A DNA stretch of 64,000 nt from an uncultured bacterium (lineage in GTDB: Bacteria > Oederibacteriota > Oederibacteriia > Oederibacteriales > Oederibacteriaceae), in NCBI GenBank assembly GCA_965112635.1, contig OZ218778.1:2112001-2176000 (forward strand), given 5' to 3'. Shown here piece by piece: positions 1 through 64,000 of the stretch; position 1 is the first letter of the stretch, and every line of letters begins with the position of its first letter. Both the position numbers and the translations under genes were made by a program. Below the pieces are notes generated by a model. It saw nothing but the letters and a program-made list of their open reading frames with translations. It searched no databases and was not told where the DNA came from.

Positions 1-138
1 CCTTTTCTCATTGCCGGGGCGGGGGTCCAGCCCGACGGGGTGTCCGCATTCGACGAGCAGTCAGCTTTGGCCGGCTCATTGCAGTTTGACCAGGGCTGGA
101 ACATGATGGATTATTTTATTTCTCTAACCAAAGATTAG
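1..138 (+). CDS. apgM: C-terminal end of a cofactor-independent phosphoglycerate mutase (ApgM type), truncated by the window start
   Basis: Frame 1 reads PFLIAGAGVQPDGVSAFDEQSALAGSLQFDQGWNMMDYFISLTKD* (TAG 136-138). This resembles the ApgM C-terminus, and ApgM is often next to aspartate-pathway genes. Not in the ORF track. Confidence 0.65.
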   Translation, partial: PFLIAGAGVQPDGVSAFDEQSALAGSLQFDQGWNMMDYFISLTKD

Positions 139-275
139 CTTCTCTTCGGCGCCCCCCTCCTCCAGCAGAAGCCAGCCTGTAAAGGTAATAACAACGGCTT
201 GAATTGCTCCATTTTGGATTTACCTGGCCGTCATTTCGATGCTCTTTCCGGCCTCAATGTTCCCCGAAGGGCAGG

Positions 276-303
276 TTGCAAACAAAGCTTTTAATTGTAT
301 AAT
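276..303 (+). promoter_or_regulatory. sigma70-type promoter for the lysC operon
   Basis: TTGCAA (276-281), 16-nt spacer, TATAAT (298-303), upstream of RBS AGGAGG at 324-329. Confidence 0.6.
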
Positions 304-337
304 ACTTGAAATTTGTCAACTTCAGGAGGGTGCTGGT

Positions 338-1561
338 TTGCCTATCGTTGTGCAAAAGTTCGGCGGAGCGGTCCTGGCCGATGTTGAAAAAATGAAGGAA
401 GCGGCCCAAGTCATCCTTCGTACCAAAAGAAAAGGGAAAAGGCTGGTGGTCGTGGTTTCCGCTCCCGGGGACACGACCGACGACCTCATAACTCTGGCTA
501 AAAAGATCACCGAGACGCCGGACAAAAGGGAAATGGATATGCTGCTGGCGACCGGAGAACAGCAATCCTGCGCCCTCCTGGCCATGATCCTAAAATCCAT
601 GGGCCACAAAGCGGTCTCTTACACAGGACCGCAGGTCGATATTGTCACGGATAGCAGTCACACCAAGGCCAGGATCGTTAGGATAGGGAACCAGAGGATA
701 AAAAAGTCCCTGCAGGAAGGCAAGATCGTCATCGTGGCTGGATTCCAGGGGCGCACCGTTAATGAAGATATCACCACCTTAGGCCGGGGCGGTTCGGACC
801 TGACCGCCGTGGCTTTGGCGGCTTTTTTAAAGGCGGAGATCTGCGAGTTTTACAAAGATGTCAAAGGGGTCTTTACCGCCAATCCCCGCATCGTTCCGGA
901 CGCGAGGAAGTTGGATTCTGTTTCGTACGACGAGATGCTGGAAATGGCGAGCATGGGCGCCCAGGTGCTTAACGCCCGTTCGGTGGAATACGCGAAAAAC
1001 TACAATGTCCCCCTATTGATCCGGTCCAACCAACCGGGCAGCGGGACCTATGTCACCAAGGAGGCTAAATCGATGGAAAAAGTGGTTGTCAGCGGCGTGG
1101 CTTATTCAACGGACGAGGCCAAGATCACGATCCGCGGGGTGCAGGACCGGCCCGGCCTCGCGGCGTTTGTGTTCAAAAAGATCGCCGAACAGGATATCAA
1201 CGTGGACATCATCGTCCAAAATACCAGCTTGCAGGGCAAGACGGATATCTCTTTCACGGTGCCTAGGAATGAATTAAAGGCCGCCCAGCAGATCACGGCC
1301 AAGGTCTGCAAGATCATCAAAGCCAAAGGCATGGTCGTGGACAACCGCGTGGCCAAGGTTTCCGTCATCGGGGTGGGGATGCGATCCCATAAAGGCGTGG
1401 CTGCGAAAATGTTCGAGGCTCTGGCGCAGGCAGCCATCAACATAGATATGATCAGCACCTCTGAGATCAAGATCTCTTGTGTTATAACTGAAAACCAGGT
1501 CAAAAAGGCTGTTCAGGTGATCCATAAAAAATTCCAGTTGAACAAGATAGGCAGGAGCTAA
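338..1561 (+). CDS. lysC: Aspartate kinase with two ACT domains
   Basis: VVQKFGG, VVVSA, GFQG, TTLGRGGSDLTA and DVKGVFTANPR motifs plus C-terminal ACT repeats (NIDMISTSEIKIS). Start moved to TTG 338 after the RBS. Confidence 0.95.
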   Translation: MPIVVQKFGGAVLADVEKMKEAAQVILRTKRKGKRLVVVVSAPGDTTDDLITLAKKITETPDKREMDMLLATGEQQSCALLAMILKSMGHKAVSYTGPQVDIVTDSSHTKARIVRIGNQRIKKSLQEGKIVIVAGFQGRTVNEDITTLGRGGSDLTAVALAAFLKAEICEFYKDVKGVFTANPRIVPDARKLDSVSYDEMLEMASMGAQVLNARSVEYAKNYNVPLLIRSNQPGSGTYVTKEAKSMEKVVVSGVAYSTDEAKITIRGVQDRPGLAAFVFKKIAEQDINVDIIVQNTSLQGKTDISFTVPRNELKAAQQITAKVCKIIKAKGMVVDNRVAKVSVIGVGMRSHKGVAAKMFEALAQAAINIDMISTSEIKISCVITENQVKKAVQVIHKKFQLNKIGRS

Positions 1562-1583
1562 CTAAAGGATTGGAGGCGGAAAA

Positions 1584-3170
1584 GTGTCCAAAATAATAAA
1601 AGATGTTCTTCTTTATGATACGACCCTGAGAGACGGGGCCCAGGGACAGGGGGTCTCTTTTTCCATAGAAGATAAGATCATGATCAGCCGGCGGTTGGAC
1701 CAGTTCGGCATGGATTATATCGAAGGCGGCATGACCAATCCCCAGAACGTCAAGGACCTGTCTTTCTTTCATCGGATGCGTTCTGTTCATCTCAAGAACG
1801 CTAAACTCGTGGCTTTTGGCAGCACACGCAAGGCTAATAAGCCCGTAGGCCAAGACCCCAGCGTTAAAGGGCTTTTGAGCGCCCAGACCAAGGCGGTCAC
1901 GGTGATGGGCAAGAGTTGGCTCCTTCATGTCCTCAAGGTCCTGAGAACATCACCGCAAGAGAATCTGGCCATGATCTCCAGCACCATTGCATATCTCAAA
2001 AGCAAAGGCAAAGAGGTCATCTATGACGCCGAGCATTTTTTCGAAGGTTATCTGGCAGATCCGAAGTATGCTCTCAAGACGCTGGCTATGGCCGAAGCGG
2101 CCGGTGCCAGCTGGATCGTGCTTTGCGACACCAATGGCGGTTTGATCCCGGAACAGATCTATAAAATCACCAGGGAAGTCAAATCACGGATCAGGGCACG
2201 GTTAGGAATCCATACCCATAACGACTCGGATTGTGCAGTGGCCAATACCATAGAGGCAGTGCGGGCCGGCGCCACCCAGGTCCAGGGGACCATCAACGGA
2301 ATGGGTGAGCGTTGCGGCAATGCCAATCTCTGTTCGGTCATCCCGAATTTGGCCTTTAAAATGGGACTGGTTTGCCTTGATCCGCGGAATCTCAAAGACC
2401 TGAACAAGGTTTCCTGGTATGTCAGCGAATTGGCCAACATCGCCCATAAACCGGAGCAGCCTTTTGTGGGAAGCAGCGCGTTCTCGCACAAAGCGGGGAT
2501 GCATGTCCACGCCCTGCAGCAGGACCTGCAGACCTATGAGCATTTAAACCCAGCCAAAATAGGGAACAGGCGGACCTTCCTGATGTCCGGAGAGCAGTCT
2601 GGCGCCACCAGCGTGGTGGTCAAAGCCAATGAGCAGGGGATCAAGCTCGCCTTGGGCGACCCCCGTGTTCAGGAGATCGTCAGGCATCTCAAGGAACTCG
2701 AAAAAGAGGGTTATCACTTTGAGGGAGCGGAAGCCTCATTCGAGCTTTTGGTGAAAAAGACGCTCAAAAAGCACCGTAAATTCTTTGACCTTACGGGTTA
2801 TCGGGTCACCGTGGAAAAAGAAGGCAACCGCAAGCCGCTTTGCGAAGCCACGATAAAGCTTAAAGTCAACGGCATTGAAGAGCATACGGCGGCTTCCGGG
2901 GACGGACCCGTGGAAGCCCTTGACCACGCGCTCAGAAAGGCCCTGGAGCAGTTTTATCCCAATCTGAAAAAGGTCTCCCTGATCGACTTTAAAGTAAGGG
3001 TGCTGGACGCTTCCGCGGGCTCTGCGTCCAAGGTCCGCGTTTTGACCGAGTCCACGGACGGCAGAAGAATATGGGGGAACGTTGGTGTTTCAGAAAACAT
3101 CATTGAAGCCTCCTGGGATGCCCTCGTGGAAAGCATCGAATACAAACTTCTCAAAGACGGGCACAAGTAA
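1584..3170 (+). CDS. cimA: Citramalate synthase (DRE-TIM, LeuA-like with regulatory domain)
   Basis: YDTTLRDGAQG, YDAEHFF, HTHND, GERCGNANLC, C-terminal GVSENIIEASW; lysC-cimA linkage is common. Confidence 0.9.
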   Translation: MSKIIKDVLLYDTTLRDGAQGQGVSFSIEDKIMISRRLDQFGMDYIEGGMTNPQNVKDLSFFHRMRSVHLKNAKLVAFGSTRKANKPVGQDPSVKGLLSAQTKAVTVMGKSWLLHVLKVLRTSPQENLAMISSTIAYLKSKGKEVIYDAEHFFEGYLADPKYALKTLAMAEAAGASWIVLCDTNGGLIPEQIYKITREVKSRIRARLGIHTHNDSDCAVANTIEAVRAGATQVQGTINGMGERCGNANLCSVIPNLAFKMGLVCLDPRNLKDLNKVSWYVSELANIAHKPEQPFVGSSAFSHKAGMHVHALQQDLQTYEHLNPAKIGNRRTFLMSGEQSGATSVVVKANEQGIKLALGDPRVQEIVRHLKELEKEGYHFEGAEASFELLVKKTLKKHRKFFDLTGYRVTVEKEGNRKPLCEATIKLKVNGIEEHTAASGDGPVEALDHALRKALEQFYPNLKKVSLIDFKVRVLDASAGSASKVRVLTESTDGRRIWGNVGVSENIIEASWDALVESIEYKLLKDGHK

Positions 3171-3218
3171 TCCCCTCGAACAACTTTTCCGCCGGATCCC
3201 AAAGAAAGGGTCTGAACC

Positions 3219-5876
3219 TTGAGCGAACTGACATCAAAGTACGAACCGCATCAGGTGGAGGCGGCCTGGTCCGCTATTTGGGCCGAAAAGGGCTTTTTTA
3301 AGGCCAGTTCTGACGGAACAAAAAAACCATATTGCATCGTCATTCCTCCGCCCAATGTGACAGGAGCCCTTCATTTCGGCCATGCCCTGAACAATACCCT
3401 GCAGGACATCCTCATCCGTTTTAAGAGGATGCAGGGATGCGACGCCCTTTGGATCCCGGGTACAGACCATGCCGGTATCGCCACGCAAAATGTGGTGGAA
3501 CGCCAGCTGGCCAAGGAACACGTGACCCGGCAGCAGTTAGGCCGCGAGAAGTTCGTCGAAAGGGTCTGGAAGTGGAAAGAGCAGTATGGAGGCCAGATCC
3601 TGAACCAGCTCAGGCGTCTGGGAGCTTCCTGCGATTTTTCCAGGGAACGGTTCACGATGGACGAGGGCCTGTCTGCGGCCGTGGCCGAAGTTTTTGTGAA
3701 GTTATACGAGGAAGGCCTGATCTATAGGAGCGAATATATCGTTAACTGGTGCCCGCGCTGCGGCACCGCGCTTTCAGACCTGGAGGTGGAATACCAGGAA
3801 TCCCAAGGCGAGCTTTACCATATCCTCTACCCCTTTCCAGGCGCAAAAGACAAGGGGATCGTCGTGGCCACTACCAGGCCGGAGACCATGCTGGGCGATA
3901 CGGCAGTGGCCGTGAACCCGGAGGACGGCCGATACCAGGGGGTCGTCGGAAAGACCGTCATCCTGCCTTTGCTCAACCGGGAGATCCCGCTTATTGCCGA
4001 CCCCTACGTGGATAAAACCTTCGGGACCGGCGCGGTCAAGATCACGCCTTCCCATGATCCCAATGATTTTCAGATCGGTAAAAAACACGGTCTCGCTTTC
4101 ATCAAAGTGATCCACACGGACGGGAAGATGACCAAAGAGGCCGGGCCTTATGCCGGACTGGACCGCTTTAGCTGCAGGAAAAAAGTGCTCGAAGACCTGG
4201 GGCAACAGGGGTGGCTGGTCAAAACCGAGCCGCACCTGAACGCCGTGGGGCATTGCCAGCGCTGCAAGACCGTGGTCGAACCCATGGTTTCCCTGCAGTG
4301 GTTCGTCAAGACCAAGCCGCTGGCCGAACCAGCCATCAAAGCTGTCAAAGAAAAACAGATCCATATCGTCCCGGAGACTTGGAGCAAGACTTATTTTGAT
4401 TGGATGGAGAATATCAGGGACTGGTGCATTTCCCGCCAATTATGGTGGGGCCACCGCATTCCTGTCTGGTATTGCCAGGATTGCGGAGAGATCAACGTGG
4501 CCAAGTTGGCGCCGGTAAAGTGCAAGAAATGCGGTAAATCCAACCTCAAACAGGATGAGGACGTGCTGGACACCTGGTTCAGCTCCGGATTGTGGCCGTT
4601 TTCGACCTTGGGTTGGCCCAATCAAACAAAAGACCTACAGCGCTTTTATCCCACTGATTGCCTGGTCACTGCTTTTGACATCATCTTTTTCTGGGTGGCC
4701 CGGATGATCATGATGGGAATACACTTTACCGGCCAAGTGCCATTTAAAGACGTGTATATCCACGCCCTGGTGCGGGACGCCGAGGGCAAGAAAATGAGCA
4801 AATCCAGGGGCAATGTCGTGGATCCCTTGGAAATGATAGACAAGTACGGCTGCGACGCTTTGCGGTTCACCCTGGCGGCGCTGGCGGCGCAGGGCAGGGA
4901 CGTGGCCTTGGACGAGGACCGCATCAACGGCTATAGGAATTTTTGCAATAAACTGTGGAACGCCAACCGCTTCTTTTTTATGAACTGCGGAGAGATCGTG
5001 CCCAAGGGTATCGAGGAAATTAACAAGGCCGGTCTCAGCCTGTTCGACCGGTGGATATTGAGCAGGCTGGACCAGGTAGCGACCGATGTCAAAGAGGCCC
5101 TGGACGGTTACAGGTTCAATGACGCGGCACTGGCCATTTACGATTTTACCTGGCATGAGTACTGCGACTGGTATGTGGAGCTAACCAAACCCTCCTGCGC
5201 CAACCCAGGGCCGGATAAAGACCGGGTGCTGGCAGTCCATCTCTTTGTGCTGGACACGGTCCTCAGGCTGCTGCATCCTTTTATGCCGTTCATTACAGAA
5301 GAGATATGGAATAATCTTCCATTTGCCAGCAAGCCAGCGCAGAGTCTTTGCGTGGCAGATTGGCCCGAACTTAAGAATAAGTACCGTGACGTTCCTGCTG
5401 GAATGGATATGGATCTGATCATTCAGGCTGTGACCGCCGTAAGGAATCTGCGCAGCGGTTATCATGTTCCGCCCGGCTTAAAACTTAATATTTCCATCAA
5501 GGTAAAGACATTAGAGGAAGAGGCACTTTTGGAGAAGTACGAGCAACTGCTGACCGGTTTGTTCAAGGCAGAGAAGCTTGTTCTAGGTACAAAGATAGAG
5601 AAGCCGAAATTGTGCGCTGAGTCGTTCCTCGGCGATATCGAGGTCTATGTTCCCCTGGGCTCTTTTCTGGACATCGAACAGGAAAAGGCCAAGGTACTCA
5701 AGGAAAAGGAAAAGATGGGCCAGCTCATTGGACAACTGGAGCAGCGCTTGGCTGACAAGCACTTCCTGGCCAAAGCCCCGGAACACCTCATTCAGCAGGA
5801 AAAAGCCAAGGCCCAGGATTGGGCCGCCCAAAGGGATAAGCTGGATGAATATTTGCGCCGTCTCAAGGGAGAATAG
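3219..5876 (+). CDS. valS: Valine--tRNA ligase
   Basis: PPPNVTG-LHFGH (HIGH), [28 protein letters not shown]-terminal coiled coil. Confidence 0.98.
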
Positions 5877-5882
5877 CAGTCA

Positions 5883-6734
5883 ATGAAAAAAGCCATGAGG
5901 GTCGATCCGGCTGAGGTCCGGGCCATTATCCAAAAGGCGTTAATGGAAGACAAGGTGCGGCGTGACATTACCACGCACGGCATCATTGATCCGCATATCC
6001 ACGGCCAGGGTTATTTCGTGGCCAAGCAGGAGGGCGTGCTCGCGGGCCTGGACGTGGCCCGGGAGGTTTTTAGAATAGTGGATAAGGACGTTAAATTCAA
6101 AAAGCTGCTTTCGGACGGGGCGAGGGTCAAAAAAGATGCGGTGCTGGCCAAGGTTGTAGGACGGGCCATCTCTTTGCTCCAAGCCGAAAGGACTTCCCTG
6201 AATTTTTTGCAGCATTTGAGCGGGGTAGCCACTCTGGCCTCCCGTTTTGTGGAAAAGGTCAAAGGGACCGGGGCGGTCATTTTGGACACGCGCAAGACCA
6301 TCCCCGGTTTCCGCTTATTACAGAAATACGCCGTGCGGAAAGGCGGCGCCACCAATCACCGCATGGACTTAGCTGAATCCGTCCTGGTCAAAAATAACCA
6401 TTTTGAGTTCGTGGATTTTGAAGAAGGGGTCAAGAGGGCGGTAAGGAAAGTAAGGGGTAAAAAACCTGTCATCGTAGAGGTCACCAAGGTCTCCCAAGTT
6501 TTGCCGGCCATACGGGGGGGAGCCACCCGGCTTTTGCTGGATAACATGACCATTCCCCATATGAAACAGATCGTTTCCCAGGTCAAGGGCAGGGTGGAAC
6601 TGGAAGCTTCCGGTGGAATTGACCTGCACAACGTGCGCCAAGTCGCTCAAACAGGGGTCGATTTTATTTCAGTCGGGGCTTTGACCCATTCTGTCCGAGC
6701 TATGGACATCAGCCTGGTCATCAAAGGTTCTTGA
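5883..6734 (+). CDS. nadC: Nicotinate-nucleotide diphosphorylase (quinolinate phosphoribosyltransferase)
   Basis: AERTSLNFLQHLSGVAT, DTRKTIPG, NHR, LLLDNM, EASGGI, ISVGALTHS. Confidence 0.95.
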   Translation: MKKAMRVDPAEVRAIIQKALMEDKVRRDITTHGIIDPHIHGQGYFVAKQEGVLAGLDVAREVFRIVDKDVKFKKLLSDGARVKKDAVLAKVVGRAISLLQAERTSLNFLQHLSGVATLASRFVEKVKGTGAVILDTRKTIPGFRLLQKYAVRKGGATNHRMDLAESVLVKNNHFEFVDFEEGVKRAVRKVRGKKPVIVEVTKVSQVLPAIRGGATRLLLDNMTIPHMKQIVSQVKGRVELEASGGIDLHNVRQVAQTGVDFISVGALTHSVRAMDISLVIKGS

Positions 6735-6782
6735 GCCTTAACCCCATTGCCTTCAACCCTAACAAGATAGGTAGAAGCACCT

Positions 6783-7586
6783 ATGCCCAAACTTGAATCT
6801 CTTTTGCCCGAAAAGATCCAAAAACACCTCAAAACGAACTCGCTGGGCAAAGTGGTGTTGGTGTTCCGCACCATTGATTCCACCAACGGGTTCGCCCTGA
6901 AGCTGATTGACCCCAAACACGGGACTTTGGTCCTGGCGGAGACCCAGACCAGGGGAAGGGGGAGGCTTGGCCGCAAATGGCATTCTGCGGACCACAAGGG
7001 CATTTGGCTGACCCTTATCCTCAAGCCCTCAGCAGGTTTGGTGCAGCCCGCATCCCTCACTATGTTGATGGCTTTGAGCATCGTGGAAACCTTAAAGCGG
7101 GATTATAGCCTGGATTGCGCCATCAAATGGCCCAATGATATTTATCTGAACCACAAAAAGGTTTGCGGCATTCTGACCGAAGCAAAAACAACCTCGAACA
7201 GGGTTGAGTTTTACGCCCTTGGGGTAGGGTTGAATGTCAACCAGACAAACCGTAATTTTCCGGCGGAATTGCGCAGGCTTGCCTCATCGCTGAGAATTGA
7301 AACAGGCCGGAAGTTGTCCCGCCCTACGCTGATCCAAAAAATATTGCTCCGTTTTGAGGAGCATTTTAAAGAGTTTCAGGGCCAGGGTTTTGCCCGATTC
7401 CTACCCCAGTGGGAAGGGATGAGCGAAACCATCGGCAAGCAGGTCAAAATAGCGACCGGACGCCGGACTTTGGAGGGGCTGGCTGTGGGACTGGATACGG
7501 ACGGAAGCCTGTTGGTCAGATTGGACAGCGGGGTGGTCCATAAAGTCCATGCCGGAGATATCACCCATTTAACCTTAAAGACTTGA
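6783..7586 (+). CDS. birA: Biotin--[acetyl-CoA carboxylase] ligase, without N-terminal HTH
   Basis: DSTN, QTRGRGRLGRKW, IKWPNDI, KVCGILTE, GVGLNVN. Confidence 0.93.
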   Translation: MPKLESLLPEKIQKHLKTNSLGKVVLVFRTIDSTNGFALKLIDPKHGTLVLAETQTRGRGRLGRKWHSADHKGIWLTLILKPSAGLVQPASLTMLMALSIVETLKRDYSLDCAIKWPNDIYLNHKKVCGILTEAKTTSNRVEFYALGVGLNVNQTNRNFPAELRRLASSLRIETGRKLSRPTLIQKILLRFEEHFKEFQGQGFARFLPQWEGMSETIGKQVKIATGRRTLEGLAVGLDTDGSLLVRLDSGVVHKVHAGDITHLTLKT

Positions 7587-10204
7587 TGGAGAAGAGGGCA
7601 GCTATGGTTCAGGGTATTAGAGATCCAAAACTTTCCGGGCTGTCCGAACAGGAAGCCGCAGCCAGGCTAAAAAAGTACGGTTATAACGAGATCCAGGTCC
7701 TACAGGGGTACGGCCATTTGCAGTCTTCTGTGCCCCGGCACATCCTAAATATCCTCGCCAACACTTTGAAAGAACCCATGTTCCTGCTATTGATCGCCTG
7801 CACGGCCGTTTTTTTCTTGCTGGGGGAATACAAGGACGGCGCCGTTCTTCTGTGCTTTGTCGTTGTCATGATGACCATTAGCTTTTACCAGGAGCGCAAG
7901 ACTGAAAGGGCCCTGGAGGCCCTGAGGGACCTCTCGAGTCCCCGCGCTTTGGTGATCCGGCAGGGCGTGGAAAAACGTATCGCCGGACGGGAAGTGGTGC
8001 CGGGGGATATTTTGGTACTTGCCGAAGGAGACCGTGTGCCGGCGGACGGGCAGGTCCTTTTCAGCCAGAACCTTTCCGTGGATGAGTCCTTGTTAACCGG
8101 TGAATCCGTGCCTGTCCGCAAGACAGAGTGGAAGGAAGGTCTGGCGCCCACGGCCCAGCCCGGCGGCCAGGATACGCCCTATATCTACTCCAGCACTCTG
8201 GTCGTGCAGGGCTATGCCTATGCCGAAGTCCAAGCCACGGGCATGAAGACCGAAGTTGGGAAGATAGGCAAGGTTTTGCAAAGTATCAAGCCTGTTGAGA
8301 CCAGCTCCCAAAAACAGAACAAAAAGATGGTCGTGGTGCTGGCTGGTTTGGGCGGGTTGTTATGTATCCTGGTCATTGTGATCTATGGGTTGACCAGGGG
8401 TGACTGGATCCATGCCCTGCTGGCAGGTCTTACCTTGGCCATGGCTATGTTACCCGAAGAGTTCCCGGTCGTTCTCACGGTTTTTATGGCCCTCGGCGCC
8501 TGGCGAATGTCAAAGAAAAGGGTGCTGACGCGCAACCTTCCAGCCATCGAAACGCTCGGTTCGACCACAGTCTTATGCGTGGATAAGACCGGGACCTTAA
8601 CGATGAACCAGATGACCGTCACATCCCTTTGTGTCCAGGATGACCACTACGACATAAACTCATCCGTTAAAAATGTTTTGCCGGATAAGTACCACGAGTT
8701 GGTGGAATTCGGCATCCTGGCCAGTCAGTTGGAGGATTTTGACCCCATGGATCGGGCCATCAAGCGGCTTGGTGACCCCTTTATTCTGCCTTTTGAACAT
8801 CACCACCAGGATTGGGAGCATATCCGGGAATACTCTCTTTCCAAGACATTGATGGCGCTTTCCCATGTCTGGCGGTCCAGAGAAGGCAAGGACTACGTGA
8901 TCGCCGCTAAAGGGGCGCCTGAGGCCATCATGGAGCTGTGTCATTTGGACCAGGAAGCGAAGCAAAAGGTGATGCAGAACATCAACCGATTGGCCCGCAG
9001 GGGGTTCAGGATTTTGGCTGCCGCGAAAGGGTATTTTAAAAGCGATTTTTTACCTAAAGAACAACATGATTTTAATTTTGAATTTTTGGGTTTGCTCGGT
9101 CTGTCCGACCCTGTCAGGCCCCAGGTCCCTGAGGCCGTGAAGGAATGTTATGAGGCCGGCATCCGCGTCATCATGATCACAGGCGATTATCCTGAAACCG
9201 CCGTCAATGTGGCCATGGAAATAGGGCTGGAAAACCCGGATAAAGTGTTGACCGGTTCTGTCATCGAGGCGTTGGGTGACAGCGAACTGGCAGCCAGGCT
9301 CAAGGAAGTCAATGTATATGCCCGGATGGCCCCGGAACAGAAATTACGGCTGGTCAAAGCCCTCCAAGCCAATGCTGAGGTCGTGGCCATGACCGGTGAC
9401 GGGGTCAATGACGCAGCAGCGCTCAAGACCGCGGATATCGGTATCGCCATGGGTGAGCGCGGCTCCGATGTGGCCCGCGAATCCGCCGATCTGGTCCTTT
9501 TGAACGATGATTTTAACTCCATCGTCCAGGCGGTCAGGCTGGGAAGGCGTATTTTTGGTAACCTAAGAAAATCCATGGCTTACCTTTTTTCCGTCCATGC
9601 CCCGATAGCCTGTATTTCGCTGACCCCGGTGCTTTTACACTGGCCCCTGCTTTTACTGCCTGTCCATATTACTTTTTTGGAGTTTATCATTGACCCGGCC
9701 TGCTCGGTCATATTTGAAGCAGAGGCCGAAGAAAAGAACTCCATGAAGCAACCGCCCCGCAGGATCGACGCTCCTATTATCGATAAGCTTTCTATTTTTT
9801 TCAGTTTACTGCAGGGGATGTTCGTGTTTTTTATCATGCTTTGCGTGTTGCTCGTATCTAAATGGTTCGGCCAGAACGATAATGATATCAGGGCTATGAT
9901 ATTCAGTATCCTTGTGATCACTAACCTAAGTTTGATCTTTATCAACCGGTCTTGGACCAAGAACATCCTGGAAACCTTGCGCGAGCCCAATCACTTTCTT
10001 TGGCTCGTCACTTTAGGCACCTTGGTATTATTGTGCGTTATTCTGTATGTGCCGGCGTTACAAGACATATTTAAGTTTGGCAGGCTGCCTTGGCACGGAC
10101 TGCTAGTGTGTTTTGGCTCAGGATTACTCTGCATCCTTGTGAATGAAGCGGTCAAATTTACGTTCAGGAACCGTACGAAGTTAAACCCGGGATTGAAATT
10201 TTAA
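7583..10204 (+). CDS. Cation-transporting P-type ATPase (type II, Ca2+-like)
   Basis: DESLLTGES, PEEFP, DKTGTLT phosphorylation site, KGAPE, MITGD, MTGDGVNDA and about 10 TM segments. The start could be 7586 or 7604. Confidence 0.92.
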   Translation: MMEKRAAMVQGIRDPKLSGLSEQEAAARLKKYGYNEIQVLQGYGHLQSSVPRHILNILANTLKEPMFLLLIACTAVFFLLGEYKDGAVLLCFVVVMMTISFYQERKTERALEALRDLSSPRALVIRQGVEKRIAGREVVPGDILVLAEGDRVPADGQVLFSQNLSVDESLLTGESVPVRKTEWKEGLAPTAQPGGQDTPYIYSSTLVVQGYAYAEVQATGMKTEVGKIGKVLQSIKPVETSSQKQNKKMVVVLAGLGGLLCILVIVIYGLTRGDWIHALLAGLTLAMAMLPEEFPVVLTVFMALGAWRMSKKRVLTRNLPAIETLGSTTVLCVDKTGTLTMNQMTVTSLCVQDDHYDINSSVKNVLPDKYHELVEFGILASQLEDFDPMDRAIKRLGDPFILPFEHHHQDWEHIREYSLSKTLMALSHVWRSREGKDYVIAAKGAPEAIMELCHLDQEAKQKVMQNINRLARRGFRILAAAKGYFKSDFLPKEQHDFNFEFLGLLGLSDPVRPQVPEAVKECYEAGIRVIMITGDYPETAVNVAMEIGLENPDKVLTGSVIEALGDSELAARLKEVNVYARMAPEQKLRLVKALQANAEVVAMTGDGVNDAAALKTADIGIAMGERGSDVARESADLVLLNDDFNSIVQAVRLGRRIFGNLRKSMAYLFSVHAPIACISLTPVLLHWPLLLLPVHITFLEFIIDPACSVIFEAEAEEKNSMKQPPRRIDAPIIDKLSIFFSLLQGMFVFFIMLCVLLVSKWFGQNDNDIRAMIFSILVITNLSLIFINRSWTKNILETLREPNHFLWLVTLGTLVLLCVILYVPALQDIFKFGRLPWHGLLVCFGSGLLCILVNEAVKFTFRNRTKLNPGLKF

Positions 10205-10243
10205 GCTGTTCCAGGATAAAATCAAAGTAATTAAAGATCAATC

Positions 10244-10357
10244 CACACCCACTGCTTTTAATTATTGGAACAATAGCAGTGGGTGTGCCCCGCCAACTCG
10301 CTGGCGCGAGTTTCTGGGCTGGATTTTTATCCAGCCTAGCGGCGGATAAAAATCCAG
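10244..10357. repeat. Three consecutive inverted repeats in the rubrerythrin leader
   Basis: CACACCCACTGCT 10244-56 / AGCAGTGGGTGTG 10275-87; AACTCGC 10295-301 / GCGAGTT 10306-12; CTGGATTTTTATCC 10319-32 / GGATAAAAATCCAG 10344-57. Confidence 0.85.
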
Positions 10358-10375
10358 GACTAGGAGGAAAGCTAA

Positions 10376-10948
10376 ATGGGGAAATCTTTGAGAGGAACCA
10401 AGACAGAGCAAAATCTTTTAAAGGCGTTTGCCGGAGAATCCCAGGCCAGGAACCGTTACACCTTTTTCGCGAGCGCTGCTAAAAAGGAAGGTTTTGAGCA
10501 TATCGCAAAGACCTTCCTGGAGACCGCGGACAATGAAAAAGAGCACGCCAAGCTGTTCTTTAAATATTTAGAAGGGGGAGAAGTGGAGATCACGGCTTCT
10601 TATCCGGCCGGCATGATCATGAGCACCCTGTCGAATCTAAAAGCCGCAGCAGATGGCGAGAACATGGAGTGGGGAACCCTATATCCTGACTTTGCCAAAG
10701 TGGCCAGCGAAGAGGGCTTTCCTGAAGTTGCCAATACTTTTGTGCAGATCGCCAAAGTTGAGAAGTTCCATGAGGAGCGGTATCGCAAGCTGGCGGATGA
10801 CGAGTCCAAGGGAACGGTATTTAAAAGAGCGATCAAAGTAAAGTGGCACTGCATGAACTGCGGGATGATTATCGAGAGCACCGAAGCGCCTAATATTTGC
10901 CCGGCTTGCAAGCATCCCCAGGCTTACTATGAGGTCCTTGGAGAATAG
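10376..10948 (+). CDS. rbr: Rubrerythrin
   Basis: [18 protein letters not shown] and EKFHEERY diiron motifs; C-terminal rubredoxin CMNC...CPACKHP; RBS AGGAGG. Confidence 0.96.
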
Positions 10949-10981
10949 AAAACATTTCTGCAATGCGGGCTGAAATGGAAA

Positions 10982-11398
10982 ATGGCTGATTATAACAAGA
11001 TAGGGGTATTGATCCTGAGGGACAAGAAAATCCTGATGTGCCGCAAGGACAACACCACTTCCAAATTGATCATGCCCGGCGGCTGCCTGGAGCAGGGAGA
11101 AGCGCCTTTGCAGTGCCTTCAGCGCGAGCTGAGGGAAGAGCTGGGTGAAGTCTCCCTTTCCAATCTTATTTACCTTGGCACTTATGCCGATAAGGCGGCT
11201 GTGGACGATCCGAAAGTGCATAAGACTTTGGAGATGGAGTTGTATCAGGGGGAGCTGACGGGCAGCCCCAGCCCCCATTCCGAGATCAAAGAACTAGTTT
11301 GGTACGGCAAGGAAGATGACCGCAGCTTCCTGACCCCCATCATGCTTAACAAGATACTACCTGACCTGATCAAACGCCGCATCTTGCCCTGGGAATAA
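10982..11398 (+). CDS. NUDIX hydrolase
   Basis: Nudix box PGGCLEQGEAPLQCLQRELREELG; PHSEIKELVW. Confidence 0.9.
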   Translation: MADYNKIGVLILRDKKILMCRKDNTTSKLIMPGGCLEQGEAPLQCLQRELREELGEVSLSNLIYLGTYADKAAVDDPKVHKTLEMELYQGELTGSPSPHSEIKELVWYGKEDDRSFLTPIMLNKILPDLIKRRILPWE

Positions 11399-11430
11399 GG
11401 GCATTGACCTTCCTGAATGACTGACAAGAG

Positions 11431-13317
11431 GTGACCTTGAAAAAGATCGAGTTGCTGGCCCCGGCTAAAGATTTGGAGTGCGGGAAAACCGCAATCGATT
11501 GCGGGGCTGATGCTGTTTACATGGGAGGCCCCTATTTCGGCGCCCGCGAAGCCGCGGCCAACTCCATCGAAGATATTGCGGCCATGGTCAAATACGCCCA
11601 TCCTTATTGGGCCAATGTTTATGTCACGATAAATACTATCCTCAAAGATGAAGAAGTCCTCCGGGCGGTCAACCTCATCAAGGAGCTGTACCAGATTGGC
11701 GTGGACGGTGTCCTTATCCAGGATGTCGGCCTTTTAGAATGCGACCTCCCAGCCATCCCTCTTATCGCCAGCACCCAGATTCACAATGCCTCTCCACAAC
11801 AGGTCGCTTTTTTGCAAAAAGCGGGTTTTAAACGGGCTGTCTTGGCCAGGGAACTGGACCTGGGCCAGATCCGGGCCATCCGCCAGGCAGCGCCGGATAT
11901 TGAGCTGGAGTTTTTCGTGCACGGAGCCCTATGCGTGGGTTACAGCGGTCAATGCTACCTGAGCTATTGCATGGGAGGCCGCAGCGCCAACCGGGGTGTC
12001 TGCGCCCAGCCTTGCCGCAAACCCTACCATTTGGTGGACAAGCACGGCTTGGTCAGAATTGACGGAAAATATCTCTTATCTCTGGCTGACCTCAATCTTT
12101 CCAGCCACTTGGGGTTACTTTTGGATAATGGCATCACTTCATTTAAAATCGAAGGCCGTCTCAAAGATAAGAACTATGTAGCCAATACCACGGCATTTTA
12201 TAGGGCTGAGATAGACAAGATTCTTAAGCACAAAAAAATGGCCAGGTCCTCCAGCGGGAGCTCCAAAATTGGGTTTGTGCCGGACGTCAACAAGACTTTT
12301 AACCGGGGCTACACGACCAGTTATTTTCTTTTTGGCCGCCGGAAACCTGTAGGGCAGCCATTGACGCCGAAGATGACAGGGGAGGCCGTGGGCAAAGTCA
12401 AGGCGGTCACTCAGGACGGGCTGGTCCTGGAAACTGCAGCGCTTCTCAAGCCCGGTGACGGCATCAGTTTTTTTGACCAGCAGATGAGGCTTTGCGGCAC
12501 TTCCATTGAAACGGTCAAGGGCAAAGCCATCACGGTCACAAAAAAACAGGGCCTTTTCCCAGGAACCGTTATTTTCCGCAACCATGACCATGAATTTTTG
12601 AGCAGTTTGGCCCGCAGTCCCAAACAGCGGGCTATTGCAGTGAAATTTATTCTTCGGACAGTAGCGGGGGGGTTGGAGTTATCCGTCAGGGATGAGGACG
12701 GCAATGAAGCCATGGCTATATGGAAAGGCAAGCTCGAACCCGCTGAAAATGCCGATAAGGCCCTGGCCAATATTTCCAGCCAACTTAAAAGCACGGGCGG
12801 AACAATATTCCGATGCGATACCGTTGAGGCCCATTGTGAACCTGTGTGTTTTCTCCGTACCGCTGAGCTGAATAGCCTGCGCCGGGACGCCCTAAAAAAG
12901 CTGGCGGATGCCAGAGTTCTGAACCGCCCTAAAAAGGAATCACCGTTGATCCCCAACGCAGAGCCCTATTTCCAAAAGGACCTGACCTACCAGGGCAATG
13001 TCCTCAACCGCTGGGCGCGGGCTTTTTACCAGAGGCACGGAGTTTCCCGTATGGAACCGGCGGCAGAAGCAGGAAAGGACATGGCCGGGCACAAGGTGAT
13101 GATGACCCGTTATTGCCTTAAATACGATTTTGGCCTATGTCAAAAGATGGGGAGCAAAAAAATCCTGGCAGAGCCATTATTCCTCATCGACGAGGAAGGA
13201 CATAAGCTTCGGCTGGAGTTTGATTGCAAGCGCTGCGGTATGAATATTTTCCTGGAAAAACCAAGCCATACCGGGCATCCAGCAAACTCCGGGCAGGTTG
13301 TCAAAAACACCAAGTAA
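11431..13317 (+). CDS. Peptidase U32 family Fe-S RNA hydroxylase, long RlhA-like form
   Basis: ELLAPA, GADAVYMG, HGALCVGYSGQC...SANRGVCAQPCR, SFKIEGR, plus a long C-terminal extension. Confidence 0.88.
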   Translation: MTLKKIELLAPAKDLECGKTAIDCGADAVYMGGPYFGAREAAANSIEDIAAMVKYAHPYWANVYVTINTILKDEEVLRAVNLIKELYQIGVDGVLIQDVGLLECDLPAIPLIASTQIHNASPQQVAFLQKAGFKRAVLARELDLGQIRAIRQAAPDIELEFFVHGALCVGYSGQCYLSYCMGGRSANRGVCAQPCRKPYHLVDKHGLVRIDGKYLLSLADLNLSSHLGLLLDNGITSFKIEGRLKDKNYVANTTAFYRAEIDKILKHKKMARSSSGSSKIGFVPDVNKTFNRGYTTSYFLFGRRKPVGQPLTPKMTGEAVGKVKAVTQDGLVLETAALLKPGDGISFFDQQMRLCGTSIETVKGKAITVTKKQGLFPGTVIFRNHDHEFLSSLARSPKQRAIAVKFILRTVAGGLELSVRDEDGNEAMAIWKGKLEPAENADKALANISSQLKSTGGTIFRCDTVEAHCEPVCFLRTAELNSLRRDALKKLADARVLNRPKKESPLIPNAEPYFQKDLTYQGNVLNRWARAFYQRHGVSRMEPAAEAGKDMAGHKVMMTRYCLKYDFGLCQKMGSKKILAEPLFLIDEEGHKLRLEFDCKRCGMNIFLEKPSHTGHPANSGQVVKNTK

Positions 13318-13351
13318 ATATATGATGGCTGTATGAAAAGACGGAGGTTTT

Positions 13352-14104
13352 ATGTTCCTAGGCATTGATATAGGCAATACCAATATTGTCCTTGGTTTGT
13401 TCGACAAGGATAAGCTGCTGACCACCCTGCGTCTGCATTCCGATATCAACAAGACCTGGGATGAATATACCCTTTTCGTGGAAACCTACCTAAAAGACAG
13501 TGTTGAGGCTGTTCAGGGTATTGCCGGGGCAAGCGTGGTCCCGGTTTTGACGCCGATATGGACGAGGCTTTGCAAAAATGTTTTCAAGAAAGCGCCTTTA
13601 TGGGTTGACCCTAGCACCCGTTTGGGGATAAAGGTTAAATTAAAAAATCCCAGGGAGATCGGGGCCGACCGACTGGTCAACGCGGCAGCTGCCTGGAAAC
13701 TCTACGGCGGACCGGCTATTGTAGTGGATTTCGGCACGGCCACGACCTTTGACGTCATTTCCAGGAAAGGCGAGTATCTGGGCGGCGTGATCGCTCCGGG
13801 AGCAGGTATCTCGGCCGAGGCGTTGTTCCAGAGAACAGCCAAACTGCCCAAAGTGGAGATCCAAAAACCAGCCACAGCCATTGGCACTTATACTATCCAG
13901 TGCATAGAGTCCGGTCTTTATTATGGAAGCATTGGACAAATAAAAGAAATATTGAGCGTCATTAAGAAGGAGCTCAAGGGTAAGCCCAGGGTCATTGCCA
14001 CTGGCGGCTTGGCTCCTCTATTTAAGAAAACAGGGCTGTTTAACGCCATTGACCAGGACCTTACCTTAACTGGCCTGAAGATCGCCTATGAAAAACAACG
14101 GTAA
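13352..14104 (+). CDS. coaX: Type III pantothenate kinase
   Basis: IDIGNTN, ASVVP, IGADR, VVDFGTATTFD, GGVIAPG, IATGG. Confidence 0.95.
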   Translation: MFLGIDIGNTNIVLGLFDKDKLLTTLRLHSDINKTWDEYTLFVETYLKDSVEAVQGIAGASVVPVLTPIWTRLCKNVFKKAPLWVDPSTRLGIKVKLKNPREIGADRLVNAAAAWKLYGGPAIVVDFGTATTFDVISRKGEYLGGVIAPGAGISAEALFQRTAKLPKVEIQKPATAIGTYTIQCIESGLYYGSIGQIKEILSVIKKELKGKPRVIATGGLAPLFKKTGLFNAIDQDLTLTGLKIAYEKQR

Positions 14105-14813
14105 TCGCCGAGAGGTCCTCCAGCTATTAAAGGACCATATTAAAGAACGACAGCTCCACGATGAAAAGGTAGTGCTGGAATTAGGGACACCGCTCAGTAA
14201 AACCACAGATGCGGTTCAAAGTTCAAAATCAGTTGAAAATAACCCTTTTGAGTTGACTGATTTGGAGGATTTTAATAAAGCCATTTGCGATTGCCAAAAA
14301 TGCCCGTTGGGCAAGACGCGCAAGAAGTTCGTTTTTGGGGAAGGTCCGCAAACGGCTGAGCTTGTATTCGTGGGCGAGGCGCCCGGAGAAGAAGAAGACC
14401 TGCAGGGAAGGCCTTTTGTGGGCGAGGCCGGCAAGCTGCTGACCAAGATCATTGAGGCCATGGGGCTCAAAAGGGAAGATGTTTTTATCTGCAATGTCCT
14501 CAAGTGCCGGCCGCCCCAGAACCGCGAGCCCCAACCTTCCGAAATAGAACAATGCCAGCCGTATCTCAAGCACCAGCTAAAGATCATCCAGCCCAAAGCC
14601 ATCTGCGCATTGGGTTCTTTTGCCGCCAAAACCCTGCTCCAAAGCGAGCGCAGCATCGGACAGCTGAGAGGCAAGCTGTTCGAATATGAAGGAATTCCCC
14701 TTGTCCCCACCTACCATCCGGCAGCATGCCTGTATCATCCGGACAATAAGAAGTTCGTGTGGAAAGACGTGCAGGAAGTCATGAAAGTTCTGAAGGACAA
14801 AAAGGGGGTATAG
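14088..14813 (+). CDS. Uracil-DNA glycosylase family 4 (4Fe-4S)
   Basis: CQKCPL, VGEAPG, GRPFVG, NVLKCRPPQNR, TYHPAA. Confidence 0.93.
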   Translation: MKNNGNRREVLQLLKDHIKERQLHDEKVVLELGTPLSKTTDAVQSSKSVENNPFELTDLEDFNKAICDCQKCPLGKTRKKFVFGEGPQTAELVFVGEAPGEEEDLQGRPFVGEAGKLLTKIIEAMGLKREDVFICNVLKCRPPQNREPQPSEIEQCQPYLKHQLKIIQPKAICALGSFAAKTLLQSERSIGQLRGKLFEYEGIPLVPTYHPAACLYHPDNKKFVWKDVQEVMKVLKDKKGV

Positions 14814-14819
14814 TATAAT

Positions 14820-15947
14820 TTGGTTATGATGAACAAAAAAATCTTAGTCCTTTGTATCGCTCTTTTCGCCGTAGTCCTCTGCCAGTACGGAATTGGCCAG
14901 GAAAAGCCCCGCCCAATGATTTCCATCCCTATTTTGGCTTACCACCGTTTCAGCACTGACCTGACCGTGAAGAAAGAAAGCTCGGTCATCGATACCCAGC
15001 CCGAGAAGTTCGCCTCGGAAATGCAGTACCTAAAGGACAACGGCTATGAAGCTGTGAGCATGGATATTTTCCTGAAAGAAAACCTGAAGAAGCCCCTTCC
15101 TGCCAAGCCCGTGATCATTTGCTTTGACGACGGCTGGAAAAGCGCCTATAGCGTGGCTTTTCCCGTCCTAAAAAAGCTGGGGTTTACGGCCAACCTGTTC
15201 CTGGTCACCTCCTGCATCGGCGCGCCGGCTTTTTTAGACTGGCCCCAGTGCCGGGAAATGGCCGCGGCAGGGTTCACCATCTGTTCGCACTCGATCACGC
15301 ATGCCCATTTGACCCGTTTTCTGGACAAGGAAAAACCAGCTGACTACATCAAGCGTATCAGGTTCGAGCTGGAGGACTCCAAAAGAGTTTTGGAGAAACA
15401 GCTAGGCAATCCGGTAAGACATTTTGCCTATCCCTACGGAGATTACACCGAAGCTGTAGCGTTCCTAGCCAAGCAGGCAGGATATGAAACCCTGGACTTG
15501 GCCACGGACGGGGTTAATCCCTATCCAGCCGATCCCTCACGGATCTACCGTTTTATGGCCAGCAAACAAGAGGGGCCTAAAACCCTCAAAAGATGGCTGA
15601 ACTATCTTCCCCTGGCTATTAACTCGCCCCAGCCGGGAGACGGCAGCGTTATCCACAGCCGCGACCCCCATTTCAGCGCCGTGATTGATCCCCAGGCTTT
15701 TCCCGCCGATGTGACCATTGTCGGCCGCCTGGGAGAGGTATCGTATCCGTGTTCGTTTGATCCCCAAAAAGGTTTGGTGGCCTGGAGAGTGCCTTTTCAC
15801 CTGCGCATGGGTTTGCATGTGGCATCGGTCAATGTGACCGACCTGCAAACAGGGAAAATATACAGGGGGGCCTGGACTTTTGCGGTCAAATCCAGGGTTG
15901 ATTGCGACAAGTACCAGTTAGTCAAGAACCTTTTAAACCTACCCTGA
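14820..15947 (+). CDS. Exported polysaccharide deacetylase (CE4/NodB) with a C-terminal beta-sandwich
   Basis: Signal peptide, PILAYH, ICFDDG, SHSITH, FAYPYG. Confidence 0.85.
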   Translation: MVMMNKKILVLCIALFAVVLCQYGIGQEKPRPMISIPILAYHRFSTDLTVKKESSVIDTQPEKFASEMQYLKDNGYEAVSMDIFLKENLKKPLPAKPVIICFDDGWKSAYSVAFPVLKKLGFTANLFLVTSCIGAPAFLDWPQCREMAAAGFTICSHSITHAHLTRFLDKEKPADYIKRIRFELEDSKRVLEKQLGNPVRHFAYPYGDYTEAVAFLAKQAGYETLDLATDGVNPYPADPSRIYRFMASKQEGPKTLKRWLNYLPLAINSPQPGDGSVIHSRDPHFSAVIDPQAFPADVTIVGRLGEVSYPCSFDPQKGLVAWRVPFHLRMGLHVASVNVTDLQTGKIYRGAWTFAVKSRVDCDKYQLVKNLLNLP

Positions 15948-15957
15948 GGATTAAAAA

Positions 15958-17064
15958 ATGGCCATGACTTCACGGGAACGAATGCTGACAGCTCTGTCCA
16001 ACGGCCGTCCCGACCGGCTTCCCTGCCAGGTGCACGGATGGATGTCGTATTACCTCGACCATTATCTGGGCGGTATGGATGAATGGCAGGCCTATGAGAA
16101 ATTCGGTATGGACTACGCCATCTATGTCAGCCCCCATTATATCTATGACCAGAAAGATTTGGCCAACTGGTCGGTCAAATACACGGACCTCGGCCGTGAC
16201 GCCAACGGCAACAGGGCCGGGCTGGAGACCATCACCACCCCCAAGGGAGTTCTGCGCAGAAAAGCCCTGCATACGGATATCACTGCTTTTGACACGGAAC
16301 ATCTGCTGAAAAATATCCAGGATTTTGAGATTTGGAACAAGTTTTGCCCCGTGCCCATCGCGGTTGATTTTGCTCCCATTCAGCAGGTCAAGGAGCGTCT
16401 GGGGGATAAAGGCATCGTTCGGTCCCATCCGTTCAGCCCGGGACAGGGGAGCCCGTGGCAGAGTTTTTGCACCCTGTTCGGCACCGAACCATCCATTGTC
16501 CTGGGGATGGATGAGCCCCAGACCCTGCACCATATCCTGGAGGCTATTGTCCTAAAAACCCTGCGGGTGACCGAGATGTGGAAGGGCACACCCGCGGACA
16601 TGGTCGAGGTCGGCGGAGGCGCGGGGTCCAGCACGGTCATCAGTCCAAAATTTTACAGAGAGTTCGGCCTGCCCTATGACCAGCGCCAGAACGTGCTTAT
16701 GCACGAGGCCGGGCTCAAGGTGGTCAACCACTTTTGCGGAGGCCTGATGCCCATGCTGGAACTGGTCGTGGAAAGCGGAGCTGACGGCCTGGAGACCATG
16801 ACCCCTCCGGCCAAGGGCGGGGACTGTAATCTGGCCGAGGCTTCCCGCAGGGTGGGAGACAAGCTGTTTTTTATCGGCGGGTTCGACCAGAACGCAGGCT
16901 TTGAGAACGGCACGCCCCAAAAGGCCCGTCAGCTGGTGCTGGAATGTTTTGAGGCCACCAAGGACCATGCGGGATATATCCTCTGCCCCTCGGACCACTT
17001 TTTCCAGGGCGATCCTGCCTGTCTCCAGGCTTTTGCGGACGCCGCCAAAGAATGCGTGTATTGA
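15958..17064 (+). CDS. URO-D / MtaA-like TIM-barrel protein
   Basis: MTSRERML...PDRLP N-terminus, ISPKFYREFGLPY, HFCG, GGFDQ, GYILCPSDH. Confidence 0.8.
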   Translation: MAMTSRERMLTALSNGRPDRLPCQVHGWMSYYLDHYLGGMDEWQAYEKFGMDYAIYVSPHYIYDQKDLANWSVKYTDLGRDANGNRAGLETITTPKGVLRRKALHTDITAFDTEHLLKNIQDFEIWNKFCPVPIAVDFAPIQQVKERLGDKGIVRSHPFSPGQGSPWQSFCTLFGTEPSIVLGMDEPQTLHHILEAIVLKTLRVTEMWKGTPADMVEVGGGAGSSTVISPKFYREFGLPYDQRQNVLMHEAGLKVVNHFCGGLMPMLELVVESGADGLETMTPPAKGGDCNLAEASRRVGDKLFFIGGFDQNAGFENGTPQKARQLVLECFEATKDHAGYILCPSDHFFQGDPACLQAFADAAKECVY

Positions 17065-17133
17065 TGAAAACCAACCGGCCTTGGGTCGATCTTCAGATGG
17101 TCAGCCCTTGGGCAGGTAGTAGAATGGTGAGCT

Positions 17134-17943
17134 ATGAAAACAGGTAAAGAGCTTATTCAGGATATTGATTCTTACAAACCCGATGCTGATCATTGCGCGT
17201 TCTGGTGGCTGGGCCAGCACAGCTTCGTGCTGAAATCCAGGGAAGGGGTATGCTATTTGGATCCTTTCCTGACCCCCATCCAGGGACGCCAGGCCGCCCC
17301 GCCTCTGGCACCTTCTGACATCGCCAATGCGACGCTCATTCTGGGAAGCCATGACCACGCCGACCATATTGACCGGGATGCCTGGCCCATGCTGGCCAAG
17401 GCGTCTCCGCAGGCCAAGTTTGTGGTGCCGGATCTCCTCCGCGCGCGCGTCGCGGGAGAATTAAACCTGCCTTTGGAGCGTGTGGCCGGGGTTGATCAGT
17501 TCATCAACTTTGAACATAGCGGGATCAAGATTACCGGAGTCCCCGCGGCCCATGAGTTCCTTGACGCTGATCCCAACACCGGACTCCATCCCTACCTGGG
17601 ATTTGTCCTGGAATTATCCGGATTGACCGTTTACCATGCCGGGGATACATGCATGTATGAAGGCATGCAGGAAATATTGCGCTTCTGGAATTTGGACCTG
17701 GCCTTTTTGCCCATCAACGGCAGGGACGCGAAACGCCTTCGCTCAAACTGTATCGGTAACATGACCTACCAGGAGGCAGCAGACCTGGCTGGTGCGATCC
17801 AGCCCCGGCTGACGGTCCCGGCACATTTTGACATGTTCCAGGGGAACATGGAGAACCCGGCGCTTTTCGCGGACTACATGGCGGTGAAGTACCCGGACAT
17901 CAAGGTCTGCGTCCCGCAGTACGGCCAGAGGACCATCGTGTGA
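17134..17943 (+). CDS. Metallo-beta-lactamase-fold hydrolase (UlaG-like)
   Basis: WWLGQHSF, SHDHADHID, YHAGDT, LPING, VPAHFDMF. Confidence 0.88.
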   Translation: MKTGKELIQDIDSYKPDADHCAFWWLGQHSFVLKSREGVCYLDPFLTPIQGRQAAPPLAPSDIANATLILGSHDHADHIDRDAWPMLAKASPQAKFVVPDLLRARVAGELNLPLERVAGVDQFINFEHSGIKITGVPAAHEFLDADPNTGLHPYLGFVLELSGLTVYHAGDTCMYEGMQEILRFWNLDLAFLPINGRDAKRLRSNCIGNMTYQEAADLAGAIQPRLTVPAHFDMFQGNMENPALFADYMAVKYPDIKVCVPQYGQRTIV

Positions 17944-18992
17944 ATACCCTTCAAGACCTAGAATTCAAAAAAGACTTAGGACAGGCGCGGGATTTTTGGG
18001 ACGCATTTTGGAAAGGGCGGCAGTTGGGCCGTCCGGCGCTGTACATCGTTGTGCCGAAACTGGGATTTTCCGGAGTGGAAATGCCTTATCCGGTCCGGCC
18101 TGACCAGCCCCTGGAACCGCTGATCGCCGCGATCGAAGGATACGGACTAAGCCGCCATTTTCTCGCAGAGGCTATCCCGTTCTTCATGATGGAATTCGGG
18201 CCGGAACATTTTGCCAACTTTCTCGGGGCGGAAATGCGCTACGGGTCCAATACGGGCTGGATCGTGCCGTGCGTGGAAAATTGGGATGATTTCGAGATCC
18301 GCCTGCATGCCGAGTCGGCCCCCTGGCTTAAAACTATAGAAATTATCCGTACCTTAAGGGAACGCTTGGGCGGGAAACTCTTCATCAATATGCCGGTGCT
18401 TTCAGCCGGATTGGATGCGCTTTCGGCCCTCCGCGGGCCGGAAAAGTTATTGATGGATCTGGCTGATTGTCCGGAGAAGATCGCCGCGGCGCTGAAAAAG
18501 GTCTGCGCGGTTTATGATGAGGTCGTCAAGGGCATGGCCGAGGTCTGCGACTGGGACCGTACCGGCAGCCTTAATTGGAACGGCATGTACCACCCGGGAC
18601 GCATCAACACTATCCAGTGCGATTGTTCAGGCATGATCAGCCCGGATCTTTTCCGGGAACTGGCGATTCCCTGCCTGGTTCACGAGGCCAGCCACTATCA
18701 GGCGGTCACCTACCATCTGGACGGACCGCAGGCCCTCAAGCATCTGGAAGCGTTGTGCGCTCTTCCCGAGTTAGACGTGATCCAGTACATGCCCGGGCTC
18801 CAGGAAACCAAGGAAGCCATAGAGAACACTTACCATCGTATAGCCAGCCTGGGGAAGGGAGTTGTCGTTGTACGCGGCGCTGATCCGGAGATGGTGCGCC
18901 GGATCTGGAATGAATTTCCAGACCGCAAACTCGTGTTCCACATGACCTTTCCTACGGTTAAAGAGGCGGAAAAGTTCATCGCATCATTCTAA
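17940..18992 (+). CDS. URO-D / MtaA superfamily protein (HLDG variant)
   Basis: LDALSALRGPEKLLMDL, QCDCSGMISPDLFRELAIP, YHLDGPQAL. Confidence 0.7.
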   Translation: MNTLQDLEFKKDLGQARDFWDAFWKGRQLGRPALYIVVPKLGFSGVEMPYPVRPDQPLEPLIAAIEGYGLSRHFLAEAIPFFMMEFGPEHFANFLGAEMRYGSNTGWIVPCVENWDDFEIRLHAESAPWLKTIEIIRTLRERLGGKLFINMPVLSAGLDALSALRGPEKLLMDLADCPEKIAAALKKVCAVYDEVVKGMAEVCDWDRTGSLNWNGMYHPGRINTIQCDCSGMISPDLFRELAIPCLVHEASHYQAVTYHLDGPQALKHLEALCALPELDVIQYMPGLQETKEAIENTYHRIASLGKGVVVVRGADPEMVRRIWNEFPDRKLVFHMTFPTVKEAEKFIASF

Positions 18993-19020
18993 GGATTCCA
19001 AATTCCCAAAGAGGTACTTT

Positions 19021-20124
19021 GTGACCATAGACCAGTTGATGGACGAGCTCCAGAGCAAGATCGCCAGCCCTGCGCACCAGGCGAGGAAGAACGCGCTTGA
19101 GCCCCGCTTTTACACTTATTTGGAAAACCTGGGAGAGGTCCAGCTTTTCGGCTACAACCTGAACAAATACCTCACCAACGCGGTCTTTAACTGCGAGATG
19201 CAGCTCAGGCAGAAACTTTTCTGCCTCGAAAATTTCAGCGACGACAGCTTTTTCGGTATGGATGTGAGCGCGGCCGTGGGCATGTATTTTGAGTATACCC
19301 TGGTCGGTCTCGATGTCCGGCACCAGGACGACGGCGTTCCGCACATCCAGGACGACCATCCGCTGAGCGTCACTCCGGACCTGAAACTCCTGAAGCCCCA
19401 TGATTTCAAGACCAGCGGGTTTATGCCCAGGATCTTCCGGCTGTACGAAGACCTGAAAAAACTGGGCAAAGACCGGCTCAATGTTATTTTTCCTATCTGG
19501 CAGCGCGGTCCCCTGGACATGGCTATCCAGTTGCGCGGTTATGACCGCTTCATCATGGACACGGCAGAACGTCCGGAGTTCGTTCACGGCCTGATGAAAT
19601 ACCTGAACCAAGAGCGTATGCGCTGGTGGGAAGCCTACCGCCAATTTTCCGGCAGCAGGGAAGAGTCGGCCCAGATACACGATGACTGGATAAATGTTCC
19701 CTTCATATCCCCGGCTATGTTCGAGGAATTTGTCCTGCCGCGCTACCTGGAACTGGAGGCTTTTCACGGCAAGATCCCCTACATCCATTCCTGCGGCAAC
19801 AAGGTTCCGGTCCAGAAAATGCTGGAACAGATCAAGACTCTCGAGGTGCATGAGGTCAACCACTGGACCGACTTGGAAGCCACGCTGTCCAATGTGCCTG
19901 CAATAAAGTTTCTAAACATCAGCCTTCTTAATACCGAGGTGTTATTGGCGGACGAGGTCAAGATGCGCCGGGAACTGCAGCGCATTGTGCGGCTCTGTCA
20001 GGGCCGCCATTACAGCGTGTGCGCCCAGGCCATTGAAAAGGTACATGATGATATGGCCGAAGATATCGCCCAGGTCAAACGGTGGCTGGTTATTGCCCGG
20101 GAAGTATTGCGCCCCGCTAAATGA
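19021..20124 (+). CDS. URO-D / MtaA superfamily protein
   Basis: GPLDMAIQLRG, IHDD...FISPAMFEEFVLPRY, HSCG zinc-type motif. Confidence 0.75.
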   Translation: MTIDQLMDELQSKIASPAHQARKNALEPRFYTYLENLGEVQLFGYNLNKYLTNAVFNCEMQLRQKLFCLENFSDDSFFGMDVSAAVGMYFEYTLVGLDVRHQDDGVPHIQDDHPLSVTPDLKLLKPHDFKTSGFMPRIFRLYEDLKKLGKDRLNVIFPIWQRGPLDMAIQLRGYDRFIMDTAERPEFVHGLMKYLNQERMRWWEAYRQFSGSREESAQIHDDWINVPFISPAMFEEFVLPRYLELEAFHGKIPYIHSCGNKVPVQKMLEQIKTLEVHEVNHWTDLEATLSNVPAIKFLNISLLNTEVLLADEVKMRRELQRIVRLCQGRHYSVCAQAIEKVHDDMAEDIAQVKRWLVIAREVLRPAK

Positions 20125-20151
20125 TATCGAGGTAGGAGATAAAATAATACT

Positions 20152-21486
20152 GTGAAACCAAATATTGTGCGTGCTTTTCATGTGATGACCAAGCCCATCG
20201 GGCCGGTATGCAACCTGGATTGCCAATACTGCTTTTATACCGAGAAAACAAAATTTTACCCGCAAACCCAAGATTTCAAGATGTCCGATAAAGTATTAGA
20301 AAATTATATCCGCCAGTATATCGAGGCCCAGGATGTTCCGGAAATAAGCTTTGCCTGGCAGGGCGGGGAGCCGACCCTTTTGGGAATAGAATTTTTCCAG
20401 CACGCCGTAGACCTGCAAAAAAAGTATTTGCCGATGGGAAAACGGGTATTCAACGCCATCCAGACCAACGGGACCCTGTTAGATGATGCATGGTGCAAGT
20501 TCCTGCGGGACAATAAATTTTTGGTGGGGCTGAGCCTGGACGGGCCTGAACCTTTGCATGACCGCTATCGCCGGGATAAAGCAGGCCAGCCTACTTTTGA
20601 AATGGTGATGGAAGGACTGGAGCTTTTGAAAGAGCATCAGGTGGATTTCAATATCCTGACCGTGGTCAACCGCGCTAATTCCCAGAAGCCCCTGGAAGTC
20701 TACCGGTTTTTGAAACAAAGCGGGGCAACATTTCTGCAGTTCATACCTTTGGTGGAACGGGTCATCTCCGGCGGTACTCTGGCGGGTCCGCCATCCCAAA
20801 TAGATAGCGGGGAAGCTCCAAGGCTCAGTGAGGCGAGCCCGCTACTCAGCGAGGCAAGCGTGGAGCCTCTGGCTTTTGGTAAATTTCTTAACGAAATATT
20901 CCAGGAATGGGTGCACCATGATGTGGGAAAGGTTTTTGTCCAGCTTTTTGACGTGCAGCTGGGCATCCAGATGGGCCGTTCCTCCACGCTGTGCTATTTT
21001 TCCAAGACCTGCGGCCAGGCTCTGGCCCTGGAGCACAACGGCGACCTGTTTCCCTGCGACCATTACGTGTATCCGGAGTTAAAATTGGGGAATATGATGG
21101 AAGCCCCTTTGGCTGAAATGGCGCACTCGGAGAAACAGGTAAAATTTGGCCAGGACAAATCCGCTGGCCTGCCGGGTTATTGCCGAAAATGCCAGTTCCT
21201 GTATGCCTGTAACGGGGAGTGCCCCAAGCATCGCTTCCGGAAAACCGCGGATGGAGAGTTTGGGCTGAACTATTTGTGCGAAGGGTATAAAGCCTTTTTC
21301 GGTTTTGCCGGCCCTTATCTGGGAAGGCTTGCTGATATGCTCAGGGTGGGCAGGCCGGCCTCGGACATCATGACTCTCTTAGCGGGTAAGGACTATCTTT
21401 CCCAGCCCAAGTCCGTTGGCCGCAACGACCCCTGCCCCTGTGGCAGCCGCATAAAATACAAAAAATGCCACGGGGCCGCCACTTAG
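20152..21486 (+). CDS. Anaerobic sulfatase-maturating radical SAM/SPASM enzyme with C-terminal SEC-C motif
   Basis: [28 protein letters not shown] cysteines (CDHYVY, CRKC...CNGECPKHR), [10 protein letters not shown]; next to sulfatases. Confidence 0.93.
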
Positions 21487-21507
21487 CAATACTTATACCC
21501 CCATTGG

Positions 21508-22965
21508 CTATCTTGGTTGTTTAATTCCTACCCGTTTATACTGCTCTAGCGGGGCGTCATTGGCTTTCATCAACCCAACCATCAGCTTGATCATCCTGGC
21601 CTCTATTTTTTTATCCTGGAGTGGGTGCTCCTGATGAGGGTCAGTTTGGAGGTCAAACAATAGGGTGCCGAACCGATGGGCATTATACGGGGGCCAGGCT
21701 TTTATTTTCATGGTCCTGCAGCCTTTGGTGAATTTGAACGGTTTTTGCAAACGGATGTCTTTCAGCTCCCCGCAGCTGAAGAACTTGCTCATGTGGGTGG
21801 GAATATGGGTGTATTCGAACAGGGGAGTACTGCTTGCCCGCACTGGCGCCCGCATATACACATAACGGCCGTCCGTGCAGTTGATATGCCCGCCGTGGAT
21901 GCCGAACAGGCCCGCCTGGCGCACGGGCATATCCCGGGCGATAGTTTGGCGTAGGGGACGGCCCTGCATGTCCTTGGGTCGGGCGACGCCGAAATATTCC
22001 AGCAGGGTCGGGGCCAGGTCTATGGTCTGCACCAGGCTTTGACGGCGCTCGTTCTTTTTCCCGCTTCGCGGGTCCCAGATGAACAGGGGAGTATGGGCCA
22101 CCTCTTCATAAAAAGGCTGGGCTATTTTGGCCCACCAGTCGTGCTCACCGAGTAAAAAGCCGTGGTCCGTATTGACAATGAGCAGGGTGTCTTTCCAGAG
22201 TCCGTAGCGGTCCATGGCGTCCAGCACCCGGCCCAGGCTGTGGTCGCACATGCTGACCAGAGCGGCATTGAGCAGGCGTATATGGTTGACCTGCTCCGGA
22301 GTTTCCGTGACCATGCGGTAGTGCGGCCAGTCGAACAAGGGGCCTTTGTAGGAATGGGGATAGAGGTTTTGGTATTTTTTGGGCACATAAAAGGGTTCAT
22401 GCGGGTCAAAAGTCTCGATATGCAGGAACCAGTTGTCGCTTTGCCTGTTCGTCTTGATAAATTCCAGCCCTGCGGAAACGGTTTGGGTCTGGGGCCAGTC
22501 TTTTTCGGCAGTGATGTACTGCCGGTTCACCTGGTCCTGGCGCCGGGCCTGGCCGATGAATTTGGGGAGATAAGGGTCTTTAACCTCACCCTTCCAAGGG
22601 TCGCCTTCCTGGCCCCTGAAACATTCCCAGGAATTGTATCTATTGTGATAGGTCGCGCCTCCGTCTTCCCAGTAGTGGTAGTGGTCGCTGGCCAGATGGG
22701 TGTAGATACCGTTGTTCCTGAGTATTTGCGGCATGGAGTCGTCAAAAGGTTCCACAGGGCCCCAGGAACGGTGCAGGAAGTTATAGCGGCCGGTGTGGAT
22801 CTCCCGGCGGGCGGGCATGCAGGGCATGCTGGCGACATAGCATTTATCAAAGGTCACGGTTCTGGCGGCTAGGCGCTGGAAGTTGGGGGCATGGACCCAG
22901 TCACAGCCGTAAGGCGGTAGCATGTGGCGGTTCAGTGAGTCAAACATAAGCATGATAGCTTTCAA
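21508..22965 (-). CDS. Cys-type sulfatase
   Basis: MFDSLN, CMPAR (CxPxR formylglycine motif), FDPHEP, TDHG, LFDLQTDPHQ. Confidence 0.92.
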   Translation of the reverse strand: MKAIMLMFDSLNRHMLPPYGCDWVHAPNFQRLAARTVTFDKCYVASMPCMPARREIHTGRYNFLHRSWGPVEPFDDSMPQILRNNGIYTHLASDHYHYWEDGGATYHNRYNSWECFRGQEGDPWKGEVKDPYLPKFIGQARRQDQVNRQYITAEKDWPQTQTVSAGLEFIKTNRQSDNWFLHIETFDPHEPFYVPKKYQNLYPHSYKGPLFDWPHYRMVTETPEQVNHIRLLNAALVSMCDHSLGRVLDAMDRYGLWKDTLLIVNTDHGFLLGEHDWWAKIAQPFYEEVAHTPLFIWDPRSGKKNERRQSLVQTIDLAPTLLEYFGVARPKDMQGRPLRQTIARDMPVRQAGLFGIHGGHINCTDGRYVYMRAPVRASSTPLFEYTHIPTHMSKFFSCGELKDIRLQKPFKFTKGCRTMKIKAWPPYNAHRFGTLLFDLQTDPHQEHPLQDKKIEARMIKLMVGLMKANDAPLEQYKRVGIKQPR

Positions 22966-23085
22966 AAGATAACCCTCCCTAATGTTTAATATAATACTGC
23001 AAAAGTTCCTTAATTGTACAATCGGGTGGGATTGCAGTAATATTTGAGCATATCAAGGCTATTTGCGGTCAGGAGAACTTCGGCA

Positions 23086-24561
23086 ATGAGAATACTGTAT
23101 CTTGATATAGACACTCTTAGGGCGGACCATTTGGGATGCTACGGCTATCCCAGAAACACCACGCCCAACATAGACGCGGTGGCCAGGGAGGGAGTGCGGT
23201 TTGACCAGTGCTTTGTGTCTGACGCGCCGTGCCTGCCTTCCCGCAGTGCCTGCTGGACCGGCAGATTCGGCATCCATACCGGTGTGGTCAATCATGGCGG
23301 TTTGGCGGCCGACCCTTTTCCCGAAGGCATTACCCGGGGATTCCATAATTCCGCCGAAAGAGACTCCTTTGTCACGGTCTTGAAAAAGAACGGCATGTAT
23401 ACGGCCTCGGTCAGCCCTTTTGCAGAGAGGCACAATTCCTGGTGGTTCTATGCCGGATTTTTGGAGATGCACAACACCGGCGACTTTGGCCATGAAAACG
23501 CGGATGTCATCTTTCCCAAGGCCCTCCAGTGGATACAAACCAACGGCCAAAAGGATAACTGGTTTCTGCACATCAACTGCTGGGACCCCCACAACCCCTA
23601 TGACCACACCGAGGATATAGGCCAGCCTTTTGCCCAAGACCCTCCGCCTTCTTGGATGAACGAGGATATCCTCAAAAATCAGTATCAAAGTTATGGGCCC
23701 AACAGCGCTCAAGACCTCTGGGGTTTTAGCAACCAGAAATGGGAGGGCGCTCTGGATGAATTGCCCGCAGAGATCAAGACCATGTCTGACTTTAAAAAGT
23801 GGATAGACGGCTATGATACTGAAATTTATTACGCGGATATTTATGTAGGCAGGGTAGTGGATTTGCTCAAAAAAATGGGGATATACGACGAGACCATCAT
23901 TGTTATCACCTCGGACCACGGCGAAAATCAGGGTGAGCTCAATATTTACGGCGACCACCACACGGCTGACTACATCACCTCGCGCGTTCCTTTTATTATC
24001 AAGTGGCCGGGAGTGACCAGCCCCCGCGTGGATGAAGGCCTGCATTACCAGACCGATATTGTGGCCACAATATTGGATGTTCTAGGTTTACAGGTCCCCA
24101 AGCTGTGGGACGGTAAAAGCTTTGCCTCTTATTTCAAGAAGAACAGGTCCTATTCCAGGGACTATGTGGTGGTCAGCCAATGCGCCTGGAGCTGTCAGCG
24201 GTCAGTGGTGTTCGACCACTGGATACTGATAAAGACCTATGATACCGGGCTCAAGGATTTCACCGAGCTTATGCTGTTCGATGTGGCCAAGGACCCGCAT
24301 GAAACCAATAACCTGGCCAAGGCCAAGCACCTGGTCGTGCGAAAGGGCCTAAAACTCCTGAGCCAGTGGCACCGGGATATGATGAAAACCTCGGCTAATA
24401 AAATTGACCCGATGGATATTGTGCTGAAAGAAGGCGGGCCGTTCCATACCCGGGATAAAGCGGAGCTGACTCAATACTTACAGCGTCTGGAAAAGACCGG
24501 CCGCGCCTATCACGCCAGGACCTTAAGGAAGTTCAAGGGAAAGCCGACGAGGAAGTATTAG
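23086..24561 (+). CDS. Cys-type sulfatase
   Basis: DIDTLRADHLGCYGY, CLPSR, WDPH, SDHGE, LFDVAKDPHE. Start ATG 23086 after AGGAG. Confidence 0.92.
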   Translation: MRILYLDIDTLRADHLGCYGYPRNTTPNIDAVAREGVRFDQCFVSDAPCLPSRSACWTGRFGIHTGVVNHGGLAADPFPEGITRGFHNSAERDSFVTVLKKNGMYTASVSPFAERHNSWWFYAGFLEMHNTGDFGHENADVIFPKALQWIQTNGQKDNWFLHINCWDPHNPYDHTEDIGQPFAQDPPPSWMNEDILKNQYQSYGPNSAQDLWGFSNQKWEGALDELPAEIKTMSDFKKWIDGYDTEIYYADIYVGRVVDLLKKMGIYDETIIVITSDHGENQGELNIYGDHHTADYITSRVPFIIKWPGVTSPRVDEGLHYQTDIVATILDVLGLQVPKLWDGKSFASYFKKNRSYSRDYVVVSQCAWSCQRSVVFDHWILIKTYDTGLKDFTELMLFDVAKDPHETNNLAKAKHLVVRKGLKLLSQWHRDMMKTSANKIDPMDIVLKEGGPFHTRDKAELTQYLQRLEKTGRAYHARTLRKFKGKPTRKY

Positions 24562-24565
24562 AACA

Positions 24566-24656
24566 TTTAACCGCCAAGATCTATCCGCCATAATTTAACC
24601 GCCAACTGGCCGTAAGAACTGGTGGCTAAACTGGCGGATAAAACTGGCGGATAAAA
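24566..24656. repeat. Inverted array of TTTA(A/T)CCGCCA-type 11-12-mers
   Basis: CCGCCA at 24571, 24585 and 24599 (14-bp period), then reverse copies TGGCCG 24607, TGGTGG 24620, TGGCGG 24632 and TGGCGG 24645. Confidence 0.85.
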
Positions 24657-24666
24657 GCCAAGGGGA

Positions 24667-24675
24667 TGATATAAT
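24667..24675 (+). promoter_or_regulatory. Extended -10 promoter, probably giving a leaderless transcript
   Basis: TGATATAAT (TGn-TATAAT) ends 9 nt before ATG 24685, leaving no room for an SD. Confidence 0.55.
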
Positions 24676-24684
24676 GACTACCCT

Positions 24685-25671
24685 ATGGTGGACGCTTTAA
24701 AAACCCTCAAAACCCCAAAAAAGGACACCCAGGGTATCTTTGGCCTGCTGGTCTGGATATTCGGCTGGGTATTCTTTGTTCATGTGATTTACCGCCTGTT
24801 TATCACCCCTGTAGACGGCTATCTGACCACCCACCAAAAATGGGTCCATGTCAGCCTGGGAAGTAACCCCTATTTCTTGACCGATCTGGGCCAGTCCTGC
24901 GTTCCCTTTGTTTTCTACATCATTTTCCTATTCCTCTATCTCTTCCTGCAGGAGGCCCGCTGCTGGGTGCTTTACCGGGCTCTTCAGGACGATCCAGCCA
25001 GGAGTGTAGGTCAGATGACCTCTTTTCGCGCCCTAAGGGCCTGGTTCTGCCTGTGGCTCGTTTGCCACGGGATCGCCTTTTTAGGCGTGTACCGCATCTA
25101 TACCCCGGACGATAACCGGGTCTTTTTTCTCAACCTGACGGCGTGGTTGTGTATGTTGGCATTCCTGGTCCAGTGGGCCAGCCAGAGCATCCTAAACCAT
25201 CTGCGGGAGGTCAGGGATAGCGTGGCCCCTCAGTCGCTCCAAAAGGTCAGGGAGTCTTTTGGCAGTCTGTTCAAAGATGTATGGTTCAGCGTGTGGGCGG
25301 ACTCCATGCTCAAGCCGGAGCCTAAATTCAAGGAGCTTGACCAGACAAGGGTCATAGATGCGGAGGCCGGGCCGGTCCAGGAAAAGCCCCAGCCTGAGCC
25401 AGCGCCTGATCATCCGGTCCAAAAGTCCGCCCCAAAACCTCAGCAGGGAAAAAGAGAGGCTCAGGGACAGGCGGCCAAACAGCAGATCATGGACTGGGCC
25501 ATTAAAAGGGATGATTGGTTTACCCCCAATGAGTTGGAGGAGGCTTTAGACATGAAAACCAGGACACGGGAACGCTATACCAGCAAGCTTGTCAGCGAGG
25601 GATCGTTGGAAAAAGACGGCACGGGACGCCGCAATAGCCGGTACCGGGCGAAAAGAGGTCCTTTAAAATGA
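24685..25671 (+). CDS. Multi-pass membrane protein with a Pro/Gln linker and C-terminal winged helix-turn-helix
   Basis: About 4 hydrophobic segments, linker QEKPQPEPAPDHP, C-terminal FTPNELEEALDMKTRTRERYTSKLVSEGSLEKDGTGRRNSRY wHTH pattern. Confidence 0.65.
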   Translation: MVDALKTLKTPKKDTQGIFGLLVWIFGWVFFVHVIYRLFITPVDGYLTTHQKWVHVSLGSNPYFLTDLGQSCVPFVFYIIFLFLYLFLQEARCWVLYRALQDDPARSVGQMTSFRALRAWFCLWLVCHGIAFLGVYRIYTPDDNRVFFLNLTAWLCMLAFLVQWASQSILNHLREVRDSVAPQSLQKVRESFGSLFKDVWFSVWADSMLKPEPKFKELDQTRVIDAEAGPVQEKPQPEPAPDHPVQKSAPKPQQGKREAQGQAAKQQIMDWAIKRDDWFTPNELEEALDMKTRTRERYTSKLVSEGSLEKDGTGRRNSRYRAKRGPLK

Positions 25672-26714
25672 AAAGAACCTGGCTCCTCTGTTTCTGCCTA
25701 GTGCTTGGCCTGGCTGTCCTGGCCAAGTCCCAGGATACCGACACCCTGACCCTGGGGAAAGGGCAAGGCAAAACTTACACGGTGGGCGACCCTTCCGGCT
25801 GTTTCGTGGACAACACCAGCATCCTGTCCCTGCGGACCACCGGAGACGACCAGATCAAGGTCACGGCTTTGCAACCAGGCCGATGCACCCTGACCCTGCC
25901 GGGCAAGGCGGGAAGGAACAGGTACATCGGGGTGACGGTGATAAACGCCGTCCAAGATCAGCAAGGGACAAATACGGTCCCAAGTCCAAAGTCTTCGACC
26001 GTGGACATTGGACAGGGGACATTGGACAGGATCACTATCCAGAGCCAAAGGAATCATCGTTCTACCAGAACTAACAATAATGGCGGCGTCCGGGCCAGGG
26101 TAAAAGTGGCCGGGGTCGATCTCTCCACCAACCTGGGTCTGGCCTCTGCTCCCACGCCGGTTTCGACCCCTGTTCAGACCATGCTGAGATACCAGATCCA
26201 ACTGGCCCAGATCGACCTCGGCAAGGTGGAAAATGCCGGGATGCCTTTGGAGCAGACCGGAGTTTTTGAGCCAGCGGCGTTCAGGGGCCGGATGGACCTG
26301 CTCATCAGGGACGGCTATGCCAGACAGTTGGACAACCCGGCTCTGCTGGTGGAGAACAGCGACCCTGCCGGACCGGACAAGCCCAGCAGTGCGACGCTCC
26401 TCAATGGCTCCAAACTGACCCTGCAGGCAACGCTCCTCACTGGGAATAGGATCGAGAACAAGATAGACCTGGAATTGCTGGCCCCTGAGCAGTTCAGCGG
26501 GGAGGCCACGGCCTACAAGGGCAGCGTGGTCTGCAAGCTGGGGGAAACGGTCGTCCTGACCAGCCATATTTACACCCGGCACAGGCCCAATGTGTGGGGA
26601 GTGCCCTATATCTCCTGGCTAAGCTGGGACTTCGGCCACGATGAGAAAAGCTACATCCTCGTGTATCTGACCCCGGCCCTGGCCGCCTACACGCCCCCAA
26701 CCAAAAAACCCTAG
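25668..26714 (+). CDS. Degenerate CpaC/RcpA-like secretin family protein
   Basis: Signal peptide, pilus-formation N-domain pattern (LTLGKGQGKT...IKVTALQPGRCTLTL), secretin-like tail (GETVVL...GVPYISWL...ILVYLTP); ATGA overlap with the upstream gene. Confidence 0.55.
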   Translation: MKRTWLLCFCLVLGLAVLAKSQDTDTLTLGKGQGKTYTVGDPSGCFVDNTSILSLRTTGDDQIKVTALQPGRCTLTLPGKAGRNRYIGVTVINAVQDQQGTNTVPSPKSSTVDIGQGTLDRITIQSQRNHRSTRTNNNGGVRARVKVAGVDLSTNLGLASAPTPVSTPVQTMLRYQIQLAQIDLGKVENAGMPLEQTGVFEPAAFRGRMDLLIRDGYARQLDNPALLVENSDPAGPDKPSSATLLNGSKLTLQATLLTGNRIENKIDLELLAPEQFSGEATAYKGSVVCKLGETVVLTSHIYTRHRPNVWGVPYISWLSWDFGHDEKSYILVYLTPALAAYTPPTKKP

Positions 26715-26730
26715 CCCCGCGCCTGCCTCT

Positions 26731-26766
26731 CCTTCGGCGTTTCGTCATTCGCCGTAACGCCGAAAT
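26731..26766 (+). repeat. 36-nt hairpin element B, copy 1
   Basis: CCTTCGGCGTTTCGTCATTCGCCGTAACGCCGAAAT; 31/36 identical to 27881-27916; TTCGGCGTT/AACGCCGAA stem. Confidence 0.85.
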
Positions 26767-26892
26767 GGGTTGAAGGACCTGAACATGCTCAAGCATGCGT
26801 GCTTTAGCACGTGGTCCTTCAACGGGTATATTCCATAAATACTTAAGAAGATGTACCCTGGAAAGAGGAAAATCAGGTTATTGTTTTGGTGA
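26767..26892 (+). repeat. Structured element A, copy 1 (with a 28-nt loop insert)
   Basis: GGGTTGAAGGACCTGAA-[CATGCTCAAGCATGCGTGCTTTAGCACG]-TGGTCCTTCAACGGGTATATTCCATAAATACTTAAGAAGATGTACCCTGGAAAGAGGAAAATCA...TATTGTTTTGGTGA; near-identical to 27437-27533. Confidence 0.9.
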
Positions 26893-26944
26893 GCGGTCGG
26901 GATGACAAAGAAAGATAGAAGAATATTTTTTTGAAAGCGGATTT

Positions 26945-27400
26945 ATGCCAATCGTACATCTAACATTTAAAATGAGTAGATCAAAAGGCGCGACAGCATT
27001 GATTCGATCGTACCATAAGCCTCATGTTATGGATCAAGGCCATTCAGTTTTTCCTGAAATAGCTTTTGTTCGGCTAAAAAAACGCCAGGGCTGGAATGCT
27101 GTTTGGGCCGACGCCTACAAGGATCGCATCTGGAAATCAATGAAAATTCGTGGTGGCATTAATTTGTTGCCTGAATGGATTAAAGAAAAATTGCCATTAA
27201 GAAACAAAAATAAACCGCTATCAGGATGCTGGGATGTTGTGGCGTGGAAAGGCCGGAAAATAAGGTTTTATGAATTAAAACATAAGGGGTCGGACAAAAT
27301 GAGGCCCAATCAAATTTCCTGGAAAAGAACAGCTATGCGGAGAATGGGATTAACCTCCAAGAATTTTGTCCTTGTTGAATGGAATAAAACAGCGAAATAA
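26945..27400 (+). CDS. Putative PD-(D/E)XK nuclease (VRR-NUC-like)
   Basis: E (FPEIAF), GCWDVVAW, FYELKH and D-x-M-R-P-N-Q follow the VRR-NUC pattern. Confidence 0.6.
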   Translation: MPIVHLTFKMSRSKGATALIRSYHKPHVMDQGHSVFPEIAFVRLKKRQGWNAVWADAYKDRIWKSMKIRGGINLLPEWIKEKLPLRNKNKPLSGCWDVVAWKGRKIRFYELKHKGSDKMRPNQISWKRTAMRRMGLTSKNFVLVEWNKTAK

Positions 27401-27436
27401 TCAATTGATTGGATGGGTGTTTGACGCGGGGGATGG

Positions 27437-27533
27437 GGGTTGAAGTACCTGAATGGTACTTCAACGGGTATATTCCATAAATACTTAAGAAGATGTGCCC
27501 TGGAAAGAGGAAAATCAACATATTGTTTTAGTG
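27437..27533 (+). repeat. Structured element A, copy 2
   Basis: GGGTTGAAGTACCTGAATGGTACTTCAACGGGTATATTCCATAAATACTTAAGAAGATGTGCCCTGGAAAGAGGAAAATCA...TATTGTTTTAGTG. Confidence 0.9.
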
Positions 27534-27548
27534 GAATAGGAGGAAAGT

Positions 27549-27866
27549 ATGGCTCTAAAGGAAAGCAGTTTCCGATGTTCCAGGCTGTGCCACATTTTGG
27601 GAAATCCGGTGACATACAAAATACTGGAAGCCCTGCTGGATAAACCCCGCTACACACCCTCAGAGTTAGCCAAAAAAACCCATAGAACGGTCTCTACCAT
27701 TTCAGGGCATTTGAAAAACATGAGGCTTGCGGACCTGGTCCGTTTTGAAGCCAGAGGCAATCAAATGATGTACAGGATTAAATATAGGAAACAAGCCAGA
27801 GCCATCGTTGAAACACTTAAGAAATATGTGGCAGTTGCAGGCCGTTCTTCATCTTCCCAGCCCTAA
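27549..27866 (+). CDS. ArsR/SmtB-type winged-helix regulator
   Basis: LGNPVTYKILEAL...TPSELAKKTHRTVSTISGHLKNMRLADLVRFEARG; RBS AGGAGG. Confidence 0.85.
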   Translation: MALKESSFRCSRLCHILGNPVTYKILEALLDKPRYTPSELAKKTHRTVSTISGHLKNMRLADLVRFEARGNQMMYRIKYRKQARAIVETLKKYVAVAGRSSSSQP

Positions 27867-27880
27867 ACCTCATCCAATCC

Positions 27881-27916
27881 CCTTCGGCCATTCGGCGATC
27901 GCCGTAACGCCGAAAT
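27881..27916 (+). repeat. 36-nt hairpin element B, copy 2
   Basis: CCTTCGGCCATTCGGCGATCGCCGTAACGCCGAAAT, 14 nt after the ArsR stop. Confidence 0.85.
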
Positions 27917-27935
27917 AGAAAAAATGCGGAATTGT

Positions 27936-27964
27936 TTGACAAGGGGAGGGTGGGAGAGCAAAAT
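27936..27964 (+). promoter_or_regulatory. Putative sigma70 promoter of the R-M operon
   Basis: TTGACA, 17 nt, CAAAAT; RBS AGGAGG at 27987. Confidence 0.5.
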
Positions 27965-28002
27965 TAGGATATTGTAATTTGTAATAAGGAGGAGTGATTT
28001 TA

Positions 28003-29295
28003 ATGACACAGCTAGCCCTGTTATCACCAAATATAGGCCGAAGTGTTGATGCAACATCATCAACATTTTCAAATAATATGTCATTGCCAATACATAGATG
28101 GTTCCGCTATTCAGCAGGTTTCTCTGGAATTTGGGTTAGAGAAACTATTGAGTCTCGTAGGATAAAAAATTCAAATTTGCATGTTTATGACCCTTTTGCT
28201 GGTTCTGGTACTGTTCTAATAGAAAGTCAGTTATGTGGGGTTGATGGCCTTGGCCTTGAGCCACATCCATTTGTACATAAAATTGCTGAAGCAAAGCTTC
28301 TTTGGCGGCGTGACGCAGAGAGTCTATTTAAGTTAGGATTAGCTCTTGTATCTAAAGCACGTGGTGTTAAAGGAAGTCTCTCTGGTTATCCTGTTTTGAT
28401 TCGGAAATGTTTTACAGATGACGTATTACTGGAGTTAGATTGTCTTAAAATTGTTTGGGACAAGATGGCCTCCAAAAAGATTTCCGACGATTTAAAGGTG
28501 TTATGGCTTTTATTAACGTCAATATTGAGGGAGTGTTCGCATGCCGGAACGGCACAATGGCAATATGTTCTGCCTAACAAACAAAAAGCAAAGGTCGGAA
28601 AACCTTTTATAGTTTTTCAAAAGAAGCTCGAAATGTTTTGTGACGATATAATGGCTGCTAAAAGTTATGACAATGGTGGAAAAGCAATAGTTATTAAGGG
28701 GGATGCTAGAAATTGTTCAGGGATTCCGTCAAATTGGGCAAACTTGGTCATTACATCTCCTCCATATGCAAATAATTATGATTATGCAGATGCCACTAGA
28801 CTGGAACTTTGTTTTTGGAAGGAAATTTCGGGGTGGTCTGATTTACAGGAAACAATAAGAAAACATCTTTTGAGATCCTGCACGCAACATGTTTCAGGTA
28901 TTAGCAACGACATTGATTTATTACTTAGTGACCCGCTCCTTGAACCAATTCGATCTGAGATTAGGTCTGTTTGCCAACAGTTGGCTTTAGAACGTGTGAA
29001 TCATGGTGGTAAAAAACAATACCATGTTATGATTGCTGCTTATTTCAAGGATTTAGCGGCTTGTTGGAAAGAATTGCGCCGTATAACGACTAAGAATGCG
29101 GAAGTTTGTTTTGTAATTGGTGATTCGGCTCCTTATGGCATTTATGTTCCTGTTGATATATGGTTAGGAAAATTAGCATTGTCAGTTGGTTTTCGTTCCT
29201 TCAATTTTGAACAGACCAGAGTTAGAAATTTAAAATGGAAAAATAGAAAGCACCGTGTTCCTCTAAAAGAGGGACGTCTTTGGGTGAAAGGATAA
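28003..29295 (+). CDS. DNA N4-cytosine methyltransferase (motif I before SPPY)
   Basis: HRWFRYSAGFS, YDPFAGSGT (SAM binding), ITSPPY (catalytic), FVIGDS. Start ATG 28003 after AGGAGG. Confidence 0.88.
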   Translation: MTQLALLSPNIGRSVDATSSTFSNNMSLPIHRWFRYSAGFSGIWVRETIESRRIKNSNLHVYDPFAGSGTVLIESQLCGVDGLGLEPHPFVHKIAEAKLLWRRDAESLFKLGLALVSKARGVKGSLSGYPVLIRKCFTDDVLLELDCLKIVWDKMASKKISDDLKVLWLLLTSILRECSHAGTAQWQYVLPNKQKAKVGKPFIVFQKKLEMFCDDIMAAKSYDNGGKAIVIKGDARNCSGIPSNWANLVITSPPYANNYDYADATRLELCFWKEISGWSDLQETIRKHLLRSCTQHVSGISNDIDLLLSDPLLEPIRSEIRSVCQQLALERVNHGGKKQYHVMIAAYFKDLAACWKELRRITTKNAEVCFVIGDSAPYGIYVPVDIWLGKLALSVGFRSFNFEQTRVRNLKWKNRKHRVPLKEGRLWVKG

Positions 29296-29297
29296 CT

Positions 29298-30176
29298 GTG
29301 GCTGTATCACCTTCTCATAAATTTGGTCAGATTATAGGCGACGTTCTTGAGGCTGCAATCGAACCATTTCTAACTGAATTTGCAAAAAATAATGGTCTAT
29401 TTTTGGATAAGAAAGGATCTAGGCCAGCAAGGTCTGGAAAGAAAGTGGCATGGAGGGACCTAAACGGAAACTTGCATGACTTGGATTTTGTATTAGAAAG
29501 AGGTGGTACAGGAGAGAAAATTGGAATTCCAGTGGCTTTTATTGAATCGGCCTGGCGTAGATATACAAAACATTCTAGAAACAAAGCCCAGGAAATCCAA
29601 GGTGCCATTATTCCATTATCAGCAACATATAGGGCATCAGCTCCATTTTTGGGAGCTATTCTAGCTGGTGAATTTACTGGTGGAGCACTGAAGCAACTCA
29701 AATCTCTTGGGTTTGTGGTGCTTTACTTCTCCTATCCGGCAGTTGTTAAAGCATTCAGGTCAATGGGACTAGATGCTTCTTTTGATGAAAATACACCAGA
29801 TAAGGATTTCTCCAAAAAGATACAAAAATGGAATAGCCTTTCTATTACTAATCAACGGAAAATTGCTAATAGCCTTGTTGCGAAAAATATTAAATCTGTA
29901 AAAACATTTCTTGCCAGTTTAGAAAGAACTGTGGATAGAAAAATATTGGAATTTAGTATTTTGCCTCTCCACGGGAGGGCTTTTAATTTTCCTTCCGCAG
30001 ATAAGGCAATTGATTTTCTTGTCAAATATGACACTAGTAAAAATTTAGCCTCTATTCATAGGATTGAGATTTCTATTAAATACAGCAATGGTAATATCTT
30101 TGAGGCAAAATTTATTAACACGGATGAGGCTATTGATTTTCTACAGACATATAAAGGGATTAGACTTTCAAACTAA
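29298..30176 (+). CDS. Type II restriction endonuclease, NcoI-like
   Basis: GQIIG, GNLHDLDFVLERGG and AFIESAWRRYTKHSRNKAQEIQGA match my recollection of R.NcoI; directly follows the m4C MTase; GTG start at 29298. Confidence 0.8.
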   Translation: MAVSPSHKFGQIIGDVLEAAIEPFLTEFAKNNGLFLDKKGSRPARSGKKVAWRDLNGNLHDLDFVLERGGTGEKIGIPVAFIESAWRRYTKHSRNKAQEIQGAIIPLSATYRASAPFLGAILAGEFTGGALKQLKSLGFVVLYFSYPAVVKAFRSMGLDASFDENTPDKDFSKKIQKWNSLSITNQRKIANSLVAKNIKSVKTFLASLERTVDRKILEFSILPLHGRAFNFPSADKAIDFLVKYDTSKNLASIHRIEISIKYSNGNIFEAKFINTDEAIDFLQTYKGIRLSN

Positions 30177-30437
30177 TTGGAAGAAATTTAGGTAAGGTTT
30201 TCATAAACAATATTTTCCCCGCCTCCCCCCGACCCATTTTCAGCTTTTCAGGCCTTGCCTTTAGACCCCCGAAATCCTCAAACAATCAATGTTTCCATTT
30301 TCGCATTTTTCTTTGTGCATTACTGCGTAAAGTATTGTTTTAGTGAGAAAAGAGGCAGTAGTAGGTAAGAAAACTAATAGGTAGAGACCTAGTTCTAATT
30401 CATATCTTTAGGAATAGTTAAAAAATATCTTTATGCA

Positions 30438-30466
30438 TTGACAATATCCATCTTTTACGCTACAAT
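30438..30466 (+). promoter_or_regulatory. Near-consensus sigma70 promoter of the small-HTH/GGDEF operon
   Basis: TTGACA (30438-43), 17 nt, TACAAT (30461-66). Confidence 0.75.
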
Positions 30467-30563
30467 AATAAATAAGATTCGGATATTAGTAATAGTAGAA
30501 ACCTTTTAAATTAAAGGATTATTTGAACATTGTATTACCATCATATATTATTGCATAGGTAAA

Positions 30564-30803
30564 ATGAGGCTAAATGATATGAAAAATAAAGGCAATTTAA
30601 CATTGGAGTCAACAAACAAGCTTTTGATGGTATTGATAGCTCTTCTCTTAAGACGGAAAGAAGAAAATATTGCTACTCTTAGACAGCAGGTTAAAACTTT
30701 AAGCGATTTAGGTCTAAAGCCATTGGTGATAGCAGAAATATTAGGAAGATCAAGTAACTATATAAATAAGGAAATTTATAGTCTAAAAAAGGAGGAAAAA
30801 TAA
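30564..30803 (+). CDS. Small protein A: amphipathic helix plus HTH
   Basis: NKLLMVLIALLL...LSDLGLKPLVIAEILGRSSNYINKEIYSLK; the start may be ATG 30579. Confidence 0.75.
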   Translation: MRLNDMKNKGNLTLESTNKLLMVLIALLLRRKEENIATLRQQVKTLSDLGLKPLVIAEILGRSSNYINKEIYSLKKEEK

Positions 30804-30806
30804 ATT

Positions 30807-30995
30807 ATGGGAAAGCAGAATCAAATTAAAGAGAAAGTAGTTGAAAATCTATTGCGCGATCTACTAATTGTGCAGCTTGGTCTTGCCGGTCTGACACAGC
30901 ATCAGATTAGAGAAATTGTGCAGGTTGATATACATCAAGTAAATCGAATTGTAAAACATTTGAGAGGAGGAAAAAATGAAAAGATCAAAATCTAA
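30807..30995 (+). CDS. Small protein B: amphipathic helix plus HTH
   Basis: ENLLRDLLIVQL-GLAGLTQHQIREIVQVDIHQVNRIVKHL; RBS AGGAGG upstream. Confidence 0.75.
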   Translation: MGKQNQIKEKVVENLLRDLLIVQLGLAGLTQHQIREIVQVDIHQVNRIVKHLRGGKNEKIKI

Positions 30996-31155
30996 AACAA
31001 TTGATCAGAAATTGGACGTTGTTGTTGATCTTTTACGCCATTTACTTGTGTTGGAGTTGCATAAGGAAGGTGTAATTCAGGACAATATTTGCAGACAACT
31101 TCATATAACAAAGCAAACAGTTGTCGATATGTTGAAGGGAGTTAAACATGAGTGA
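30976..31155 (+). CDS. Small protein C (59 aa, missed by the ORF track): amphipathic helix plus HTH
   Basis: GAGGAGG RBS at 30964-70; MKRSKSKTIDQKLDVVVDLLRHLLVLELHKEGVIQDNICRQLHITKQTVVDMLKGVKHE*; overlaps B and D and fills the gap between them. Confidence 0.8.
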   Translation: MKRSKSKTIDQKLDVVVDLLRHLLVLELHKEGVIQDNICRQLHITKQTVVDMLKGVKHE

Positions 31156-31384
31156 AAAAATACTCGAAGATATATCTAATAAGCTGAACATATTAATTTC
31201 ACTATCAATAAAACAATTAAATGGGGATAAGGATTTTAGTAATAAATCAACGCGGAAACGGGGTGTTGGTGATTATGCAAGATACCTGGCTAATTATGGA
31301 ATTGATGCAAAAGAAATATCAAGGATACTTAATGCTCCTTTACAAAGCATAAGAACACTTTTAACACCAAAGCGGAGTAAATGA
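31148..31384 (+). CDS. Small protein D: amphipathic helix plus HTH
   Basis: ILEDISNKLNILISLSI...ARYLANYGIDAKEISRILNAPLQSIRTLL; ATGAGTGA overlap with C. Confidence 0.75.
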   Translation: MSEKILEDISNKLNILISLSIKQLNGDKDFSNKSTRKRGVGDYARYLANYGIDAKEISRILNAPLQSIRTLLTPKRSK

Positions 31385-31385
31385 A

Positions 31386-32174
31386 ATGTCGCGGCCCCGT
31401 TTTCTCGATTTAAAAATAATGACAAAAATTGCAAATAAAATTAGAAAAAGTGTAAAAAGAGTTAATAGTTTGGTGAGTAAAAAGGCTAGTAAGTATAGAA
31501 TTTCCACAAAAGCAGCTTTGGCGCTGGTGGCGAAAGATTATAATGTCCCAACAACAGTTTACCAGAATAAATTGGAACCATCCGAGCGCGAAGAGTTTCG
31601 TAGTACTCTATTATTAGCAAATAACATAAATGATCATGGAAGTAAAAAGAAAAAAGTTGTCTCTCAATATCGGCAGAAGCAACAAAAATTCAAAATACTT
31701 GATGCTCCCGGATTATTATCAAAAGATTTGCAGTCGATCGATGGGTTTTTTGGTATAGCAGTTCTATTTATTGATCTCGACGATTTTAAATTTCTCAATT
31801 CAAATTTTACTGAGACTGTTGTTGATAAAGAGATACTGCCATCGGTGCATAATTTGCTAAAACGTTGCGTAAATTATTATGGGTATGCTTATGCAATGGG
31901 TGGAGATGAGTTTGCATATCTACTTCCAAATTGCACACAAAAAATGGCGATTGAATTTGCAAAAGCAGTTCGTAAGGAGATTGAAAGACTACAATTTTCT
32001 GGAAGTGTGGATTCAGTGAAACTCACCGCCTCGATTGGTCTTTCATATGAGCATCCTCCCTACTCAAAGGGATTGGATCATCAAAAAGCTGCTAACTTAG
32101 CAAAAAATCATGCCAAGGAATCTGGGAAAAATTGCGTCTGTGAATTAATAAAAACAAAATTCGTTATTCATTAA
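31386..32174 (+). CDS. Atypical GGDEF-domain nucleotide cyclase with a basic N-terminal helical domain
   Basis: AVLFIDLDDFKFLN, GGDEF, LTASIG, AKESGKN; N-terminal about 75 aa Lys/Arg-rich helical domain; starts 1 nt after the D stop. Confidence 0.85.
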   Translation: MSRPRFLDLKIMTKIANKIRKSVKRVNSLVSKKASKYRISTKAALALVAKDYNVPTTVYQNKLEPSEREEFRSTLLLANNINDHGSKKKKVVSQYRQKQQKFKILDAPGLLSKDLQSIDGFFGIAVLFIDLDDFKFLNSNFTETVVDKEILPSVHNLLKRCVNYYGYAYAMGGDEFAYLLPNCTQKMAIEFAKAVRKEIERLQFSGSVDSVKLTASIGLSYEHPPYSKGLDHQKAANLAKNHAKESGKNCVCELIKTKFVIH

Positions 32175-32441
32175 ACTAAACATAAATTAAATTCAAGTCT
32201 TCAAATATAAGATTGCCCAACCCCCATAGACACTGTTCCTCCCGTAAAACAACGGAAACGCTGTCACGGGATGAATGATTAAAAAAGCCTTCTTCACAAT
32301 TTTTCCGCCGGCGGGTTTTTAGCCCCGCATTTAATCCCCGGAATCAGTAAACCTTTAACCCTGGATTTGTCACTTTCACGCTTGCGCAAACATGAAAGTG
32401 ACATTTTTGGCGGGTTGGCAGAAAATGGAAATTTACTGCGA

Positions 32442-32741
32442 TTACTTTTTCATCAGGAAACCGGAGACCATTATCAGTGTGACCAGCAGGGCGATGAGTG
32501 CGGTTTTGCGTTCTCCTGCTTTGGCATAACCATAGATGAGCATGACCAGCCGCAGGACAGGCGTCAGGACCAATAAAAGAATGCCAGCCAGAGTGATGTC
32601 CAGGCCGATGGCGGGGTTGAATGAAAATAAAGAAGAGCTGAGAAGGCCCAGGAACATAATGGTCCCGCTGGTCCACACGCTCCAGAGCAAGACCAAATGT
32701 ATGAGTTTTTTCACTTGTTGTTCAGAGTTCATCGCTTTCAA
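32442..32741 (-). CDS. Small membrane protein (DUF1634-like), TauE partner
   Basis: Three TM segments, GILLLVLTPVLRLV motif, overlaps the TauE stop. Confidence 0.75.
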   Translation of the reverse strand: MKAMNSEQQVKKLIHLVLLWSVWTSGTIMFLGLLSSSLFSFNPAIGLDITLAGILLLVLTPVLRLVMLIYGYAKAGERKTALIALLVTLIMVSGFLMKK

Positions 32742-33577
32742 CCTCCCAGGTTGAAAAACATTTTTACGGCTATGGCGAACATGAGCAAGCTGAACGCCAC
32801 CTGCAGTTTTTCGCTTTTGACCCCTGCCAATATTTTCATTCCCAGGGAAGAACCCGCAAGGACGCCGATGACCAAAACCGCGGTCAGGTCAGGAATGACC
32901 AGGCCGTGCTGGAAGAAAACTATGGCGCTGGTGGCCGCGGTCACGCCCAGCATGAAGTTGCTGGTCGCGGCAGCGGCTTTCATGGGCACCCCGCAGACAA
33001 GATGCATGAGCGGCACCTGGATGATGCCTCCGCCTATACCCAGCATGCCGGAGAGCGCGCCTGCCGCGAGAGAAATAGGCATGGCCCAAGACAGCTTTTT
33101 CACGCCATAGCCGATGGTCTTTTTGGTGGCCGGGTCAAAATATTCCCCGCCTATCTCTCCTTTTGATGGAGGCAAATAATCTTCGTCGGTATTTTTTCCC
33201 CGCAGGCTGGCAAGGCCTCTCCAAAACATGGTACAGGCTGAAGCGACCACGAGCAGGGCAAAAAAGAATTTAAGAAAATAGGGGGAAAGAAGGCTGGCGA
33301 TGAAAGCGCCGCTCAAGGCGCCCAAGGAGGTGGAGATTTCCAGGGACAACCCCAGACGCATGTTGGCAATGCCTTTTTCCACATTGATGGCCGCGACCGC
33401 GCTGGAAGTGGCAATGATGGTGACCAGGGAGGTGGCTATGGCATTGAGCATGGGGACATGTAGATAAATGACCATGGCGGGAATGAGCAGGATGCCGCCG
33501 CCAATACCGAACACGGCACCCAGCATCCCGACCAGACTGCCCAGGAGGACCAGGAGTATTATTTCCAACAGACCCAA
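32738..33577 (-). CDS. Sulfite exporter TauE/SafE family permease
   Basis: Duplicated G-x-G-I-G-G-G-x-x-x-x-P motifs, AIATSL and AAATS. Confidence 0.9.
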   Translation of the reverse strand: MGLLEIILLVLLGSLVGMLGAVFGIGGGILLIPAMVIYLHVPMLNAIATSLVTIIATSSAVAAINVEKGIANMRLGLSLEISTSLGALSGAFIASLLSPYFLKFFFALLVVASACTMFWRGLASLRGKNTDEDYLPPSKGEIGGEYFDPATKKTIGYGVKKLSWAMPISLAAGALSGMLGIGGGIIQVPLMHLVCGVPMKAAAATSNFMLGVTAATSAIVFFQHGLVIPDLTAVLVIGVLAGSSLGMKILAGVKSEKLQVAFSLLMFAIAVKMFFNLGG

Positions 33578-33688
33578 TTCAGTATCTCCCCATTAAAAAG
33601 TTGCTAAAATAGGTAGCGCATTTATGTTTTTGTCATTGATGTTACACTATAGCGCAACTTAACAAAAAAGGAATTACAGGATTTCAAA

Positions 33689-35992
33689 ATGAACTATTCC
33701 ATTGCAGAAGTAGCCATCCCCCTGGCCATAGACAAAGTATTTGACTACAAGATACCCGAAGAGTGGGGAGAGCTTGTCCGAGTCGGCAAAAGGGTGTTCG
33801 TCCCTTTTGGCAATAAAAAGACGACCGGGTTTGTGGTCGGGCTGAAACAAAGTTCCGGTGTCAGCGTCCTGAAAGATATCGAGGATATCCTGGATACCCA
33901 GCCTGTTTTTGACGAAAACATGCTGGACCTGTGCCGCTGGATGTCCCAATACTATGTGTGCTCTTTGGGTGAGGCTTTGCAGGCCGCTTTGCCCGGGTTG
34001 GGGGATTGGGAAGAGAAGACAATAATTAGTTTAAATAAAGACAAGGTCAAAGTTCAAGAAGCCAAAAGTCCACGTCAAACGCGCTGTTTGACGCGACTGC
34101 CTTTGAGCGGGAACGCTCTATTACAAAGGCGGTCGAAGCCCAATGAGCTGATTGACCTTCTAATCGAGAAAAAGAAGGTGACTGTCGGCCAGATAAAAAA
34201 GGCGCTGAAATGGAAAAATCCCACTGCCTTTCTGGCCCAGATGGAAAAGCAGGGAATCATTACAATCCAGCAAAAGGTGGAAAAGAAAAAGGGGATTTCG
34301 GGCGCGCCAACTGATGTTCGCGTGGAGGAAAGCCGGCAAACAGAAAAGTTTACTTTTGTTTTGACCCCGGAACAAAAACAGGCCATGGCTGTGCTGGAAC
34401 CCAAAATGGTTGAGCAAAAGTTCGGGGTGACGCTTTTGCAGGGCGTGACCGGCAGCGGCAAGACCGAAGTATATCTACGCTGCGCTTCATTCATGAAAAG
34501 CTTGGGCAGGCAATCCTTGATACTTGTGCCGGAAATATCCTTGACGCCCCAGACCATGGACCACTTCAAGTCCATTTTTGGTGACAGCGTGGCGACCCTG
34601 CACAGCCGGCTCACCCAAAAGGAGTCGCTGGCAGAGTGGTCGAAAATAAAGTCCGGCCAGGCATGGGTGGTGGTGGGGCCGCGTTCGGCTGTGTTCGCCC
34701 CTTTGGACAAGCTGGGTCTCATTGTCATCGATGAGGAGCAGGAAACTTCTTACAAGCAGGGCGAAACACCCCGTTACCATTGCCGCAGCGTTGCCCTCAT
34801 GCGGGCCAAGCAGAACCAAGCCCTGGTCCTGCTGGGTTCGGCGACGCCTTCCCTGGAATCGCGATACTACGCTGAAAAAAAAGAGTACGGCCACATTGTC
34901 TTTAAGAAAAGGATATTGGACAGGCCTTTGGCCCAGGTCAAAGTCGTGGACATGAGGACCGAACTCAAGCAGGCCAACAAAACCCTGCTCATTTCCAGCG
35001 AATTGAAAAATAAGCTGAGCCAGTGCATCAATAACGGGGAGCAGGCCCTGCTATTTCTTAACCGCCGGGGGTTTTCCACCATTGTCCTGTGCGTGGAATG
35101 CGGATATGCTTTCCGCTGTCCGGCCTGCAGCGTGGCCATGACCTATCACCTGGGCATCAATAGACTGAAATGCCACTATTGCCTGTATGAAACCACTTTG
35201 CCTCAGGTGTGCCCCATGTGCAGTTCCAAAAAAATAGAAAAATACGGGGTCGGCGTCCAGCAGGTGGAGGCAGAAGCCAGGGCCATGTTCCCGAAGGTAG
35301 GGGTGGACAGGATGGATGTGGACGCCACAACCAAAAAAAACGCTCACAGGGAGATCCTGGGGCGATTTAAAGAGGGTAGGACGAAGATTTTGGTGGGCAC
35401 TCAGATGATAGCCAAGGGTTTGGATTTTCCCGGGGTGACCCTGGTGGGAGTCATCTCATCGGATACCAGTTTAAATTTCCCCGACTTTCGGTCAGGGGAG
35501 CGGACTTTTCAGCTTTTGACCCAAGTGGCCGGGAGGGCGGGCAGGGGGCAAAAACCCGGAGAAGTGATCATTCAGACATTTGTGCCCGACCATTATGCCA
35601 TCCAGGCCGCGAAGAGCCAGGATTATGACGCTTTTTACCAAAAAGAGTTAAAATATAGACAGGAGCTGGGCTATCCTCCTTTTAGCCGGATGGCCCAGGT
35701 GATCTTTAAAAGTACAGACCTGGAAATGCTTCAAAAGGCCAGCTTGGACTTTCGAAAAGATTTGGAGAGAGCACTGGCAGCCAAAAAGACGGCCAGCGTC
35801 AAAATTTTAGGGCCGGCGCCGTGTGTTATCGAGAAGATAAAGGGTTTTTACCGCTGGCAGATGCTGATTCGGGGAGCCAAAAGGCAGGAGTTCGCGGCTT
35901 TTTGCCAGTCTGAGCTGAAGCTGGCTAAAAATAAATTTGAGTTGGGCCGTGTTTTGATTAGTATTGATGTCGACCCTATGGGTATGGCCTAG
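33689..35992 (+). CDS. priA: Primosomal protein N' (helicase)
   Basis: GVTGSGKTEVY, LVPEISLT, IDEEQ, LNRRG, CxxC zinc motifs, GTQMIAKGLDF, QVAGRAGR, DVDP. Confidence 0.97.
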   Translation: MNYSIAEVAIPLAIDKVFDYKIPEEWGELVRVGKRVFVPFGNKKTTGFVVGLKQSSGVSVLKDIEDILDTQPVFDENMLDLCRWMSQYYVCSLGEALQAALPGLGDWEEKTIISLNKDKVKVQEAKSPRQTRCLTRLPLSGNALLQRRSKPNELIDLLIEKKKVTVGQIKKALKWKNPTAFLAQMEKQGIITIQQKVEKKKGISGAPTDVRVEESRQTEKFTFVLTPEQKQAMAVLEPKMVEQKFGVTLLQGVTGSGKTEVYLRCASFMKSLGRQSLILVPEISLTPQTMDHFKSIFGDSVATLHSRLTQKESLAEWSKIKSGQAWVVVGPRSAVFAPLDKLGLIVIDEEQETSYKQGETPRYHCRSVALMRAKQNQALVLLGSATPSLESRYYAEKKEYGHIVFKKRILDRPLAQVKVVDMRTELKQANKTLLISSELKNKLSQCINNGEQALLFLNRRGFSTIVLCVECGYAFRCPACSVAMTYHLGINRLKCHYCLYETTLPQVCPMCSSKKIEKYGVGVQQVEAEARAMFPKVGVDRMDVDATTKKNAHREILGRFKEGRTKILVGTQMIAKGLDFPGVTLVGVISSDTSLNFPDFRSGERTFQLLTQVAGRAGRGQKPGEVIIQTFVPDHYAIQAAKSQDYDAFYQKELKYRQELGYPPFSRMAQVIFKSTDLEMLQKASLDFRKDLERALAAKKTASVKILGPAPCVIEKIKGFYRWQMLIRGAKRQEFAAFCQSELKLAKNKFELGRVLISIDVDPMGMA
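34073..34135. repeat. Palindromic element lying in frame within priA
   Basis: CGTCAAAC/GTTTGACG hairpin, then a CGACTGCCTTTG/CAAAGGCGGTCG stem enclosing GAGCG-GGAA-CGCTC. Confidence 0.7.
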
Positions 35993-36010
35993 GGCAAGAA
36001 AGGAAGCAGC

Positions 36011-36565
36011 ATGGCAGAAGAAACCGAAAAAGAACAGGTAAGGACCCTGGGTGAAGGTGTGCTGAGGAAAAAGGGCGAAATGGTGGTTTCCGTTGATGAT
36101 GAGATCAAGGCGTTGGTAAAACGAATGATCAAGGGCCTCTATGAAAATAAGGGTATCGGCCTGGCTGCCCCGCAGATCGGGGTATCCAAGCAAGTTACGG
36201 TTATTGATACCAGCCAGGGAACCAACATGAAAGACCTGTATGTGCTCATCAATCCCATCATAGTTGAAAAAAAGGGCGAGGTTTTGCTGGATGAGGGATG
36301 CCTCAGCCTGCCGGGGTTCAGGGCCCAGGTCAAACGGGCGGTGGAAGTAAAGGTTGAGGCTTTAAATCTCAAAGGTCAGAAATACACCATCGAAGCCACA
36401 GGCCTGCTGGCCCAAGCTTTACAGCACGAGCTGGACCACCTTAACGGAATCTTGTTCATTGACCACTTGCCTTGGTGGCAGAGGCTTTTCACCTACAGAA
36501 GGCAGATCAACCAGGTCAAGTTCGAGACCAGGATGAAATTGTTGTCCCAGGCTCAAGATGAATGA
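36011..36565 (+). CDS. def: Peptide deformylase
   Basis: GIGLAAPQIG, EGCLS, QHELDHLNG. Confidence 0.97.
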   Translation: MAEETEKEQVRTLGEGVLRKKGEMVVSVDDEIKALVKRMIKGLYENKGIGLAAPQIGVSKQVTVIDTSQGTNMKDLYVLINPIIVEKKGEVLLDEGCLSLPGFRAQVKRAVEVKVEALNLKGQKYTIEATGLLAQALQHELDHLNGILFIDHLPWWQRLFTYRRQINQVKFETRMKLLSQAQDE

Positions 36566-36580
36566 GCGGGGTGCTCCAAG

Positions 36581-37525
36581 ATGAGAATCGTTTTCATGGG
36601 GACCCCGGATTTTGCCGTGCCTTGCCTGGAAGCCCTCCAAAAAAACCACGAAGTCGTCGCCGTAGTCGTTCAGCCCGATAAGCCGCAAGGCAGGGGTATG
36701 AATGTTTTGGCGCTGCCTGTCAAAGTGCTGGCTGTTTCTTTGGGTCTGCCGGTTTTGCAGCCGAATGACGTAATGGACGAGGGGTTTGCTGAAAAGTTAA
36801 AAGCACTCCGGCCCGAACTGGGTGTGGTGGTGGCCTACGGCCAGTTTTTGACCCAGGAAATACTGGGCATCCCGGTGAAAGGCTGGATCAATGTGCATGC
36901 TTCTCTGCTCCCCAAATACCGCGGGGCCGCTCCCATAACCAGGGCAATCTGCGCGGGTGAGGCCGAGACGGGCTTGACTATACAATTCCTGGACCTTAAA
37001 ATGGATTCCGGCGATGTGATCATGAGACAAAAAGTAGAGATCACCGACCAAGATACCACGGAAACCCTGAAATCCCGCCTGCAACAAAGCGCACCCGGAC
37101 TTCTACTAAAGGCCGTGGGATTGATAGGGCAGGGTAGGGAAACAAGGGAAAAACAGAACGACCAAGAGGCCACTTTTGCCCCTATGCTGCGGAAAGAGGA
37201 TGGCCTGATCAATTGGAGCAGGAGTGCCAGGGAGATCTATAATCAGGTGAGAGCCATGGACCCCTGGCCTGCTGCTTATAGCACACTCAACGGCAAGGTT
37301 ATCAAGGTTTGGGAAGCAATGGTTAGAGAAGCTGATAGCACGGGTCAGCTTGGTATCATAGGAGAGATAGTTAAAGATACAGGCTGGGTCGTTAGCACAG
37401 GAAAAGGGACTCTTTTGGTAAAAACCATCCAAGCCCAGGATGGCAAAAAAATGAACGCTTTTACCTATGGGCTGGGTCACCAAATAAAAGAAAAAATGAT
37501 GTTTGATTGGGTCAGATTTGGCTAA
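36581..37525 (+). CDS. fmt: Methionyl-tRNA formyltransferase
   Basis: FMGTPDFA, QPDKPQGRG, INVHASLLPKYRGAAP; follows def. Confidence 0.97.
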   Translation: MRIVFMGTPDFAVPCLEALQKNHEVVAVVVQPDKPQGRGMNVLALPVKVLAVSLGLPVLQPNDVMDEGFAEKLKALRPELGVVVAYGQFLTQEILGIPVKGWINVHASLLPKYRGAAPITRAICAGEAETGLTIQFLDLKMDSGDVIMRQKVEITDQDTTETLKSRLQQSAPGLLLKAVGLIGQGRETREKQNDQEATFAPMLRKEDGLINWSRSAREIYNQVRAMDPWPAAYSTLNGKVIKVWEAMVREADSTGQLGIIGEIVKDTGWVVSTGKGTLLVKTIQAQDGKKMNAFTYGLGHQIKEKMMFDWVRFG

Positions 37526-37549
37526 AATAGTTTTAACAAGCCAACTCTG

Positions 37550-37612
37550 CCTGCCCCCTCGCCCAGCGAAGCTGGGCTACGGGCAGGTTTTCAACCCCGG
37601 CCTATGGCCGGG
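37550..37612. repeat. REP-like GC-rich hairpins upstream of htpX
   Basis: CCTGCCC...GGGCAGG enclosing GCCCAGC-GAA-GCTGGGC; then CCCGGCC-TAT-GGCCGGG. Confidence 0.7.
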
Positions 37613-37644
37613 ATTTCAAACCAAGTGGCTAGGAGGAAAATAAG

Positions 37645-38520
37645 ATGAACGGTTTTAAAACCACTTTACTGATGCTTTTGCTCTTCTTAGTTTTTATGGG
37701 AGTGGGACAATGGCTGGGCGGCCAGCAGGGCCTGATATTGGCTTTTTGCTTTGCTTTGGTCACTAATTTCATTGGCTACTTTTTCAGCGATAAGATCGTC
37801 CTGAGCATGTACGGCGCCAAAGAGATAGGCCGGGAAGACGCGCCTTCTATTTATAGGGCGGTGAGCAATCTGACCCAAAAAGCCGGTATCCCTATGCCCA
37901 AGATCTACGTGATCCCGTCGGAGTCTCCCAATGCTTTTGCGACAGGTAGGAATCCCAACCATGCGGCGGTTGTTTTTACCCAGTCCATTGTCCAGATCTT
38001 AAATGACGACGAACTGGAAGCGGTCATTGGGCATGAACTTTCCCATGTCTTACACCGGGATATCTTGATCAGCACCATCGCAGCCACCATGGCAGCGACC
38101 ATCACGATGCTGGCCCATATGTTGCAATGGGCTATGATTTTCGGTGGCGTGAGAGGAAGGGACAATGAAAGGGGGGGGAACGGATTGGAAATGATCGCTA
38201 TGATCATCCTGGCCCCTATCGCGGCCATGCTTATCCAGCTGGCTGTTTCCAGGTCCAGGGAGTTTGCCGCGGATGAAGGAAGCGCGAAACTGACCGGCAA
38301 GCCGCTGGCCTTGGCCAATGCCCTTAAAAAATTGGAGGAAGGGGTTAAAGTACTGCCCATGCAGGAGGCGACTCCGGCCACGGCGCATATGTTCATTGTG
38401 AACCCCATGAGGGAAAGCTTCCTGCTCCAACTTTTCAGCACGCATCCTTCCACAGGACGCAGGATCAGCAGGCTGACCCAGATGGCTCAGAATTTGAATC
38501 AAGTTTATCGGCGCAGATAA
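37645..38520 (+). CDS. htpX: Zinc metalloprotease HtpX (M48)
   Basis: [29 protein letters not shown]. Confidence 0.95.
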
Positions 38521-38538
38521 TCAGACCAAGGGAGAGCT

Positions 38539-40257
38539 GTGCATAAAAACTTCGGGTGCGTGGTCCTTGCTTTCTTGCTTTTGTGCTTTGGGCAAAATCT
38601 GGCAGGCAAGGCGATCCCTTTCAAAAGTCTTGAACAAAATTCATATGTCCCCTCAGAGATACTGGTAAAGTTCAAGTCGTCGGCCACAGATGACCAGATC
38701 GAGAAATTCCTAGGGCAGAATAAACTCACTCGCAAGCACTTTTTTCCTCAAATTTCTATCCATCATCTGGTCGTGCCGAGCGGAGTGGATGCCGTGACTT
38801 TTCTCAACCAGATTAAAGGCAACCCGCTCGTCGAATATGCCCAGCCTAACTATAAAGTGCATGCCTTGCAGTGCACTTCCTATTCTCCGGTGACCTGGAC
38901 AGCCCTGAACGATCCCTATTACTTGGGTTCGGGAACTCAATACCAATGGAACATAGCCAGGATCCAACTAGACGTAGCTTCAAAGCATTATGTAACTTCC
39001 ACAGCCAGGCCTTATAACGCCTGTTTTGGAAATCCCAATTCAGGAACCATTATTGCGATCATGGATACGGGAGTCAGGCCGAATCATCCGGACCTGCAGG
39101 ATTTGACAGATTTAACCACCACAGCAAAAATTCTCCCCGGGGTCAATTATTCCGAGGGAGCCACAACTGCCGATGATAACAATACCGATGAAAGCGGTGA
39201 TTATGTGGGCGGTCATGGAACCCATGTCTCGGGGGTGGCAGCCGCCCAATCCGATAATGCTGCGGGCATCGTGGGAGTGGCGGGGAACTGTTATATCATG
39301 CCCATAAAAGTTTTAGATCAAAACGGCGGTGGTTCTGACGCATCCATTATCCCTGGATATTTTTATGCTGCTGACCACGGGGCTAAAGTGATCAATTGCA
39401 GTTTTGGGGGGACGACTTCCAGCCAAGCAGAGCTGGACGCCGTGACTTACGCCTACAAAAAAGGCTGTCTTATTGTGGCCGCTACAGGAAACGACGGGAA
39501 ACCGACTTTGGATTATCCTGCGGCCTATCCTAACGTTATGCCTGTGGGAGCTACGGATTCCTGTGATAAGCTGACCTGGTTCTCTAATTATGGGAATGGG
39601 ATTTCTGTGGTAGCGCCCGGAGGCGCCGGGGATGGCACTTGTTCAGACGATATTTTAAGCACCGCCAATGGTTTTGCCGGAAATCCCTGCGGCGCTTATG
39701 TGTCAGGGTCCAATGATTACGGTTTTCTGGCTGGTACATCTTTTTCATCGCCTGCCGTGGCGGGTTTGGCTGCTGTTTTATTTTCTCTGTCCCCGGCGGC
39801 TTCTCCTGATACCATCAGAACTATCATTGAAAGAACTGCCGACCCGGTGGACGGGGGCGCGGCGGGAATATGGAACCAACGCACAGGATATGGAAGAATC
39901 AATGTTGATAGGGCCATCGGATATATATTAGGGAATGTTAGTCAATCCAATAGTTCTCCAGCGGGAAGCCGCGCCTATAATTATCCTAATCCGTTTTCTC
40001 CAAAAAAGAACCTTTACACCACCATTGTCTTTAATGTGACGCGTGTCGAGGGCGTCAATTTTGCGATCTACGATTGTGCGGGCCGAGTGGCATGGGAATA
40101 TACTGTCCCGGCCAGCCAAGTAACGATAGGTTGGTATAACTTCTTGAGATGGGACGGAACTAATGCGCTTGGACAGGCGGTTGCCAATGGGGTTTATTTT
40201 TGCAAGATCAACGGCGGAGGGGTGTCGGTGATCAAAAAACTTGTGGTGCTTAAATGA
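38539..40257 (+). CDS. Secreted subtilisin-like S8 protease with a C-terminal FlgD-Ig / T9SS-CTD-like domain
   Basis: Signal peptide, prodomain, AIMDTG, GHGTHVSG, ATGN, GTSFSSP; tail YNYPNPF...IYDCAGR...WDGTN...NGVYFCKI...KKLVVLK. Confidence 0.9.
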   Translation: MHKNFGCVVLAFLLLCFGQNLAGKAIPFKSLEQNSYVPSEILVKFKSSATDDQIEKFLGQNKLTRKHFFPQISIHHLVVPSGVDAVTFLNQIKGNPLVEYAQPNYKVHALQCTSYSPVTWTALNDPYYLGSGTQYQWNIARIQLDVASKHYVTSTARPYNACFGNPNSGTIIAIMDTGVRPNHPDLQDLTDLTTTAKILPGVNYSEGATTADDNNTDESGDYVGGHGTHVSGVAAAQSDNAAGIVGVAGNCYIMPIKVLDQNGGGSDASIIPGYFYAADHGAKVINCSFGGTTSSQAELDAVTYAYKKGCLIVAATGNDGKPTLDYPAAYPNVMPVGATDSCDKLTWFSNYGNGISVVAPGGAGDGTCSDDILSTANGFAGNPCGAYVSGSNDYGFLAGTSFSSPAVAGLAAVLFSLSPAASPDTIRTIIERTADPVDGGAAGIWNQRTGYGRINVDRAIGYILGNVSQSNSSPAGSRAYNYPNPFSPKKNLYTTIVFNVTRVEGVNFAIYDCAGRVAWEYTVPASQVTIGWYNFLRWDGTNALGQAVANGVYFCKINGGGVSVIKKLVVLK

Positions 40258-41249
40258 TAAGCCGCAGAGGGTTGCTTATTTTATGGTTTGGTTTTTTTGT
40301 TTTGATCGCCTGTTTCATCTCTCTTTTTGCGGATGACGACGGCGGATCATCCCCGGCAGCTTATTTGGGTTCGGGCATTGGGTCGCGGGCTTTGGGGATA
40401 GGTGCTTTTACGGCCTTAGCCGATGATGGGACGGCTGCTTATTGGAATCCCGCAGGACTTGGTCAATTAAAAAATTTTGAATTTGATAGCCAAGTATCTC
40501 TTTTGTCTTTAAATCGTTCGCATAATTTCATCAGCTATGACCACAACTTAAATAAGTACGGCGTATTGTCCGCTATGTTGGTAAATTATTCAGCGGGTAA
40601 TGATTTGGAAGCGAGACAATCCAATACTTTAAGTCCAGACTCTCTTTTTTCGGATTCGGAAGATTGTTTTTACCTTAGCTGGGGGAAAGATTTTAATAAC
40701 CACTGGTTATTTGGGATGAACCTTAAAGTGCTTCTGCAGAATCTTTATAACCAAAATGCTTTTGGGCTGGGTTTTGATCTGGGTACTTTATATAAGGATC
40801 CTCAGGGCTGGTCTGCTGGTCTTATGTTGCAGGATGTTTATAGCTACCTTAGCTGGAATTTAAGCGGCGCTGTCGATCACCTGCCTTTTGTAGGAAGGAT
40901 TGGTTTGGCCTATCCAGTCGTGAAGAACTTGGAAGCTGCAGGGGACTTGGAAAATGGGATCAGTTATTTAACAACCTGGAAGTGGGGATTAGGCGCCGAA
41001 TACACCATGGAAGATCATTTCTTTATAAGGGCTGGTGTTAGGAATTTGTTGCCCTGTTTTGGGTTGGGGTTAGATTTTCCTTTTGCCGGTACTAGGTGTT
41101 GTTTCGATTATTCTTTGGGTCTTGATAATATCGACCAGTCGCTAATCCATAATTTATCTTTACAAGTGCGGTTTGAGAATTGGCAGGGGTTTACCAGCAA
41201 TGAGAACCCAGAAGCGTTAAACACTGCGCCAACGAATAAAAATCCTTAA
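40254..41249 (+). CDS. PorV/PorQ-like outer-membrane beta-barrel
   Basis: GSRALGIG-AFTALADDGTAAYWNPAGL N-terminus (FadL/PorV type), alternating beta strands, GFDLG. Confidence 0.75.
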   Translation: MISRRGLLILWFGFFVLIACFISLFADDDGGSSPAAYLGSGIGSRALGIGAFTALADDGTAAYWNPAGLGQLKNFEFDSQVSLLSLNRSHNFISYDHNLNKYGVLSAMLVNYSAGNDLEARQSNTLSPDSLFSDSEDCFYLSWGKDFNNHWLFGMNLKVLLQNLYNQNAFGLGFDLGTLYKDPQGWSAGLMLQDVYSYLSWNLSGAVDHLPFVGRIGLAYPVVKNLEAAGDLENGISYLTTWKWGLGAEYTMEDHFFIRAGVRNLLPCFGLGLDFPFAGTRCCFDYSLGLDNIDQSLIHNLSLQVRFENWQGFTSNENPEALNTAPTNKNP

Positions 41250-41350
41250 ACTCGGGTTATTGATGGTTTGTGAAATTCTTTGATTAGGATCGTGATAAAA
41301 TTTATCAGTTCGTTATTTTTTCTAATATCATTTGGGGTTAAGGAGAATAT

Positions 41351-42335
41351 ATGGCTGGTCATGACCTTGAATTTGAGAAGCCAATTGTAGAGATTGAGAA
41401 AAAGATTGAGGAACTGAAAAGTAACGACTCAAAACACAAAAAAGAAGACGTTGCGAAGCAATTGCAGGGATTGGAAAGCGAAGCTGTAAGGCTCAAAAAA
41501 ACGATTTATCAGAACCTTACCCCGTGGCAAAAGGTCCAAATAGCAAGACATTCCCAAAGACCTTACTCTCTCGATTATATTAAGTTGCTTTTTTCAGATT
41601 TCATCGACCTGCATGGAGATCGCCATTTTTCCGATGACCCTTCTATTGTCGGTGGCCTGGCCAAGTTTGAGGGAGCTCCCTTAATGGTCATTGGGCAACA
41701 AAAGGGCAGGGATACCAAGGAGAATCTGTATAGAAATTTTGGAATGCCCCACCCGGAAGGGTACCGTAAGGCGTTGCGTCTGATGAAATTGGCAGAAAAA
41801 TATTCGATTCCTATCGTAACCTTTATAGACACTCCGGGGGCCTTTCCTGGTGTGGGGGCAGAGGAGAGGGGGCAGTCTGAGGCCATTGCTGTTAATTTGA
41901 GGGAGATGTCAGTGCTAAGGGTCCCTATTGTTGTGGTCATCATTGGAGAAGGGGGCAGCGGCGGGGCCTTCAGCCATGGCTATGGGCGATAGGATCTTAA
42001 TGTTGGAGCATTCTATCTATGCGGTGATTTCGCCTGAATCTTGCGGAGCCATACTTTGGAAGGACCGTCTTCAGGCACCTAAGGCAGCAGGTTATCTAAA
42101 ATTGACCGCTGATGATCTATTGAAAATGAAAATAATCGATGAAATTATCTTGGAGCCTTTGGGGGGGGCGCATCGAAATCCAGAAGAAACAATTAAGGTC
42201 GTGGGGGTGTCCATCAAGAAGAATTTGGGCGAACTAACAAGTGGTTCAGTTGAGAATCTAGTCGCAGAAAGGTATCGTAAGTTCAGAACCGTGGGCAGTT
42301 TTATTAAGGAAGTATCTGCGTCTGAACAAAAATAA
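41351..42335 (+). pseudogene. accA: Acetyl-CoA carboxylase carboxyltransferase alpha, split by a +1 frameshift (probably a sequencing error)
   Basis: ORF1 LEFEKPI...DTPGAFPG...GEGGSGGA and ORF2 [22 protein letters not shown]. Removing C41971 gives GCC TTA GCC ATG = GGALAM and joins them. Confidence 0.9.
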
Positions 42336-42357
42336 TTTACTTTTGGGAGAAGTAGAA

Positions 42358-43665
42358 ATGAATACGATAGAACAAAATAAAATTGGTCTTTTTGCTAAGG
42401 TTGGCCTTTTATTCTTACTTGTTCTGACATTGGTTTTTCCTCCTCTTACATATTCTCAGCCTGCGCCTCTGATCATTCATTTGGTAGTTACGGGCCATAT
42501 TGATCCGCTTCAAGCGGATTACCTCAAGCGCGGACTGAAGTTGGCCGATAGTGAACAGGCAGAATGCGTTATCCTTCAATTAAATACTCCCGGAGGGCTC
42601 GATGAATCCATGCGCGAAATGGTTCAGGAAATCATCGCCTCTCCTGTTCCTGTGGTCATCTATATAGGTCCCAGCGGTGCCCGAGCCGCCTCGGCAGGCG
42701 TTTTCATCACTTTGGCTGCCCCATTCAAGACTATGGCTCCCGAAACCAATCTAGGCGCCGCTCATCCAGTGGATCTTTCCGGGAACAAAGCTTCCGATAA
42801 GATAACTAATGACGCTGCAGCCTTAATCAGAAGTTTGGCCCAAAAAAATAATAAGAATCAAAAAATATTAGAGGAAATGGTACGTCAAAGCATATCCTTA
42901 ACTTCTCAAGAGGCTTTTAAATCCGGTATTATTGACATGATTGTTTCAGATTTTCCTTCCTTGTTAATTAATCTTGATGGTAAAAAAATAAAGCTGACAA
43001 CCGGCAAATCCATTATCTTGCACACCAGAGGAGCGCAGGTAAGAGAATTTTCCATGAGTTGGAAGGAAAATTTATTACATAATCTGGCCAATCCCAATAT
43101 TGCCTACATTTTTATGCTTATCGGTGTTTACGGTCTTATCTACGAATTAGCCAGCCCAGGAGCTATTGTGCCTGGAGTAGTTGGCTCAATATGTCTTATT
43201 TTGGCATTTATGTCTTTTTCTAACCTGCCCTTAAATCTTGCCGGTTTTTTACTGGTTATTTTAGCTCTTGTTCTTTTTATCGTTGATATTAAAGCCTCAA
43301 CTCATGGAGTTCTTACTGCGGGAGGAATGGTCGCTCTATTTTTGGGATCTTCTATTTTATTTAATCCGGCTATGCCTGAATACAGGCTTTCTTTAGTGGT
43401 TATTTATTCCGTGGTTGTAGTCACGACCTTATTCTTTTTATTTGCTGTCCGATCAGTTTACAAGGCACAAAAGGGTAAGGTAAGGATCGGTTCAGAGATA
43501 TTGATTGGCGCGCAGGGTGTTGCTGTTACCGATATCATGCCGCACGGTATTGTGCGAATAGCCGGTGAAAACTGGAATGCCTATTCGGAAATTACGATTA
43601 CCAAAGACTCAAAAATATCTGTTGAGGGCAGAGATGGTTTTATGCTTAAAGTAAAAAAAAATTAA
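42358..43665 (+). CDS. Long-form NfeD membrane serine protease
   Basis: LNTPGGL, ARAASAG, NLGAAHPV, TM region, OB-fold tail (GIVRIAGENWNA); next to SPFH. Confidence 0.9.
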   Translation: MNTIEQNKIGLFAKVGLLFLLVLTLVFPPLTYSQPAPLIIHLVVTGHIDPLQADYLKRGLKLADSEQAECVILQLNTPGGLDESMREMVQEIIASPVPVVIYIGPSGARAASAGVFITLAAPFKTMAPETNLGAAHPVDLSGNKASDKITNDAAALIRSLAQKNNKNQKILEEMVRQSISLTSQEAFKSGIIDMIVSDFPSLLINLDGKKIKLTTGKSIILHTRGAQVREFSMSWKENLLHNLANPNIAYIFMLIGVYGLIYELASPGAIVPGVVGSICLILAFMSFSNLPLNLAGFLLVILALVLFIVDIKASTHGVLTAGGMVALFLGSSILFNPAMPEYRLSLVVIYSVVVVTTLFFLFAVRSVYKAQKGKVRIGSEILIGAQGVAVTDIMPHGIVRIAGENWNAYSEITITKDSKISVEGRDGFMLKVKKN

Positions 43666-43678
43666 AAGGAGGTAGGCT

Positions 43679-44533
43679 ATGGTTGTTGTGATAGGAATAC
43701 TTTTGCTTGCTTTTATTATCGTGCTCTTTAGCGCGATACGGATCGTCAGAGAGTATGAGAGATTGGTCATTTTTAGGGTGGGGAAATGCATCGGGCAGAA
43801 AGGTCCCGGAATAGTCCTGCTCTGGCCATTCATTGATCAGCCGGTCAGGGTTGACCAACGGGAATTCTTCATCGAAATACCACAGCAAACTTGTATCACC
43901 AAGGATAATGCGCCCATCAATATCGATTTTCTGATTTATTTTAAGGTCATTGATCCCATCCCTTCCGTGGTCCAGGTCATTAATTTTGTTGGTGCCGCAC
44001 AGGGGTTGGCTACTACTACCCTCAGGGCGGTGGTCGGTGACATAGCTTTGGATGATGTGCTGGCCAAAAGAGACCAGATAAACCAGATTATGCGAGTTAA
44101 ATTAGATGAAGCCACAGAGAGGTGGGGAGTCAAGGTCAATACGGTAGAAATCCGGGAAATCATACCACCCAAGGACGTTCAGGATGCCATGACCAGGCAA
44201 ATGTCTGCAGAGCGGTCCAGACGTGCTGTAGTGACCGAATCGGATGGTACAAAGCAAGCATCCATAACCGTTGCTGAAGGGAAAAAGCAGGCTGCAATCC
44301 TAAATGCGGAAGGGGACAGGCAAGCAGCTATTTTGAGAGCGGAAGGTTATGCCCTAGCGTTATCGCAGATATATGATTCTGCTAAAAAAATCGATTCTAA
44401 GACTATGAGTTTGCAATATTTGGATACCCTTAAAACCGTTGGGCAGGGTGCTTCAACAAAGTTTATCATTCCCATGGAGTTCACAAATCTTCTCAAGCCA
44501 TTCATTAATTACAACCAGGATCAAGTTAAATAA
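43679..44533 (+). CDS. SPFH/stomatin (band 7) protein
   Basis: IVREYERLVIFRVG, ITKDN, TTLRAVVG, WGVKV, QMSAERSRRA. Confidence 0.93.
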   Translation: MVVVIGILLLAFIIVLFSAIRIVREYERLVIFRVGKCIGQKGPGIVLLWPFIDQPVRVDQREFFIEIPQQTCITKDNAPINIDFLIYFKVIDPIPSVVQVINFVGAAQGLATTTLRAVVGDIALDDVLAKRDQINQIMRVKLDEATERWGVKVNTVEIREIIPPKDVQDAMTRQMSAERSRRAVVTESDGTKQASITVAEGKKQAAILNAEGDRQAAILRAEGYALALSQIYDSAKKIDSKTMSLQYLDTLKTVGQGASTKFIIPMEFTNLLKPFINYNQDQVK

Positions 44534-44552
44534 CTAATTCTCTGGAGGGGTT

Positions 44553-45593
44553 ATGATTAAAAGAATAGGAATCTTAACTGGCGGAGGTGATTGTCCGGGT
44601 TTGAATCCAGCTATCAGGGGTGTGGCTATGAAGGCTTTTGACTATAGCTGGGAAGTGCTAGGTATCCAAGAAGGCTGGCGGGGTATGGTGGAAGGGGTTG
44701 CCGTCCCTCTGTCCTTAAGAGATGTAGAAGATATTATTGTGAAGGGTGGAACTATTTTGGGGTCATCCCGTACTAACCCATATAAGGATCCGGCTATGGT
44801 TAAAAAATGCCATGCAAATTTTAAGAGTTTGGGACTTGATGCTCTGGTTGCTTTGGGAGGAGAAGATACCCTGGGTGTGGCCAACAAATTGTTTAAAGAT
44901 GGTTTTAATGTTGTTGGTGTGCCAAAAACCATGGATAACGACCTAAATGGGACAGATTATACTTTTGGCTTTGATACAGCAGTATCATTGGCAGCCAACG
45001 CGGCTATGTGCCTGAAAGATACGGCTGAATCCCATCGGCGTGTCATGGTTTTTGAAGTCATGGGGAGGCATGCTGGTTGGGTCGCCCTTTATACCGCAAT
45101 CACTTGTGGGGCAGATTGGGTCACAATACCAGAAATTCCTGTTAATCTTGAGGAAATGTGTGAGCACCTCAAGAAAGTAAGGGCTAGGGGTAAAAAATAT
45201 TCAATTGTTGTGATCTCTGAAGGTTCGGATATCAAAGGGCTTTCAGAAGTCAGTTCCCAGGAACAAAAGCTTGATGCATTTGGTCATATGATTTTAAAGG
45301 AAAGAAATCTTTCGGAAACTCTAGCAAAAGAAATTGAGAAACGGACAGGTTTTGAGACGAGAACCGCAGTTATAGGACATATGCAACGGGGTGGTACGCC
45401 TACCACTTTTGATCGAATTTTAGGAACAAAAGTCGGAGTTAAAGCTGCGGAGATGGTTAAGGAAGGCAAGTTTGGATATATGGCCGCCATGCGGGGATCA
45501 AGCATTATAGCTGTGCCTCTTGAAGAGGCCCTCAAGAGTTTAAAAACTGTTCCTCTCGAAGAGTATGAGTTGGCGAAAGTTTTTTTTAAATAA
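44553..45593 (+). CDS. pfkA: 6-phosphofructokinase (group III, PPi-type signature)
   Basis: TGGGDCPG, GGTILGSSR, GGEDT, PKTMDND, EVMGRHAG, GHMQRGG. Confidence 0.92.
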   Translation: MIKRIGILTGGGDCPGLNPAIRGVAMKAFDYSWEVLGIQEGWRGMVEGVAVPLSLRDVEDIIVKGGTILGSSRTNPYKDPAMVKKCHANFKSLGLDALVALGGEDTLGVANKLFKDGFNVVGVPKTMDNDLNGTDYTFGFDTAVSLAANAAMCLKDTAESHRRVMVFEVMGRHAGWVALYTAITCGADWVTIPEIPVNLEEMCEHLKKVRARGKKYSIVVISEGSDIKGLSEVSSQEQKLDAFGHMILKERNLSETLAKEIEKRTGFETRTAVIGHMQRGGTPTTFDRILGTKVGVKAAEMVKEGKFGYMAAMRGSSIIAVPLEEALKSLKTVPLEEYELAKVFFK

Positions 45594-45704
45594 TTTTTTT
45601 AAAACAAGTAAAAAATAGCAAATAAAATTGATTGGCCTCGTTTTTTGTGCTATATTCCGAATCATATAGAGGAAATATTAATAAAAAGAGGAGGACGAAA
45701 TAGA

Positions 45705-46100
45705 TTGAGGGCTCTTGGGAGACATATCCTGATTGAGCTTTATGATTGCGATAAAAATGTTTTGAATAATTTTAAACTTGTTGAAGATGCTATGATTGGG
45801 GGGGCAAAAGAGTGCCGAGCCCATATTGTACAGAGTGTTTTTCACAAGTTTAATCCTCATGGTGTAAGCGGTGTAGTCGTCATTGCTGAGTCGCATTTGG
45901 CAGTTCATACGTGGCCGGAATATGGTTATGCGGCTGTGGATTTATTTACTTGCGGAGATGATATTAACCCTTGGATAGCATATGAGTATATAGCCACCAA
46001 GTTTAGAGCAAAAAATAAGACTGCGATGGAACTTAATAGGGGCAGCTTAGATATCCCAGAAAAAGAATTGAAACACAAACCCATGAAAGTGGCTGCATAA
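45705..46100 (+). CDS. speD: S-adenosylmethionine decarboxylase proenzyme
   Basis: LGRHILIELYDC, FNPHGVSGVVVIAESHLAVHTWPE (ES cleavage site), DLFTCG. TTG start after GAGGAGG. Confidence 0.93.
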   Translation: MRALGRHILIELYDCDKNVLNNFKLVEDAMIGGAKECRAHIVQSVFHKFNPHGVSGVVVIAESHLAVHTWPEYGYAAVDLFTCGDDINPWIAYEYIATKFRAKNKTAMELNRGSLDIPEKELKHKPMKVAA

Positions 46101-46123
46101 TTATTGTTTTGCAGCTAAGGAGC

Positions 46124-46177
46124 AGGGTATAGTTAAGGAGCAGTTGTTTGCTTTTTAAACTATGCCCTTTTTTCTTT
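46124..46177 (+). terminator. Intrinsic terminator-like hairpin between speD and speE
   Basis: AGGGTATAGTT...AACTATGCCCT stem (with G.U pairs) followed by TTTTTCTTT. Confidence 0.55.
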
Positions 46178-46190
46178 AAAGGACAGAAAT

Positions 46191-47108
46191 ATGGATGTTA
46201 AAAATGGCCGTTGGTTCATAGAGTATTTTAATGAACACGAAGCGCATATGCGTGGTATTAAAAAATACCTCGTTTCAGGAAAAACAAAATATCAGACTTT
46301 TGACATTGCAGAAGAATATGTCGTGGGTAAATGCCTTATTTTGGATGGTAAAATTCAGTCTTCCCTAAAAGATGAATATATCTATCACGAAAGTCTTGTG
46401 CATCCCGCCATGATCTCCCATCCTGCCCCAAAAAAAGTAATAATCATAGGTGGAGGAGAGGGCGCTACTTTACGAGAAGTTCTCAAGCATAAAAGTGTTG
46501 AAAAAGTGTTTATGATTGATATTGATAGGGAAGTCGTTGAATATTGTAATCAGTATCTTCCAGAATGGCATAAAGGGGCTTTCAAAAATAAAAAAGCAAA
46601 GGTCATTTGCGCAGATGGTAGGAAGTTTCTTGAAAAGTCTCGTGATAAATATGATGTGATTATTATTGATATTTCTGAGCCTGTCAACGAAGGTCCTGCA
46701 TATCTATTATTTACAGAAGAGTTTTATAAAACCGTGGCTAACAGATTGTCAGATAATGGTCTTATTTCTTTGCAAGCCGGATCTACAAGCTGCTTGGAGA
46801 TAGAATGTTACTTATCCGTTCATGCTACCCTGAGGAGAGTTTTTAAATTTGTTTCTATGTATCAAGCATTTGTCCCGAGTTTTTGCACGCCATGGGGTTT
46901 TGCGGTTGCTTCCTCAAGAGTTGATGCAAAGCAATTATCGGGGCAAGAGGTTGATTTGAGATTAAAGGCTAGAGGTATTTCTGATTTACGTTATTATGAT
47001 GGTATTACTCATCATGGAATATTTATGCTTTCAAAAGATTTACGGACCACTTTGAGAAAAAAGGCCAGAGTTATTAGGGACCAAAGCCCTATTTATACAT
47101 TAATTTAG
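46191..47108 (+). CDS. speE: Polyamine aminopropyltransferase
   Basis: LDGKIQS, YHESLVHP, IGGGEG, DID, DGRKF, DVIIID. Confidence 0.93.
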   Translation: MDVKNGRWFIEYFNEHEAHMRGIKKYLVSGKTKYQTFDIAEEYVVGKCLILDGKIQSSLKDEYIYHESLVHPAMISHPAPKKVIIIGGGEGATLREVLKHKSVEKVFMIDIDREVVEYCNQYLPEWHKGAFKNKKAKVICADGRKFLEKSRDKYDVIIIDISEPVNEGPAYLLFTEEFYKTVANRLSDNGLISLQAGSTSCLEIECYLSVHATLRRVFKFVSMYQAFVPSFCTPWGFAVASSRVDAKQLSGQEVDLRLKARGISDLRYYDGITHHGIFMLSKDLRTTLRKKARVIRDQSPIYTLI

Positions 47109-48646
47109 TGGAGAACAAATTGGAGAGGTTGTTGTCACAGGAACATGCGCCATTGTTTGAAGCTGTTTTAAATTATGCCAAAGAAAAGAAGATATCTTTT
47201 CATACCCCGGGTCACAAGCACGGTAATAGCATCCCGCCAGTATTCAAGAATTTTGTTGGGGAAAAAATATTCGATATGGACCTCACTTTACTGGAAGAGG
47301 TCGATTCCCTTCATGATCCCCGAACTGTGATAAAACAAGCCCAGCAATTAGCCGCCCAAGCATACGGCGCTGACGCCTCGTTTTTTCTAGTTAATGGAAC
47401 TAGCGGTGGAAACCACGCCATGATTTTGAGTAGTTGTATTTTTGGGGACAAAATTATTATTCCGAGGAATGCCCATAAGTCTGTCCTGGCGGGAATTATT
47501 TTGAGTGGGGCAGAGCCTCTCTATGTCCGTCCGGAAATTAATGACGATTTTAATCTTATCTGCAATGTAACGCCAAACCAGATTTTGAAAATTATTTTGG
47601 AAAACCCTGATGTAAAGGCGGTGGCTGTAACTAATCCAACCTATAACGGAATTGCTACTAATATTGGTGAGATTGCCAAAATATGTGATGAACATAAAAA
47701 GATACTTCTCGTTGATGAGGCCCACGGGCCACATTTGAAATTTCATGACCAGCTACCTTTTTCTGCTATGGAAGCTGGCGCAGATATGTGCGTTGAGAGC
47801 ACGCATAAAATAATTTCTGGTATGACGCAAGCTTCAATGTTGCATGCAAAAGGCAAGCGGGTCAATCTAAGCCGATTGAAAAAAATATTGCAACTTCTTC
47901 AAACCACAAGCCCCTCATATATTTTAATGGCATCTTTAGATCTTGCTAGAATGCAAATGGCTACTGAAGGAGAGAAATTATTAAGTCAAACAATTACTTT
48001 AGCAGAAGAAGCAAGGCAAGAAATTAATAGAATACCCGGTATAAGATGTTTTGGTAGCGAAATGATTGGGTTGCCTGGCATTTTTGATTTGGATCCAACA
48101 AAGTTGACTGTTAAGGTTTCGGAGATAGGATTGACAGGATTAGAAGTCTCAAGAATATTGAACCAGTTTTATGGCATTCAACCAGAATATGCCGATTTAA
48201 CAAATATTATTTTCATTGTGAGTATTGGTAATAAAAAAAGTGAAATCCAGCGTCTCGTCCATAGCTTGCGTGAGGTTTCAAAATATTATAGTAAAGAAGA
48301 AGGCGGAAAAAAGACCTTGCCTTTACGTTGGCCTTCTTTCACCACAGAAGTGGTTATGAGTCCAAGAGAAGCCGTATTTTCTGAAACCAAAAAGATGCCT
48401 TTTAAAGATGCAATTGGAATGGTCAGCGCAGAAATTTATGCGCCATATCCCCCTGGTATCCCAGTGTTAGTCCCAGGCGAGAAAATAACTGCGGAAATTT
48501 TCGATTACTTAAAGCAGGTTCGCTCTACTGGAACAAGAATCAATGGGCAGGAAGATGTTAAATTAAAGACAATAAGGGTAGTTGAAAAGGTAAAAGCCAC
48601 AGAGGAACTAAAAAAAATACTACCTTTAATAGCCTCAGGCACGTAG
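47108..48646 (+). CDS. PLP-dependent Arg/Lys/Orn decarboxylase (fold type I)
   Basis: FHTPGHK, LVNGTS, RNAHKS, VDEAHG, STHK (PLP lysine), TTSPSY, PYPPGIP. Confidence 0.92.
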   Translation: MENKLERLLSQEHAPLFEAVLNYAKEKKISFHTPGHKHGNSIPPVFKNFVGEKIFDMDLTLLEEVDSLHDPRTVIKQAQQLAAQAYGADASFFLVNGTSGGNHAMILSSCIFGDKIIIPRNAHKSVLAGIILSGAEPLYVRPEINDDFNLICNVTPNQILKIILENPDVKAVAVTNPTYNGIATNIGEIAKICDEHKKILLVDEAHGPHLKFHDQLPFSAMEAGADMCVESTHKIISGMTQASMLHAKGKRVNLSRLKKILQLLQTTSPSYILMASLDLARMQMATEGEKLLSQTITLAEEARQEINRIPGIRCFGSEMIGLPGIFDLDPTKLTVKVSEIGLTGLEVSRILNQFYGIQPEYADLTNIIFIVSIGNKKSEIQRLVHSLREVSKYYSKEEGGKKTLPLRWPSFTTEVVMSPREAVFSETKKMPFKDAIGMVSAEIYAPYPPGIPVLVPGEKITAEIFDYLKQVRSTGTRINGQEDVKLKTIRVVEKVKATEELKKILPLIASGT

Positions 48647-48742
48647 GCAAGGGATATTTTTTAGTTAAATGCTGAGTCCTTTTCCCCTGCTCCAAATCCA
48701 CAAAAAGTTAAGCTGTATCGAAAGCATATTTAAGGGAATTCT

Positions 48743-49840
48743 ATGAATACCCAAGAAGCATTATTGGTTTTAAATATGATTCCAGGGTTGGGCCCTGTTA
48801 AAATCCAGCGTTTGACCAAGACTTGCGGTGATGCAGCCAGGGTCTTTTCAACTAGTAGAACTGTTCTTGAAAAAGTGGAAGGAATCAGCGAAAGCATAAT
48901 TGCAGATATTCAGAAAGCTGAGAAAGAAAAAATAGTTGATGAGGAAATCAAGAGGATTCGAGAGGCAGGTGTCTTAGTTTTATTTATCAACGAGCCGAAT
49001 TATCCAGAACTATTAAAAAATATTTATGATCCTCCTTCTGTTATTTATTATAAGGGGGAAGTGGCTGCATTTAGAAAAAAATCGATTGCGGTTGTAGGGA
49101 CACGTTTTGCAAGTATTTATGGCAAAAAATGCACAAAAATGTTATGCGCACAGTTGGTCCGTGAAGGTTTTGCGATCGTAAGCGGATTGGCTAGGGGAAT
49201 CGATGGCGTTGCGCATCAGAGTGCTTTGGAGGCTGGAGGGAGCACTTCGGCAGTTTTAGGTTGTGGACTAAGTTATATTTATCCCCCAGAACACAAAAAT
49301 TTAGCTAATAGGATGATCGAAAAAGGGTGCTTGCTTTCCGAATTTCCTATGACTGCCGGACCATTACCACAAAATTTTCCACGCAGAAATAGAATAATTA
49401 GCGGCCTTACTATTGGCACGATTGTTGTTGAGGCCTCATCAAAAAGTGGGGCACTTATAACAGCCAATTGGGCTTTGGAGCAGGGTAGAGAAGTTTTTGC
49501 TGTTCCAGGATGTATTGGTGTCAAAAATACCGAAGGAACTCACCAGTTGATACAGAATGGCGCAAAATTAGTAAATCAAGTTGGCGATATTCTAGACGAA
49601 TTTGGAATTTCAAAACAACTTAAAGATGGTGGCGACCAAGTCAGAATTTTAGAGCCGTTAGTAGGGGACGAAAATAAGGTGTTGGAGGTGTTGCAACAGT
49701 ATGATCCCTTACATATTGATGAAATATGTCGGCAGACTGGCTTGCTTATAAATCAAATATCAGGTATTTTAATGCTACTTGAAATCAAAGGATATATTAA
49801 ACAAATTGGCGGGAAAAAGTTCATCAGAACCCAATATTAG
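48743..49840 (+). CDS. dprA: DNA-processing protein DprA
   Basis: AVVGTR, VSGLARGID, FPRRNRIISG, SGALITA, GREVFAVPG, C-terminal wHTH. Confidence 0.96.
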   Translation: MNTQEALLVLNMIPGLGPVKIQRLTKTCGDAARVFSTSRTVLEKVEGISESIIADIQKAEKEKIVDEEIKRIREAGVLVLFINEPNYPELLKNIYDPPSVIYYKGEVAAFRKKSIAVVGTRFASIYGKKCTKMLCAQLVREGFAIVSGLARGIDGVAHQSALEAGGSTSAVLGCGLSYIYPPEHKNLANRMIEKGCLLSEFPMTAGPLPQNFPRRNRIISGLTIGTIVVEASSKSGALITANWALEQGREVFAVPGCIGVKNTEGTHQLIQNGAKLVNQVGDILDEFGISKQLKDGGDQVRILEPLVGDENKVLEVLQQYDPLHIDEICRQTGLLINQISGILMLLEIKGYIKQIGGKKFIRTQY

Positions 49841-49850
49841 AAAGGGTAAA

Positions 49851-52127
49851 ATGGAAAAGAGCCTGGTTATCGTAGAATCGCCAGCCAAAAGCAAAACTAT
49901 CAAAAAGTTTTTAGGGCCTGGTTTTGAAGTCATGGCAAGCATGGGGCATGTCAAAGATCTTCCTAAAAGTAGATTGGGTGTTGATGTTGCGGGTAATTTT
50001 GATCCTGAATATATTGCTATAAGAAAAAGGATGAAAACAATTAAGGAATTAAAAGCCGCTTCAAAAAAATCATCCACTATCTATCTCGCTGCAGACCCGG
50101 ATCGTGAGGGAGAAACTATTTGCTGGCATTTATCGCAAATTTTTGAGGGGAAAACAATGTACAGAATTTCAATGGATGAGATTACTAAAAAAGGAGTGAA
50201 AGAAGCTTTTGAAAATAAACGCAATGTCGATATGAACATGGTTGAGGCTCAGCAGACGAGGAGAATTTTAGATAGGTTAGTGGGATATTCCGTAAGCCCT
50301 CTTTTGTGGAAAAAAGTTAGGCGGGGTTTGAGTGCAGGGAGAGTGCAAACTGTTGCCGTCAGATTAATTTGTGAAAGAGACGAGGAAATAAAATCCTTTA
50401 AGCCAGTTGAATATTGGTCCATAGAAGTTCTTTTAAATGTCGAGAGAGGTGGCCAGTTTTGGTCAAAACTGGTTGAGTGGGATGGGCAAAAATCAGAGAT
50501 ACCTAATATAGAACTTTCGCAAGAGATAGTAAACAAATTGAAAAATGCTACTTATTCGGTAAAAGAGACAGAGACTAAAGAGCAAAGGAAGAATCCCCTT
50601 TCTCCTTACACTACAAGTAAGATACAGCAGGATGCATCAAGCAAGCTGCGTTTTTCAGTAAAAAAGACGATGATGATCGCGCAAAAATTATATGAGGGAT
50701 TAGATGTTGGGGAAGAAGGTTTGACTGGACTCATTACTTATATGCGAACGGATTCTGTGAGAATTGCCTCTGAGGCTCAGGCTGAAGCGCTCCAATACAT
50801 CAAGGATGTCTTTGGTAGCCAATATTGTCCTTCTCAACCTAACCAGTTTAAAAGCAAAAAAAGTATACAGGATGCTCATGAGTGCATCAGACCTACCTCG
50901 GTTGCGAGGAATCCAGATGAAATAAAAGGGTATTTGGATAAGGATGAATACAAGCTTTATAAGCTTATTTGGCAGAGATTTTTGGCAAGCCAGATGAATC
51001 CTGCGATTTTTGAAATATTCACTGCGAATATTAATGGGGATAAGGGACTTTTTAGAACAATTTGGAACACAATAAAATTCCAGGGATATCTAGCTATATA
51101 TCAAGAAGATGAGGCTGATGGAGACCAAAATGGAGATATGGCAGAGAAGGAAGAAATAAATGTAAAAATGAATTTGGTCAAAGGCGATTTATTAACACTA
51201 GTTGAAATAAAGCCCGCGCAGCACTTCACCCAGCCCTCTGCAGCGTTCAATGATGCATCGTTGATTAAAGTTCTTGAAGAAAAGGGGATTGGTCGTCCGA
51301 GCACTTATGCTCCGATCATTTCAACGATTGTTGAAAGGGGTTATGTGGAAAAACTTGAAGGCCGTTTATATCCCACAAGTTTAGGCAAGATTGTTAACGA
51401 GCTACTTATAGATAATTTTGCAGATATTTTTAATGTTGAATATACGGCTTTAATGGAAGATGAATTAGATAAGATAGAAGAAGGGCAGTTGAAGCGCACT
51501 GATGTTTTAGGGGCTTTCTATGGAGCATTTAAAAAGGATGTTGACGCGGCCAAAGAAACGATGAGAGACGTTAAAAGCGAGATGGAAACTCAAACTGATG
51601 AAATTTGTGAAAAATGTGGCAAGCCTATGTCCATAAAATGGGGAAGATTTGGGAAATTTCTGGCATGCACTGGTTATCCCGAGTGCAAGAATACAAAACA
51701 GATAAGGGATATAGGTGATGGGAAATTTGAAATTAAACCTGAGGAGGCAACTGAAGAGAAATGCCCAAAATGCAACAGCCCAATGATATTTAAACATGGG
51801 CGATTCGGAAAATTTTTAGCTTGTTCGCGATATCCTGAATGTAAAACTACTAAATCAATTAGCCTTGGGATAAAATGTCCAAAAAAGGATTGCAATGGAG
51901 ATATTGTGCCGAGAAGAACCAAAAATAGAAGGTTATTTTATGGATGTAGCCGTTATCCGGAATGTGATTTCGTCACTTGGAATAAACCTGTCAAAAGGCC
52001 ATGCCCAAAATGCAATCAGCCATTTATGGTCGAAAAATACAATAAGGGTGGAAATAATACCTATACCTGTGTGAATGAGGCATGCGGCTATGAAGAAAAA
52101 AGCAATTCGGATATAATAGCAGCTTAA
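49851..52127 (+). CDS. topA: DNA topoisomerase I
   Basis: VESPAK, DPDREGE, SAGRVQ, ITYMRTDS, GIGRPSTYA, C-terminal zinc ribbons. Start ATG 49851. Confidence 0.97.
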   Translation: MEKSLVIVESPAKSKTIKKFLGPGFEVMASMGHVKDLPKSRLGVDVAGNFDPEYIAIRKRMKTIKELKAASKKSSTIYLAADPDREGETICWHLSQIFEGKTMYRISMDEITKKGVKEAFENKRNVDMNMVEAQQTRRILDRLVGYSVSPLLWKKVRRGLSAGRVQTVAVRLICERDEEIKSFKPVEYWSIEVLLNVERGGQFWSKLVEWDGQKSEIPNIELSQEIVNKLKNATYSVKETETKEQRKNPLSPYTTSKIQQDASSKLRFSVKKTMMIAQKLYEGLDVGEEGLTGLITYMRTDSVRIASEAQAEALQYIKDVFGSQYCPSQPNQFKSKKSIQDAHECIRPTSVARNPDEIKGYLDKDEYKLYKLIWQRFLASQMNPAIFEIFTANINGDKGLFRTIWNTIKFQGYLAIYQEDEADGDQNGDMAEKEEINVKMNLVKGDLLTLVEIKPAQHFTQPSAAFNDASLIKVLEEKGIGRPSTYAPIISTIVERGYVEKLEGRLYPTSLGKIVNELLIDNFADIFNVEYTALMEDELDKIEEGQLKRTDVLGAFYGAFKKDVDAAKETMRDVKSEMETQTDEICEKCGKPMSIKWGRFGKFLACTGYPECKNTKQIRDIGDGKFEIKPEEATEEKCPKCNSPMIFKHGRFGKFLACSRYPECKTTKSISLGIKCPKKDCNGDIVPRRTKNRRLFYGCSRYPECDFVTWNKPVKRPCPKCNQPFMVEKYNKGGNNTYTCVNEACGYEEKSNSDIIAA

Positions 52128-52171
52128 GTGGAAGTTTATTTTGATTACAATATATTAATTAGGCCAAAACT

Positions 52172-53251
52172 ATGGAATATGGGAAAGTCATAAAAATAGT
52201 TTTTTTGCTGACTTTGTTATTTGGTTGCGCAACTAATTTAAAGAATATTCAAATAGAAGGTAGCCCTGCCAGTGTTCACCCCACAATATATCGCGAGGTA
52301 GTTGTTGGAGAAAATCCAGTTTATGTTGCAGTCACCCCTGATGGTCAGTATGCCTATATTACAAATTCGCATTCTGATAATGTGTCTGTTTTGCGGCTGA
52401 GCGATATGAACATCTTTACAACTCTAGGTGTTAATAGTGGTCCGGTAGGCTTGGCCATAACACCTGATGGGAAAATCCTTTATGTAGCCAATAGGGGTGC
52501 GAGAAATATCAGCGTTTTTAGTTTGCCTGAACACTCAAACATAGCAACCATTGCCCTTGAGAATGAACCCGAAAATATTGCTTTTACGCCAGATGGGAAA
52601 TATGCTCTTGTCACTCATCCAACAGCATTTTTTATTTCGGTAGTTAAAGTTGCCAATCATAGTTTACAAACGGCTATTCCTTTATTAAGTTCACCCATAG
52701 GACTGGCGATGACTCGGGATGGTCTATTGGCTCTAATAACTACTAATAATAACAAGGAAAATATATTTTTTATGTCCTTGTCGGACTTTTCGGTTGTTAA
52801 TAGCATTGCTGGGGGCAATCTACCTGTTGGGGTGGCCATTAACGCTCAAAATACCTTTGCGTATATTGTAAATAATAAAAGCAATAACATTTCCATTATT
52901 GATCTCAAGAATCAATCAGAAAAAACAAGGGTCACAGTAGGTGATGGGCCTGCTGGCATTGCTTTAACGCCTAGTGGAAAATATGCCTATGTTACAAATC
53001 ATATAAGTAATAATATATCAGTTATCAATTTAACTGAAGAAAAGGTTGTTGAGACTATAGATCTGTCAGGGTCTCCATGGGGAATAGCTTTTACGCCGGA
53101 CGGGAAATATGCTTTAATCGCACTATATGAAAATATATTGCCTTCTCAACAAGATTGGTACAGGAGAAAAATCGGAAGTGGTCAGCAAAGCGCGGGGCCT
53201 CTTTTCCCAAGCCATATTTTAGATATAATTCAAACAAATGATTTTAACTGA
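52172..53251 (+). CDS. YVTN/YncE-type beta-propeller lipoprotein
   Basis: Lipobox LFGC and seven P-x-G-x-A-x-T-P-D-G-K repeats. Confidence 0.85.
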   Translation: MEYGKVIKIVFLLTLLFGCATNLKNIQIEGSPASVHPTIYREVVVGENPVYVAVTPDGQYAYITNSHSDNVSVLRLSDMNIFTTLGVNSGPVGLAITPDGKILYVANRGARNISVFSLPEHSNIATIALENEPENIAFTPDGKYALVTHPTAFFISVVKVANHSLQTAIPLLSSPIGLAMTRDGLLALITTNNNKENIFFMSLSDFSVVNSIAGGNLPVGVAINAQNTFAYIVNNKSNNISIIDLKNQSEKTRVTVGDGPAGIALTPSGKYAYVTNHISNNISVINLTEEKVVETIDLSGSPWGIAFTPDGKYALIALYENILPSQQDWYRRKIGSGQQSAGPLFPSHILDIIQTNDFN

Positions 53252-53300
53252 AAAGAACTTAGTAGAACCTTATAGAAAAATTATAATTAGGAGCAATATT

Positions 53301-53840
53301 TTGAAAAATAAATATTTAATTACTTTTTTGGTATTTCCTTTTATTTTATTTTTATTTTTTGGGTGTGGTTATAGCTATAAAGCTGTATTGCCGGAACACA
53401 TCAAAAGAATTTATATCCCAATCTTTAAGAATGATACATTGCAATATAATATTGAAGGAGTTCTGACCGATACAATAGTGAAGCAGTTTGTATCACAGGC
53501 GAAATTGATCGAAGGTGGTTATTTAACTGTTGTTCAGAATAAGTCTGAAGCTGATGCTGAGTTGGATGGGGAGATAGTTCAGTATATTTTGGAGCCGGTG
53601 CTAGTTGACCAAAAGGGTTCAGTACAAGAATATAAAATGAGACTTCTTTTGAATTTAAATTTCCTAGATTTAATAAATAATAATTCTCTTTGGTCTGAAC
53701 AAAACTATGAATGTAAGACAAAAATATTTTGGAAAGTCGCGCCTACTATAGGTGTGCCGCAGACAGAGCAAGAAGTACAACTCCAGGTTTATCAAGAGTT
53801 AGCACAAGAAATTGTTAATCGTACAATATTTGGCTGGTAG
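53301..53840 (+). CDS. LptE-family lipoprotein
   Basis: FFGCGY lipobox, LPEHIKRIYIPIFKNDT, ADAELDGEI; upstream of holA. TTG 53301 start preferred. Confidence 0.75.
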   Translation: MKNKYLITFLVFPFILFLFFGCGYSYKAVLPEHIKRIYIPIFKNDTLQYNIEGVLTDTIVKQFVSQAKLIEGGYLTVVQNKSEADAELDGEIVQYILEPVLVDQKGSVQEYKMRLLLNLNFLDLINNNSLWSEQNYECKTKIFWKVAPTIGVPQTEQEVQLQVYQELAQEIVNRTIFGW

Positions 53841-53843
53841 AAA

Positions 53844-54854
53844 TTGCCAAACCCTTCAAAGAAAATCCCCCTAGATGATTTTAAAAGTTCCTTATCTCAA
53901 AGTAAGTTATGCAATTTATTGCTTTTTGATGGGCAGGAAGATTATTTAAAAAGGCAGGCTATTGTTGATATAAAGAAGTTGTTGTTTGGGGATGACATCC
54001 AGAATATTAATATTGATATTATTTCAGGAAAAGATTTGAGTGCACGTGAGATCATAGAAAAGGCACAAACCATTCCCTTTTTGAATGTAAATAGGCTGAT
54101 AATAGTTAGTGAATTCGAAAAAACTACTGAAAAAGAGAGAAACAAATTAATTCCATATTTCGAAAATCCTACATCTTTTACTTGGCTGATTTTCCTTTTT
54201 AATGGTTTATTTAAAGATTCTAATTTTATTGAGAATATTTCAATACAAGGGCAGGTTATAACATTTTGGCCTTTATGGGATAATCAATATAAAAGTGAGG
54301 CTCTGAATTGTTTAAAGAAACTGAGTTTGACTATTGACGATGTATCATTATTAACCTTATTAGATCATCTAGATGGATCTTTATATTCATTGCATAACGA
54401 ATTGGATAAGTTAGCTGAATTTATTGGGCAAAGAAAAAATATATTGTATGAAGATGTTTTGAAATTGGTGGGTTCAAATAAAATTATTGATTTTGACAGT
54501 TTTAATTTTTTATTGGTAAGAAATGGCTATTATGCTTTGGAGAATTTAGAGGGTTTCAGCCAAGATAAAACAAATTTTATTCTGATATTCTTTAAACTTT
54601 ATAGATTTTATAAAGTATTAGTTAAAGTAAAGGAGATGGCGAGGCATGATGGTAATTTAGATTCAATATTGAAAGCGATGCGTGTTCCCTATAAACAAAA
54701 AAGGCAATTTATTGATGGCCAAAAGTTGAAAAATGAAAAAGTAATGTTATTAGTAAATAAATTAATAGACCTAGATTATGAAAATAAAGGAAGTGCTATC
54801 ATACAAAAATTACTTTGGAGATATCAAGCTTATATTCTGAATTATGTCTATTGA
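53844..54854 (+). CDS. holA: DNA polymerase III delta subunit
   Basis: LFDGQEDYL, AQTIPFL...RLIIV, NELDKL; lptE-holA-rpsT synteny. Confidence 0.85.
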   Translation: MPNPSKKIPLDDFKSSLSQSKLCNLLLFDGQEDYLKRQAIVDIKKLLFGDDIQNINIDIISGKDLSAREIIEKAQTIPFLNVNRLIIVSEFEKTTEKERNKLIPYFENPTSFTWLIFLFNGLFKDSNFIENISIQGQVITFWPLWDNQYKSEALNCLKKLSLTIDDVSLLTLLDHLDGSLYSLHNELDKLAEFIGQRKNILYEDVLKLVGSNKIIDFDSFNFLLVRNGYYALENLEGFSQDKTNFILIFFKLYRFYKVLVKVKEMARHDGNLDSILKAMRVPYKQKRQFIDGQKLKNEKVMLLVNKLIDLDYENKGSAIIQKLLWRYQAYILNYVY

Positions 54855-54923
54855 AAAGTTTTTAAGGTCATTTTTTGATAATGCAAAATGAAGAGTTGCG
54901 ATGGGTTATTTAAAGAGCATGCT

Positions 54924-55181
54924 TTATTTAATATATTTTGAGCGGAACAGTTTTAAGAGATTAGCCTTAAGCCTTGCTGATTTATTTTTATGAAAAATAG
55001 TTTTACTAGCTTTATCAATACTCGATATTGCCATTTTCAAAATATTCTTTGCTTCTTCGGAAGATTTTGAATTCCGGATTTTCTTTATATAACCTTTAAT
55101 AATAGTTAACTGAGCTTTATTTTTTAATGTACGTGTTTGTGTTCTTCTTACATCTTTTATTGAAGATTTAAGTATAGGCAT
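54924..55181 (-). CDS. rpsT: 30S ribosomal protein S20
   Basis: MPILKSSIKDVR...IDKA...HKNKSARLK. Confidence 0.93.
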   Translation of the reverse strand: MPILKSSIKDVRRTQTRTLKNKAQLTIIKGYIKKIRNSKSSEEAKNILKMAISSIDKASKTIFHKNKSARLKANLLKLFRSKYIK

Positions 55182-55262
55182 ATTTTTCCTCTCTAAATAA
55201 ATTTCTATTAATATATTAGAAAGTTTGTTTTTTCACAATATTTATTTTGAATAGGGGAGAGA

Positions 55263-56840
55263 GTGGTGTCAAGGGGAGTGGCAAAAAATGCTTTTATATT
55301 AAGTTTATTCACGTTATCAAGCCGGATTTTGGGATATGTTAGGGATTCAATCAATGCAGCCCTATTTGGGGCCGGATTTGTATCAGATGCCTATTATGTT
55401 GCTTTCAGAATCCCAAATTTTTTGCGTGATTTAGTAGCTGAGGGATCTTTTAGTTCTGCATTTGTATCAGTCTTTTCTAATATATTAGAAAAGAACGGCA
55501 AAAGAGATGCGTGGCGCCTTGCCAATTTAGTGCTTAATCTACTTGTGTTTATTCTCATTTTTATAGTTGTTTTGGGAGTTGTATTTAGTCCTTTCATAGT
55601 TAAGGTTTTGGGTTGGGGGTTTTCTGCAGTTCCAAACAAACTTGAATTAACTGTTAAACTAACAAGAATACTTTTTCCATTCATAGCTTTTATCTCACTA
55701 GCCTCTTTTTTTATGGGGATATTAAATTCATTCGGCAACTTCAGTCTTCCGGCATTTGCTCCTTGCCTTTTTAATATTGCTATGATTTTGAGCGGATTTT
55801 ATCTATGCCCCTTATACGGTCCTGATCCTGAAAAACAAATTATTGGCTGGACCATTGGGGCTCTAGTGGGTAGCTTCCTGCAACTAGTTGTTCAAATGCC
55901 AAATGTTTTTAAATTGGGTTTTAAATACAATTTTATTATTAACATTTTTCATCCTCTTATTAAAAAGATAGTCGAGCTTCTTATACCAGGGGTATTGGGC
56001 CTTTCGGTTGTTCAAATTAATTTGTTCGTTAATATATTAATTGCTTCTTTGCTTACACAAGGAAGTGTAACTTATTTAAATTATGGAAATAGATTGATGC
56101 AATTTCCTTTAGCCCTTTTTGGTATTTCAATTGCAACCGTAATTTTGCCAACTTTGTCTGCAAGTATAGCGCGGAACAATCTTAACGAAGCGAAGCAAAT
56201 TTTTAATGATGCAATAAGATTGGTTTTCTATTTTATACTACCATCTTCCGTAGGCATTTGTGTTCTAAGTCAACCAATAAACGATTTGCTTTTTGGATAT
56301 GGGAAATTCAATTCAGTAGATGTAAATAATACGGCGTTAGTATCCACATTATTTAGCATTGGATTATTTGCTATCGCCGCTAATAGAGTATTTGTGGCTG
56401 CCTTTTATTCTTTCTACGACACTTGGACTCCACTGAAGATCGGATTGATAAGCGTTTTGGCCAATATCTTTCTCAATATCTACTTCAAAGTATTTGAAAA
56501 AGAGTTAAATTTTTGCGGCCCTCCTATTGCCACTACACTTGCTAGCATTCTGTCCTTCTTTATGTATTTATACTATTTAAAGAAGAAATTTAATTTTGTG
56601 GCTAATAAAGAATTATTCTCTGCTTTTAATAAAATATTATTAGCTGCTCTTATTATGGGTATTGTGCTTTATGTTGGGTATGGCTATTCTGATTTAATTT
56701 TTAAAAACACCCATAGATTATTTAAAATATTAAGGCTTTTTTTGGTCATGTTTGTTGGTGTCCTGTCCTACTTTACTTGTTCTTTTTTCCTAAAAATAAA
56801 GGAACAAAGAGAGTTTTTCTCAGTTTTTTTGAAAATTTAG
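55263..56840 (+). CDS. murJ: Lipid II flippase MurJ
   Basis: SRILGYVRD, AFRIPNFLRDLVAEGSFSSAFV, RLMQFP; divergent from rpsT. Confidence 0.95.
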   Translation: MVSRGVAKNAFILSLFTLSSRILGYVRDSINAALFGAGFVSDAYYVAFRIPNFLRDLVAEGSFSSAFVSVFSNILEKNGKRDAWRLANLVLNLLVFILIFIVVLGVVFSPFIVKVLGWGFSAVPNKLELTVKLTRILFPFIAFISLASFFMGILNSFGNFSLPAFAPCLFNIAMILSGFYLCPLYGPDPEKQIIGWTIGALVGSFLQLVVQMPNVFKLGFKYNFIINIFHPLIKKIVELLIPGVLGLSVVQINLFVNILIASLLTQGSVTYLNYGNRLMQFPLALFGISIATVILPTLSASIARNNLNEAKQIFNDAIRLVFYFILPSSVGICVLSQPINDLLFGYGKFNSVDVNNTALVSTLFSIGLFAIAANRVFVAAFYSFYDTWTPLKIGLISVLANIFLNIYFKVFEKELNFCGPPIATTLASILSFFMYLYYLKKKFNFVANKELFSAFNKILLAALIMGIVLYVGYGYSDLIFKNTHRLFKILRLFLVMFVGVLSYFTCSFFLKIKEQREFFSVFLKI

Positions 56841-56927
56841 TAAAAAAAGTTTTTAAGAATTCAGGACTTAATATTGGCATGTTTAGTGTTATATTTAATA
56901 TAATTACATTTGGAGTTTAATAATTAT

Positions 56928-57857
56928 ATGAGAAAAAAAATGATAAGTAGAAAAATTAGTTTAAAGGTTATTTTTTGGGCATTATTTATTTTCTTAATAT
57001 TTGTAACAAGTCTAATTTATAAAATTTATCAGCATTCGCAAAAGCCAGTTTTTATCAAGGTCAAAGTTCTTCAGCAGTGGAGTAAGAAGGATGGCCGAGC
57101 ATTAGCTGTTGCGCTAGACGGCTCAAAACTTTATATTTCTGATACAAAAAATAAAGAAATCGATATTTTTTCGATAGATGGTAAGCCGTTAGCAATCTGG
57201 AAAGGTTTCGAAAATCCAAATGGCATTTGCGTGGATGACTGGGAAAATATTTTTGTTAATGATAATGCAATGGGGTTTGTGAAAAAATTCAATCGCAATG
57301 GAAAAATTATTAAAAAATGGAAATTTGGATTTTATGGACAAAGGGGATTGGTCAATGGCGATAAATGCATATATATTACTGATACGGGGAATCATAGAGT
57401 TTGTAAGTTTGATTTACAGGGCAATTTACTGAAGGAATGGGGGAAGCCGGGAAGGGGGCGCGACCAGCTTGGTGAGCCCATCGGCATTACGCGAGATATT
57501 GATGGTTTTATTTATGTTGCAGAATCCAGGAACCATAGAATTCACAAATACAGTTCTGATGGTTCGACTGTGACTTTATGGTCATATTCGGCAGGCCCTG
57601 ACGGTGGCTATGCCATTGAGCCATATTTAACTTCAGACGGACAGGCACACATTATTCTTTCCGACCAACATAATGGATGTTTGCAAGTATTTTCAAATGC
57701 TGGGCATCTTCTGGGCATTACAGAGAAGGGTGCTTTTGATTCGCCTTTAGGGCTAGCTGCTGATAAGAACAATGATATATATGTGCTAGACAAAAACTTT
57801 AGAGTCCAAAAGGTGCATTTAATCTATCCTGTTTCGACGAAAGTTAAGAGTGAATAA
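56928..57857 (+). CDS. Membrane-anchored NHL-repeat beta-propeller protein
   Basis: N-terminal TM segment and repeats YITDTGNHRV, EPIGI, YVAESRNHRI, SPLGLA; start uncertain. Confidence 0.85.
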   Translation: MRKKMISRKISLKVIFWALFIFLIFVTSLIYKIYQHSQKPVFIKVKVLQQWSKKDGRALAVALDGSKLYISDTKNKEIDIFSIDGKPLAIWKGFENPNGICVDDWENIFVNDNAMGFVKKFNRNGKIIKKWKFGFYGQRGLVNGDKCIYITDTGNHRVCKFDLQGNLLKEWGKPGRGRDQLGEPIGITRDIDGFIYVAESRNHRIHKYSSDGSTVTLWSYSAGPDGGYAIEPYLTSDGQAHIILSDQHNGCLQVFSNAGHLLGITEKGAFDSPLGLAADKNNDIYVLDKNFRVQKVHLIYPVSTKVKSE

Positions 57858-60660
57858 ATATTATTTAATTGTTTTGACAATTTTCTTATTTTTTATTGGG
57901 CAGTTTTTCTTTTTTATTGGTTTCCCTGTTGTTTGTTTTATTTTTTGTTTTCTTTGCTTCATTCCCTTATTTCTTTGGCCGCGTTTCAAGGATAGCAAAA
58001 TCAATAAAGAATGGTTCCCGGGAAGCAAGTCAGTTCTGCGAAGGAAACCCGCCGAACCTCAAAATAAAAAGACAAAAATTTTTAAGACAGATTATAACTT
58101 GAATAACATTCTTATTCTTTTGGCTCAGATAGCAGCTTTAGTTATTGCTTTATATTTGGGCATGTTGGGTCAAAAAGAATGGGCAGCTTTGAATAGAACT
58201 TCCGGCCTCGGTTATTATTTTATTGCTTCCATCTTTCTTTTAGTTGCTTTTTGGAATAAAGGGGGAGATGAATCTCCAGATTATCTTAAGCCTTTACCCA
58301 TTAAATTGGAGATAATTCTTTTCTTGATTGTCTTGGCAATCGGAGTTTTTTTTAGATTATATAAAATCACTTCGTTACCTAGTGGTAACTGGTATGATGA
58401 GGCAAGCAATGGTTTGATCGCACAAGAATTTCATGCCAATACGATTAGGGTTTATGTGCCAGAAGGTACCGAGCCTGCCCAATGGTTTTACTTCCTTAAT
58501 TTATTTCTTAGAGTTTTTGGAGTTACCACAACAACCTTAAGGTTTCAAGCTGCTTTTTTCGGTATTCTGACATTAGTTTCCCTCTATTTCCTTTTGAGAA
58601 TAGGTTGGAACCAACGAGCTGCACTTATAGGCACATTTCTATTGTCAGTTTCGCGGTGGCATGTCAATTTCAGTAGAATTAATTTTAATGCTATTCAGGC
58701 ACCTTTTTTAGAAGCAACTGTACTTTATTTTCTTTTACGAGGGCTTAAGTTTAATAATAAGGTTTCTTTTGTATTGGCTGGTTTGTGTCTGGGATTTTTT
58801 CTCCATTCTTATTTAGCTCTTAGGCTTTTCTTCGGGGTTATATTCCTATTTATTCTTTATAAAACACTGACAGCGCGAAATTTTATTAAGCAAAACATGT
58901 GGGGTTTGATCATTTGTTTAGTCGTTGCTTTATTAATAAGTAGTCCGATTATTTTTTATGCTTTGACTCATTCTGCCCAGTTCATGGGTAGATCAAATCA
59001 AGTTTCTATTTTCAATAATGTCCCTAAAAACCAATTATTACCGGTTCTTTGGAGCAATTTTAAGCTCACAATTTATCAATATACTGTTTGGGGTGACGGA
59101 AACGGGCGTCACAATCTTCCTACAGTTCCTCTTTTGGATTTTCTATCCTCTATATTTTGCACATTGGGTTTGGGTTTTGTGTGTTTTGATTTTATAGCAT
59201 CTTTTGCTTTACTGCCGGTGTTTGGCCGTAGGGTTTTTGTAGAACAAAGATCTTTAAATTTTCTCAATTTATGCTGGTTGGGGATCATGATAATGCCCGG
59301 AGTGTTAACTATAGAGGCGCCCCAAGCATTGCGAACTTTAGGTGCGGCTCCAGCAATTTTTATTTTTGCAGTTATTTTTATTGATAATGCTTGGAAGTTA
59401 TTCACAAAACTATTTGGAGCTACTTGGGAGCTGATATTTGTGATTTTGGTTTTAGTTAGTTTAATTCCGATTGCCGCTGCAAACTTCGATATTTATTTTC
59501 ACAGGCAGTTCGCTAATTGGGATGTGTGGCGATCCTTTTCTACTACTGAAATGGCTCAGGGGGAGTATATAAAAAGCTTAAACGGAAAATATAGGATTAT
59601 ATCCGACCACATTGATCACCCAACAATCAAGTTTATTGCTGGAGATTTAGCCAGCAGCTACCATTATTTTTATGCCTATCAAGATGTTCCAGTAAAAGAA
59701 TCTGCCGATAAGGGTATTGTTTATATTCTCCAGGGGTACCACGAAGCACTCATTCCTCTATTTAAATATTATTACCCCCATGGAAATCTACGGGAATTTA
59801 GAGACCCCTGGAATGAGCTCATGTTCTTTGGTTATGAAGTTGAAAAAGAGGAAGTCGCTGAAAATCAAGGTTTGATGGGTCAGTATTTTAAGAACGGTCA
59901 ACTTGTTGCCCAAAGGACCGATAGTGAGATTAATTTTGAATGGAGAAAAGATCAACTTCCGACCGGGAATAATTTATCGGTTCATTGGAAAGGCCAAATT
60001 TACTGTGCTGACAAGGGTAATTATTATTTTGGGATTCAATCTACCGAACCCTCGGTGTTGGTCGTTGATGGGAAAGTGCTTATTAATAGCTCTGGCGGAA
60101 TAAAAATGAGAAAAAACAGCCTCTATTTAATAGGAGGGATGCATGAAATTAAATTGGCTGGTGAGGCGATGGTTGGCGGGATATTGAAACTTTATGGCGG
60201 GCAAGCCCCACAACTTTTACAGATTGTTCCGTCTGCCAACCTTTGTGCGAAATTAACCTATCCAAATGGATTAAAGGGGTTGTATTACAGAGGGTTGCAA
60301 TGGAAGGAAACCCCAGAATTTTGCCTTAGTGCCCCTATGATTCAGTTTGAATGGGTCACAGATCCTATCCCTGCGCCATGGTCGGTCGAATGGCTTGGAA
60401 AAATCAAAATTAAAAAAGACGGGGAATATGTTTTTGGTCTTAATTCTAACAGGCATAGTGAATTAAAAATTAGCAATTCTGAGTTATTAAGTTTGGAAGG
60501 TGGTGAAAAGGAAGGCGCTATAAAACTTGACCGCGGTACCTATCCGATTCGAGTTAAATATGCGCAAGAAGGAGGTACATCATTAATAAAGTTATGGTGG
60601 ATAGCTCCAGGTATGAGTAAAGAGTGGGTTCCTCCTGAAGTTTTATTGCCGGAGAAATGA
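57850..60660 (+). CDS. GT-C (ArnT/PMT-like) glycosyltransferase with two C-terminal PA14 domains
   Basis: FFRLY...PSGNWYDE, SRWHVNFSR, many TM segments; PA14 patterns GLMGQYF...SVHWKGQI and GLKGLYY...SVEWLGKI...G-Y-F. Confidence 0.82.
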   Translation: MNKYYLIVLTIFLFFIGQFFFFIGFPVVCFIFCFLCFIPLFLWPRFKDSKINKEWFPGSKSVLRRKPAEPQNKKTKIFKTDYNLNNILILLAQIAALVIALYLGMLGQKEWAALNRTSGLGYYFIASIFLLVAFWNKGGDESPDYLKPLPIKLEIILFLIVLAIGVFFRLYKITSLPSGNWYDEASNGLIAQEFHANTIRVYVPEGTEPAQWFYFLNLFLRVFGVTTTTLRFQAAFFGILTLVSLYFLLRIGWNQRAALIGTFLLSVSRWHVNFSRINFNAIQAPFLEATVLYFLLRGLKFNNKVSFVLAGLCLGFFLHSYLALRLFFGVIFLFILYKTLTARNFIKQNMWGLIICLVVALLISSPIIFYALTHSAQFMGRSNQVSIFNNVPKNQLLPVLWSNFKLTIYQYTVWGDGNGRHNLPTVPLLDFLSSIFCTLGLGFVCFDFIASFALLPVFGRRVFVEQRSLNFLNLCWLGIMIMPGVLTIEAPQALRTLGAAPAIFIFAVIFIDNAWKLFTKLFGATWELIFVILVLVSLIPIAAANFDIYFHRQFANWDVWRSFSTTEMAQGEYIKSLNGKYRIISDHIDHPTIKFIAGDLASSYHYFYAYQDVPVKESADKGIVYILQGYHEALIPLFKYYYPHGNLREFRDPWNELMFFGYEVEKEEVAENQGLMGQYFKNGQLVAQRTDSEINFEWRKDQLPTGNNLSVHWKGQIYCADKGNYYFGIQSTEPSVLVVDGKVLINSSGGIKMRKNSLYLIGGMHEIKLAGEAMVGGILKLYGGQAPQLLQIVPSANLCAKLTYPNGLKGLYYRGLQWKETPEFCLSAPMIQFEWVTDPIPAPWSVEWLGKIKIKKDGEYVFGLNSNRHSELKISNSELLSLEGGEKEGAIKLDRGTYPIRVKYAQEGGTSLIKLWWIAPGMSKEWVPPEVLLPEK

Positions 60661-61370
60661 AATTGGCGAAACCAAGAACTCTTGTTGTTCTTCCTACCTA
60701 TAACGAAAAGGAAAATATTCAGGAAATGGCCAAGCAAATCAATGCCCTTGGCCAGGGTTTGGATATTTTGATAGTTGATGATAATTCCCCAGATGGAACC
60801 GGAGCTTTAGCGGATCGTCTTGCTAAAAAACATAAATTTGTCCATGTGCTACACCGGCCTGCTAAGCTTGGTTTGGGACAGGCCTACATTGCTGGATTCA
60901 AGTATGCCCTTTCAAAGAAATATGACTACATCATGGAAATGGATGCGGATTTCTCTCATGATCCCAAATATATTTTGCAATTTTTGTCTTCAATGAAGAA
61001 TTATGATTTAGTCATAGGATCACGATATGTTAATGGAATAAGCGTAGTTAATTGGTCGTTGTGGAGATTGCTATTGAGTATTTGTGGTGGGTTTTACGCC
61101 AAAATAATAACGGGGGTGCCCTTAACAGATCTAACTGGGGGATTTAAGTGTTTCAGAAGGAGAGTACTAGAAAATATTAATTTAGATGCGGTTTGTTCTG
61201 ACGGATATGCTTTTCAGATTGAAATGAATTATAGAGCATATAAATTGCAATATAAAATCAAAGAAATACCTATAATTTTTGTGGATCGCCGACAAGGAAT
61301 GTCAAAAATGTCTAAAAAAATCGTAGCCGAAGCTATTTTTACTCCTTGGAAATTAAGATTTGGCTGGTAA
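60657..61370 (+). CDS. Polyprenol-phosphate mannose synthase-like GT2
   Basis: PTYNEKENI, VDDNSPDGT, KLGLG, MDADFSHDP, GSRY, DLTGGFKCF, GYAFQIE. Confidence 0.92.
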   Translation: MKLAKPRTLVVLPTYNEKENIQEMAKQINALGQGLDILIVDDNSPDGTGALADRLAKKHKFVHVLHRPAKLGLGQAYIAGFKYALSKKYDYIMEMDADFSHDPKYILQFLSSMKNYDLVIGSRYVNGISVVNWSLWRLLLSICGGFYAKIITGVPLTDLTGGFKCFRRRVLENINLDAVCSDGYAFQIEMNYRAYKLQYKIKEIPIIFVDRRQGMSKMSKKIVAEAIFTPWKLRFGW

Positions 61371-61380
61371 GGGGAATTCT

Positions 61381-62238
61381 ATGGGGTTGTTCGAGAAAGT
61401 CGATCGTTGTGCTGTGTGTGGTTCAGAAAAATATAGGCCACTTTTTACGACAAAAAAGATCGTCCATGTAGTTAAATGTCTTGGTTGCGGTTTGAATTAT
61501 GCCAATCCACGTATAGTCCAGAATGAATTTCAAAAGATGTACCAGACAAAGGGATATTATGATACCTATATCATTAAAGAAGAGATTTTGGATAGAAGAT
61601 TGTTTCTAAGACGTCTGACGGCAATAGAACAATATAAAAAAACAGGAAGAATATTAGATATTGGTTGTGCTACCGGGTTCTTTTTGGATGGTGCTAAGTC
61701 AAGGGGTTGGGAGACTTGGGGAGTAGAAATTTCTAAATTTGCTTCGGAATATGCCAGAAAAAACTTTGGTTTAGATGTTTTTACAGGAACTTTGCGTGAG
61801 GCAAAATTTCACGGTGATTTATTTGATGTCATAGTAATGGATGATGTCATTGAACATGTCCCTTTCCCAATTACAGAGCTAGAGGAGGTATATAGGATAC
61901 TTAAGCCCAGCGGCATCTTGGCTTTGAATACCCCCAATGCCGGAGGCCTTCTAAGGCGGTTTATGGGGCGCAAGTGGTTTCATTTTAAGGAAGATCATTT
62001 GTTTTTCTTTTCTCACAAAACGATTAAATTAGCCTTGGAGAAGGCAGGTTTCAAGGTATTGGATATCAAACCTAGTGGTAAATTAGTTACTCTCAAAAGA
62101 TTAGTTGTGCGATTGTATCACTATGAAAGAGCAAAGCCGCTTGCAAGACTTCTGGATTGGATTTTTGATGAAGCGTTCTTTATGAAATGGTCTTTTTTTC
62201 TGCATACGGGGGCAATGACGGTTTATGCCACAAAATAA
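61381..62238 (+). CDS. Class I SAM-dependent methyltransferase with an N-terminal zinc ribbon
   Basis: CAVC...CLGC, ILDIGCATG, GVEIS, DVIEHV, LKPSG, TPN. Confidence 0.88.
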   Translation: MGLFEKVDRCAVCGSEKYRPLFTTKKIVHVVKCLGCGLNYANPRIVQNEFQKMYQTKGYYDTYIIKEEILDRRLFLRRLTAIEQYKKTGRILDIGCATGFFLDGAKSRGWETWGVEISKFASEYARKNFGLDVFTGTLREAKFHGDLFDVIVMDDVIEHVPFPITELEEVYRILKPSGILALNTPNAGGLLRRFMGRKWFHFKEDHLFFFSHKTIKLALEKAGFKVLDIKPSGKLVTLKRLVVRLYHYERAKPLARLLDWIFDEAFFMKWSFFLHTGAMTVYATK

Positions 62239-62278
62239 CTTTTTGCAGTAATTTATTGAAAAATAGGGGGCGTTGGCA

Positions 62279-64000
62279 TTGAAGGTAAAGGGTCCCGGGA
62301 AAATATTGTTGTGGTGCTTAAGAATCTTCTGGGTAGCCATTACATGTTTAGCCGTTTATTTAAGTGAAATGTCCCTCATGCAGGATGAGACTTTCAAGGC
62401 AATTTTGTATCTTGCTTTTGGGATTTTAGCCATTTTTACCTTTCCCAGGCCCGCATGGTTTACAAATTTCCAGCTATTAAAAAAGCGACACAATGCTTAC
62501 GCGGAAGTAGCCCTCAAGTCTTCCGATAAAAGAAGTATCCGGAAAACTGGAATAAAATCGAGAGTGATTTTATTTTCGGCACTTATAATAGTTATCTGTG
62601 GGCAAGCGCTGTTCACTATAGGTCAATTTTCAACAGGCAGTGGGCTGGAAATTAGCGCTATGGAGTTGAGGTTCTTTTTAGCTGGCCTGATAATTTATTT
62701 AATCGGTGCTTATGGTCTCATACTTCATTTCGACTCATCTGAATCTAAAGATTCAGGGAAGCAATTTAGCTGGGCCAAAGAAGCATTGTGTTTATTTTGT
62801 ATCATTCTTATTGCAGCATTTTTGCGGTACTTCAATTTGAGATTTATTCCCTCCGGAATCTACCTTGATGAGTGTGATTATGCTATTGAGGGGATAAAAA
62901 TACTCACTATCCCAGATTACCAGAATTTTATCAAACATCCCTATTGGCCAGGGGGTGGCGCTATCCCTTCCATGCATTTTTATTTCACGGCTCTTTCTTA
63001 CAAAATATTTGGTATTAACGCCTGGTCAATGAGACTTGTGCCTGCAACATTAGGGGTTCTTACTATTCCAGTGATTTATTGTTTTGCCAGATATATATTT
63101 AACGTACCAATAGCTTTAGTTGCAGCTTTTCTTTTAGCGGTGAGCCGGTGGCATATAAATTTTAGCCGCATTAATTTTAGTAGTTTACTTTGGCCCTTCC
63201 TAATTATGTCTACTTTCTATTTTTTCTTTATGGCTCTAGAGAAACAACGGAAATGGCTGGCGGCCCTTGCCGGCCTTTCCATGGGTTTGGCCATGAATAC
63301 CTATCACTCGGCGTATTTATTGCCATTTTTAGTATTTCTTTATGTTGTCTACAAAACTATTAAAAACCCTTTTTTTATAAAAAACAATGTTTTGGTTTTG
63401 ATAATCGTTTTTCTATGTTTTATGGCTGCCTATGCTCCTCTGCTAGTCTATACCATAAGAAATCCTGAAACAGTTTTCGAAAGGTTCAAAACCGCATCGG
63501 TTTGGAATGATATTGATAGGGCCGGTGGAAGTTGGAGACCGTTAATAGATAATATCTATCGTGTGTTAACCATGAATAATTTTAAAGGAGATCCGCGGCC
63601 AAGACATAATATTCCGCGTTGGCCGATGTTAGATCCTTTTACGGCGATATTTTTTACTGTAGGATTTTTCTATGCGTTACGAAATATTAAACAAGAAAAA
63701 TATTTATTCTTATTAGTCGTTTACATTGCTAACTTGCAGCCGGGTATCTTTTCTCTTTGGGATGCTGCGCCCCATTCGATCCGGGTTAACGGAACGCTCC
63801 CTGTTGTACTCATTTTTGCTGCTGTTTCTATGTATAAAACTTGGGAATCCCTATTGGAAGCTTTTCCAAAAATTAAAAGGTCCATCTTTATAACCTTTTT
63901 TATTTTGGTGCTGCTCGCCATAGGTTTTTATAATTTTTATATTTACTTTATTGTTCAGGCAAGGAATCACGATGTTTTTTACGATTTTGACCCAATGCAA
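62279..64000 (+). CDS. Second GT-C (ArnT/PMT-like) glycosyltransferase, truncated by the window end and absent from the ORF track
   Basis: Open frame from TTG 62279 (AGGGGG RBS): FLRYFNLRFIPSGIYLDE, LAVSRWHINFSRINF, GDPRPRHN; paralogous to 57850-60660. Confidence 0.85.
   Translation, partial: MKVKGPGKILLWCLRIFWVAITCLAVYLSEMSLMQDETFKAILYLAFGILAIFTFPRPAWFTNFQLLKKRHNAYAEVALKSSDKRSIRKTGIKSRVILFSALIIVICGQALFTIGQFSTGSGLEISAMELRFFLAGLIIYLIGAYGLILHFDSSESKDSGKQFSWAKEALCLFCIILIAAFLRYFNLRFIPSGIYLDECDYAIEGIKILTIPDYQNFIKHPYWPGGGAIPSMHFYFTALSYKIFGINAWSMRLVPATLGVLTIPVIYCFARYIFNVPIALVAAFLLAVSRWHINFSRINFSSLLWPFLIMSTFYFFFMALEKQRKWLAALAGLSMGLAMNTYHSAYLLPFLVFLYVVYKTIKNPFFIKNNVLVLIIVFLCFMAAYAPLLVYTIRNPETVFERFKTASVWNDIDRAGGSWRPLIDNIYRVLTMNNFKGDPRPRHNIPRWPMLDPFTAIFFTVGFFYALRNIKQEKYLFLLVVYIANLQPGIFSLWDAAPHSIRVNGTLPVVLIFAAVSMYKTWESLLEAFPKIKRSIFITFFILVLLAIGFYNFYIYFIVQARNHDVFYDFDPMQ

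What the first reader, a model, noticed from the sequence alone, without database searches (positions are those of the whole stretch)
30438..32174. Candidate new system: four tiny helix+HTH proteins coupled to an atypical GGDEF enzyme, beside an R-M system
Seen in the sequence: a near-consensus promoter (TTGACA-17-TACAAT) precedes five tightly packed or overlapping AT-rich genes. Four 59-79 aa proteins share one plan: a Leu-rich amphipathic helix (NKLLMVLIALLL / ENLLRDLLIVQL / DLLRHLLVLEL / NKLNILISLSI), then a Gly-led HTH (GLKPLVIAEILG / GLTQHQIREIVQ / GVIQDNICRQLH / GIDAKEISRILN). They fall into two subtypes, long A+D and short B+C. The fifth gene fuses a basic helical N-domain (LDLKIMTKIANKIRKSVKRVNSLVSKKASKYRISTKAALALVAKDYNVPTTVYQNKL) to a GGDEF domain. 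Inference: the small proteins form a heteromeric helical bundle presenting four HTHs (a DNA sensor or repressor) that controls the enzyme through its N-domain. Next to an R-M pair and a nuclease, this looks like a defence or signalling module with a swappable effector. I recall similar N-domains fused to TIR-like or HEPN effectors, but this is unverified. It matches no named defence system I know.
Basis: partly seen in the sequence, partly recalled or inferred. Interest (0 to 1): 0.88.

Follow-up and report, generated by a model that had tools for sequence, protein, structure and literature searches.

The report
Small-HTH cassette with swapped-in GGDEF enzyme
Four tiny DNA-binding proteins and an adaptor-domain enzyme form a widespread, self-regulated, uncharacterised mobile gene module that normally carries an RNA-cutting (HEPN) domain, and in this genome alone carries a signalling (GGDEF) enzyme instead.

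Summary
Five tightly packed genes, A to E, sit behind a near-consensus promoter in an AT-rich island beside a type II R-M pair.

A to D belong to one family of small proteins: an N-terminal helix, an HTH and a basic tail. In 77 metagenome loci with A orthologues, 59 of 62 uncut loci keep the order A-B-(C)-D. The upstream region is also conserved: two promoters, plus an inverted repeat 45-46 nt apart with one arm inside the second promoter.

The next gene shares E's N-domain in 38 of 61 loci, and none shares its GGDEF domain. Its usual C-terminus is a Ymh-type HEPN domain (31 loci; 119 of the 120 best N-domain proteins). Other loci carry an unassigned helical domain, a wHTH-AlbA_2 protein or an unassigned protein. 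The window's GGDEF fusion is unique in the data searched.

Flanks are enriched in unrelated DNA methyltransferase/nuclease pairs and recombinases.

I read it as an autoregulated toxin-antitoxin or abortive-infection-type module whose effector was replaced by an apparently active diguanylate cyclase. Binding among the proteins and a defence role remain untested. It is absent from Pfam, NCBIfam and PADLOC and from the papers I searched.

The parts
30438..30466 (+). Promoter P1: TTGACA-17-TACAAT
   Evidence: Best site in the region, 11 of 12. A TTGACN-N16-18-TAnnnT site occurs in 43 of 54 dereplicated upstream regions of cassette relatives, against 1.2 expected from shuffles.
30468..30477 (+). 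Conserved box ATAAATAAGA just after the P1 -10 hexamer
   Evidence: ATAAATAA is the commonest 8-mer, found in 27 of 54 upstream regions. It lies in register with the ungapped consensus of 38 anchored regions.
30486..30495 (+). Operator-like inverted-repeat arm 1 (TTAGTAATAG; family consensus AAGGTAATAG)
   Evidence: An arm pair is present in 31 of 54 regions, 27 of them spaced 45-46 nt, against 0.76 expected from shuffles. In the window the arms lie at 30488 and 30534, 46 nt apart.
30523..30551 (+). Promoter P2 (TTGAAC-17-TATTAT), with inverted-repeat arm 2 (GTATTACCAT, 30532-30541) inside its spacer
   Evidence: Scored 9 of 12. The same layout occurs in 26 of 54 regions, against 0.01 expected from shuffles. 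Consensus ATTTGACAtTt.TATTACCTTggAaTATTATTga.
30564..30803 (+). Gene A, small helix+HTH protein (79 aa; probably 74 aa starting at ATG 30579)
   Evidence: Orthologues at 44-69% identity in 77 metagenome loci. Alignment A7 has 71% mean column identity. Weak HTH_23 match.
30807..30995 (+). Gene B, short helix+HTH protein (62 aa)
   Evidence: Second position in 59 of 62 uncut loci. Alignment A8 has 70% mean column identity. Paralogue of C, E 1.5e-5.
30976..31155 (+). Gene C, short helix+HTH protein (59 aa); an optional position in the family
   Evidence: Present in the ABCD-type loci (27+4+1 of 62 uncut) and absent from the ABD types (20+7). Found fused to a D-like unit in P0148.
31148..31384 (+). 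Gene D, long helix+HTH protein (78 aa)
   Evidence: Alignment A9 has 79% mean column identity. 777 protein clusters at E<=1e-6, all unnamed or 'hypothetical'.
31386..31625 (+). E residues 1-80: conserved helical N-domain (adaptor)
   Evidence: phmmer E 1e-22 to 1e-6 against 38 of 61 downstream proteins. Alignment A10. Model pLDDT about 85 over residues 10-50. Fold not assigned.
31626..31670 (+). E residues 81-95: low-confidence basic linker, the junction between the two modules
   Evidence: pLDDT below 50 for residues 77-91. Conservation with the N-domain relatives ends at about residue 76, and conservation with the GGDEF subfamily begins at about residue 96.
31671..32174 (+). E residues 96-262: GGDEF domain of a rare subfamily with a QQKFKILDAP lead-in
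   Evidence: PF00990 E 1.1e-19. Subfamily P0002-P0014. Foldseek top hits are DgcZ, PleD and similar. Residue-level alignment to PA0861 and the Geobacter GGDEF.
27994..30176 (+). Context: type II DNA methyltransferase (27994-29295) and restriction endonuclease (29280-30176), co-oriented upstream
   Evidence: PADLOC MTase_II E 1.6e-123 and REase_II E 7.1e-74. A terminator-like hairpin at 30311-30332 separates them from the cassette.

Best explanation
The window carries one copy of a widespread, horizontally moving module that is not described in the libraries or papers I searched.

Shown. (a) An operon of three to five paralogous small 'helix + HTH + basic tail' proteins in fixed order A-B-(C)-D. 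(b) It is followed by a protein whose conserved N-domain of about 75 residues is joined to a variable C-terminal domain. (c) Upstream lies a conserved control region: two tandem sigma-70-type promoters, plus an inverted repeat spaced 45-46 nt with one arm inside the second promoter. (d) The usual C-terminal domain is a Ymh-family HEPN domain with an R-x4-H motif. (e) Here that domain is replaced by a GGDEF domain with intact catalytic residues and G-specifying residues.

Inferred. The small proteins bind the operator boxes and repress their own operon. They also hold the N-domain protein inactive, as in toxin-antitoxin and abortive-infection modules. When this control is lost, the N-domain protein would self-associate. 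Candidate triggers are infection, loss of the island, or failure of the adjacent restriction system. HEPN RNases and GGDEF cyclases both need two domains together to act (established knowledge of both families), so self-association would switch on either enzyme. In most relatives the result would be RNA cleavage and growth arrest. In this genome the result would be synthesis of c-di-GMP or a close relative. That signal would feed the cell's own c-di-GMP network, since the genome has six other GGDEF genes and no linked receptor gene.

My odds. About 0.9 that the window is a member of this module family with a swapped effector. About 0.5-0.55 that the family is a conflict module (toxin-antitoxin, abortive infection or R-M guard). 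About 0.3 for the proximity-activation detail.
For: Cassette conservation. 77 metagenome loci hold A orthologues. 59 of 62 uncut loci keep A-B-(C)-D. The orthologous groups show 70-79% mean column identity. A natural C+D fusion exists, P0148.

Adaptor and effectors. E's N-domain matches 38 of 61 downstream proteins at E<1e-5. The GGDEF part matches none of the 61; the best E is 0.31. The C-terminal classes are Ymh/PF09509 in 31 loci (E 8e-12 to 3e-17, and PADLOC PD-Lambda-3_B at E 6e-9), a second helical class in 10 loci, and wHTH+AlbA_2 in 8 loci. RNKTHH is conserved in the Ymh class. 119 of the 120 best N-domain proteins carry PF09509.

Control region. P1 is present in 43 of 54 regions, the inverted repeat in 31 of 54 (27 at 45-46 nt) and P2 with an arm in its spacer in 26 of 54. 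Shuffles give 1.2, 0.76 and 0.01. The window has all three.

Mobility and context. The module is more than 5 GC points below its flanks in 31 of 55 loci and above them in 2. It was not found in 98 other genomes of the phylum, apart from one distant variant in G036. That variant lies next to an integrase at a tmRNA gene and near PDC-S68. N6_N4 methyltransferases are the commonest flank family, at 8 of 150 proteins from 47 loci. MTase-nuclease-cassette, co-oriented as in the window, recurs with unrelated enzymes in L097, L106, L107, L116 and L119/L120. A large recombinase-like gene lies 129-161 nt upstream in 7 loci.

Published background. Ymh is a HEPN family 'in operon with R-M', fused to variable N-terminal domains (PMC3710099, passages read).

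E looks active. GGDEF, the DLD metal site, N138 and D147, and AK..GKNCV all align with solved cyclases. The fold matches DgcZ and PleD.
Against: - No protein of the module matches a PADLOC model, except the Ymh domain's partial match to PD-Lambda-3_B.
- No copy was found in sequenced phages, plasmids or viral contigs.
- Many flank genes are housekeeping. Only 8 of 150 are methyltransferases.
- Four to five different antitoxin-like proteins for one toxin has no precedent that I know of.
- A GGDEF cyclase is not a toxin, so the window's variant cannot work as a classical toxin-antitoxin or abortive-infection effector.
- No c-di-GMP receptor or effector gene is linked. The genes to the right are ordinary membrane proteins, PriA, Def and Fmt.
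- The operator motifs were found by my own regular expressions after looking at the data. About 40% of regions lack them in that form.
- DNA binding, protein-protein binding, toxicity and enzyme activity are all untested.
- E lacks the DxLTGLxNRR lead-in of canonical GGDEF domains. Pfam matches only profile positions 33-160.
Confidence: 0.55

Rival explanations
1. Regulatory cassette of a mobile element or R-M system. A-D would be transcription factors, such as controller, repressor or excision regulators. They would govern the island's own genes, including the neighbouring integrase or restriction genes. The last gene would be cargo or a further DNA-binding regulator, and no toxin logic would be involved.
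For: All four are HTH proteins. The conserved operators overlap the operon's own promoter. The cassette sits directly beside recombinase or integrase genes in 8 metagenome loci and in G036, and beside R-M pairs in others. The A profile weakly resembles a plasmid-maintenance antidote HTH (E 0.015).
Against: The cassette keeps a HEPN domain with an intact R-x4-H motif as its last gene in most loci, which pure regulators do not need. It has its own promoters, and a terminator-like site separates it from the REase. Most loci have neither an R-M pair nor a recombinase within the flank held. R-M controller proteins lie upstream of the REase and are Xre-type (recalled knowledge), unlike here.
Confidence: 0.2
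2. A-D form a heteromeric DNA sensor that activates the GGDEF enzyme on infection. The nucleotide product would be a dedicated immune second messenger that switches on an unlinked effector, in the manner of CBASS, type III CRISPR or Panoptes.
For: E has weak similarity to the Cas10 palm domain (PF22335, E 1.1e-5, below the cut-off). E belongs to a rare GGDEF subfamily with variable N-termini. One member lies beside an OLD-ATPase/UvrD pair and one beside an SMC-like ATPase. Nucleotide-signalling defence by GGDEF-like palm enzymes is established (PMC12657218 and PMC12657230, abstracts seen).
Against: No effector or receptor gene is linked in the window. The mCpol model scores 10 bits against a cut-off of 40. 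PADLOC Cas10 gives only E 0.011. The family norm is a direct HEPN effector, not a signal generator. D147 and N138 predict ordinary guanine specificity, so the product would be confounded with housekeeping c-di-GMP from six other GGDEF genes.
Confidence: 0.12
3. Evolutionary accident. A recombination replaced the HEPN domain with a GGDEF domain and so disarmed a toxic module. The chimera would be neutral or decaying and have no regulated function.
For: It is the only N-domain-GGDEF fusion found. P0001 has one member sequence, and none appears among 61 downstream proteins or the 120 best N-domain proteins. Several relatives carry truncated last genes: L094 at 156 aa, L099 at 96 aa, and L111/L114 at 139 aa. 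This suggests the effector is often lost.
Against: All five ORFs are intact, with ribosome-binding sites, and both promoters and both operator arms are in place. The catalytic residues of E are intact. A-D are as similar to their orthologues (51-72%) as those are to one another.
Confidence: 0.1

Closest known systems
Ymh (PF09509 / TIGR02391) HEPN proteins associated with R-M systems (Anantharaman et al. 2013, PMC3710099; passages read)
   Same: The module's usual last gene carries this domain with the R-x4-H motif. As published for Ymh, it has a variable N-terminal domain and is found near R-M genes.
   Different: The window's own protein has no HEPN domain. The passages I read do not mention the N-domain here or the upstream cassette of small HTH proteins, and Pfam has no model for either.
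AbiJ-type architecture: one N-terminal domain joined to many alternative effector domains (same paper)
   Same: The logic is the same: a conserved N-terminal module with different enzymatic C-termini.
   Different: No AbiJ_NTD model matched E at E<=1 or the relatives at E<=0.1. The range of effectors here is narrow and overwhelmingly Ymh. AbiJ proteins are not preceded by a multi-HTH cassette (recalled).
Type II toxin-antitoxin operons with HTH antitoxins
   Same: Small HTH genes lie upstream of a putative RNase toxin. An operator overlaps the operon's promoter. The module rides on mobile islands.
   Different: There are three to five distinct, individually conserved HTH proteins instead of one. 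The toxin carries its own conserved adaptor domain. In the window the 'toxin' is a cyclase.
Canonical GGDEF diguanylate cyclases (PleD, DgcZ, WspR)
   Same: Same fold and catalytic motifs.
   Different: E lacks the DxLTGLxNRR lead-in, which is replaced by QQKFKILDAPGLL. I saw no RxxD I-site five residues before GGDEF (read). Its N-terminal partner is the cassette's adaptor rather than a REC, PAS, GAF or membrane sensor.
Panoptes / mCpol and other GGDEF-like palm enzymes in defence (PMC12657218, PMC12657230; abstracts only)
   Same: A small palm-domain nucleotide cyclase in a defence-like neighbourhood.
   Different: The mCpol model is not met (10 bits against 40). There is no adjacent effector gene. 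E is a bona fide PF00990 domain.
PD-Lambda-3 (PADLOC model PDLC03987; Vassallo et al. 2022, known to me only through PADLOC and a review table, PMC10952713)
   Same: The C-terminal half of protein B matches the Ymh domain of the module's relatives (E 6e-9 to 4e-6).
   Different: Only the effector domain is shared. A-D and the window's E have no match.

Membership tests
GGDEF diguanylate cyclase (PF00990) | Profile match above the curated cut-off | tested here: met
   71.2 bits against 23.8, E 1.1e-19, residues 124-249. TIGR00254 gives 61.2 bits against 37.4.
GGDEF diguanylate cyclase (PF00990) | GG(D/E)EF active-site motif and metal-binding Asp | tested here: met
   GGDEF lies at residues 172-176. 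D130 and D132 are invariant in the subfamily and align with solved cyclases.
GGDEF diguanylate cyclase (PF00990) | Guanine-specifying Asn and Asp | tested here: met
   N138 and D147 are invariant in the subfamily. D147 aligns with the Asp of PA0861 and with a Ser of 6d9m. The assignment of function to these positions is recalled knowledge.
GGDEF diguanylate cyclase (PF00990) | GGDEF fold | tested here: met
   pLDDT above 90 over residues 100-262. Foldseek gives E 8e-12 to DgcZ, and rmsd 2.2 A over 160 columns to 3ign.
GGDEF diguanylate cyclase (PF00990) | Cyclase activity and identity of the product | not testable with these tools
   Needs an enzyme assay with GTP or ATP and LC-MS.
Small-HTH cassette + N-domain module (defined in this report) | Ordered A-B-(C)-D genes of the helix+HTH family | tested here: met
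   The window's A-D are 51-72% identical to the orthologous groups. The same order is kept in 59 of 62 uncut loci.
Small-HTH cassette + N-domain module (defined in this report) | Next gene begins with the conserved N-domain | tested here: met
   E residues 1-75 match 38 of 61 downstream proteins, down to E 4.5e-22.
Small-HTH cassette + N-domain module (defined in this report) | Two promoters plus the 45-46 nt inverted repeat upstream | tested here: met
   In the window: P1 at 30438, arms at 30488 and 30534 (46 nt apart), P2 at 30523.
Small-HTH cassette + N-domain module (defined in this report) | Ymh/HEPN C-terminal domain (the family's usual effector) | tested here: not met
   E has no PF09509 match; its C-terminus is GGDEF. 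The window is therefore an effector-swap variant.
Type II toxin-antitoxin system | Toxic protein neutralised by direct binding of the upstream protein | not testable with these tools
   Needs toxicity and rescue assays.
Type II toxin-antitoxin system | Two-gene operon, autoregulated at an operator in its promoter | tested here: inconclusive
   An operator-like inverted repeat lies in the promoter. However, there are five or six genes, and repression has not been measured.
mCpol / Panoptes | mCpol domain model (NF033576) | tested here: not met
   10 bits against a cut-off of 40, E 1.
R-M controller (C) protein | Single small Xre-type HTH gene upstream of, and co-transcribed with, the REase gene | tested here: not met
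   A-D lie downstream of the REase, behind a terminator-like site and their own promoters. There is no HTH_3 match. The definition of the family is recalled.
AbiJ N-terminal domains (Pfam AbiJ_NTD models) | Profile match of the N-domain | tested here: not met
   No such family appears for E at E<=1 or for 10 relatives at E<=0.1. NTD1 and NTD2 of the 2013 paper may have no Pfam model, so this is a test against Pfam only.
Known PADLOC defence systems (version 2.0.0) | Any model match to A-D or E | tested here: not met
   A-C have none, D has ZorC at E 0.037 and E has Cas10 at E 0.011.

The most novel reading that the evidence does not exclude
The cassette defines a new, widespread family of modular immune or addiction systems. 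An array of four or five distinct small HTH proteins would assemble on a fixed operator lattice and, through a dedicated adaptor domain, gate enzymes that work only as dimers. Those enzymes are a HEPN RNase in most bacteria, many of them candidate-phyla-radiation bacteria. The window would show the same sensor rewired to a diguanylate cyclase, so that a conflict-sensing device (for infection, or for loss of the island or of restriction) is coupled to c-di-GMP lifestyle signalling rather than to cell arrest.
Probability: 0.25. Interest if true: 0.85.

Novelty: new variant of a known kind. Interest (0 to 1): 0.66.

Why it matters
The D-type protein alone has 777 clusters in public data, all labelled hypothetical. 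The module therefore looks like a common but unrecognised piece of bacterial 'dark matter', partly in candidate-phyla-radiation genomes.

It offers a clean natural experiment. The same control cassette and adaptor are joined to a HEPN RNase in most cases, to two other last-gene types in some, and once to a GGDEF cyclase. This makes three questions directly testable:
- how several small DNA-binding proteins jointly gate an effector;
- whether HEPN modules beside restriction systems act as guards;
- whether a conflict sensor can be rewired to second-messenger output.

The conserved promoter/operator lattice gives an immediate handle for footprinting and reporter assays.

Tried and rejected
- **Complex prediction.** A, B, D and E's N-domain were sent as alignments, with the N-domain as partner. 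The result was 'no answer': score 0.00, controls not run. It is no evidence either way.
- **Homology of the N-domain to the small-protein family.** hhalign gave probability 0.3%, so it is not detectable.
- **Fold of the N-domain.** Foldseek found nothing at E<=0.001. The best VIA-align match was the archaeal RPA1 AROD domain, at Z 6.7, rmsd 2.1 A over 54 residues. By the tool's own notes this is within the range of common helical arrangements, so the fold is unassigned.
- **Sequence search of solved structures with A7, A9 and A10.** Only generic HTH or chance hits.
- **The long multi-repeat proteins at the top of the profile search** (P0081 and others, 4-12 HTH repeats). They match only the HTH half and are generic HTH_23/HTH_24 arrays. 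I rejected them as family members.
- **Cassette relatives next to the 14 other subfamily GGDEF genes.** None was found with single sequences or with the family HMM.
- **Flanking direct or inverted repeats (att-like) around the A-E unit or the island.** Alignment scores of 18-25 lie within the shuffle range (mean 18.5, maximum 26).
- **Plasmids, phages and viral contigs.** No match.
- **Island DNA in 40 relatives.** Not found in those searched.
- **RNA evidence.** No RNA holder is listed.
- **Literature.** Six searches listed no paper describing the cassette. I read passages of PMC3710099 and PMC10952713 only. Supplements were closed, and Additional file 1 of PMC3710099 could bear on whether the N-domain was catalogued.
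- **Identity of flank clusters.** Flank cluster 1 as a serine recombinase and cluster 2 as PPDK_N are inferred. I matched the Pfam member counts (3 each) to the three members of each cluster in the scanned set, not to per-protein tables.
- **Cluster 1 C-domain as a divergent HEPN.** This rests only on an ANNKTHS motif seen by eye. It has no Pfam match and is not established.

Full report
**1. What is in the window**

Between 30,438 and 32,174 lie five co-oriented ORFs:

| Gene | Coordinates | Length |
|---|---|---|
| A | 30564-30803 | 79 aa |
| B | 30807-30995 | 62 aa |
| C | 30976-31155 | 59 aa |
| D | 31148-31384 | 78 aa |
| E | 31386-32174 | 262 aa |

- They are separated by 3 nt, overlap by 20 nt, overlap by 8 nt, and are separated by 1 nt, in that order.
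- Each is preceded by a purine-rich ribosome-binding site (read).
- For A, an in-frame ATG at 30579 with GAGG 9 nt upstream gives 74 aa, the length of most orthologues.
- TTGACA-17-TACAAT at 30438-30466 is the best promoter-like site in the 6 kb scanned.
- The genes lie at the right end of an island of 31-43% GC, from about 27.0 to 32.2 kb, in a genome of about 52% GC.
- The island also holds a 151-aa ORF without a family, an ArsR-type HTH gene, and a type II methyltransferase and endonuclease (PADLOC E 1.6e-123 and 7.1e-74).
- A terminator-like hairpin at 30311-30332 separates the endonuclease gene from the cassette.
- The module is single-copy in its 2.88-Mb genome, which has six other ordinary GGDEF genes.

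**2. The small proteins are one family, conserved as an ordered cassette**

Within the window only B and C are clearly alike (E 1.5e-5). A, B and C give weak HTH_23-type matches and D gives none.

A profile search of 99 genomes of the same phylum found one distant relative, in G036 (E 1.6e-8). There, three such small genes are interleaved with a 304-aa and a 257-aa protein of no known family. They sit in an AT-rich island next to a tyrosine integrase at a tmRNA gene, close to the PADLOC candidate PDC-S68.

A profile of seven small proteins, searched against 1.84 billion representatives, gave 2,598 hits at E<=0.001.
- The top hits are generic tandem-HTH proteins that match only the HTH half.
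- The short full-length hits include clear orthologues of A (P0188, P0179, P0210) and of D (P0200).
- P0148 is a natural fusion of a C-like and a D-like unit.
- All of them align into one plan: an N-terminal 'KLdxIIxLL' helix, a variable linker, an HTH and a Lys-rich tail.

Scanning metagenome contigs with the A-type alignment gave 77 loci; viral contigs gave none.
- Of the 62 loci where the cassette is not cut by a contig end, 59 keep the order A-B-(C)-D. The breakdown is ABCD 27, ABD 20, ABD plus an extra small gene 7, ABCD plus an extra 4, and ABCDB 1.
- The three exceptions are BD in 2 loci and A alone in 1.
- Each position is its own orthologous group, with mean column identity of 71% (A), 70% (B) and 79% (D). 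The window's proteins are 51-72% identical to them.
- The D-type alone has 777 clusters at E<=1e-6 in the 5.8-billion collection. All are unnamed or 'hypothetical'. Two of the named ones come from Candidatus Kuenenbacteria and the Parcubacteria group.

**3. The gene after the cassette: a conserved adaptor with different enzymes**

In 61 loci a + strand ORF of at least 90 aa starts within 600 nt after the cassette.
- E's first 75 residues match 38 of these at E<1e-5, down to 4.5e-22.
- E's residues 96-262, the GGDEF part, match none; the best E is 0.31.

The C-terminal parts were clustered and then scanned:

| Class | Loci | What it is |
|---|---|---|
| Ymh HEPN | 31 | N-domain plus PF09509 Hypoth_Ymh (E 8e-12 to 3e-17). 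Also matches the C-terminal half of PADLOC PD-Lambda-3_B (E 6e-9). Conserved RNKTHH, that is R-x4-H |
| Second helical domain | 10 | A divergent N-domain plus a helical domain with no Pfam match and an ANNKTHS motif |
| wHTH + Schlafen AlbA_2 | 8 | PF04326 at E 8.5e-19 and 5.5e-17 in the two members scanned. No N-domain, and preceded by a fifth small gene in 7 of the 8 |
| Unassigned | L149 | 270-aa protein, 34% identical (E 2e-43) to the 304-aa G036 protein |

The remaining downstream ORFs are spurious ORFs in high-GC flanks, an unrelated neighbouring gene, or truncated last genes.

Searching the big collection for longer proteins with the N-domain gave 220 hits. Of the 120 best, 119 carry PF09509 and one has no domain on record. 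The N-domain is therefore an adaptor that goes almost always with a Ymh HEPN domain. The window's N-domain-GGDEF protein has one member sequence and is the only such fusion seen.

The N-domain is not detectably related to the small proteins. It models as a compact helical bundle, but its fold could not be assigned.

**4. The GGDEF half**

- E matches PF00990 over profile positions 33-160, and its model superposes on DgcZ, PleD and other cyclases.
- Its closest relatives are a rare subfamily: 13 clusters and 14 genome loci, from Myxococcota, Elusimicrobia, Scalindua and Acidobacteriota.
- The subfamily shares residues 96-262, including a QQKFKILDAP lead-in, but has unrelated N-termini.
- None of those loci has a cassette. 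Their contexts are mixed: one lies beside an OLD-type ATPase and a UvrD helicase, one beside an SMC-like ATPase, and one beside alanyl-tRNA synthetase.
- The catalytic GGDEF, the DLD metal site, N138, D147 and AK..GKNCV are present, and they align with PA0861 and a Geobacter enzyme.
- I saw no RxxD site before GGDEF, so product inhibition of the usual kind is not expected. That inference rests on recalled knowledge of I-sites.
- E is thus a chimera of two mobile parts joined in a low-confidence basic linker, residues 77-95.

**5. A conserved control region**

I compared the 260 nt upstream of A in 54 dereplicated regions, the window included.

| Element | Regions with it | Expected from shuffles |
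|---|---|---|
| TTGACN-N16-18-TAnnnT promoter (P1) | 43 of 54 | 1.2 |
| Inverted pair [AG]GTAA[TC] ... [GA]TTAC[CT] (27 spaced exactly 45-46 nt) | 31 of 54 | 0.76 |
| Second promoter (P2) with the downstream arm inside its spacer | 26 of 54 | 0.01 |

The ungapped consensus of 38 anchored regions reads ...TAAATAA.AT...AAAaGGTAaTa...ATTTGACAtTt.TATTACCTTggAaTATTATTga... The window fits it in register: P1 at 30438-30466, ATAAATAAGA at 30468-30477, arm 1 at 30486-30495, and P2 at 30523-30551 with arm 2 at 30532-30541.

It also points to autoregulation by proteins that bind spaced boxes. That A-D are those proteins is an inference.

**6. Context**

- The module is more than 5 GC points below its flanks in 31 of 55 loci with measurable flanks, and above them in 2.
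- Among 150 dereplicated flank proteins from 47 loci, the commonest Pfam family is N6_N4 DNA methylase (8). Then come Resolvase, Recombinase and Zn_ribbon_recom (3 each), PPDK_N (3), HTH_3 (3), and UvrD, Vsr, PIN and LexA/S24 (2 each). Many of the rest are housekeeping families. PADLOC gives type II methyltransferase models for the same 8 proteins.
- The window's order, methyltransferase then nuclease-like gene then cassette, recurs in L097 and L106 (an HNH-type gene by eye), in L107 and L119/L120 (a 206-aa family), and in L116 (a 372-aa gene). These enzymes are unrelated to the window's.
- In L089-L092 and L110 a divergent LexA-S24-methyltransferase fusion lies 191-213 nt upstream.
- A gene of about 536 aa, probably a large serine recombinase, lies 129-161 nt upstream in seven loci.
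- Anantharaman et al. 2013 had already placed Ymh in the HEPN superfamily. They noted its R-M neighbourhoods and variable N-terminal domains, and compared such proteins with PrrC and RloC, which act as back-ups to restriction (PMC3710099, passages read).

**7. Interpretation**

Shown:
- the window holds a typical copy of a widespread, ordered, mobile module with a conserved control region;
- the module's normal last domain is a HEPN domain;
- here that domain is replaced by an apparently intact GGDEF domain.

Inferred:
- A-D bind the operator boxes and repress the operon;
- A-D restrain the N-domain protein;
- release lets the N-domain protein self-associate, which would switch on either a HEPN RNase or a GGDEF cyclase, since both need two domains together (established for both families);
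- the family acts in conflict, as an addiction, abortive-infection or restriction-guard module.

In this genome the output would be c-di-GMP or a close relative. It would act on the cell's own network, because no receptor gene is linked.

Against this reading:
- there is no match to known defence models beyond the Ymh domain;
- no copies were found in phages or plasmids;
- many flanks are housekeeping genes;
- several different 'antitoxins' for one toxin would be unusual;
- a cyclase is not a toxin.

**8. Novelty and verdict**

The parts are of known kinds: HTH regulators, a Ymh HEPN domain near R-M genes, N-terminal adaptor logic, and GGDEF. However, Pfam, NCBIfam and PADLOC 2.0 have no model for the ordered multi-HTH cassette or its adaptor domain, and six literature searches found no description of either or of the operator lattice. 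The GGDEF variant is unique in the data searched.

I rate it a new variant of a known kind, with interest 0.66.

Noticed in passing
window 26728-27916: Short repeats frame the first two island genes. An 80-nt direct repeat lies at 26812-26891 and 27454-27533 (93% identical). A 39-nt hairpin-forming repeat lies at 26728-26766 and 27878-27916. The ArsR-type gene (about 27538-27831) has an 89%-identical second copy at about 2.4958 Mb of the same genome. Pieces of both repeats occur at five or more other places in the genome.
   Followed up: partly
window 40000-64000: A second, much larger low-GC region (27-45% GC) holds a long run of + strand ORFs. It is probably another acquired island. Its content was not examined.
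   Followed up: no
window 26945-27400: A 151-aa ORF at the left edge of the island has no family match except a weak Cas4 hit (E 0.03).
   Followed up: partly
L087 (G036:C11:9000-25000), 2660-11533: A tmRNA-integrated island carries an integrase, a distant variant of the small-HTH module with 304-aa and 257-aa proteins of no known family, and a full-length PDC-S68 candidate defence gene (PADLOC E = 0).
   Followed up: partly
L092:2600-4159 (also L089-L091, L110): A 520-aa fusion of a LexA DNA-binding domain, an S24 peptidase and an N6_N4 DNA methyltransferase lies divergently next to the cassette. It would be an SOS-cleavable methyltransferase.
   Followed up: no
L001-L014; proteins P0002-P0014: A rare GGDEF subfamily has an invariant KF.IL...D lead-in and completely different N-termini. 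L001 lies beside an OLD-type ATPase plus UvrD helicase pair (Gabija-like by domain content), and L013 beside a 1,023-aa SMC-like ATPase.
   Followed up: partly
proteins P0081-P0095 and others: Long proteins are built of 4-12 tandem HTH_23/HTH_24-type repeats, for example 12 repeats in 740 aa and 5 repeats in 268 aa. They were pulled in by the HTH half of the profile, and their function is unknown.
   Followed up: no
L089, L132, L138-L140 (downstream of the module): A gene of 314-510 aa, probably of the PPDK_N (pyruvate phosphate dikinase N-terminal) family, follows the module within 55-202 nt in seven loci. It may be an accessory component.
   Followed up: no
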